Assembly (NCBI GenBank): GCA_012727915.1 | Contig: JAAYGD010000002.1 | Span: 1-39,783, forward strand | Length of the DNA: 39,783 nt | Source: Mycoplasmatota bacterium | Lineage (GTDB): Bacteria > Bacillota_I > Bacilli_A > RF39 > UBA660 | Direction of reading: 5' to 3' | Translations under genes and position numbers: made by a program | Notes under the pieces: generated by a model | Seen by the model: the letters and a program-made list of their open reading frames with translations, nothing else | What the model was told of the DNA's origin: nothing | The model's database searches: none | Shown: positions 1 to 39,783 of the stretch, piece by piece | Position numbering within the stretch: position 1 is the first letter of the stretch | Layout of the letters: every line of letters starts with the position of its first letter

Positions 1-112
1 TAAAGGCTTCAGCTATTACTTTGTCATCTTTTACTACAATTGCTCCATAAGGGTAATAACCCTTTTTTGATAATTCTATTGCTTTTCTAACATATTCAAT
101 ATCTTTAGCCAT
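1..112 (-). CDS. Nucleoside/nucleobase deaminase family protein, N-terminal part (runs off left edge)
   Basis: Hand translation from ATG at 112: MAKDIEYVRKAIELSKKGYYPYGAIVVKDDKVIAEAF. This fits the 'A..A....P(F/Y)GAVIV.D..(I/V)I' start of CDA/TadA/GuaD-like deaminases. Not in the ORF track. Confidence 0.8.
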   Translation of the reverse strand, partial: MAKDIEYVRKAIELSKKGYYPYGAIVVKDDKVIAEAF

Positions 113-152
113 TTTATCACTTATTTAAATTATACAATAATAATTAAATTTA

Positions 153-500
<348 letters not shown>

Positions 501-563
501 CTATTCTGTATTTATAATTGTGTCATTATACCAATTTTATCATTATTGAAAGACGTTGGGAAG

Positions 564-638
564 ACACATTTTTAATACATATTTTCTTCACTTGGCGATA
601 CACTTTTAATACACTTTTTATACAGTGCCTTAATACAC
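564..638. repeat. Phased short direct repeats (A[T/C]ACA[C/G/T]) upstream of the recombinase remnant
   Basis: ACACAT 564, ATACAT 575, ATACAC 598, ATACAC 609, ATACAG 620, ATACAC 633; mostly 11-bp spacing. Confidence 0.5.
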
Positions 639-650
639 AGGTACTGGTTT

Positions 651-944
651 TTATGCATTTTTAAGTAATTCTATTAGTTTTAGCCAATTTATTTTGTTTG
701 TTTTATCATATAAGAATATTTCGTTTTCATCATTCGAATATTGTCCATATGATAGAATCACATAAGTTTTATCATTCTTTTTTATAATGATTTTTATTGG
801 CTGTATAATCCTAATATTTGTCCGCTCTATAGTAGCTGACATGCCATTGTGCCAAGTAATATAAGTGTTTTTAGTTGATATGTACTTATCTACTTGTTCT
901 CTCAACTTAGAGGTTGGAGCAATTTCTTTTTCAATTTTTTGCAT
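651..944 (-). CDS. Hypothetical protein (97 aa)
   Basis: ORF with ATG and GAGGT RBS; no recognised motif. Confidence 0.45.
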   Translation of the reverse strand: MQKIEKEIAPTSKLREQVDKYISTKNTYITWHNGMSATIERTNIRIIQPIKIIIKKNDKTYVILSYGQYSNDENEIFLYDKTNKINWLKLIELLKNA

Positions 945-982
945 AATAAAACCTCACTCATCCTTTCAGACTAGTGAGGTTT
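945..982 (-). terminator. Likely intrinsic terminator of tRNA-His
   Basis: 10-bp inverted repeat AAACCTCACT (949-958) / AGTGAGGTTT (973-982), followed by a U-rich stretch on the minus strand. Confidence 0.6.
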
Positions 983-1018
983 GTATTTATCTACTCTTAT
1001 GAGTAGTATTATTCTTAA

Positions 1019-1095
1019 TGGGGCGACATATGGGAATCGAACCCATGTATACTAGAGCCACAATCTAGCGTGTTAACCACTTCACCAATGCCGCC
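1019..1095 (-). tRNA. tRNA-His (GTG)
   Basis: Minus strand GGCGGCATTGGTGAAGTGGTTAACACGCTAGATTGTGGCTCTAGTATACATGGGTTCGATTCCCATATGTCGCCCCA: cloverleaf, anticodon stem CTAGA/TCTAG with GTG, TTCGA T-loop, G-1, C discriminator, encoded CCA. Confidence 0.97.
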
Positions 1096-1132
1096 ATAAA
1101 AAAAGTAACAATGCTATTATAGCATTGTTACT
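1096..1132 (-). terminator. Intrinsic terminator of the zinc-ribbon gene
   Basis: Inverted repeat AGTAACAATGCTA-tta-TAGCATTGTTACT (1104-1132), followed by a poly-T run on the minus strand. Confidence 0.7.
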
Positions 1133-1144
1133 GGGAAAATTCAA
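1116..1144 (-). promoter_or_regulatory. SigA-type promoter of tRNA-His
   Basis: Minus strand TTGAAT-N17-TATAAT with extended -10 TG. Confidence 0.7.
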
Positions 1145-1147
1145 TAA

Positions 1148-1324
1148 TTATCCTCTTCTGCCGTTTGAACTTTTTCTTGATGCTCTACATTCTGGGCATC
1201 TAGTTGGTTCATTTTGAAATCCCTTTTGAGCATAGAAATCTTGTTCACCAGCAGTGAATGTGAATTCTTTTCCACAATCTCTGCAAGTTAACGTTTTGTC
1301 TGTGTATTCTTTTTTAGTTTCCAT
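1148..1324 (-). CDS. Small zinc-ribbon protein (zf-trcl-like, 58 aa)
   Basis: Hand translation METKKEYTDKTLTCRDCGKEFTFTAGEQDFYAQKGFQNEPTRCPECRASRKSSNGRRG: CxxC...F.F..GEQ.FY..KGF.N.P.RCxxCR signature. RBS AAGGAGGA. Below the ORF-track cutoff. Confidence 0.9.
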   Translation of the reverse strand: METKKEYTDKTLTCRDCGKEFTFTAGEQDFYAQKGFQNEPTRCPECRASRKSSNGRRG

Positions 1325-1417
1325 TGAAAATCCTCCTTCTTAAAAATCTGGATTTTAATTATCTTACTTTCCATTTTTTTTATAGGAGGTTCGGATCAAA
1401 TTTAAAATCTATTAATG

Positions 1418-1445
1418 ATTATATCATCTTTTTCAAATAATGCAA
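1418..1445 (-). promoter_or_regulatory. Putative SigA promoter of the zinc-ribbon gene
   Basis: TTGCAT-N16-TATAAT with TG extension; implies a ~90-nt leader. Confidence 0.55.
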
Positions 1446-1449
1446 GTGA

Positions 1450-2100
1450 TTACCACTTTATTTCTTTAAAATTGTGTAATTTTAAATAATTGTTTATTTT
1501 AGAAAAAGGTTTGCTACCCTTAAACCCCTTTTCATAAGAAAACGGAGATGGATGAGCTGATTCTATTATTTTATGAATATTATTAGTTATATATTTTTTC
1601 TTTTCTCTTGCCGCGTTCCCCCATAATACAAAAATAACGGGTTCTTTTTTATTATTTAACTCTTTTATTATGTTGTCTGTAAACATTTCCCATCCTATAT
1701 TTTTATGAGAGAAAGGTTTATCCTTTTCTACAGTAAGCACAGTATTTAATAACAATACTCCCTGTACTGCCCAATCAATTAAATCTGTATTTGTTCTTTC
1801 AATATTTAAATCTTCTTTTAATTCTTTAAAAATATTGTTCAATGAAGGCGGTTTTTTTATTCCTATATTTACTGAGAAACACAATCCATTTGCTTCTCCT
1901 TCTCCATGATATGGATCTTGACCTAATATTAAAACTTTTACGTTATCATAATCAGTTACTTTTAATGCTTTAAATAAATCTTCTTTTTTAGGATATATAA
2001 TTTTTGTTAAATTTTCCTTATTTAAAAAAATTACTAGGTTTTTAAAGTAATCTTTGTTAATTTCTTCTTTTAAAATTTTATCCCAACTATTTCCAAACAT
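1450..2100 (-). CDS. ung: Uracil-DNA glycosylase
   Basis: GQDPYH, PPSL.NIFKEL, GVLLLN and HPSP motifs; start moved to ATG 2100 behind a GAGGTG RBS. Confidence 0.96.
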   Translation of the reverse strand: MFGNSWDKILKEEINKDYFKNLVIFLNKENLTKIIYPKKEDLFKALKVTDYDNVKVLILGQDPYHGEGEANGLCFSVNIGIKKPPSLNNIFKELKEDLNIERTNTDLIDWAVQGVLLLNTVLTVEKDKPFSHKNIGWEMFTDNIIKELNNKKEPVIFVLWGNAAREKKKYITNNIHKIIESAHPSPFSYEKGFKGSKPFSKINNYLKLHNFKEIKW

Positions 2101-2108
2101 TTTACACC

Positions 2109-2561
2109 TCATTTATGATATGTTTCATTGTTAATTATTTTAAACGCTCTATATAATTGCTCAAAAAACACTAGTCTAAACAGTTGATGTGGGAAAGTAA
2201 ATTTTGAAAAAGACAAGATGTCATTTGACATGTTTTTTAACAAATTATCAACTCCATTTGAACCTCCAATTACAAAAGTAATATTTTTATTAGATAAAAT
2301 ATTATATATTTTATTTGAAAATTCTTTTGATGATAATTCTGTGCCATTAGTATCTAAAATAATAATATGCTCTTTCGGGTCTATATATTTTATAATCCCA
2401 TTACTCTCTTCTTTTAAGTTTCTGCTTATATCATCATACTCAAAACTTTCTACTTCAATTATTTTTAATTTAGTATATTTTGATAGTCTTCTAATATAAT
2501 CATTTATTCCTTCAACTAAATATCTTTCTTTAATTTTTCCAACACAAATTACCTTAATCAT
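2109..2561 (-). CDS. rlmH: 23S rRNA pseudouridine1915 N3-methyltransferase
   Basis: VGKIKE, FVIGGS.G, S..TFPHQL.R....EQLYRAFKI...YHK. Confidence 0.96.
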   Translation of the reverse strand: MIKVICVGKIKERYLVEGINDYIRRLSKYTKLKIIEVESFEYDDISRNLKEESNGIIKYIDPKEHIIILDTNGTELSSKEFSNKIYNILSNKNITFVIGGSNGVDNLLKNMSNDILSFSKFTFPHQLFRLVFFEQLYRAFKIINNETYHK

Positions 2562-3301
2562 ATTTCAATTACTCCAGTTGGAACATTTTGTTTTGCAACA
2601 ATTTTTATTATTTTAGTATTTTTTATTTTATTATTTAATTCTTCTAGAGCTTTTTCTTCAGTATTATTTTCCTCACTTAAATGAGATAAAATTATGTACT
2701 TGGTATTTTCCCCTATTAGTTGAGACAAATAATAAGAACAAGCTTCATTTGATAAATGTCCTTTATCGCTTAATATTCTTTGTTTTAAATAATGAGGATA
2801 ACTACCATTCATTAACATTTCAACATCATGATTACTCTCTAATATATATACTTCCTTATTTAATATCAATGGGAAGTGTTTTGAATTAATATATCCAGTA
2901 TCTGTTATATATACAACTTTATCATTTATTATAAAACCAAAAGAATCACAATCATGTGAATTTTTTATTATTTTAATTGATAATCCATCTAAATCCATTT
3001 CTTTATTAAAATAAATAATATTAGGATCTTTTACTTTTTTAATTATTTCCGATTCCATCTTAGGGCTTATTAATATCGATGTATCATATTTTTTTATAAA
3101 CTTTGAAAGTCCAATAATATGATCAGAGTGTGTATGAGTTATAAGAATACAATTAATATCTTTTGGGTCAACATTAATATTGTTTAATTTATCTTCAATA
3201 TATTCTAGAGAAACTCCTAAATCTATTAATATTTTTTTATCATTATTTTCTATATATGTTGAATTTCCTTTTGAACCACTTGCAAGAACTACTATTTTCA
3301 T
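2558..3301 (-). CDS. walJ: MBL-fold exonuclease WalJ/YycJ
   Basis: LASGSKGN, THTHSDH, TDTGY, ESNHD, GHLSN, HLSEENN; upstream of rlmH. Confidence 0.88.
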   Translation of the reverse strand: MKIVVLASGSKGNSTYIENNDKKILIDLGVSLEYIEDKLNNINVDPKDINCILITHTHSDHIIGLSKFIKKYDTSILISPKMESEIIKKVKDPNIIYFNKEMDLDGLSIKIIKNSHDCDSFGFIINDKVVYITDTGYINSKHFPLILNKEVYILESNHDVEMLMNGSYPHYLKQRILSDKGHLSNEACSYYLSQLIGENTKYIILSHLSEENNTEEKALEELNNKIKNTKIIKIVAKQNVPTGVIEI

Positions 3302-4638
3302 TATTCTTCTTCCAAATATCCAATAAAAGTACTAGTATTCTTTTTAAACATTAATTTAATAGTACTCGTTATACCACTTCTATTTTTTCCAATTATAAAT
3401 TCAACAACACTATTATTATTTTCTAATTTAGATTCTTTATTATAATAATCATCTCTATATAAAAATGCAACAATATCTGCATCTTGTTCTATTGAACCGG
3501 ATTCTCTTAAATCACTCATCAATGGTCTTTTATCTTCTCTAGAATCAACGGATCTATTCAACTGTGCACACGCGATTATTGGAACATTTAATTCTAATGA
3601 TAGTTCTTTTAGTGATCTTGAAATTTCCGCTACTTCTTGTTGTCTATTATCACTATTTTTTCCACCAACATTTACTAATTGTAAATAGTCTATAATTATT
3701 AATTCTAATCCTTCTTCTGAAGACGCCAATCTTCTACATTTAGCTCTAATTTCACCAACAGTTATGCCAGGAGTATCATCAATCTTTAAATTTGTATTTG
3801 CAAGTTGACTAATTGCTTCATTTACTCTTTTCCAATCATTATTTTCAAGTTTACCAGTTCTTATTCTATATCCATCTATTTGACCTACAGAACTTATCAT
3901 ACGCATTGCTAATTGCTCAGCATTCATTTCCATATTAAAAACCGCAACAGCTTTTTTTGTAGATGAAGCTACATTTGTTGCAATATTTAAAACAAATGCA
4001 GTTTTTCCCATACCTGGTCTTGCAGCAACTATTATTAATTCGTTTTCATGAAATCCTGTAGTTAGTTTATCCAAATCATGAAAACCACTGGCTACTCCAG
4101 TAATATCGCTTCCGGCTTCAGATAATTTTTCCAAATTAGCTTGAGCTCTAAACAATACATCTTGTATATTTTTAAATTCAGTTGCTCTTCTATTTTTAAC
4201 TACATTTAATATTTTCCTTTCAGCATCATCTAACATTTCTCCAATATCTTCAGATTCTGAATACGCTACAGTAGCAATATTAGTAGCAGTATCTATTAGT
4301 TTTCTTGATATTGCTTTTTCTTTTACTATACTTATATAATAATCAACATTAGCAGCTGTAGGAACTGAGTTAACAATTTCTAATAAATATTCAGCACTCA
4401 AAGAAGAAGAAAAATATTTTTTCTTTTTCAATCTGTCAGATACAGTTGTAACATCTATTGCAACACCTTCTATATATAATTCTTTTAATACTTCATATAT
4501 TTTAGAATTATCCGATGAATAAAACGAATCTTTTTCAAGATCTTCTATAACTTTTTGCAAAGCACTTTTTGAAATAAATACAGATCCTAATACCGATTGT
4601 TCTGCTTCTATATTTTGTGGTAATTTTCTTTCTGTCAT
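3301..4638 (-). CDS. dnaB: Replicative DNA helicase (DnaB; DnaC in Bacillus nomenclature)
   Basis: PQNIEAEQSVLG, AARPGMGKT, IDYLQL, DLRESGSIEQDAD, KNRSG. Confidence 0.97.
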   Translation of the reverse strand: MTERKLPQNIEAEQSVLGSVFISKSALQKVIEDLEKDSFYSSDNSKIYEVLKELYIEGVAIDVTTVSDRLKKKKYFSSSLSAEYLLEIVNSVPTAANVDYYISIVKEKAISRKLIDTATNIATVAYSESEDIGEMLDDAERKILNVVKNRRATEFKNIQDVLFRAQANLEKLSEAGSDITGVASGFHDLDKLTTGFHENELIIVAARPGMGKTAFVLNIATNVASSTKKAVAVFNMEMNAEQLAMRMISSVGQIDGYRIRTGKLENNDWKRVNEAISQLANTNLKIDDTPGITVGEIRAKCRRLASSEEGLELIIIDYLQLVNVGGKNSDNRQQEVAEISRSLKELSLELNVPIIACAQLNRSVDSREDKRPLMSDLRESGSIEQDADIVAFLYRDDYYNKESKLENNNSVVEFIIGKNRSGITSTIKLMFKKNTSTFIGYLEEE

Positions 4639-4647
4639 AATTCACCT

Positions 4648-5088
4648 CTATTCTTTAATTAATTGAACTCTAATATTAAACTCTACTTCCTTATTTAGAA
4701 CAATTTTAACTTCATGAAAACCCAACTTATCAATATTTTCAGCTTTAATATCTTTTTTATCAATAATATAATTTATTTTTTTTAATTCTTCAGATATTTG
4801 TTTTGATGTTACACTACCAAACACTTTATCCTCAATACCAGTTTTTACTTTAAATTTTATAATTTTATTTTCTAATTCTTTTTTAATTTGAATATATTTT
4901 CTAAGTTCTTCTTTTTTATCTTTTTCTTTTTTTATAATTTGTTCATTTAATACTTCTTTACTAAATTCGGTATATTTAACTGCATAACCTTGTTTAATTA
5001 AAAAATTATTTGCATAACCATCTTTTACTTCTTTAATTTCATCTTTTTTTCCTTGATTTTTCAGATCTTTAATGAATATTACTTTCAT
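4648..5088 (-). CDS. rplI: 50S ribosomal protein L9
   Basis: MKVIF.KD...GK.....VKDGYA.NFLI..G.A; FGSVT; start at ATG 5088. Confidence 0.96.
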
Positions 5089-5145
5089 AATTTCACCTCT
5101 CAAATTTCTTTGTATATTTATTATACTACAATTATTATAATATAA

Positions 5146-5170
5146 AACAAAAAGTAACTAAAGTTACTTT
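5146..5170 (-). terminator. Terminator overlapping the stop of the DHH gene
   Basis: AAAGTAACT-aa-AGTTACTTT (5151-5170) plus T-run. Confidence 0.5.
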
Positions 5171-6132
5171 AAGATTAATTTTATAACCATTTCTTTTACT
5201 TCATCTATATTCTTGTCAATTATTTGTGTTGCCGCCTCTGTTTTATGGCCTCCACCATTTAACTTTTTCATTATAGATTGTACATCAATTTTTCCTAAAG
5301 ATCTTGCACTTATTCCTATTTGATTCTTATCTATTTTTCCTATAACAAATGAAGCTTCCACAAAATTAAACGTTAACATTGTATCTGCAGCTTTTGCTAA
5401 TTCATCATTATCATATATTTTATTATCTTCCGCAATTGCTATTATTACATTTTTGTTTACAAATACTGATGATTTAATTATTTCTTGTCTTTTAATATAT
5501 TCATTAAAATCTTGTTTAAATAAATACTGTATATCATTATAATCTGCTCCCATTTTTTTTAATAAAGCTGCAACTTCAAAAGTATTTTTAGTTGTTTTAA
5601 TATAAAATCTATTGGTGTCAACCATTATACCTGAAAGCATCACTGATGCAATATATTGAGGGATATATACATTTAAATCTATTAACAAATCCATAATAAT
5701 TTCACAACTACTAGATTCTTGAGAATTAATATAAGAATACAAATAATCATTCTCATTAACGCCACCTTTAACATGATGATCTATTAATATTTTATTATTT
5801 ATTTTATTAATTGATTTTTCATTTTGGATTCTGTCTTCGTTATTTGTGTCTAAAATAACTAACAGTGTATTTTTACCTATTTTTGTTTTCGATAACTTAT
5901 TAATAGGTATATTAAAACCTAATTTTTCAATATTGTTTAAAGCGGTTTTAACTCCTTCTTCGAAAATATCGTCTTCAATTAATAAATATGATTCTTTGTC
6001 AAGTTTAGATGCTATGTAAAAAAATCCAAGTATTGCGCCAAGTGCATCTAAGTCTAAGTTTTTATGTGCAGTTATTACAACATTACTTGACTTTTTTATT
6101 ATTTCTTCGATCTTTTTTGAATCTATTTTCAT
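5164..6132 (-). CDS. DHH/DHHA1 phosphodiesterase, GdpP-like catalytic module only
   Basis: H...D.DALG, D-T, DHH, GIMVDT..F, ISARSLG.IDVQ.IM..L.GGGH...AATQ; occupies the gdpP position upstream of rplI-dnaB. Confidence 0.85.
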   Translation of the reverse strand: MKIDSKKIEEIIKKSSNVVITAHKNLDLDALGAILGFFYIASKLDKESYLLIEDDIFEEGVKTALNNIEKLGFNIPINKLSKTKIGKNTLLVILDTNNEDRIQNEKSINKINNKILIDHHVKGGVNENDYLYSYINSQESSSCEIIMDLLIDLNVYIPQYIASVMLSGIMVDTNRFYIKTTKNTFEVAALLKKMGADYNDIQYLFKQDFNEYIKRQEIIKSSVFVNKNVIIAIAEDNKIYDNDELAKAADTMLTFNFVEASFVIGKIDKNQIGISARSLGKIDVQSIMKKLNGGGHKTEAATQIIDKNIDEVKEMVIKLILK

Positions 6133-6164
6133 ACTATCACCATAATTATTATACTATAATATTA

Positions 6165-6192
6165 AAAGAAAAAGTGAATTAATATTCACTTT
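6165..6192 (-). terminator. Terminator of hpf
   Basis: AAAGTGAAT-taat-ATTCACTTT (6171-6192) overlapping the stop codon, T-rich tail. Confidence 0.6.
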
Positions 6193-6712
6193 ATTCAACT
6201 TCTATAATTCCATAATCTTTATCTTTTCTTAAATATAAAACTTTAATTTTTCCATCAAATCCATCTTTAAATATATAAAAATCGTGTCCTAACATTTCCA
6301 TTTGAAGAATTGCTTCCTCTTCACTCATAGGTTTTGTATCAATTTTTTTTCTTTTCGTAATCTTTTGATTTTCTTCTTCATTTCCATTTTCTATTTCATA
6401 ATTTAAAAATTTATCTTTATCAATTCTTCCAATTTTTTCTTTATTTTTTCTAATTTGTCTTTCTATTTTATCCATTACTAGATCTATTGCTGCATATAAA
6501 TCTGATTGTGACTCTTCATTTCTAATCAACAAATTTTTTGTAGGAATTGTAACTTCTATTATTTGCTCATGTCCTCTTAACTTTAAAACTATATTTGCAG
6601 TTATTTCATTAGGATTTCTAAAAAATTTGTCTACTTTCTCTAACTTGCTTTCAATATAGTCTTTTATTGGCTTATTAACCTCAATATCTTTGCTTCTAAT
6701 TATACTTTTCAT
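6191..6712 (-). CDS. hpf: Ribosome hibernation promoting factor (long HPF)
   Basis: DLYAAIDLVMDKIERQIRKNK and C-terminal KPMSEEEAILQMEMLGHDFYIF. Confidence 0.95.
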   Translation of the reverse strand: MKSIIRSKDIEVNKPIKDYIESKLEKVDKFFRNPNEITANIVLKLRGHEQIIEVTIPTKNLLIRNEESQSDLYAAIDLVMDKIERQIRKNKEKIGRIDKDKFLNYEIENGNEEENQKITKRKKIDTKPMSEEEAILQMEMLGHDFYIFKDGFDGKIKVLYLRKDKDYGIIEVE

Positions 6713-6764
6713 TATTGTCCTCCTTAATCAAATATTAACATATTATTTAAAAAAAAACCACTTT

Positions 6765-7790
6765 TTATTTTTTTGTTTTATGACCTATTTTATATACGAT
6801 TATTACAAACACTATAAACAAAATTATATATAAAACTATACCAATTTTTTTGTCTATAACTGCATATATAATAGAGGAAAGCGCAAATAGGGAATTCATT
6901 AAGTATATTAATAATACTGTATTTCTATGGCTTATATTTAAACTTAATAATCTATGGTGCAAATGCATTTTGTCGGCAGTCATAATAGATTTTTTATTAA
7001 TAATTCTTCTTAATATTGCCCAAGCCGTATCAAGTATTGGAATTGCCATAATAAATAAAGGAACTACAAAAGATGTCAATGTAACGGATTTAAATCCTAA
7101 TATTGCAATTATAGATACAATATAACCTAATAACATAGCTCCACTATCTCCAAGATATATTTTAGCAGGATAAAAATTATGAATTAAGAATCCTAAAGTA
7201 GTTCCTAACATTATTAAAGTTAAATAAATATCTAAACCATTGTATTTACCAGACACAAACGATATTATAGCAATTGTAATAAAAAATATTTCTGATATAC
7301 CGGTAGCTAGTCCATCTAATCCATCAATAAAATTTACAGCATTAATCATTCCTAAAATGAATATAATAGATATTAATTGATCAAACATTCCAAAATCTAT
7401 ATATATTCCAAATGCATCAACCTTTTCTATAACCAAACCGCCGTATAAAACAACAATAATAGCCGCGATAAATTGACCAATAAATTTATATTTTGCCTTA
7501 ATTGGATTTAAATCATCAATCATACCAGTAATTAAAATTATAATTCCTCCTAATATAATAGGTATCATATCAATTATTTTGCTTGCAAATACCATATATC
7601 CGAATATAAATGTCAAAAAAATAACTAATCCTCCTAAGGTTGGCATAGGAATTTTATTAATTCTTCTTTTATTTGGTTTATCAACTGATTTAATATGAAA
7701 AGCTATTTTTTTTATAAAAGGTGTAATAATAAATGAAAATAAAAAAGTTGAAATTATAATTGTAACTATTTCTTTTGTATCTAAATACAT
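6765..7790 (-). CDS. tagO: Undecaprenyl-phosphate GlcNAc-1-phosphate transferase (TagO/WecA, MraY family)
   Basis: D.P..RR....P.P.LGG, GMIDD, NAVNFIDGLDGLA, NFYPAKIYLGDSG, D..HLHH; multi-TM. Confidence 0.88.
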   Translation of the reverse strand: MYLDTKEIVTIIISTFLFSFIITPFIKKIAFHIKSVDKPNKRRINKIPMPTLGGLVIFLTFIFGYMVFASKIIDMIPIILGGIIILITGMIDDLNPIKAKYKFIGQFIAAIIVVLYGGLVIEKVDAFGIYIDFGMFDQLISIIFILGMINAVNFIDGLDGLATGISEIFFITIAIISFVSGKYNGLDIYLTLIMLGTTLGFLIHNFYPAKIYLGDSGAMLLGYIVSIIAILGFKSVTLTSFVVPLFIMAIPILDTAWAILRRIINKKSIMTADKMHLHHRLLSLNISHRNTVLLIYLMNSLFALSSIIYAVIDKKIGIVLYIILFIVFVIIVYKIGHKTKK

Positions 7791-7800
7791 AATTATCCTC

Positions 7801-8001
7801 TCATTTAATTAAAGAAAAAAGTTGATAAATATCGAATATAAAATTAGTAAATAAATAAGACAAACTTAGTGATATAAATAAATAAAATAATTTAATTTGA
7901 TTTGTGCTATTTTTTTTAAATGCATTTTCCATTTTTAAAGATGAAACACTCCATATTGAAAATGGAATAATTATTAAATATATTATCAATTTAACATTCA
8001 T
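7801..8001 (-). CDS. Small membrane protein, DUF1146/YwzB-like
   Basis: Two TM segments flanking W....LK.E..FKK....Q..L; size and position typical of ywzB. Confidence 0.7.
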   Translation of the reverse strand: MNVKLIIYLIIIPFSIWSVSSLKMENAFKKNSTNQIKLFYLFISLSLSYLFTNFIFDIYQLFSLIK

Positions 8002-8431
8002 TTTCATAATCCTTTATTTTTTCAATTCTTTTCAAATGTCTTTCTTCTATTTCAAAATTACTTGTTAAAAATTTATCAATAATTTTTTTTGCTTTTCTAA
8101 AACTTAATGCACCACTTATTGCTATTGCATTTGCATTATTATGCTTTCTAGCATAAAGAGAGTCAGTTGTACTATCAGCTTTAACACATAAAACACCATG
8201 AACTTTATTAAGAGCTATTGACATACCTATTCCCGTTTTACATATAGCAATACCAAAATCAATAGATTTATTTATAAGATTGCTTCCTAATTTAAACGCA
8301 AAATCAGGATAATCAACAGATTCTTCACTGTTTGTGCCATAATCCATTACCTCATATTTATCAACTAAATACAAAATTAATTTTTTCTTTAAAATATATC
8401 CACCATGATCAGAAACTATACCTATTTTCAT
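7991..8431 (-). CDS. rpiB: Ribose-5-phosphate isomerase B (RpiB/LacAB family, YwlF-like)
   Basis: SDHGG..LK, SVDYPD, IC.TGIGMSIA.NK, HNNAN, RH..RI.KI. Confidence 0.93.
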   Translation of the reverse strand: MKIGIVSDHGGYILKKKLILYLVDKYEVMDYGTNSEESVDYPDFAFKLGSNLINKSIDFGIAICKTGIGMSIALNKVHGVLCVKADSTTDSLYARKHNNANAIAISGALSFRKAKKIIDKFLTSNFEIEERHLKRIEKIKDYENEC

Positions 8432-8457
8432 ATGTGCCTCCATATATATTATATAAC

Positions 8458-8483
8458 AAAAAAAAGATAATTTAAATTATCTT
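8458..8483 (-). terminator. Terminator of rpmE
   Basis: Palindrome AAGATAATTTAAATTATCTT (8464-8483) overlapping the stop, followed by poly-T on the minus strand. Confidence 0.55.
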
Positions 8484-8685
8484 AATTTTCTATTCCATGT
8501 TTTTTGTTAAATTTTTCTATTTGTCCAGCTTTTGATTTTCTATTAACTTGTTTTCCTTGATAAAATGGATGACATTCAGAACAAACTTCAACATGAATTT
8601 CATCTTGTGTTGACTTAGTTTCAAATGATGATCCACATGCACAAGTAACTTTTGAATCTTTATATAAACTTGCTTTTTTACTCAT
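8482..8685 (-). CDS. rpmE: 50S ribosomal protein L31 (Zn-binding type)
   Basis: CACG...T.ST.....[14 protein letters not shown]...G.IEKFNKK. Confidence 0.95.
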
Positions 8686-8750
8686 GATAACCTCCTTGAT
8701 AAATAAACTTTATATAGTATATCATTATAAATTGCAATTATCAAGAAAAA

Positions 8751-10001
8751 TTAATCTTCTATACTAATTTTTGCACCAACTTCTTGAAGTTTTTCAACAA
8801 TCATTGAATAACCTCTCAAAATATGTTCAGAATTTTCTATTTCGGTTTTTCCTTTTGCAATTAATCCTGCAATCACTACACAAGCACCGCCTCTTAAATC
8901 AGTAGCTTGAACAACTTTCCCTTTTAAATTTGTTTTACCAGTTATATATGCTTTTTTATCTTCAATTCTTACTTTTGCTCCCATTCTTTCTAATTGTTCT
9001 AAATTTTTAAATCTGTTTTCATATAATGTTTCTTCAATAGAGCTTACTCCGTTACATTGTGTTAAAAAAGTTGATAATGGTTGTTGTAAATCAGTTGGAA
9101 AACCTGGGAATCCCAATGTTTTAATACTGATAGGTTTCAAATAATCAACCGAATTAATAATGCAATGATCATCTTTAACAACAATATCTACTCCAGATTC
9201 CTTAAGTTTTAATATTAATGATTCTAAATGTTCTGGAATGATATTTTCTATAACTAAATCTTTCCCTAATAATGAAGCAATAATAATATACGTTCCAGCT
9301 TCTATTCTATCAGGTATTACCTCAATAGATGCTTTCTTTAATGATTCTACACCTTCAATTATTATTATACTTGTTCCCGCTCCTCTAATCTTTGCTCCCA
9401 TATTATTTAAAAATGTTGCAATATTTACTATTTCTGGTTCCTTAGCGGCATTATTAATAGTAGTAATTCCTTCTGCCTTAACTGCAACCAACATTGTATT
9501 TACAGTAGCTCCAACACTTGGCATATCCAAATATACTTCTCCACCAATTAATTTATCAGCGAAAACCGTATATTTATTACCTTCTTCTATTACTGTTGCC
9601 CCCAAAGCTCTATAACCTTTTAATGTTTGATCTATCGGTCTAGAACCAATAGAACATCCTCCAGGAAAATACATACAAGCCTTTTTATATTTTGCTAATA
9701 ATGCCGACATAAAATAATAGGATGCCCTCAATTTCTTTGAAATTTCTTCGGGTATTTCTTTTGACTCTATTTTTGAAGGATCAATTTTTATAGTTCCGCT
9801 TCTTCCTTTTACTGTAGCTCCTAAAAAAGTTAATATCTCTTCCATAGCTTCAGTATCAGAAATTTCAGGAACATTGTTAATAGTTACTTCTTCATCACAT
9901 AATATTGCAGCAGGAATTAGAGCAACAGTACTATTCTTTGCACCACTAATTTCTATTTTTCCTTTTAATTTCTTATTTCCTTCTATAATTATTTTAGACA
10001 C
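8751..10001 (-). CDS. murA: UDP-N-acetylglucosamine 1-carboxyvinyltransferase (murAB/murZ position)
   Basis: SGAKNS, LRAS, PGGCSIGSRP, SVGAT.N, DRIEAGT, PGFPTDLQ, TDLRGG; GTG start with GGGAGG RBS. Confidence 0.96.
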   Translation of the reverse strand: MSKIIIEGNKKLKGKIEISGAKNSTVALIPAAILCDEEVTINNVPEISDTEAMEEILTFLGATVKGRSGTIKIDPSKIESKEIPEEISKKLRASYYFMSALLAKYKKACMYFPGGCSIGSRPIDQTLKGYRALGATVIEEGNKYTVFADKLIGGEVYLDMPSVGATVNTMLVAVKAEGITTINNAAKEPEIVNIATFLNNMGAKIRGAGTSIIIIEGVESLKKASIEVIPDRIEAGTYIIIASLLGKDLVIENIIPEHLESLILKLKESGVDIVVKDDHCIINSVDYLKPISIKTLGFPGFPTDLQQPLSTFLTQCNGVSSIEETLYENRFKNLEQLERMGAKVRIEDKKAYITGKTNLKGKVVQATDLRGGACVVIAGLIAKGKTEIENSEHILRGYSMIVEKLQEVGAKISIED

Positions 10002-10013
10002 AAAACCTCCCTA

Positions 10014-10862
10014 TTAAGCTTTATTTTTACTTCCAAACAAATTGATTTTTTTATCAATAACATTTTTAATTGCTTCTTCTCCAGATGATATTATTTTTCT
10101 AGGATCATATTCTGTTTTGTTTACACCAATAAAATTCCTAACAGCTTCATTCCAAGCACTTTTTAATTCAGTATCAATATTTATTTTAGAAATACCAATA
10201 TTTACTGATTCTTTTATTAAATAATCATTTACTCCAGTTCCACCATGTAAAACCAAAGGTACTTTTACTGATTCTTTAATTTTTTTCATTCTTTCGAAAT
10301 CTATATTGAGTTCTCCTTTATAAAAACCATGGACTGTTCCTAAAGCGGGCGCTAATGAAGTAACTCCAGTTTCTTCAACAAATTTTATACACTCATTAAC
10401 ATCTGCATACCTTATATTTGCGCTTATATTATCTTCTATTCCGCCAATTGACCCTACCTCTGCTTCAATAGATACATTTCTTTTTAAAGCATATTCAACA
10501 ACTTCTTTTGTAATACGAATATTTTCTTCTAATATATTTTTAGATGAATCTATCATAACCGATGTAAAACCAGCATCTATAGCTTTTTTGCATGAATCTA
10601 CACTAGTTCCATGATCTAAATGAAGTACAACTGGTATCCTTATATTTAAATCTTTTATCATAGCGTTGACTATTGAATATACTACATTGTATCCTCCCAT
10701 ATATTTTATGGCGCCTTCACTAGCACCCAATATTACGGGACTCTTTAGTTCTTCACACTTTTCTAATATATATTTAATCCATTCAAGATTAGTAATATTA
10801 AATTGAGGAATTGCATATTTTTCAATAACAGCTTTTTTAAATATTTCATTTGAATTAATCAT
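10014..10862 (-). CDS. fba: Class II fructose-bisphosphate aldolase
   Basis: HLDHG, GFTSVMIDSS, EAEVG.IGG.ED, G.VHG.Y, LVLHGG.G, YDPRK. Confidence 0.96.
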   Translation of the reverse strand: MINSNEIFKKAVIEKYAIPQFNITNLEWIKYILEKCEELKSPVILGASEGAIKYMGGYNVVYSIVNAMIKDLNIRIPVVLHLDHGTSVDSCKKAIDAGFTSVMIDSSKNILEENIRITKEVVEYALKRNVSIEAEVGSIGGIEDNISANIRYADVNECIKFVEETGVTSLAPALGTVHGFYKGELNIDFERMKKIKESVKVPLVLHGGTGVNDYLIKESVNIGISKINIDTELKSAWNEAVRNFIGVNKTEYDPRKIISSGEEAIKNVIDKKINLFGSKNKA

Positions 10863-10911
10863 CTTATTCTCCTTAATCTAATATTATTATCAATTTTATT
10901 TAATGTCAAAT

Positions 10912-10941
10912 AAAAAAAGACATCTTTTCAAAAAGATGTCT
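10912..10941 (-). terminator. Terminator after the surface-protein pair
   Basis: AGACATCTTTT..AAAAGATGTCT (10918-10941) plus T-run on the minus strand. Confidence 0.75.
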
Positions 10942-10943
10942 AA

Positions 10944-12185
10944 TTATTTGTTTAATGTTGGGTAATTACTACACAATACATTAATTTGTATATTAACTTT
11001 GTTTTGAAGCTCTGTCGCTTTTTCCATATAATTTCCTATATTAGGATCATTTATAAATGGTAATTTTTCAATTGCATATCCTAAAACAACTAACTCTTCA
11101 ATCGGATTATATTCTAGATTATCATCAACTTTTTTAGATATATTATCAATTAAACCAAAAATAAATTTATAATTATTTGGATTCTTTTTATATTCAATAA
11201 ATTTTTCTTCTACTTCTTCAAGTCTTGCTTTTGCATCTAAATCTTTTGTAAACAAATTAGATAAACCATATTCTTTACCAAGATATTTACTAAAATTTGA
11301 AATACCACTTTCTAAAGTTCCTCTTATATAATCAAATTTATTTTGTGAGCTAGATTTATCATTTAATAAATTATCTAATCCATTATTTATAAAATCATAT
11401 AAATCATTTAAACTATTTTCAGAAAACAATATATCTGTTTCAATACCTATATTATTTTCGCCTTCTTTTTTTGCTCCATCGAGCATAGCATTTCTATAAT
11501 TACTTAATATTTCTTTTTCTGAATTAAGTAGTTCTAACACCTCTTTAGTAGCTAATGGTCTCAAAGTTGGTGTTGGCGCTTGTGTTGGCAATTGTGTTGG
11601 TGTTGGTGCTTGTGTTGGTGCTTGTGTTGGTGCTTGTGTTGGTGCTTGTGTTGGCGCTTGTGTTGGCAATTGTGTTGTTTCAGTAACAACATCAACTAAC
11701 CCTGTTTGATTATTAGATAAGTTAGATACATCTTTATTTTTATTTTTATTTACCAATGTATAAGCATACAATCCAATTGCAGCCGCTGTTACTAAAGATA
11801 AAAAGATTGCTACCGCTTTCTTGTCTTTGGATTTTTGGCTATTTTTAGCATCTTTAATTTTTTGTTTATCTGCCTCTTGTCTTATTTTTATGGATTGAAG
11901 TATATTTGTATTTTCTTTGGTTGCATTAAATATGACATTGTATTTTTTATCTTCATTTGAATAAATTGTTTTAATGTATCCATTAGATTCTTCAACACTA
12001 TCAATATTTAAAACTAAAGAGTCAATAATAGGTTTCAATTCTTTTATTTTTTCTTTTCCTCTTACTACGGTTTTAATCAAATCTTTTTCTTCATATACTA
12101 CTGAACCATTATATTCCAAAGAATATAAAGCTATATAATCTCCGTATATTTTATATTTTACTATATTATTAATTTCATAATTCAT
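10944..12185 (-). CDS. Hypothetical single-pass membrane protein with Pro/Thr linker
   Basis: ~120-aa N-terminal domain, basic stretch, TM AVAIFLSLVTAAAIGLYAYTLV, PTQA repeats, C-terminal domain resembling the neighbouring ORF. Confidence 0.85.
   Translation of the reverse strand: MNYEINNIVKYKIYGDYIALYSLEYNGSVVYEEKDLIKTVVRGKEKIKELKPIIDSLVLNIDSVEESNGYIKTIYSNEDKKYNVIFNATKENTNILQSIKIRQEADKQKIKDAKNSQKSKDKKAVAIFLSLVTAAAIGLYAYTLVNKNKNKDVSNLSNNQTGLVDVVTETTQLPTQAPTQAPTQAPTQAPTQAPTPTQLPTQAPTPTLRPLATKEVLELLNSEKEILSNYRNAMLDGAKKEGENNIGIETDILFSENSLNDLYDFINNGLDNLLNDKSSSQNKFDYIRGTLESGISNFSKYLGKEYGLSNLFTKDLDAKARLEEVEEKFIEYKKNPNNYKFIFGLIDNISKKVDDNLEYNPIEELVVLGYAIEKLPFINDPNIGNYMEKATELQNKVNIQINVLCSNYPTLNK
11566..11678. 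repeat. 12-bp in-frame tandem repeat (TTGTGTTGGTGC) encoding (PTQA)n
   Basis: Directly visible; encodes TQLPTQAPTQAPTQAPTQAPTQAPTPTQLPTQAPTPT. Confidence 0.95.
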
Positions 12186-12213
12186 AAATATTACCCCCTT
12201 TTAATAAATAATA

Positions 12214-13359
12214 TTAAGCTTTCTTTTTTATTGTTTTTGCTCTAGCTTCTTCAACAATAGGATATATTGCATTATCATCTAAATCCACTATAAAGTTACC
12301 AGGCATATTAATTAAAATATTTTCGTTATTCATGTTTACTAACACGTTAGCTAAAATTTGAGTTGCTTTGCCTTGCAATTCGTTTTCAACTAAACCCGCT
12401 GGATTTAACATATCATTTCTTTGTTTTTCGCTTATATTGTTTGCAATTATGCCGTTCATTGCTTGAATTGCTTTGTTTTCAACATCGTTAATATCTCTAA
12501 TTAATCCATATAAAGACAAATATTCATCATTGTCTTCGTGTTTAATTGCATTAACTCGATTAACTAATTCATTTAATTCTTCCTCTGTGTAATCTTTTCT
12601 TTGAAACATATGAGTAGAAAATTCTGTAAATATTGTTCCGCTTTCATTATTTGCAAAAAAAACTATTTTTCTCTCATCGTTATTTTCGTCCAAATACATT
12701 ATTGATCTTCCGTCTCTTGGATTTACAGTTCCATTTTCTTTCTCTTCGTATATGTAATTCGCAGGTATTGATGCTGCTGCTCCCGCTAAAATACAAACAC
12801 TTACGATTTCTATCATAGTTGAATATGGATATCTATCAAGACCTCTAAAAGATCTAAAAATTTGATCATAAGAATCTTTATTTCCAATTAAATGAACATA
12901 TTGATATCTATCTTCTTCTCTTCTAAATAGTTCTTTTTCAGCTTTGTCAACAACATAATTAGATATTCTAAAATTTTCTTTATTATATTTACCAAAATAA
13001 TAAGCTACTCTTTCTACAAAAATAGATGCTTTTTGTGCTTCTTTGTTAATATCTTGCCAATCTAAATCATCAAAAGGATATCTTCCGTTTACTAACATAA
13101 GTGCATTATATGCAGTATCTAAATTTGCCATTACATCAGTTTCTAACCCAATATTTTCTATTCCTTCAAGAGCAGCGCCTTCCTTATAAGCATTCAAAAA
13201 AGCCACTACATCTCTAGAATATGTCCTATTTGGATAAGTAACTGTTTTTTCTTGATTAAGTGGTCTTTCACTAGCGCTTGCAGTTACTAAATTTGATGCC
13301 CCCATATTCATTAAAGTAATTAATGCCAACATTGAAGCTATTTTTTTATTTTTATTCAT
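12214..13359 (-). CDS. Hypothetical secreted protein
   Basis: Sec-like signal MNKNKKIASMLALITLMNMGASNLVTASA; shares the NA...GA..EG..NIG.ETD motif with 10944..12185. Confidence 0.85.
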   Translation of the reverse strand: MNKNKKIASMLALITLMNMGASNLVTASASERPLNQEKTVTYPNRTYSRDVVAFLNAYKEGAALEGIENIGLETDVMANLDTAYNALMLVNGRYPFDDLDWQDINKEAQKASIFVERVAYYFGKYNKENFRISNYVVDKAEKELFRREEDRYQYVHLIGNKDSYDQIFRSFRGLDRYPYSTMIEIVSVCILAGAAASIPANYIYEEKENGTVNPRDGRSIMYLDENNDERKIVFFANNESGTIFTEFSTHMFQRKDYTEEELNELVNRVNAIKHEDNDEYLSLYGLIRDINDVENKAIQAMNGIIANNISEKQRNDMLNPAGLVENELQGKATQILANVLVNMNNENILINMPGNFIVDLDDNAIYPIVEEARAKTIKKKA

Positions 13360-13391
13360 AAAATCCCCCTTTTTGAATAATTTGGTTGTTA

Positions 13392-14207
13392 TTATACATC
13401 TTTTTTATTATTTGTCAAGTTATGTATGAATATCATTCTATCTCTTCCTTGTAAATCTTTTTTTACTTCAATTTTTATATTGGTTAAATTAGCTTCTATT
13501 ATTGAAATAATATCATCTTTTTGAGAAGATCCTATTTCAAATGCAATAACAAAATCATCTTCTAAAACTTTATTAATATCTTTTAATATTTTATTATAAT
13601 AAAACAAACCATTTTCTCTTGCATATAAAGCTAAATGCGGTTCATTATTTTTAACCATTTTATCTATTTTATAAGTTCTTGCTATATAAGGCGGATTGCA
13701 TATAATAACATTAAATTTTTCTTTTTTATTTACAAATGGATCTAACAAATTTCCTTTTACGATTTTAATATCTATTTGTTTTGAATTTTCTTTTGCTACT
13801 AATAATGCTTTACTACTTATATCTGATATTGTAATATCTATATTAGGCAATTCTTTTTTTATTGTAATTCCAATACAACCCGATCCAGTACCCAAATCCA
13901 ACACTTTTACTTTGTTATTAAAATGTCTTTTAATATATTTAATTGTGTTTTCCACAAGTTCTTCGGTTTCAAATCTAGGAATAAGTACATTTTTATTTAC
14001 TTTATAGTCATATCCATAAAAATTTGTTTTTTCTAAAACATATTGTAAGGGTTCTTTTTTCAATCTTTTTATTAATCTTATTTGTTTTTTTATATCATAA
14101 TTAGATATATTTTTTATAAAATAGTTGGAATCTAAATCACTTAACCCTGTTTTTTTGCAATAAGAAAAAAGATCAATTGTTTTGTAATTTTCTTCTTTGA
14201 TCTTCAT
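13392..14207 (-). CDS. prmC: Release factor glutamine methyltransferase
   Basis: PLQY, VLIPRFETEELV, DLGTGSGCI, NPPY, FEIG, DL.G.DR; directly downstream of prfA. Confidence 0.95.
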   Translation of the reverse strand: MKIKEENYKTIDLFSYCKKTGLSDLDSNYFIKNISNYDIKKQIRLIKRLKKEPLQYVLEKTNFYGYDYKVNKNVLIPRFETEELVENTIKYIKRHFNNKVKVLDLGTGSGCIGITIKKELPNIDITISDISSKALLVAKENSKQIDIKIVKGNLLDPFVNKKEKFNVIICNPPYIARTYKIDKMVKNNEPHLALYARENGLFYYNKILKDINKVLEDDFVIAFEIGSSQKDDIISIIEANLTNIKIEVKKDLQGRDRMIFIHNLTNNKKDV

Positions 14208-15228
14208 TAATTAATCCCTCTATCAATTCATCCATTTTTCCCAACATTATTCTATCTAAGTTCATTATAGTTAGATTTATTCTATGATCAGTGACTCTGT
14301 TTTGTGGATAATTATATGTTCTTATTTTTTCTGATCTATCTCCACTTCCTATTTTATTTCTTCTTTCGTTATCTGCTTTTTCTTCTTTTTGTCTAATTGT
14401 CTCTTCATAAATCTTACTTTTTAATAATTGCAGTGCCTTTTCTTTATTTTTTATTTGGCTTCTTTCATTTTGACAAGTTACTACTATTCCAGTTGGTATA
14501 TGTGTCATTCTTACTGCACTATCTGTTGTATTTACTGATTGGCCTCCTGCACCACTCGACCTATATACATCTACTTTTATATCATTATCTTTAACCTCAA
14601 TATCAATATCTTCATGCTCTGGCAATACTATTACGGTTGCAGTTGAAGTATGAACTCTACCTTGTGCTTCTGTTTCCGGAACTCTTTGAACTCTATGCGT
14701 TCCACTTTCGTATTTTAGTTTTGAATAAGCGCCCTTACCTTTTACTATAGCTTCTATTTGAGAATATCCTCCTGATGTCCCCTTAATTTCATTTATTATT
14801 TCAATTTTCCAGTTCATCTCTTCAATATATCTAGTGTACATGTCAAAAAGGTCACCAGCAAATATATTTGCTTCATCTCCACCAGCAGCCCCTCTTATTT
14901 CCAAAATTACATTTTTTTCATCATTTGGGTCTTTTGGAACTAACATAAGTTCTAATTTTTGTTCAATTTCTTCTTTTTGTATAGTCAAATTTACGATTTC
15001 TTCTTTAGCAAACTCTTCTAAATCTTTTTCTTTAATCATTTCTTTAGCATCTTTAATAGAATTAATGATGCTTTTATAATTTCTATAAACAATAACTAAC
15101 TCTTCTAAGTCGCTTTTTTCTTTAGATATAGCTTTTAATAAATCAATATTGTTAAAAACGTTTGGATTTAGTAACTCTTTTTCCAAACTATCATATTTTT
15201 TTTCAATACCATCTAATCTATCAATCAT
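14173..15228 (-). CDS. prfA: Peptide chain release factor 1
   Basis: GGDEA, HRVQRVPETE (PxT), GAGGQSVN, RTYNYPQNRVTDHRI. Confidence 0.98.
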   Translation of the reverse strand: MIDRLDGIEKKYDSLEKELLNPNVFNNIDLLKAISKEKSDLEELVIVYRNYKSIINSIKDAKEMIKEKDLEEFAKEEIVNLTIQKEEIEQKLELMLVPKDPNDEKNVILEIRGAAGGDEANIFAGDLFDMYTRYIEEMNWKIEIINEIKGTSGGYSQIEAIVKGKGAYSKLKYESGTHRVQRVPETEAQGRVHTSTATVIVLPEHEDIDIEVKDNDIKVDVYRSSGAGGQSVNTTDSAVRMTHIPTGIVVTCQNERSQIKNKEKALQLLKSKIYEETIRQKEEKADNERRNKIGSGDRSEKIRTYNYPQNRVTDHRINLTIMNLDRIMLGKMDELIEGLINEDQRRKLQNN

Positions 15229-15238
15229 AAGACTCCTT

Positions 15239-15712
15239 TTAAATTATATCGTCTGACTCTATTTCTTCCTCATCTATTATAGTTAAATCTTCAATTTCAG
15301 ATATTTCTTCTTCATCTAATATTTCATCATCTTCATCTATTATTTCTTCTTCTATTTCTTCATCTTCTTCTGTTTCAGTTTCTTCCTCGTCATCTTCATC
15401 AATATCATAATCGTCAATTAAATCAATACCTTCTAGATCATCTAAATCGTCCTCATCTAGTATTGTTCCAACTGGATGTTTTTCCTTTAAATCCCATTTT
15501 TTATTATCTAATAAATGAAATCTTTTATCTAAATTTAAAGCAGTATAAAAATCTCCAATTACTTCTTGATATTTTTGCTCATCAAGTTGTAGTAATAAAC
15601 ATATTTCTTTAAATAATTCTAGTGTAGTTTTTGGTTCATTATCTTCTTTTATTATATTATACGCAATATCTTGATAAGTTAATTTATTTACTTCTATATC
15701 CCTTTGTTTCAT
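15239..15712 (-). CDS. rpoE: RNA polymerase delta subunit
   Basis: DIAY.I, FYT.LN.D.RF..L....W.LK plus highly acidic C-terminal tail. Confidence 0.9.
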   Translation of the reverse strand: MKQRDIEVNKLTYQDIAYNIIKEDNEPKTTLELFKEICLLLQLDEQKYQEVIGDFYTALNLDKRFHLLDNKKWDLKEKHPVGTILDEDDLDDLEGIDLIDDYDIDEDDEEETETEEDEEIEEEIIDEDDEILDEEEISEIEDLTIIDEEEIESDDII

Positions 15713-16098
15713 TGTTCCTCCTTATTGATGAATAATATTTTATATTCAAAAGTACCCATATCTAATTCTTTATTATTTAATTTATATTGAATATATATAT
15801 ATTTTTCTTTTATTTCTAATTTTAATGTGGTTACTAATAAGTCTAAATTTAATCCCAAAGATAATATTTTATAATTACATACAATTTTTTCGTTTTCTTT
15901 AAATTCTAAATTTAAATCATAATCATCGTTTTTTCTATTAATTATAATATGATTTTTTTTAATTTTTAATGTGACAGTCAAATCATCTTCTTTATAAATA
16001 TAGGTTTCATTATCTTTGTTATACTTTGCATTTGTTTCACAATTTGTTGTTTCATTTTCAGAATTAATCAATACTGTTTTTATTTTTATTTCCTTCAT
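15709..16098 (-). CDS. DUF1934/YwiB-like beta-barrel protein
   Basis: Y.Y.E...VTLKI.....I.R......L.F......Y...G.L.L...T..L......I.Y pattern; upstream of rpoE as in other Bacilli. Confidence 0.65.
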   Translation of the reverse strand: MKEIKIKTVLINSENETTNCETNAKYNKDNETYIYKEDDLTVTLKIKKNHIIINRKNDDYDLNLEFKENEKIVCNYKILSLGLNLDLLVTTLKLEIKEKYIYIQYKLNNKELDMGTFEYKILFINKEEQ

Positions 16099-16193
16099 GT
16101 GCTTCTCCTATAAAAAATTACATAGCACATTATAACATATTATATTTTAAAATAAATACTTTTTTTAATAAAAAAAATCTATTTTTTTAGATT

Positions 16194-17045
16194 TTAATTA
16201 ACATTAACTATTCTTGTAATTGTGTTAGCTTTATTGCCATTTACATCAGATACATCGTAGTACCTATAATATGTTCCTTTTGTTGAAGTATCTACTACTC
16301 CAGTTATTGTTATTCTTGCAGTAATATCGCCATCTTTATTATCAATTGCAATAGCTCCTTGTTCATTATATGTGTTACCCACAAGTAACGATATTGTACT
16401 TGCTCCAACCAAAGTTATTACTGGTTTTACATTGTCTGATTCTATAATAGTATCCTCTACAATTACCTTCCTTTTTACTTGATCTGAAGTAGAATAACTA
16501 TATATAATTTCATATTCTCCTTCAGTAGAAGTGTTGACACTTCCTGTAATATTTATTGGATCTAAATTAGAAATTGTAACATTTGTTGTATCAATAACTA
16601 CAGCTCCATATTCATAATAACTTCCGTTTACAGTTATTTTAATTTCTGAAGGTCCTTTTAATACAATAATAGGTTCTGAATTTTGTTCTCTATCATATAA
16701 TGTGTATATTTCTCCATCAATTAAATATAAAATTACATTATCAGTTTTTTCAATCGTAAGTTTAGTATTTATTATTAAATCTTTATCATCAATAAAACCT
16801 TTATCAAAAAGAGTTTGTACAGTAATTAATGCTATACTATTTGAATCTATTGTTGGTATTTCACTTTTGTAGTTTTGATAATAAATATTTGCAGATTCTT
16901 CTATCAATTTAACTTGAGAATCAGATGCAAAGCTTTTTCCATAACTCAAATCTTCATCAACAATAGATATTAATATAGTAATTAGTACTCCTAATAAAAT
17001 TAATACTCCTAAAGTTTCTATTAAAGTGAATCCTTTACTTTTCAT
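16194..17045 (-). CDS. Type IV pilin-like protein with two C-terminal Ig-like (DUF5011-type) domains
   Basis: Class III signal MKSKG|FTLIE plus hydrophobic helix; two P.I.L.G.....Y.E.GA...D.....G.V.TS..G.Y...Y repeats; start at ATG 17045 (RBS AAGGAG). Confidence 0.85.
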   Translation of the reverse strand: MKSKGFTLIETLGVLILLGVLITILISIVDEDLSYGKSFASDSQVKLIEESANIYYQNYKSEIPTIDSNSIALITVQTLFDKGFIDDKDLIINTKLTIEKTDNVILYLIDGEIYTLYDREQNSEPIIVLKGPSEIKITVNGSYYEYGAVVIDTTNVTISNLDPINITGSVNTSTEGEYEIIYSYSTSDQVKRKVIVEDTIIESDNVKPVITLVGASTISLLVGNTYNEQGAIAIDNKDGDITARITITGVVDTSTKGTYYRYYDVSDVNGNKANTITRIVNVN

Positions 17046-17061
17046 ACTTACTCCTTTTATA

Positions 17062-17658
17062 CTACATATCATCAGTTACTATAACATTTCTTTCTATTAT
17101 ATTTGAATTTTGATAAAAATACTTCAAAACATATACCCCTTCTTTAGAAGTATCTACAGTACCCGAAAATGCTGCTACATTAGAATTAGTATTTGTACCA
17201 TCAAACCCAATTGCTCCCGGATCTACATAAGGTGTTCCCAATTTTACTTTATCATTAAAAAAACCCTTTAAAGTAATAGTAGATTTATTTTTTTGATCAA
17301 TATCATAAGTAGTTTTAATGTTATTATTATAATCTAAAGTTATATAAATAACGTCATCAATAAATAACGTCTCATTATTCATAGGATTTTTTATATTTGC
17401 ACCAATATAATTATTATCAATCAAGGTTTTTAAGCTTAAATTCATAAATCCAAATCTATTTAATTCATCTAAATCTCTTATATTATCTGTTGCATATTTC
17501 TTAGCTGCTATTTCTATATTATTTACTTGAGCTTCCATTGCTTTTGTTTTAGTTTCTTTCATTTTATCACTTAAAATTGGAATTGTAATAGTAATTAATA
17601 TCATTATAATAATTAAAACCGCTAAAACCTCTATTAATGTAAATCCATTATTTTTCAT
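17062..17658 (-). CDS. Type IV pilin-like protein with one Ig-like (DUF5011-type) domain
   Basis: MKNNG|FTLIEVLAVL, IE.AAK.Y, L..LI...Y.....NP, then ITLKG...Y.DPGA...GTVDTSK.GVY...Y...R.V.V. Confidence 0.85.
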   Translation of the reverse strand: MKNNGFTLIEVLAVLIIIMILITITIPILSDKMKETKTKAMEAQVNNIEIAAKKYATDNIRDLDELNRFGFMNLSLKTLIDNNYIGANIKNPMNNETLFIDDVIYITLDYNNNIKTTYDIDQKNKSTITLKGFFNDKVKLGTPYVDPGAIGFDGTNTNSNVAAFSGTVDTSKEGVYVLKYFYQNSNIIERNVIVTDDM

Positions 17659-17685
17659 TTTTCCTCCTTTATAAAAGAAGACATA

Positions 17686-19008
17686 TTATTTATCTATTTT
17701 TATTATTATTTGATATAATCTTTCAAAATCAAACTCTTCATAATCAATCTTTACTCCACTATTTTGAATACTTTCAATTATTTTTTTAATCATATTTTTT
17801 GAATTTGATATATCCCCTCTATCTTCTTTCGGTTTAACTTCATCATTAATAATGAATCTATTTTGAGATATAGGTTCTTCTTGAAAATTATTTTGAACTT
17901 TATCTGATTCTAATAACTTATCAATATCAAATCCTGAAGAAGTATTTAATGATTGATTTTCATTATTATTAATATTTATAGGTTCAGCATAATTGGATTG
18001 TGGTGTTAAATAACTATCTTTTATATCTTTTCTTGGAATTACATATGGACTAGGATTAACTAAAGTAGCTTCTTTAAATATATTTAAATTTGTATCATTT
18101 TCAATATTACTTAATCTATTTATTATTTCCATTTGTGGATTTTCTTCATAATTATTATGTGGTTCAGCCTTTTTTTCTTCAATCTCTTCTTTAACTTCTT
18201 CATAAACGAATGGTTTTGGAGCATTTATAATTGGTTTAGTTTCTTCAACTTCATTTTCAATATTTTCTAAATTGAAGTTCATTATGTTGTTTGGTCTTTG
18301 ATTTTCAATAACTTCTTCTTCTATTTTTTTAGGTTGAACCGGAACATCTTCAATTATTTCAGATTCTTTATTATGCATTATTTCTTCCACAACTTCTTCA
18401 ACACCGTATCTTTCTTTAATAATATCATCTGTAGCTTTTACTGTTAATTTATTATTTATTATTTCATTTAACATTTTTTGTTGTTCATTATTGTCCTTAA
18501 TAGATAATAAACTTCTTGCATGTCTTTCAGATATTTCTTCCTTTACTAGAGCTTCTTGTACTTTTTCGTCCAAAGATAAAAGTCTAAGTTTATTTGCAAT
18601 ATATGATTGACTTTTTCCCAAACTAATTCCCAATTGCTCTTGAGTAATGCCTCTTTGTAATAATTTTTTATAGGATTTTGCCTCTTCTAATGCTGACATG
18701 TTTTTCCTATGAAGATTCTCTACTATTGCAACCTCTGCACTTTTGTTATCATCTAAATCAACAACAATAGCAGGAACTTTGCTTAACCCAATTATTTGAG
18801 ATGCTTTATATCTTCTTTCTCCCGCAATTATTTCGTATTTTTCTCCCAGTTTTCTTACTACTAAAGGTTGTATTATTCCATGTTGTTTTATAGAATCCGC
18901 TAATTCCATTAAAGATTTTTGATCAAAATTTAATCTAGGTTGAAATCTATTTGGAATTATTTCATCTAAAAATATTTCTTTTATTTCTTTTTCTAATTCT
19001 TCGTTCAT
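17686..19008 (-). CDS. noc: ParB-family CTPase of the Noc (nucleoid occlusion) subtype with large low-complexity insertion
   Basis: IIPNRFQPR, HGIIQP, GERR, HTH GKSQSYIANKLRLL...ISERHAR (Noc-type), Noc-like C-terminus SGVK...EE.DFE..YQI.IKI.K; directly after rsmG. Confidence 0.8.
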   Translation of the reverse strand: MNEELEKEIKEIFLDEIIPNRFQPRLNFDQKSLMELADSIKQHGIIQPLVVRKLGEKYEIIAGERRYKASQIIGLSKVPAIVVDLDDNKSAEVAIVENLHRKNMSALEEAKSYKKLLQRGITQEQLGISLGKSQSYIANKLRLLSLDEKVQEALVKEEISERHARSLLSIKDNNEQQKMLNEIINNKLTVKATDDIIKERYGVEEVVEEIMHNKESEIIEDVPVQPKKIEEEVIENQRPNNIMNFNLENIENEVEETKPIINAPKPFVYEEVKEEIEEKKAEPHNNYEENPQMEIINRLSNIENDTNLNIFKEATLVNPSPYVIPRKDIKDSYLTPQSNYAEPININNNENQSLNTSSGFDIDKLLESDKVQNNFQEEPISQNRFIINDEVKPKEDRGDISNSKNMIKKIIESIQNSGVKIDYEEFDFERLYQIIIKIDK

Positions 19009-19076
19009 ATTAATTACACCCTCTTATTCTTATATCTAATATAATACTAAATAATACTAAAAAAAACAATGTTTTT

Positions 19077-19778
19077 CTATTTTAAAGGATTATCAACAAT
19101 GTTTTTATAACTTCTAGGATATTTTTCATCACATTTCTTATATTTATTTATTTTTATTAATGATCTTTTACTATTTTCAATTGGTAAATAAAATTCATAA
19201 ATTTTTTCAATTTTACTATTTAGTAACTTTAAATATTCAATATTTTCAATTTCAGAATTAATTTCTCCTTTCATAGGAATAAAATAACCTCCTATTTTTG
19301 TCATAGGAATACAAATTTCAGATATAGTATTTAATTTTGATAAAGCTCTACAAGTTACTAAATCATATTTATTTTTGTTGTTTTTTGAATATTCTTCTGC
19401 TCTTATGTTTATAATTTCTATATTAATTTTTAATTTTTTAACTAATTCTTTTAAAAAAACTGTTTTTTTATTAATAGATTCAATTAAAGTTACTTCTATG
19501 TTGGGAAATAATATTTTTATTACTACTCCTGGAAATCCAGCACCTGTTCCTACATCACATAAAGTATTTACTTTTTTTAAATCAATTGCTTTATATAAAG
19601 TTAAACTATCAAAAAAATGTTTTAAATAAATATCTTTTTTATTAATTATAGAAGTAAGATTAACTTTTTTATTATATTCAATCAAAAAATCACTATAATA
19701 CCTTAGTTTTTTTAACTGTTCTTCGTTAATTTCTATATTTAATTCTTTTAAATACTCTATAAATTCTATTTCATTCAT
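19077..19778 (-). CDS. rsmG: 16S rRNA m7G527 methyltransferase
   Basis: NLTSI, KHF.DS, DVGTGAGFPG, RAE, YPR. Confidence 0.96.
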   Translation of the reverse strand: MNEIEFIEYLKELNIEINEEQLKKLRYYSDFLIEYNKKVNLTSIINKKDIYLKHFFDSLTLYKAIDLKKVNTLCDVGTGAGFPGVVIKILFPNIEVTLIESINKKTVFLKELVKKLKINIEIINIRAEEYSKNNKNKYDLVTCRALSKLNTISEICIPMTKIGGYFIPMKGEINSEIENIEYLKLLNSKIEKIYEFYLPIENSKRSLIKINKYKKCDEKYPRSYKNIVDNPLK

Positions 19779-21585
19779 TTTTAAAATACCTTTTCATATA
19801 TACCAATAAAACAGATATATCAGATAAATTTACTCCACTTATTCTACTAGCTTGACCAATTGATTTAGGTCTTATTTTAATTAATTTTTGTCTTGCTTCT
19901 GTTGCTAAATTTTTTATTTGATTATAATCAATATTTTCAGGTATTGATTTATATTCAAGTTTTAACATATTTTCAGCGTTTTTTGATGTTTTTTTAATAT
20001 ATCCCTCATATTTAATTATGATTTCAACTTGTTCTAACTCTTCATCAGTATATTTTTTTTCTAATAAATCTTTAATAGAATTAATATTTGATTCGGTATG
20101 TTTCAAATATTCATATATTGTTTCTTTAGAATTTGCTTTAATTTTTTTACATTTATCAAATAATTCATTTATATTTTCTTTCTTTTTTTCAAATTTTTGA
20201 TGTTTTTGTTTTTCTATAAGACCTATTTTATATCCATAATCCATTAATCTTAAATCAGCGTTATCATGTCTTAATAAAAGTCTGTATTCAGCTCTTGACG
20301 TTAATAATCTATATGGTTCGCTTGTCCCTTTTGTTATCAAATCATCAATTAATACTCCAATATATGCTTCATTTCTAGTCAATACAAATGGTTCTTTGTT
20401 TTCTAATTTAAAAACAGCATTTATACCTGCCATTAAACCTTGACAAGCTGCTTCTTCATAACCACTAGTTCCATTAATCTGACCAGCAGTAAATAAATTA
20501 TTAATTATTTTAGTTTCAAGAGTATTTTTTAATTGTGTAGGATTTATTGCATCATATTCAATAGCATATGCATATTTTTTTATTATTGCATTTTCCAATC
20601 CTGGTAAGCTATGCACTAATTTATCTTGAACTTCTCTTGGCATACTAGTAGAAAAACCTTGTAAATATATATCGTCATAATATAAGCTTTCTGGTTCTAA
20701 AAATATTTGATGAGTATCTTTATCTTCAAATTTTACTATTTTATCTTCAAAAGAAGGACAATATCTAGGCCCAACACCTAATTTTTCTTCAATTGCTCCA
20801 TATATACTTGATTTATTTAAATTATCTAATATTATTTGTTTTGTTTCTTTTGTAGAATGTACTAAATGACAAGGTACTTGGTTTTTAACATCATAATATA
20901 CCTTATTATCAAAACTAAATGTATATTCTTCTTCAGATCCTTGTTCAATTTTTGTTTTTGAAAAATCAATTGAAGATTTTTCAATTCTTTGAGGAGTGCC
21001 AGTTTTAAGTCTAATTATTTCAAAACCATATTTTTTTAAATTATCACTTAAATATAAAGAAGGTTTTTGTTCCATAGGACCCATTCTTGTTCTAATATTT
21101 CCAACTAAAATATCACTTTTTAAATATGTTCCTGTTGTTAATATTACAACTCTTGAATATATTTTTTCTCCATTTTCTAAAATTATACCTTTAACTTCTC
21201 TGTTTTCTATTATTAAATTTTCGACCATATTTTCTAATAAATCTAAATTATGTTGATTCTTTAAAGTATTTAGCATTTCTTTTGGATATGTTACTTTATC
21301 TGCTTGGCATCTTAAACTTCTTACAGCAGGACCTTTTCCTGTATTTAACATTTTCATTTGGATAAGTGTTTTATCAGCACACTTGCCCATTTCTCCACCT
21401 AGAGCATCAATTTCCCTTACTACAATTCCCTTTGCACTTCCTCCAATTGAAGGATTACAAGGCATTTGAGCAACAATATCAAAGTTTCCAGTTACTAACA
21501 ATGTTTTATGACACAAACGTGAAGTAGCTAAAGCTGCTTCACATCCAGCATGTCCTCCACCAACTACAATAACTTCATAATTCAT
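19771..21585 (-). CDS. mnmG: tRNA uridine 5-carboxymethylaminomethyl modification enzyme
   Basis: GGGHAGCEAA, CNPSIGG.AKG, RLKTGTP, GPRYCPS.EDK, AGQINGTSGYEEAA.QG. Confidence 0.98.
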   Translation of the reverse strand: MNYEVIVVGGGHAGCEAALATSRLCHKTLLVTGNFDIVAQMPCNPSIGGSAKGIVVREIDALGGEMGKCADKTLIQMKMLNTGKGPAVRSLRCQADKVTYPKEMLNTLKNQHNLDLLENMVENLIIENREVKGIILENGEKIYSRVVILTTGTYLKSDILVGNIRTRMGPMEQKPSLYLSDNLKKYGFEIIRLKTGTPQRIEKSSIDFSKTKIEQGSEEEYTFSFDNKVYYDVKNQVPCHLVHSTKETKQIILDNLNKSSIYGAIEEKLGVGPRYCPSFEDKIVKFEDKDTHQIFLEPESLYYDDIYLQGFSTSMPREVQDKLVHSLPGLENAIIKKYAYAIEYDAINPTQLKNTLETKIINNLFTAGQINGTSGYEEAACQGLMAGINAVFKLENKEPFVLTRNEAYIGVLIDDLITKGTSEPYRLLTSRAEYRLLLRHDNADLRLMDYGYKIGLIEKQKHQKFEKKKENINELFDKCKKIKANSKETIYEYLKHTESNINSIKDLLEKKYTDEELEQVEIIIKYEGYIKKTSKNAENMLKLEYKSIPENIDYNQIKNLATEARQKLIKIRPKSIGQASRISGVNLSDISVLLVYMKRYFKNE

Positions 21586-21643
21586 AATATCACCCAATTC
21601 GAAAACAAATTATACTTTATATATTATATAAAATCAATATAAA

Positions 21644-22762
21644 TTAAAAAGTTTTTATTGGTACAATTAATTGAATTAAATTATCTTCTTCAGTTGATTT
21701 TAATATTATTGGTTTAATTTCTCCACTTAATAATATTGAAGTATATTCACTTTTTATAGTTCTTAATGCTTCCATCATATATTTAGATGAATAAGAAATA
21801 TTAAGTAATACATTATTATCCTTTTCTACAATAATTCTTTCTTCAATTTTACCTATTTCTTGAGAAGTAGAACTAATTACTACTTCTTTGTCTTTTATTT
21901 CCATATTAATAACATTTTTATCTTTTTCAGATGTTAATAATGATGCTCTATCAATTGCGTTATATAAATCCTCAGTATTTACTTTTATCTTTAATGTAGG
22001 TTCAATTATTATTAATTTTGAAGTATCAGGATAATTTCCATTTAATAATCTTGATTGAAATATTATATTATCAAATTTAAATAACACATTATTAGAAAAA
22101 ATATGCATTTCAATTTTTTCGTTTTCTTCATTTATTATTTTTGATAATTCAATTAAATTTCTTCCTGGTATTACTAAATTAACTTCTTCTTCTATTTTTT
22201 CTTCAATATTAATTATTTTTTTTGATAATCTATATGAATCTGTTGCTACACATTCTATTATTCTATCTTTAATTTTAAAATTAATTCCTGTTAATATAGG
22301 TCTAGATTCTTGATTAGAAATTGCAAAAGAAGTTTGATTAATAATGTTTTTTATTACATTTTTATCTATTTTTATTAGATTTTTTGATAATTCTAATGAT
22401 TTATCAGGAAATTCATCGGGATTCATACCATTTAAATTATATTCACCATTTATCGTACTAATTGTAAGATTTAATCCATCAGTAATTATTTCAATTAAAT
22501 CACTTGGTATTTTTCTTATTAATTCAATAAAATATCTTCCTATAATTACTATACTTCCTTTATTATTAATTTTTTCTATATCTTTTTTCTCAATAAAGGA
22601 TCTTATTGTTATTTCATTATCACTACATGTTAAATATAAACCTTCTTCTGATAAGTCTAATTTAACTCCTCCTAATATAGGTATTATATTTTTATTAGAA
22701 ATAGCTTTTGATACATTGTTTAAATTTTCTAAAAGTAATTCTTTTTTTATTATAAAATTCAT
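21644..22762 (-). CDS. dnaN: DNA polymerase III beta clamp
   Basis: PILGG, QESRPILTG, VATDSYRLS, SRLL.G.YPD, QLIVP. Confidence 0.97.
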   Translation of the reverse strand: MNFIIKKELLLENLNNVSKAISNKNIIPILGGVKLDLSEEGLYLTCSDNEITIRSFIEKKDIEKINNKGSIVIIGRYFIELIRKIPSDLIEIITDGLNLTISTINGEYNLNGMNPDEFPDKSLELSKNLIKIDKNVIKNIINQTSFAISNQESRPILTGINFKIKDRIIECVATDSYRLSKKIINIEEKIEEEVNLVIPGRNLIELSKIINEENEKIEMHIFSNNVLFKFDNIIFQSRLLNGNYPDTSKLIIIEPTLKIKVNTEDLYNAIDRASLLTSEKDKNVINMEIKDKEVVISSTSQEIGKIEERIIVEKDNNVLLNISYSSKYMMEALRTIKSEYTSILLSGEIKPIILKSTEEDNLIQLIVPIKTF

Positions 22763-22865
22763 TATTAATATTCCTTTCTTATTTTTATATTTATTATTAT
22801 AGTTAATATTGTTGATAACTTAATTATACCTTATTTTTCATTACCTTTTTTAATATTTGTTAACA
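22763..22865. promoter_or_regulatory. dnaA-dnaN intergenic part of oriC (candidate unwinding region)
   Basis: One-mismatch DnaA box (TTATCAACA on minus strand, 22810-22818) followed toward dnaN by an almost pure A/T tract; same position as Bacillus incC. Confidence 0.55.
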
Positions 22866-24215
22866 TTATTTAAGTTTCTTTTTCAACAAGTCTATAGAAT
22901 TTTTAAAATCTTTATCTTTTTTTATTTCTTCTTCTATTTTATTGCATGAATGTATAACTGTTGTATGATCCCTACCTCCAAATTCTATACCAATTCTTGG
23001 AAAACTTTCTTCAGTTAAATTTCTAGATAAAAACATTGCTACTTGTCTGGGAAGTACAAAATTTTTATTTCTTTTCTTTGAATTCATATCTTCTAAAGTT
23101 ATTTGATAATAATCACAAACTATTTTTTGAATTTTTTGTATATTATTTTTCATATAAGAATTGGAATTCAAAAAGTCACTTAAAGCTTCTTTAGCAACAT
23201 CTAATTCAATTTTTTCTTTATTAAACATTACTGTGTACGCAAATAATCTATTTAAAGCTCCTTCTAATTTTCTTACATCAGATGTGCAATTATTTGCAAT
23301 AAATATTAAGACATCTTCAGAAATAGGTTTTGCAACTTCATGAGCACTAATTTTTTTCTTTAATATTTCTATTCTTAACTCATAATCAGGAGGAAAAATA
23401 TTTACTGCTAATCCCCAATTAAATCTTGTTCTCAATCTTTCTTCTAATAGTTTTAAATCATCGGGAGATCTATCAGAAGATATTATTATTTGTTTTCCTT
23501 CTTGATGTAATTCATTAAAAGTATGAAAAAATTCTGTTTGACTTTCTGTTGCTCCCGCTAAAAATTGTATATCATCTATAATGAGAACATCAATATTTCT
23601 ATATTTATTTTTAAATGAGTCAACATTATCCATATTATTTTCATCATGTTTTCTTTTATTTATAGCAATAAAATCAGATTTAAATTTGTCACTTGTTATA
23701 TATAATACTTTTTTATTAGTTTCACTAACTATATAATTTCCAATGGCATGCATTAAATGTGTTTTTCCTAAACCACTACTACCATATAAAAACAATGGAT
23801 TATATGCTTTACCAGGTCTTTCCGCAACAGCAAAAGCAGCGGTAAAAGCCATTCTATTTGTTTCTCCAATAACAAAAGTATCAAATGTGTAGTTAGAATT
23901 TAAATTAGCTTGAATTGGATTATTGAATGGAACACCTTCTTCAATTTTATCAATTTTTTTATCATTTATTTCTTCTTCCAACAAAAACTCAAAATCAAAA
24001 TTAGTACCAGTCAATTTATTCATATTTTCTTTAATAATATCATAATATGTTTCTGATAAGTTTTTTTTATGAAGATTCATTGGAACTATAATATACATTT
24101 TTTTATTTTCAACTTTATGAAGTCTTGTTTCACTGAACCATGCATCAAATGCAATAGGAACTAATTTTTCTTTAATTAAATTCAAAAAATTTATCCACAG
24201 ATCTTTTTCATCCAT
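22866..24215 (-). CDS. dnaA: Chromosomal replication initiator
   Basis: YNPLFLYG.SGLGKTHL, IDDIQF, EFFHTFN, R.LEGAL, PRQVAM.L, FGGRDHTTV.H. Confidence 0.98.
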   Translation of the reverse strand: MDEKDLWINFLNLIKEKLVPIAFDAWFSETRLHKVENKKMYIIVPMNLHKKNLSETYYDIIKENMNKLTGTNFDFEFLLEEEINDKKIDKIEEGVPFNNPIQANLNSNYTFDTFVIGETNRMAFTAAFAVAERPGKAYNPLFLYGSSGLGKTHLMHAIGNYIVSETNKKVLYITSDKFKSDFIAINKRKHDENNMDNVDSFKNKYRNIDVLIIDDIQFLAGATESQTEFFHTFNELHQEGKQIIISSDRSPDDLKLLEERLRTRFNWGLAVNIFPPDYELRIEILKKKISAHEVAKPISEDVLIFIANNCTSDVRKLEGALNRLFAYTVMFNKEKIELDVAKEALSDFLNSNSYMKNNIQKIQKIVCDYYQITLEDMNSKKRNKNFVLPRQVAMFLSRNLTEESFPRIGIEFGGRDHTTVIHSCNKIEEEIKKDKDFKNSIDLLKKKLK

Positions 24216-24436
24216 AATTACTTCTCCTTGATTTTATTTCTTTATTACATTACTATTGTAAATCATTTTGCCTAAAAATTAAACAAAAAAAGTTAATTAA
24301 CAATATATAAACATATTTATCCACAAGATATTTAGGTATATTTAAATACTATATGAGTAGTTATCCACAAATTTCAATAATAATCTTATCAACATACAAA
24401 ATAAATAATTCAATTAAGTTGTTAATATGTTGATAA
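24191..24436. promoter_or_regulatory. oriC DnaA-box cluster / dnaA-rpmH divergent promoter region
   Basis: Perfect TTATCCACA at 24191 (inside dnaA), 24317 and 24361; TTATCAACA at 24386 and inverted at 24428; gene orientation flips here. Confidence 0.88.
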
Positions 24437-24503
24437 CATTTTAATTGACTTTTAATGGTAATACCATTATAATTATAGTGATTTAAGGACAGGAGGAATT
24501 ACA

Positions 24504-24632
24504 ATGAAAAGAACATATCAACCAAACAAATTAAAAGCAAAAAAGACTCATGGTTTTTTAGCAAGAAAAAAAGCAGATACTGGAGTGGTTGCTTCAAGAA
24601 GAAAAAAACAAAGAAAGAAATTGACAAAATAA
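24504..24632 (+). CDS. rpmH: 50S ribosomal protein L34
   Basis: Hand translation [51 protein letters not shown]; divergent from dnaA, before rnpA. Not in the ORF track. Confidence 0.95.
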
Positions 24633-24675
24633 AACACCTCAATGTGTTTTTTTGTTATGAAGTAAGGTAAATACA

Positions 24676-24996
24676 ATGAAAAAAATTAATATTGTAAAAT
24701 CTAATAAAGACTTCGATAACATAATAAAAAATGGATTATTTATTAATAATAAATACTTCAATGTATATTATATAAACAATAATAATAATATATATAGAAT
24801 AGGTGTTTCTGTACCCAAAAAAATTGGAAAAGCTGTTATTAGAAACAAATTAAAAAGACAAGTAAAGAATATTTTAGATTATAATAAAGAAAAAATAAAA
24901 ACATACGATTATATTATTATGTTAAGAAAAAGTTCTCTTGATATAGAATATAAAGAAAAAGAGCAAGAATTGATAAAATTATTAAATAAGTTATAG
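24676..24996 (+). CDS. rnpA: Ribonuclease P protein component
   Basis: RIGVSVPKKIGKAVIRNKLKRQ (RNR motif). Confidence 0.95.
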   Translation: MKKINIVKSNKDFDNIIKNGLFINNKYFNVYYINNNNNIYRIGVSVPKKIGKAVIRNKLKRQVKNILDYNKEKIKTYDYIIMLRKSSLDIEYKEKEQELIKLLNKL

Positions 24997-25004
24997 GAGA
25001 AAAT

Positions 25005-26024
25005 ATGTACAAAAAAATAATTCTTATAATATTGATGCTATTTATATTTACTGGATGTTCAAAAACATTAGTAGATAAAGATAAAAAACCAATTAAATAT
25101 GAAGCAAGTTATATTTGTGATACTTGTGATTTTTCTTGTGAAAAAGAAGAAAATAAAGATGAGTGTTTGATTGATTGTATTGAAAAGTGTGAAATTGCAA
25201 AAGAAAATGAAACTGGTCAAACTTTAACAGAAAATATTCTTTGTAAACCAACTAATAAAGATGTTATGGAAATATATGAAAATAATAATGTTGATTTGTC
25301 TAAATTACAAGATTGTGACGAGTATAAAATTTCTTCTGGAGAATATGAAGGATTATGGGATACAATTTTTGTTAAACCATTAGCGTGGCTTATATTAAAA
25401 TTAGGTAATATTTTAAATAATTATGGAATATCTTTAGTAATAATAAGTATTTTAATAAGAATAGTATTATTACCTGTTACAAAAAGTACAGCTTTACAAT
25501 CAGAAAACATTAAAGTTGCACAACCTGAGATAAAAAAGATAGAAAAAAAATATGAAGGAAAAACAGATCAAGAATCTCTTATGAAAAAGAGTCAAGAAAC
25601 AATGGCAATATATAAAAAATATAAAATTAACCCAATGTCTAGTTGTTTGTTTGCAGTTATTCAAATTCCTCTATTATTCGCGTTTATTGAAGCAATAAAT
25701 AGAACTCCAGCCATATTTGAGGGTAGTTTATTAGGATTGAAATTAGGAATGACTCCATTGATTGCTATTCAAAAAGGTGCATGGTGGTACATAATAATAG
25801 TAATTTTACTTGGAGTAATAACATATTTATCATTTAAATTAAATAAAGGCGCCCCATCAAATTTAGATAATCAAAAACAAATGAATATAATGAATACTGT
25901 ATTTGTAGTAATGATAATATTTATGTCATTCTCAATGGCAAGCGCTATAAGCATTTATTGGATATCTTCAAATATATTTACAATACTGCAAAATATTGTT
26001 GTAAAAAGGAGGAGCGAAAAATGA
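25005..26024 (+). CDS. yidC: Membrane protein insertase YidC/SpoIIIJ (lipoprotein) with Cys-rich insert
   Basis: Lipobox FTGC, W..IFV.PL, YG..L....ILIR..LLP, QPEI..I..KY, YKKY.INP..C...IQ.P, YW..SN.F..LQ. Confidence 0.93.
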   Translation: MYKKIILIILMLFIFTGCSKTLVDKDKKPIKYEASYICDTCDFSCEKEENKDECLIDCIEKCEIAKENETGQTLTENILCKPTNKDVMEIYENNNVDLSKLQDCDEYKISSGEYEGLWDTIFVKPLAWLILKLGNILNNYGISLVIISILIRIVLLPVTKSTALQSENIKVAQPEIKKIEKKYEGKTDQESLMKKSQETMAIYKKYKINPMSSCLFAVIQIPLLFAFIEAINRTPAIFEGSLLGLKLGMTPLIAIQKGAWWYIIIVILLGVITYLSFKLNKGAPSNLDNQKQMNIMNTVFVVMIIFMSFSMASAISIYWISSNIFTILQNIVVKRRSEK

Positions 26025-26635
26025 TAAAAGTACATGAATATTTAGAAAAAAACATAGATGTTGCTAAAGAAAAAATGTTATATGAGCTTGAAACATCAGA
26101 AAAAGATATTTTAATTAAAGAAAGCGAAGAGACAACTGGAGGATTATTCAAATCAAAAAAATCAAAAATTGAAGTAATTTTAAAAGACGATATTATTGAA
26201 TATTCAAAGCAATTGATTATAGATATTGCAGAAAAGATGGGATTAGAAATAAAAATAGAGGCAAAAAAAAGAGATGACTTTATCAAATTAAATTTAATAT
26301 CTAATAATAATGCAATACTTATAGGTAAAAATGGAAAAACACTTGATTCTTTACAAACAATATTAAGAAGCTCTATTCAAAATCATACAGGGTTTAAGGT
26401 TAATATAATAATTGATATAGAGGATTATAGAGAAAAGCAACAGAGAAATATTGAAAGAAACATAAAAAATATAGCTTATGAAGTCAAAAATACAGGAGTA
26501 CCAGTCACATTAGATCCAATGAATTCATATGAAAGAAGAAATGTTCACAATATTTGTGGAAACATCCCCGGTATTACAACCGAATCAATTGGAGAAGAAC
26601 CGGAAAGATATATTGTTATAAAAAGAAAAGAATAG
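26021..26635 (+). CDS. jag: RNA-binding protein Jag/KhpB (KH + R3H)
   Basis: GGLF, LIGKNGKTLDSLQ, D.E.YR, L.PMNSYERR.VH, S.GEEP.R; ATG 26021 with AGGAGG RBS. Confidence 0.93.
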   Translation: MIKVHEYLEKNIDVAKEKMLYELETSEKDILIKESEETTGGLFKSKKSKIEVILKDDIIEYSKQLIIDIAEKMGLEIKIEAKKRDDFIKLNLISNNNAILIGKNGKTLDSLQTILRSSIQNHTGFKVNIIIDIEDYREKQQRNIERNIKNIAYEVKNTGVPVTLDPMNSYERRNVHNICGNIPGITTESIGEEPERYIVIKRKE

Positions 26636-26655
26636 AGATTAATCTCTATTTTTTT
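26631..26655 (+). terminator. Terminator after jag
   Basis: Palindrome AATAGAGATTAATCTCTATT including the stop, followed by a T-run; a TG-extended TATAAT follows immediately. Confidence 0.6.
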
Positions 26656-26680
26656 GTTATAATTATTTTGGGTGATTGTT

Positions 26681-28027
26681 ATGGAAGACACAATTGTAGG
26701 AATTTCATCTTCTTTAGGTATAGGTGCAATATCTATTATTAGAATGAGTGGAAAAGAATCTTTTGAAATTGTAAACAAAATATTTACACAAAATATTTTA
26801 AACGTAGATTCTCATACAATTCATTATGGGCACATAAAAGAAAACAACAAATTAATTGATGAAGTTTTAGTAAGTGTTATGAAAGCTCCAAAAACATATA
26901 CAAGAGAAGACATAATAGAGATTAATTGCCATGGGGGTATAATTACCACTAATAAAATTTTAGAATTACTAATAAAAAATGGTGCAAGATTAGCGGAGCC
27001 TGGAGAATTTACAAAAAGGGCATTTTTAAATGGAAGAATAGATTTAATTGAAGCTGAAGCCATTATGGATTTAATTAATTCAAAAAGTGAAAGTGCTAGA
27101 AAGTTAGCAATTAATGGGTTAAGTGGTAACGTTACATTGATGATAGAAAATTTAAGAAATAAAATATCTAAAATATTATCAAATATAGAAGCAAATATTG
27201 ATTATCCTGAATATGAAGATATATTAGTTATGACTAAAGAGTTAATAAAAAAAGAGATAATAATTATTGAAGCAGAAATAAATAAAATAATTAAAGAATC
27301 AGAAAATTCAAAAATAATAAAAAATGGTATAGATACAGTAATACTTGGAAAACCAAATGTAGGAAAAAGTAGTTTATTAAACAAGCTTATTGGTGAAGAA
27401 AAAGCTATAGTAACTAATATTCCCGGAACTACAAGAGATTTTGTAGAAGGAACCATAGTTATTGATTCAGTATTATTTAATATTTTTGATACCGCAGGAA
27501 TTAGAGAAACTCACAATAAAATTGAACAAATAGGAGTTTCAAAATCAATTAATTTAATAAATACTTCTGATGTTGTAATTTTAGTTTTTGATAACAATAG
27601 AAAAATTCAAAAAGAAGATATGCAATTGTTAAATTTAACAAAGGATAAAAAAAGAATAATAGTAATAAATAAAATAGATTTAGAAAGCAAATTAGATAAA
27701 AAATTACTAAGCGGAGACATAGTAGAAATAAGTGCTTTAAATAACAATATTAAGCCATTAAAAGACAAATTAATAGAAATGTTTAATATAGATAGCATTA
27801 ATAAAAAGGATCCTAATTATTTATTTAATACAAGACAAATATCTACCCTTAAAAAAACACTAAATAACATTTTAGAATTAAAAAAAGGCATAAAAAACAA
27901 TTTACCTGTAGATATATTAGAAATAGATATAATGGAAATATGGAAATTATTAGGTGAAATAATAGGAAAAAACTATAACGAAGAATTAGTTGAAGAAATA
28001 TTTAAGAATTTTTGTTTGGGAAAATAG
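26681..28027 (+). CDS. mnmE: tRNA modification GTPase
   Basis: DTI..I, EINCHGG, PGEFT.RAFLNG, GKPNVGKSSLLN, PGTTRD, DTAGIR, NKID, FCLGK. Confidence 0.98.
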   Translation: MEDTIVGISSSLGIGAISIIRMSGKESFEIVNKIFTQNILNVDSHTIHYGHIKENNKLIDEVLVSVMKAPKTYTREDIIEINCHGGIITTNKILELLIKNGARLAEPGEFTKRAFLNGRIDLIEAEAIMDLINSKSESARKLAINGLSGNVTLMIENLRNKISKILSNIEANIDYPEYEDILVMTKELIKKEIIIIEAEINKIIKESENSKIIKNGIDTVILGKPNVGKSSLLNKLIGEEKAIVTNIPGTTRDFVEGTIVIDSVLFNIFDTAGIRETHNKIEQIGVSKSINLINTSDVVILVFDNNRKIQKEDMQLLNLTKDKKRIIVINKIDLESKLDKKLLSGDIVEISALNNNIKPLKDKLIEMFNIDSINKKDPNYLFNTRQISTLKKTLNNILELKKGIKNNLPVDILEIDIMEIWKLLGEIIGKNYNEELVEEIFKNFCLGK

Positions 28028-28035
28028 GTTTTTAT

Positions 28036-29145
28036 ATGATATTAAAAGAATTAGAATTAAAAAACTTCAGAAATTACGATGATTTAAAATTATCTTTTTC
28101 AAATAATGTTAATATTTTTTATGGAAATAATGCTGAAGGAAAGACAAATATATTAGAAAGCATTTATTTTTTGGCTATTACCAAGTCACATCGAACAAAT
28201 ATTGATAAATCATTATTAAAAAACGATAAACTATTTTCAAAAATAAAAGGTATAGTTGAATCAAATAACAATGTTAACAAATTTGAAATATTAATTAATA
28301 GTAAAGGGAAAAGTGTAAAAATTAATAATCAAACTATTAAAAAAATAAGTAATTATATATCAAAATTTAATGTGATTATGTTCTATCCAAACGATATGGA
28401 GCTTATAAAAGGTAATCCTTCAATAAGAAGAAAATATTTAAATATAGAAATAGGTCAAGTAAACAACAAATATTTATCATTATTAAACGAGTATAATATT
28501 CTTATAAAAAATAGAAATGAATATATAAAAAACAAACTATTTAAAGAAATAGATTTAAATTATATTTCTACAATAGATGAGCAAATTTCGAAAAAAGGAG
28601 CTCAAATTATTATTATAAGAAATCAATATATTAATAAAATAAATATCAACACAAAAAATATATACAACAATATTTTTGGTAATGGAGAATTAACAATAAA
28701 ATATAAAACAAATATAGAAATTGATAATTATGAATTAGAAAATATTGAAAAGATTTTTTATAATAAATTAAAAAACAACATTAAAAGAGATAATTTTTTG
28801 GGAATGACTTATTATGGACCGCATAGAGATGATCTAACATTTTATATTGATGATATTGAAGTAAAGGAACAATCTTCTCAAGGTCAACAAAGAATCATAG
28901 TTATTTGCATGAAACTTGGAGAAATAGAAATAATAAAGGAAAATACTAAGGAATATCCTATTTTATTACTAGATGATATATTTAGTGAATTAGATGAAAA
29001 TAAAAAAAATAACATATTAAAATATTTAAAAAAAGAAATTCAAACATTTATTACTACAACAGATATAAACAAAATAAGTAGTAATTTATTAAAAAACGGA
29101 AATATTTATCTTATCAAAAATCAAAATATTATAAAAAAACAATAA
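28036..29145 (+). CDS. recF: DNA replication/repair protein RecF
   Basis: NFRNY, GNNAEGKTN.LE, GPHRDD, SQGQQR, LLLDDIFSELD. Confidence 0.96.
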   Translation: MILKELELKNFRNYDDLKLSFSNNVNIFYGNNAEGKTNILESIYFLAITKSHRTNIDKSLLKNDKLFSKIKGIVESNNNVNKFEILINSKGKSVKINNQTIKKISNYISKFNVIMFYPNDMELIKGNPSIRRKYLNIEIGQVNNKYLSLLNEYNILIKNRNEYIKNKLFKEIDLNYISTIDEQISKKGAQIIIIRNQYINKININTKNIYNNIFGNGELTIKYKTNIEIDNYELENIEKIFYNKLKNNIKRDNFLGMTYYGPHRDDLTFYIDDIEVKEQSSQGQQRIIVICMKLGEIEIIKENTKEYPILLLDDIFSELDENKKNNILKYLKKEIQTFITTTDINKISSNLLKNGNIYLIKNQNIIKKQ

Positions 29146-29266
29146 AAATTATTTTAACTTATAAAATCGCTTAAATTTGTGGTATAATTATTATGTAAGT
29201 ATTAATCTACACAAAAAAACATTATAGCCATAAAAAGGGCGATTTTTTATTGATAAGGAGAAATAT

Positions 29267-31192
29267 ATGGAAAACATTAATAATTTACACTATGATTCGT
29301 CTGATATTCAAGTATTAGAAGGTTTAGAAGCTGTTAGAAAAAGACCGGGTATGTATATTGGTACAACCGGATCTAAAGGATTACATCATTTGGTATGGGA
29401 AATTGTTGATAATGCAGTAGATGAAGCGTTAGCGGGTTATTGTGATGATATTGAAATAACTATAGAAAAAAACAATATAATTACAGTAAAAGATGATGGA
29501 AGAGGAATTCCAATTGATATACATCCTAAAACCGGAGTGTCTACAGTTGAAACGGTTTATACTGTTCTTCACGCGGGTGGAAAATTTGGAAACGGAGGAT
29601 ATAAAGTATCGGGAGGCCTACATGGTGTAGGAGCATCTGTAGTAAATGCATTAAGTTCTTTTTTAGAAGTTACAGTATATAAAGAGGGAAAAATATATTT
29701 TCAAAGGTTCAAAAATGGGGGAAAACCCGAAGATATTTTGAAAATTATTGGTGAATGTGACATAAACAGAACAGGAACCACAGTTAGTTTTAAAGCTGAT
29801 CCGACTATTTTTGAAGAAACAATCGAGTATGATTATGATATTTTAAAAAACAGAACAAGAGAGCTAGCTTTTTTAAATAAAGGGCTTAGATTTATATTAA
29901 CTGATGAAAGAGAAGATACTAAAAAGGATATATTTATCTATGAAGGTGGAATATCAGAGTACGTAAATTTATTAAATAAAAATAAGACACCAATACATAA
30001 GGATATTATATATTTTGAAGAGACGGAAGAAGATATAAAAATAGATATTTCGTTACAATATACTGATACATATACTGAAAACATATATTCTTTTGTTAAT
30101 AATATTAATACCTATGAAGGTGGAACACATGATGAAGGTGTCAAAAGAGCATTAACAAGAATAATTAACAATTACGCAAAAACAAATGGTTATTTAAAAC
30201 AAAATGATGAAGCTTTGATTGGTGAAGATGTTAGAGAAGGTTTAACTATGATAATATCTGTTAAACATCCTAACCCTCAATTTGAAGGTCAAACAAAAAC
30301 AAAACTTGGAAACACAGAAATTAGAAAAATATCAGATAACATTTTTTCTAATGGATTAGAGAGATATTTACTTGAAAATCCTGAAGAAGCTAGAAAGATA
30401 ATGGATAAAGTTTTTTCTGCAGCAAGAGCAAGAATGGCTGCTAAGAAAGCAAGAGAGTTAACAAGAAGAAAAGGATTACTAGATATTTCTAACCAATGGG
30501 AAAAATTAACTGATTGTTCTAGTAAAGATCCAACAATATCTGAAATATTTATTGTGGAAGGGCGAAGTGCAGAAGGCCCAGCCAAACAAGGAAGAGATTC
30601 CAAAACACAAGCTGTAATTCCTATTAGAGGAAAAATATTAAATGTTGAAAAATCTAGGCTTGATAGAATATTAGGAAACGAAGAAATAAGAAATTTAATT
30701 ACTGCATTTGGTACTGGTATTGGTGAAGAATTTGACTATACAAAATTAAGATATTATAAAATAATTATAATGACAGACGCAGATGTTGACGGATCACACA
30801 TTAGAACTTTATTGTTAACTTTTTTATATAGATATTTTAAGCCTTTGGTTGAGAAAGGTCATGTTTATGCTGCTCAACCACCATTATTTAGAATATCTCA
30901 TGGTAAAACACAAAAATATGTGCTTAATGAAAAAGAAAGAGATGAATATATTTCTACTTTACCAGAAAATACAAAAGTTGAGATAGTAAGAATGAAAGGT
31001 CTTGGAGAAATGGACGCTATTGAACTAAGAGAAACCACTATGAGTGTTAATTCGAGAACTTTAATAAGATTAAATGTTGAAGATGCAATTGTTGCGGATG
31101 AAACTTTTCAACTATTAATGGGTGAAGAAGTAGAACCACGTAGACAATTTATAGAAGAAAATGCATTAAAAGTAAGAAATCTAGATGTATAA
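29267..31192 (+). CDS. gyrB: DNA gyrase subunit B
   Basis: [71 protein letters not shown] at ~29180. Confidence 0.97.
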
Positions 31193-31202
31193 AGGAGAAG
31201 AT

Positions 31203-33632
31203 ATGGAAGAAAAAAATATTGATAAAATAGAAGATATAAATTTATCTTCAGAAATAAAAAATTCTTTTCTCGATTATTCTATGAGTGTTATTGTATCAAG
31301 AGCTATTCCTGATGTAAGAGATGGATTAAAACCAGTTCATAGAAGAATATTATATACTATGTATGAAGAAGGTATGACACCAGATAGAAAACATCAAAAA
31401 AGCGCTAATGCTGTTGGAGCTGTAATGGGACATTATCATCCTCATGGAGATTCAGCAATATACGATAGTATGGCTAGAATGGCTCAAGATTTCACATATA
31501 GGCACGTCCTTGTTGATGGTCATGGAAACTTTGGCTCAGGTGATGGCGATAGTCCGGCTGCTTCGCGTTATACAGAAGCTAGATTATCAAAAATATCAAT
31601 GGAGTTATTAAGAGACATAAACAAGAATACTGTTGATTTTATTGATAATTATGATGGTCAAAGAAAAGAACCAACTATACTTCCTTCTAGATTTCCTAAT
31701 ATATTAATTAATGGTAATATGGGTATTGCGGTAGGAATGGCAACAAATATACCTCCTCATAATTTGGGAGAAGTCATTGATGGCTGTGTTGCTTTTATAG
31801 ATAATCCTGATATTTCAGTATTAGAATTGATGCAACATATTAAAGGACCAGATTTTCCTACATATGGATTTATTATAGGAAATAGTGGAATAAAAAAAGC
31901 CTATGAAACAGGGAGAGGATCAATAACTTTAAGAGGAAAAGCAAAAATTATTGAAGAAGAAAACAAAAAAAGCCAAATTGTTATTACCGAAGTGCCTTAT
32001 CAAGTTAGCAAAACAAATGACTTAACTAAAAAAATTGGAGAATTAATTCGAAACAAGCAAATAGATGGTATAAGTGATTTGCATGATGAATCAACACTTG
32101 AAGGAATTAAATTAACAATTGATTTAAAAAAAGAAGCAAATGCAAACGTAGTTTTAAACAATCTATATAAACATACACCTTTACAAATAAATTATGGGAT
32201 TAATTTATTAATGTTGGTAGATGGAAGGCCTAAAACATTGGGCTTAAAAGAAATATTAAGATATTATGTAGAATATCAAAAAAGCATAATTGTACGAAGA
32301 ACACAATTCGATTTAGAAAAATCTAGAGCTAGAGAGCATATTTTAGAAGGATTAAAAATTGCATTAGATAATATTGACGAAATTGTTAAAATTTTAAAAA
32401 GTTCAAAAGACGATAATAAAGCAAAAGAAGAATTAAAATTAAGATTTGGACTAACTGATATACAGTCCGAAGCAATTTTAGAAATGAAATTAAGGAGATT
32501 GACTGGTCTCGAAAGAGGAAAAATCGAAGAAGAACTTAAACAATTATTAGAATTAATTAAAGAATTGGAATCAATTCTTAATGATTCTAAGAAAGTATTG
32601 GATATAATCAAAAAAGAGATGATTGAAATTAAAGACAAATATTCAAACGAAAGAAGAACTATTATAGATACTTCTTCTATTGAAAATATAGAAGACGAAG
32701 AATTGATAACAAGAGAAGAGATAATAGTTACACTTACGAATAATGGATATATAAAAAGATTACCTTTAGATACCTATAGAATACAAAATAGAGGCGGAAC
32801 AGGAATAAAAGGTATGAATACTAATGAAGAAGATTTTGTCGAGAATTTAATAATGCTAAATACTCATGATTATCTATTATTATTTTCAGATAAAGGGTTA
32901 ATTTACAGAATTAAAGGTTATGAGGTTCCAGAATTTAGTAGGCAATCAAAAGGTTTACCAATTGTAAACTTGATTCCTTTGGAAAAAGAAGAAAAAATAA
33001 CTTCAATATTAAAAATAACTAAAGAAGAAGAAAATAAATGCTTATTGTTTGTAACAAAAAGAGGATTAGTTAAAAGATGTAATGTTTCAGAGTTTGAAAA
33101 TATTAGAAAAACCGGAAAAATTGCTATTAAATTAAAAGAAAGCGATAAATTAATAGCGGTGTTAAAAACTGATGGCAATACCGAAGTAGTCATGGCTTCT
33201 TCCACCGGAAAAATGGTTAGATTCGATGAGAATGAGATAAGAATAATGGGAAGAAATGCAACAGGAGTAAGGGGAATTAATTTAGAAAAAGATGCTATAT
33301 GTATTGATGCAAACATATCTGATAGTAATAGCGAAGTATTGGTCGTAAGCGAAAATGGATATGGTAAAAGGACATCAATTGAAGAGTATAGAAAAACTAA
33401 AAGAGGTAGTAAGGGAGTTAAAACACTAAATGCTACTAATAAAACGGGTAAGATCGTTGCGTTTAAGCTTGTAAATAACGAAGAGGATTTAATGATAATA
33501 ACAGATTTTGGTATGATTATACGAATTCCTATAGTTCAAATATCAAAAATGAGTAGAGTCACTCAAGGAGTAAGATTAATTAATTTAAAAGAAAACCAAA
33601 AAGTATCATCTGTATTTAATATAAAAGAATAA
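31203..33632 (+). CDS. gyrA: DNA gyrase subunit A
   Basis: [20 protein letters not shown] catalytic Tyr, [14 protein letters not shown], GyrA-box QNRGGTG, pinwheel repeats; ATG 31203 with AAGGAG RBS. Confidence 0.97.
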
Positions 33633-33648
33633 TGATAAACATGCATTT

Positions 33649-33664
33649 TATTTCCCGGGAAATA
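33649..33664. promoter_or_regulatory. Noc-binding site (NBS) 1
   Basis: Perfect palindrome TATTTCCCGGGAAATA, equal to the B. subtilis NBS consensus. Confidence 0.85.
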
Positions 33665-33672
33665 ATAAAAAA

Positions 33673-33688
33673 TATTTCCCGGGAAATA
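33673..33688. promoter_or_regulatory. Noc-binding site (NBS) 2 (may double as gyrA terminator)
   Basis: Second TATTTCCCGGGAAATA, centre of a 30-bp palindrome (33666-33695) ending in a T-run. Confidence 0.85.
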
Positions 33689-33694
33689 TTTTTT

Positions 33695-33823
33695 AATGTT
33701 CCACGTGAAACATAAACCAGATTAAAAGATATAGAACAATGTTCCACGTGAAACATAAGCAAGATTAAAAGATATAGAACAATGTTCCACGTGAAACATA
33801 AGCAAGATTAAAAGATATAGAAC
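33695..33823. repeat. 3 x 43-bp tandem repeat, each unit carrying a parS site
   Basis: Unit AATGTTCCACGTGAAACATAAGCAAGATTAAAAGATATAGAAC; parS TGTTCCACGTGAAACA at 33697, 33740 and 33783; unit 1 differs by two bases. Confidence 0.95.
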
Positions 33824-33852
33824 AAAGCTTCAAACAAAACTAAGCAAATAAG

Positions 33853-33881
33853 TTGATAAATTTTCGTTATTATAATATACT
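33853..33881 (+). promoter_or_regulatory. SigA promoter of the SRP RNA
   Basis: TTGATA-N17-TATACT ending 7 nt before the RNA's first paired base. Confidence 0.65.
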
Positions 33882-33887
33882 TATATA

Positions 33888-33961
33888 GACGTAACAAACC
33901 CCTTAATATAATTGGTCAGGATCGAAAGATAGCAGCCCTATTAAGTGGGATTGTGTACGTC
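33888..33961 (+). ncRNA. ffs: Small signal recognition particle RNA (4.5S type)
   Basis: Domain IV GGTCAGG-ATC-GAAA-GAT-AGCAGCC within a long hairpin (GACGTA/TACGTC, ACAA/TTGT, CCC/GGG, CTTAATA/TATTAAG), then T6; next to tadA-dnaX as in Bacilli. Confidence 0.9.
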
Positions 33962-33970
33962 GTTTTTTAA

Positions 33971-33986
33971 TGTTCCACGTGGAACA
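33971..33986. promoter_or_regulatory. parS site 4
   Basis: Perfect palindrome TGTTCCACGTGGAACA directly before the tadA RBS. Confidence 0.9.
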
Positions 33987-33999
33987 TAAAAGGAGAATT

Positions 34000-34431
34000 A
34001 TGAACGAAGAAAAGTATATGAAAATAGCAATTAAAGAAGCAAGAAAAGCTTTTCTTAATAAAGAAATACCTGTAGGAGCAGTTATAGTATATAAAAATAA
34101 AATAATAGCAAAAGGATATAACAAGAAAGAAAAAACAAACAATCCACTTAATCACGCAGAAATTATTGCAATAAAAAAAGCGTGTAATAAATTAAAAGAT
34201 TGGAGATTAAATGAATGTTTACTATTTGTAAACTTGGAACCTTGTTTAATGTGTATGGGAGCAATAATTGAATGCAGAATTAAAAAAGTTTACTGTTCTG
34301 TAAAAAACAAACAATTCAATTCATCTTATAATAAAATGATAAAGGAAAGAAAACCAAATATTTCGTATGGATTGTGCGAAAAAGAATCAACCTTGTTAAT
34401 TAATGATTTTTTTAGAGAAATAAGAAAATAA
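34000..34431 (+). CDS. tadA: tRNA adenosine(34) deaminase
   Basis: EIPVGAVIV, HAE, WRL, LEPCLMC.GAI, FF..IR; ATG 34000 with AAGGAG RBS; upstream of dnaX. Confidence 0.88.
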   Translation: MNEEKYMKIAIKEARKAFLNKEIPVGAVIVYKNKIIAKGYNKKEKTNNPLNHAEIIAIKKACNKLKDWRLNECLLFVNLEPCLMCMGAIIECRIKKVYCSVKNKQFNSSYNKMIKERKPNISYGLCEKESTLLINDFFREIRK

Positions 34432-34499
34432 AAAAATTTTAATAATAAAAGAAATAAAATACATGATATAATTAATCTATCATTTAAGGAGGACAAATT

Positions 34500-36158
34500 A
34501 TGCAATATAAAGCATTATATAGAAAATATAGACCACTTGATTTTGATGATTTAATTGGTCAAGATGCTATAGTTAAAACACTAAAAAACTCTTTAAAAAA
34601 CAATAAAATAGGCCACGCCTATTTATTTACTGGTACAAGAGGAACTGGAAAAACAAGTGTTGCTAAAATGTTTGCCAATATTGTTAATTGCGAAGATTTA
34701 ATTGATGGTCTACCTTGTGGTAAATGCAAGATATGTAATACAACAAAGAAAGATGATAATCCCGATATTATTGAAATAGATGCTGCATCAAATAATGGTG
34801 TAGATGAAATTAGAGAAATAAAAAATAAAGCTACATTTGTGCCCGTTATAAGTAAATATAAAGTATATATAATTGATGAAGTACATATGCTTTCAATTGG
34901 AGCTTTCAATGCCTTATTAAAAACATTAGAAGAGCCTCCATCTCACGCTATTTTTATTTTGGCAACTACTGAGCCACATAAGATACCTATTACAATAATA
35001 TCTAGATGTCAAAGATTTGATTTTAAAAAAATTTCAATTGTTGATATTAAAAAGAGATTAAAATATATAGCTGACAAAGAAAAAATATCAATAGAAGATG
35101 ATTGCATAAATGAGCTTGCTATATTATCGGATGGGTCACTTAGAGATGCTATTGGACTATTAGATCAAGTTAATTCGTTTTCAGAAGGAAATATAACCCT
35201 TGATAATTTATATGAATTAACAGGAAATGTTGGAATTCCATTGATTTGTAATATTATTGAGCATTTATTAAATAATAATATTAACAAATTAATTGAAATA
35301 TATGATAATTTATATGAAAAAGGCGCCAACTTTCAAAAAATAGCTGAAACTATGTTAGAAGTATTAACTAATGTATTAATTTCAAAAAATGCAAAAAAAT
35401 ATTTTAATAAAAAAGATATTTATTATAAAGAAGAAATTGAAAAGTTGGAAAAAATTTCAAATAGAGAAATATTACATAATATAATTATTGATATTAATGT
35501 TTTATTGGATAACATGTCAAATAGTTCTAATTCCAGCTTATTATTTGAATTATTTTTGTTAAAAACAATAGATTTAGGAAATAAAACTGATAAAAAAGAT
35601 GATAACAATAACATTGTATCCGAAATTGATGAGAAGAAAATGGTGGTGGATTTAAAAAATAAAGATAATGAAAATATTAAGAATGACAATTATTTATTGA
35701 AACACGCTTTGGTGAATAATACTATTGCATTAGCATGCAAGGAATATAAAAATGAAATTAAAGAATTATTTTCAAACATTGATAAGTATTTGTTAGATTC
35801 AAAGACAAAGAATATTGCAACATTATTGATGGATTGTAACATAAATGCTGCGAGCGATGATCATTTATTATTAACATATAAATATGAAAGTTTAGTTATT
35901 GAACATGACAAAAATATTAATAAAATTGAAAAAATATTAAATGAATTGACAAAAAGAAAATATAAAGTTGTTGCAATTAGTGAAGATAAATGGAAAGAAG
36001 TAAGACCTAAATTTGTAGAATTAAAGAAAAATAATTCTAAAATAGAGTTAATGGATGAAAAAAAAGATGATACAATATCATGCGTAGTAGAAGAGTTAAA
36101 TGATATAGACAAAACTATTAATGAATTTGGATTAGAAATTATTGAAGTGGAGGAATAA
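34500..36158 (+). CDS. dnaX: DNA polymerase III subunit gamma/tau
   Basis: LYRKYRP, GTRGTGKT, Cys4 zinc module, EIDAASN.GVD, IDEVHML, NALLKTLEEPP, SRCQ. Confidence 0.97.
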   Translation: MQYKALYRKYRPLDFDDLIGQDAIVKTLKNSLKNNKIGHAYLFTGTRGTGKTSVAKMFANIVNCEDLIDGLPCGKCKICNTTKKDDNPDIIEIDAASNNGVDEIREIKNKATFVPVISKYKVYIIDEVHMLSIGAFNALLKTLEEPPSHAIFILATTEPHKIPITIISRCQRFDFKKISIVDIKKRLKYIADKEKISIEDDCINELAILSDGSLRDAIGLLDQVNSFSEGNITLDNLYELTGNVGIPLICNIIEHLLNNNINKLIEIYDNLYEKGANFQKIAETMLEVLTNVLISKNAKKYFNKKDIYYKEEIEKLEKISNREILHNIIIDINVLLDNMSNSSNSSLLFELFLLKTIDLGNKTDKKDDNNNIVSEIDEKKMVVDLKNKDNENIKNDNYLLKHALVNNTIALACKEYKNEIKELFSNIDKYLLDSKTKNIATLLMDCNINAASDDHLLLTYKYESLVIEHDKNINKIEKILNELTKRKYKVVAISEDKWKEVRPKFVELKKNNSKIELMDEKKDDTISCVVEELNDIDKTINEFGLEIIEVEE

Positions 36159-36160
36159 TT

Positions 36161-36454
36161 ATGAATATGCAAGCAATGATGCAACAAGCACAAAAAATTC
36201 AAAAAGAAATAGCTAAAGCTAAAAACGAAATTAATGATAAAGAGTTTGAAATAACAAAGTCTTTTATAACTGTAAAAGCTAATGGAAAAAAAGAAATAAT
36301 TAAGTTAAATATAAACGAAAAAAACTTAAATGAAGAAGACATAGATATTTTAGAAGATCTTTTAACTGTAACAATAAATGAATTGTTTAAAAAAATTGAT
36401 CAAGAAACAGAATCAAAACTTGGAAAATACGGCATAGGTTCGTTAGGTTTTTAA
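36161..36454 (+). CDS. ybaB: YbaB/EbfC nucleoid-associated protein
   Basis: MMQQAQK.Q, V.ANG, D.D.LEDL...IN; between dnaX and recR. Confidence 0.92.
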   Translation: MNMQAMMQQAQKIQKEIAKAKNEINDKEFEITKSFITVKANGKKEIIKLNINEKNLNEEDIDILEDLLTVTINELFKKIDQETESKLGKYGIGSLGF

Positions 36455-36455
36455 T

Positions 36456-37058
36456 ATGAATTATCCAGATAGTTTAAACAATTTGATTGAAAATTTCAAA
36501 AAAATGCCTGGAATTGGTGAGAAAACAGCCGAAAGATTAGCGTTCAGTGTTTTAAACTTTGATCAAGACGATATTGATAGTTTCTCAAAATCAATAAAAG
36601 AAATTAAAAGTAAATTAAAAAAATGTGTTGTATGTAATAATTTAACTGAATCAGAAAAATGTAATATATGTGATGATTTATCCAGAGATAATTCAATTAT
36701 TTGTGTTGTTGAGGACACTAAAAATCTTTACTTATTTGAAAAAGCTGGAAATTATAATGGTAAATATCATGTATTAGATGGATTGATTTCTCCATTAAAT
36801 GGAATTAATCCTGAAGATATAAATATCGATTCATTAATAAATAGAGTTCATAAAGAGAATACAAAAGAAGTAATAATTGCAGTTAAACCAACAATTGAGG
36901 GAGAAACCACTTCGTTATATATATTAAAACTTCTTAAAGATACAAATGTAGTTGTATCAAAAATCGCTCATGGAGTTCCTCTTGGATCCGATATGGAATA
37001 TTTGGATGCATTGACATTAGAAATGGCAATGAATGATAGAAAAAAAATTTCAGAATAG
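36456..37058 (+). CDS. recR: Recombination mediator RecR
   Basis: PGIG.KTAERLA, C4 zinc finger, ICVVE, YHVL.G.ISP, EGE.T, IA.GVP.G. Confidence 0.97.
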   Translation: MNYPDSLNNLIENFKKMPGIGEKTAERLAFSVLNFDQDDIDSFSKSIKEIKSKLKKCVVCNNLTESEKCNICDDLSRDNSIICVVEDTKNLYLFEKAGNYNGKYHVLDGLISPLNGINPEDINIDSLINRVHKENTKEVIIAVKPTIEGETTSLYILKLLKDTNVVVSKIAHGVPLGSDMEYLDALTLEMAMNDRKKISE

Positions 37059-37070
37059 AGATGATTTTTT

Positions 37071-37985
37071 ATGGATGGATATAAACTGGAAACATATGAT
37101 AAATTTAAAGGCTATTTAAAGAACCTTTCTCATGCATATATATTTGTCAATAATGGTGATGTTAATTTTGAAAACATAGTATATTATTTTGCGGCATTAA
37201 TAACAAATAATTTTAATAATGATGACAATATAGATATTATAATTCGTTCAATAAAAGAAAATACCCATACTGAAATTAGACAAATAAAGCCTGAAGGTTT
37301 ATGGATAAAAAAAGAACAATTAGTTGATTTAAAAAATGAATTTAAATCAAAATCCTTAAATAGTTCAAAAAAGATATATATAATTAAAGAAATAGAAAAA
37401 TTAAATAAATATTCTGCAAATAGTATATTAAAGTTTTTAGAAGAGCCAGAAGAGGATATAATAGCAATTCTAACTACCAATAATATTAATTCAGTATATA
37501 GTACTATTGTATCTAGATGCCAAAAGATTATTTTGCCAAACCAAGGAAACAAAACAGACTATATACTTAATCTTTTTTCAGAAAAAAATTTTAGTAATCT
37601 TAATATTGATAAAAATAATATTGAAGAATTTGTTAATAGCGTTATAAATTTTATATATTTATATGAAGAAAATGGAATTAATGTGATTTGTTATTCAAAA
37701 GATTCGTTTTATAAAACTTATAACAAAAGAGAAGAACTTGAAGTGTCTTTTCAGATAATGATATTATTTTATAAAGATATATTGTATTACTTGAGGAACA
37801 AATCAATTTATGTCTTTAGTAATTACGAAGAGTTCATAAAAAAAATTGCTGAATTTAATAACCAATCAGATATAATAAATAAGATAAAGGTATTAATGCA
37901 AAAAAAAGATTTGATAAAATATAATATTAATGTTAATCTATTATTTGATTCTTTAGTATTAGAATTTGAAGGAGAATATATATGA
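37071..37985 (+). CDS. holB: DNA polymerase III delta-prime subunit (divergent)
   Basis: LSHAYIF, IKKEQ...L..EF, ANSILKFLEEP, TI.SRCQ; upstream of ricT. Confidence 0.85.
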   Translation: MDGYKLETYDKFKGYLKNLSHAYIFVNNGDVNFENIVYYFAALITNNFNNDDNIDIIIRSIKENTHTEIRQIKPEGLWIKKEQLVDLKNEFKSKSLNSSKKIYIIKEIEKLNKYSANSILKFLEEPEEDIIAILTTNNINSVYSTIVSRCQKIILPNQGNKTDYILNLFSEKNFSNLNIDKNNIEEFVNSVINFIYLYEENGINVICYSKDSFYKTYNKREELEVSFQIMILFYKDILYYLRNKSIYVFSNYEEFIKKIAEFNNQSDIINKIKVLMQKKDLIKYNINVNLLFDSLVLEFEGEYI

Positions 37986-38767
37986 TGGATGTAATAGGAG
38001 TATCTTTTGAAGAAAATAGTAAAATATATTATTTTTTTCCAAATAATTTATCTTTAAAAAAAGGAGAAAAAGTTATTGTTGAGACCGAAAGGGGTAGTCA
38101 AATTGGAGATGCTGTTACTGAAATAATGAAAATAAATAGCGAAAAAATAAATTCCATTTTAAAGAAAGTTATTAGAATTGCAACTTTAGAAGATATGAAT
38201 AAGGCCAAAAAAAATAAAGTAGATGCTGTATTAGCTAAGAAAAAGTGTGAAGAATTAATAAAAGAGTTTAAAATAAATATGTCAATAATTAGCGCTACTT
38301 ACACATTTGACAGATCACAATTATTATTTCATTTTTTATCAGATGAAAGAGTAGATTTTAGAAAACTTGCAAAAGAATTAGCAAATATATATAGAACAAG
38401 AATTGAATTAAGACAAGTAGGAGTTAGAGATAAAGCAAAGGAAATTGGTGGAATCGGAGTATGTGGAAGATGTCTTTGTTGCTCAACCTTCTTAAAATCA
38501 TTTGATTCCTTATCTATAAACATGGCTAAAAATCAAAATATGTCATTAACTCCAAATAAAATAAACGGATCTTGTGGTAGATTATTATGTTGTTTAGGAT
38601 ATGAAAACAATTTATACGAGGAATTTAGAGAGGGATTGCCAAGTATAGGAGAAAAAATCAAGACAAATAATGGACAAAAAAGAGTAATTTCAGTAGATAT
38701 TTTAAGTAGATCATACAAAACGTTAAATGAAAATGATGAAATTGAAACTGTTTATTTAGATAAATAA
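37982..38767 (+). CDS. ricT: RicT/YaaT (PSP1 domain) Fe-S regulator
   Basis: YYF.P, VIVET.RG, RVDFR.L.K.LA...RTRIELRQ.GVRD, GG.G.CGR.LCC, MAK.Q, G.CGRL.CCL.YE. Confidence 0.93.
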   Translation: MMDVIGVSFEENSKIYYFFPNNLSLKKGEKVIVETERGSQIGDAVTEIMKINSEKINSILKKVIRIATLEDMNKAKKNKVDAVLAKKKCEELIKEFKINMSIISATYTFDRSQLLFHFLSDERVDFRKLAKELANIYRTRIELRQVGVRDKAKEIGGIGVCGRCLCCSTFLKSFDSLSINMAKNQNMSLTPNKINGSCGRLLCCLGYENNLYEEFREGLPSIGEKIKTNNGQKRVISVDILSRSYKTLNENDEIETVYLDK

Positions 38768-38782
38768 GAGGGTGAATTATAT

Positions 38783-39346
38783 ATGAAAATGATTGTTGGA
38801 TTAGGAAATCCCGGTATATTATATAAAAATACAAGACATAATATTGGATTTTATTTTTTAGATAGTTTTTGTAAAAATAACAACATATCTATGAAAAACA
38901 GAAAGTTTTTTGGCAATTATTCTATTACAACTATAAAAAATACAAAGGTTTTGTTTTTAAAACCATTAAAATATATAAATTTATCTGGAGAAGTAATAAA
39001 AAAATACTGTGATTTTTATAAAATATCTATTGATGATATTTTAATAATACATGATGATATGGATATTGAAGTAGGAAATATTAAATTAAAAGCATCTGGA
39101 AGTAGTGCTGGACATAATGGATTAAAAAACATAGAGTTATGTCTTAATACAAAAGATTACAAAAGGTTAAAAATTGGAATTTCAAAGAATAAATTAATTG
39201 AATCCAAAGATTATGTTTTGGGCAAATATTCAGAAGAAGAAAAAAATATATTTGAAAATCTTGAAAACACAATAAATGATATAATATTGGATTTTTTAGA
39301 TCTTGATTTTAATATTTTAATGAGCAAATATAATATAAACAGATAA
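38783..39346 (+). CDS. pth: Peptidyl-tRNA hydrolase
   Basis: IVGLGNPG, TRHNIGF, N.SG, HDD, GHNGLK, YVL. Confidence 0.97.
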   Translation: MKMIVGLGNPGILYKNTRHNIGFYFLDSFCKNNNISMKNRKFFGNYSITTIKNTKVLFLKPLKYINLSGEVIKKYCDFYKISIDDILIIHDDMDIEVGNIKLKASGSSAGHNGLKNIELCLNTKDYKRLKIGISKNKLIESKDYVLGKYSEEEKNIFENLENTINDIILDFLDLDFNILMSKYNINR

Positions 39347-39360
39347 AACTTGGAGGATAC

Positions 39361-39783
39361 ATGAATTTTTTTGACGACAAAATAAATAACAAGTTAGAAA
39401 ATGAAACCGCAATTTTTTGCTCAAATGATGAGTTTTCCTGTATTTATATTAATTCATTAAGAAAGAATAACATATTGGTTGTCACTAATACTTTATATGA
39501 AGCCAACAAAATATTTAATTCATTAATTAATTATAATAATAATGTACTATTTTTTCCTACAGATGACTTTTTATCTGAGGAGTTTTTTGCTTCTAGTCCT
39601 GAATTAGAAATGACTAGATTGGAAACGATTAACGAGATTGTATATTCTAAAGAAAAACATATAGTTGTGACCGATTTTATGGGTTTGATTCGTTTATTGC
39701 CTAAAAAAAATTCATGGAAAAAGAATTGCATTAACATAAAAACTGGGCAAATTATAGAAAAAGAAAAATTAATAAACAATTTA
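39361..39783 (+). CDS. mfd: Transcription-repair coupling factor, N-terminal part (runs off right edge)
   Basis: Open frame from ATG 39361 (GGAGG RBS): ILVVTNTLYEANKI...FFP.DD.L.EE...SSPEL...RLETI...IVVT..GL...LP; follows pth as in Bacilli. Confidence 0.82.
   Translation, partial: MNFFDDKINNKLENETAIFCSNDEFSCIYINSLRKNNILVVTNTLYEANKIFNSLINYNNNVLFFPTDDFLSEEFFASSPELEMTRLETINEIVYSKEKHIVVTDFMGLIRLLPKKNSWKKNCINIKTGQIIEKEKLINNL

Follow-up and report, generated by a model that had tools for sequence, protein, structure and literature searches.

The window analysed here is a stretch of 39,783 nucleotides from a Mycoplasmatota bacterium (contig JAAYGD010000002.1). The gyrA gene ends at position 33632 and tadA lies downstream. 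Between the two are two Noc-binding sites (NBS), four parS sites and a small SRP RNA gene. The whole array, of two NBS and four parS, occupies 340 bp (33649–33986). The relevant features of the window are as follows.

17686..19008, − strand: gene for a Noc-clade ParB paralogue of 440 aa, which follows rsmG
24191..24436: oriC marker; three perfect and two one-mismatch DnaA boxes between dnaA and rnpA
33649..33664: NBS 1, a perfect 16 bp Noc-binding-site palindrome, TATTTCCCGGGAAATA (motif scan)
33673..33688: NBS 2, a palindrome identical to NBS 1, the starts being 24 bp apart (motif scan)
33649..33694, + strand: terminator-like hairpin in which NBS 1 pairs with NBS 2 (16 bp stem, 8 nt loop, then T6)
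33697..33712: parS 1, TGTTCCACGTGAAACA, 8 bp past NBS 2 (motif scan)
33740..33755: parS 2, TGTTCCACGTGAAACA (motif scan)
33783..33798: parS 3, TGTTCCACGTGAAACA (motif scan)
33695..33825: tandem array of a 43 bp unit, 3.0 copies, 97% matches, one parS per unit
33853–33881: promoter-like site at the SRP RNA
33880..33974, + strand: small SRP RNA (ffs), inside the array (Rfam, 45.7 bits; gathering score 40)
33971..33986: parS 4, TGTTCCACGTGGAACA, with one change but fully palindromic, at the 3′ end of the SRP RNA and ahead of the ribosome-binding site of tadA

The GC skew switches sign near 24 kb, at the DnaA-box cluster. Together, the boxes and the skew place the array ~9.3 kb from oriC. Thus, an earlier sequence-only reading, which reported two NBS, four parS and the SRP RNA after gyrA, ~9 kb from oriC, had the positions right. 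It also noted no other full copy of either motif in the window. We found no further NBS or parS there even with up to two mismatches allowed (shuffle expectation 0.03 and 0.00, respectively). No DnaA box falls inside the array.

The assembly comprises 873 kb in 76 contigs, is 93.8% complete and has 25% G+C. At up to one mismatch, the whole assembly contains no other NBS and no other parS. The sole additional match to the NBS 14-mer at two mismatches, on contig C70, is unrelated. These scans thus gave no scattered NBS, in an assembly from which ~6% of the genome, which could carry more sites, is missing.

Because the palindrome is present twice, 24 bp apart, one NBS copy can base-pair with the other once gyrA is transcribed. 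The resulting hairpin starts 17 nt past the gyrA stop codon. The predicted fold has an energy of −26.5 kcal/mol (z −6.7), which was equalled by 0 of 200 shuffled sequences. By sequence, the hairpin has the features of an intrinsic (Rho-independent) terminator, and it was the one terminator-like site found (shuffle mean 0.3). A lone NBS folds weakly; the first copy gave −3.2 kcal/mol and the second, with its A/T flanks, −9.2 kcal/mol. One relative has the same double NBS, 23 bp apart, adjoining gyrA. On the strength of these sequence features, an additional role of the NBS pair in ending gyrA transcription is very likely in this genus.

The Noc relative and the canonical Spo0J

The window contains a single ParB-family gene, at 17686..19008. 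Its product, hereafter the Noc relative, is organised as follows.

Residues 8–199: ParB_N and HTH_ParB (Pfam PF02195, 112 bits; PF17762, 106 bits)
Residues 205–396 (approximate): disordered acidic linker of ~190 residues
Residues 400–438: C-terminal domain, predicted to dimerise
Q134, K140, S145 and R162: specificity residues, Q-K-S-R

The protein scored 279.2 bits against the NCBIfam Noc model (TIGR04285), under the cut-off of 315. Its counterparts in 24 of 24 relatives scored 227–289 bits. The closest solved structures are the Nocs of Geobacillus and Bacillus (7NFU and 7OL9). In a search for relatives, the whole protein returned four close relatives and archaeal ParB-like matches. We also built a tree of 52 rows, from which the copy of relative G009, being without GERR, was excluded. 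ParB and Noc were split with support of 100/100, and the long-linker proteins formed one clade (96/94) beside the classical Nocs. Hence, by sequence, the Noc relative is a derived member of the Noc clade and not a ParB.

Judged by alignment, the Noc relative has no N-terminal membrane helix. In the partial account of Geobacillus Noc used here, residues 1–26 comprise the amphipathic membrane helix and helix α2. Residue 6 of the Noc relative aligns with residues 25–27 of 7NFU and 7OL9. Only five further codons are open upstream (a frame of 445 aa compared with an ORF of 440 aa). In 25 of 25 family genomes, an upstream stop leaves 17–47 codons before the motif PNRFQPR (PNRYQPR in G009), and the likely start is 12–22 residues ahead of it. 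Conversely, classical Nocs in three genomes from other families of the class retain an F-rich N-terminus. A hydrophobic-moment scan did not distinguish the N-termini of classical Nocs used as positive controls (0.1–0.6). Hence, the call of a missing helix rests on the alignment and the upstream stops.

The linker spans 86–363 residues across the family, with a net charge of −4 to −64 and an abundance of N, Q, S, T and P. AlphaFold2 modelled residues 6–204 with a pLDDT of ~90 and the tail (residues 400–438; a helix and two strands) with 86. In residues 205–396, values were below 50 over long parts and close to 70 in one short helix. The C-terminal tail is conserved in the family. Its predicted homodimer scored 0.74, compared with 0.02 for the best of three controls; the runs agreed on at least 95% of contacts, with a pLDDT of at least 78. 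In the calibration set, 20 of the 30 solved homodimers reached the mark used, as did 1 of the 23 single chains. Since ParB tails have been solved as dimers, the score may mirror likeness to them. The CTP motifs GERR and ENxxR were invariant in 24 of 24 aligned proteins. The protein is a candidate CTP-dependent clamp that would load at NBS.

The sequence-only reading assigned Q-K-S-R to the specificity positions, and alignment to the solved Nocs agrees. Passages of Jalal et al. (2020; PMC7383237) give the rules for such residues. Q173 reads adenine 1 of the NBS and R201 reads cytosine 6, and one lysine, at 179 or 184, suffices for NBS. RxxG variants are specific for parS. Dual-specific variants mostly have T or S at position 201. 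With Q173, R201 and a lysine at one of the two positions, Q-K-S-R follows the NBS rule as given in those passages. The variant itself is absent from one supplementary file of that work. At position 184, S or N is ordinary variation; N is also found there in classical Nocs of the class.

The same reading remarked that no parAB lies beside the noc-like gene. This holds within the window but not genome-wide, for a canonical pair, soj (274 aa) and spo0J (291 aa), is present on contig C41. A genome-wide check for ParA, ParB and SMC genes recovered this pair and an SMC gene on contig C64. The specificity positions of this Spo0J read R-I-N-G, which puts it in the RxxG class, and its N-terminus carries the LGKGL peptide. 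Canonical soj-spo0J genes with the R..G residues were found in 24 of 24 relatives searched. Likewise, a Spo0J of ~294 aa and a long Noc relative are both present in 24 of 24. Thus, with four parS near oriC, Soj and an R-I-N-G Spo0J, the genome has the parts of a chromosomal ParABS centromere. FtsZ and two genes with DivIVA domains are also present. MinD was not found in the genome; the search for it returned only Soj, below the cut-off.

Given Q-K-S-R in one protein and R-I-N-G in the other, the prediction is that each recognises the site of its own kind, which makes one promiscuous reader unnecessary. We favour a composite origin-proximal array, at which Spo0J would load at the four parS and the helix-less, long-linker Noc relative at the two NBS. 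We put the probability of this reading at about 0.7. On present analysis, it is likely that the two paralogous clamps load side by side at the array. The sequence-only reading had offered this as one of two alternatives, with Noc repurposed at an origin hub. It fits the adjacency of the sites, the unscattered NBS, the Noc clade and the missing helix.

Distribution of NBS and parS in relatives

We next consider the sites in other genomes. Among the 24 nearest relatives from the same family, 22 contain perfect NBS 14-mers, at 1–5 copies, and all 24 contain parS. Conversely, only 1 of 16 genomes from other families had a perfect NBS, at one site. A larger sample consisted of 151 family members, at least 90% complete and nearly one per genus. 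Perfect NBS were present in 132 of these, with a median of 2 and no more than 5 in 148 of the 151; these copy numbers are lower bounds, since many arrays end contigs, and the counts overstate independence, since the genomes are related. A control with the reversed pattern gave 0 everywhere. In the outlier, with 20 sites, all are in a single tandem array with a period of ~79 bp. By comparison, dispersed, degenerate NBS appeared only in those genomes of the class that encode a classical Noc; in five such genomes, sites against control matches numbered 18/0, 23/2, 13/3, 19/11 and 6/8.

The setting of the array also recurs. We fetched 32 regions, 20 of which include both flanks; in 18 of these 20, gyrA and tadA border the array, which is usually accompanied by the SRP RNA. 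Further solitary NBS are found repeatedly after ricT, at tadA-recR or tadA-dnaX, and at jag-mnmE, all of which are around the origin. DnaA boxes lie between parS and NBS in some genera only. A first, unbiased batch of arrays contained 0 perfect boxes, and a second batch was picked partly because boxes had been seen there.

No more than 100 bp separates a perfect NBS from a perfect parS in 14 of the 24 relatives; counting one-mismatch sites raises this to 17 of 24. Often, NBS and parS alternate within one tandem unit, and the units range in length from 66 to about 400 bp. We defined a strict pair as a perfect NBS and a perfect parS with a gap of 0–30 nt. Across the order, 69 of 401 genomes (17%) have such a pair and the control gave 0. 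A class-wide sample gave strict pairs in 13 of its 49 family members and none in the 351 genomes from 29 other families. Centre-to-centre spacing in 133 pairs, which are not mutually independent, ranged from 16 to 44 bp with a broad mode at 24–28 bp and no helical phasing. The pair in this window is spaced by 24 bp. The looseness of the spacing counts against a rigid protein–protein geometry. Thus, the adjacency noted at this locus does recur across the family in genomes with a helix-less, long-linker Noc; tight pairs, however, are not universal, and adjacency may not be required.

These patterns bear on a neutral explanation. Both kinds of site need to be close to oriC, and a reduced genome offers few sizeable non-coding gaps such as the gyrA-tadA spacer. 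The sites might therefore share the gap, with NBS hitch-hiking on duplication of the parS unit, and their adjacency would have no function. In keeping with this, adjacency varies within the family and is lacking in many members, solitary NBS occur in other gaps of the origin region, and several relatives have NBS 1.7–6.5 kb from parS. Within a genome, the units of an array hardly differ (97% matches here), as recent duplication would give. One genome from another family has parS after gyrA and a solitary NBS 5.4 kb off. On the other hand, tight pairs occur in 42 of 145 genera despite differing unit lengths and spacer sequences, 68 of the 133 pairs fall within the modal spacing, and some NBS and parS abut, with spacings of 16–17 bp. 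We regard neutral co-location, the main rival to the composite-array reading, as rather unlikely.

ParB-family clamps that regulate transcription are known. We considered whether the main function of the Noc relative is KorB-like regulation, over long range, of ffs, tadA-dnaX, gyrBA and its own gene, and not chromosome organisation. NBS do occur in promoter-bearing gaps, and in three relatives an NBS is located just upstream of the noc-like gene. Furthermore, KorB (PDB 8QA8) was a weak match to the Noc relative. However, in this genome there is no NBS upstream of the noc-like gene, and the NBS follow gyrA rather than precede it. Regulation would also leave the interleaving of NBS with parS unexplained. 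This role is improbable as the main one.

The Noc relative was present in all 23 NBS-bearing family genomes inspected. In 22 of them it carries Q-K-x-R, where x is S, N, A, T or L. The exception, Q-T-T-R, is without a lysine at either 179 or 184, and its genome nonetheless contains three perfect NBS. A further 20 genomes have no perfect NBS. In the 19 examined, the protein was altered or not found in 7 and intact in 12. It was not found in 4 of the 20, and in 3 of the 20 the residues were altered, to E-K-S-G (with GGRR replacing GERR), Q-K-N-H and V-K-T-R. Relative G014 is one of the 12 with an intact Q-K-x-R protein and no perfect NBS. One-mismatch NBS were then counted in two sets of five from among these genomes. 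Intact-protein genomes had 13 sites, present in 5 of 5 and on the contig that bears the gene; genomes with an altered or missing protein had 2 sites in total. No substitute palindrome was seen in G014 or G009. Site loss alongside loss or alteration of the protein ties the palindrome to the Noc relative, in relatives that are not independent of one another.

This association matters for a reading raised with the first description of the locus, that the palindromes are only an RNA or DNA structure, the intrinsic terminator of gyrA, and not protein-binding sites. The strong hairpin stands: a 16 bp stem, an 8 nt loop and T6 right after gyrA, together with the double site beside gyrA in a relative, are enough for an alternative role here. 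The restriction to termination does not stand. A single NBS folds weakly, and copies that are single or interleaved are what most of the family has. The exact 14-mer, in the 132 genomes above, is often single in arrays or in other gaps. The palindrome is that of the published NBS and is gone where the Noc relative has been lost. Termination cannot be the sole role of the NBS, because the site is conserved family-wide at other positions. We therefore rate a purely structural role as very improbable; termination is likely an added use here and not the reason that the NBS is conserved.

Finally, the other alternative of the sequence-only reading, one ParB-family protein of relaxed specificity (Q-K-S-R) that reads both NBS and parS, can draw on the single ParB-family gene in the window and on S at position 184, where B. 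subtilis Noc has K, but is scarcely tenable given the R-I-N-G Spo0J on C41 and its R..G equivalents in 24 of 24 relatives, the agreement of Q-K-S-R with the NBS rule, the N at 184 in classical Nocs of the class, and the T or S of dual-specific variants, which, in the passages of Jalal et al. (2020) cited above, lies mostly at 201, here R, and not at 184.

Possible roles at the origin and comparison with known systems

How might a composite array work? From work with Bacillus and Caulobacter, each dimer would nucleate on its own palindrome, close as a CTP clamp and slide outward. If both clamps slide from one array, the origin region would carry both kinds. Hence, ~10–20 kb around oriC may hold a mixed file of Spo0J and the Noc relative. 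The long acidic tether of the Noc relative would widen the lumen of the clamp and present a polyanionic arm.

The features of the Noc relative limit what it could do. With no amphipathic helix, it should be incapable of nucleoid occlusion by membrane tethering. Moreover, ~2 sites per genome are too few to mark the chromosome at large. Taken together, the missing helix and the few sites suggest to us an accessory of the partition complex that acts specifically at the origin. The Noc relative probably serves the origin region rather than blocking division chromosome-wide. Whether it acts in origin organisation, segregation or the control of initiation is a guess. A broader scheme can be drawn, and we put it forward tentatively, as a possibility that we doubt. 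In a family of small-genome, Min-less gut Bacilli, Noc would have turned from a membrane tether into a second centromere protein, co-loaded with ParB from one interleaved array that, in some genera, has a DnaA box between the sites. The two-clamp complex would then couple segregation to initiation or to the choice of division site.

The standard example of a DNA-binding clamp that was duplicated, with copies that diverged in site, distribution and job, is the pair of Noc and ParB. Here, the Noc site and clade are retained and two defining traits, the membrane anchor and the dispersed sites, are gone. In place of dispersal, the NBS is wired into the ParB centromere. If the clamps share one track, these bacteria provide a natural system in which to ask how different CTP clamps coexist or collide on DNA, and what a clamp tether of ~200 residues does. 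They would also allow study of septum placement, or restraint of initiation, without MinD and classical nucleoid occlusion. Tools for two-colour DNA labelling with ParB and Noc are already used, and the perfect, compact arrays are ready parts for them. A full-text search of the literature found no description of interleaved NBS-parS arrays or of an anchor-less, long-linker Noc.

One of the nearest known systems is Noc-NBS of Bacillus subtilis and Staphylococcus aureus, as set out in portions of the published accounts (PMC8429893, PMC7383237, PMC5540599). The Noc relative is of the same clade and has the same 14/16 bp NBS palindrome. It shares Q173, K179, R201, GERR, ENxxR and the domain order NTD-DBD-CTD. 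Unlike those Nocs, it is without the N-terminal amphipathic membrane helix. Furthermore, whereas the classical Nocs that we sampled are 242–288 aa in total, the linker of the Noc relatives alone spans 86–363 residues. The sites also differ. Published Noc sites are dispersed around the chromosome, with 41 major peaks in S. aureus according to the part of that study consulted (PMC5540599). In this family there are instead ~2 perfect NBS per genome, clustered near the origin and interleaved with parS.

The same part of that study describes S. aureus Noc as restraining DnaA-dependent initiation (Pang et al., 2017; PMC5540599). What would be common to the two is a Noc with an origin-related role beyond the control of division. 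The DnaA boxes between parS and NBS in some genera of the family are of interest in this context. However, S. aureus Noc, as described there, retains dispersed sites and division control, and the array in this window has no DnaA box. Any link between the Noc relative and initiation restraint of the S. aureus type is conjecture.

A further comparison is with MipZ of Caulobacter. MipZ is a ParA-like ATPase that binds ParB, and is a division regulator anchored at the origin. By analogy, a factor concentrated at the origin could mark positions in the cell where MinD is not found. The candidate here differs in being a ParB paralogue itself, with no known effect on FtsZ.

The Firmicutes ParABS centromere provides another close parallel. 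The two have in common a parS cluster within 10 kb of oriC, Soj, an RxxG Spo0J with LGKGL, and SMC. The difference is that arrays of this family also contain the loading sites of a second, paralogous clamp, which frequently share a tandem unit with parS.

Gene order around the origin

The order of genes around oriC in the window (17686-33632) is unlike that in other genera of the family. On the minus side, dnaA-dnaN is found together with mnmG-rsmG-noc; on the plus side, recF-gyrB-gyrA is joined by mnmE. This arrangement resembles what an inversion spanning the origin would produce. The soj-spo0J genes have likewise been relocated away from noc in the window's genus but still share a contig with it in several other genera. 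FtsZ, SMC and two DivIVA-domain genes are encoded by the window's genome. MinD was not found in the whole genome, where only Soj matched (64 bits versus a cut-off of 213).

Immediately downstream of the Noc-like gene are two genes resembling type IV pilins (16194-17658, minus strand), both with an N-terminal methylation motif plus an Ig-like surface domain of the bacterial type. Beyond gyrA, in the interval 33970-34000, the ATG that opens the longest tadA frame falls within the fourth parS. The ATG at 34000, downstream of an AAGGAG-like ribosome-binding site, is more likely to be the start.

Composite arrays and records of relatives

In some family genera each composite unit contains a DnaA box abutting parS. 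The order is parS, 1-2 nt, TTATCCACA, 3 nt and then the NBS.

DnaA boxes inside composite units (fetched region and genome)
L130:1241-1282, G143
L127:1228-1251, G064
L135:1039-1085, G221

Across all fetched arrays, perfect DnaA boxes occur at 0.56 per kb, versus 0.069 per kb in flanks, with the second batch of arrays having been picked partly for boxes already seen. The first batch, which was unbiased, contained 0 perfect boxes. There is no DnaA box in the window's own array.

Many relatives' assemblies have contig breaks exactly at parS/NBS arrays (regions L048, L049, L051, L052, L065-L067, L070 and L071). Hence, array sizes in drafts are underestimates. The closest public records (L016-L019) are titled with a Bacteroidota family label. 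This label is probably wrong, because their gene content is that of Bacillota (RNA polymerase delta subunit, ComG pilins and Noc).

Noc-like genes, NBS and specificity residues

Three genera have an NBS, perfect or with one mismatch, immediately upstream of their own Noc-like gene, which hints at autoregulation. The window's Noc-like gene has no such NBS in front of it.

NBS upstream of Noc-like genes (genome, contig, position)
G007:C37:11957
G059:C1:45466
G176:C1:72223

In the relative G009, the Noc-like gene (L082:350-1918 with L107:1-780) encodes E-K-S-G at the specificity positions, and GGRR replaces the CTP motif GERR. Since this genome (81% complete) has parS but lacks NBS, the copy is degenerating or re-targeted. 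The Noc-like protein of another relative, G020 (L093:338-1711 with L064:6072-6979) has Q-T-T-R, without lysine at 179 or 184, and its genome retains three perfect NBS, interleaved with parS. This combination is at odds with the rule of Jalal 2020 (PMC7383237), drawn from a Caulobacter ParB scaffold, that NBS reading takes one lysine at either position.
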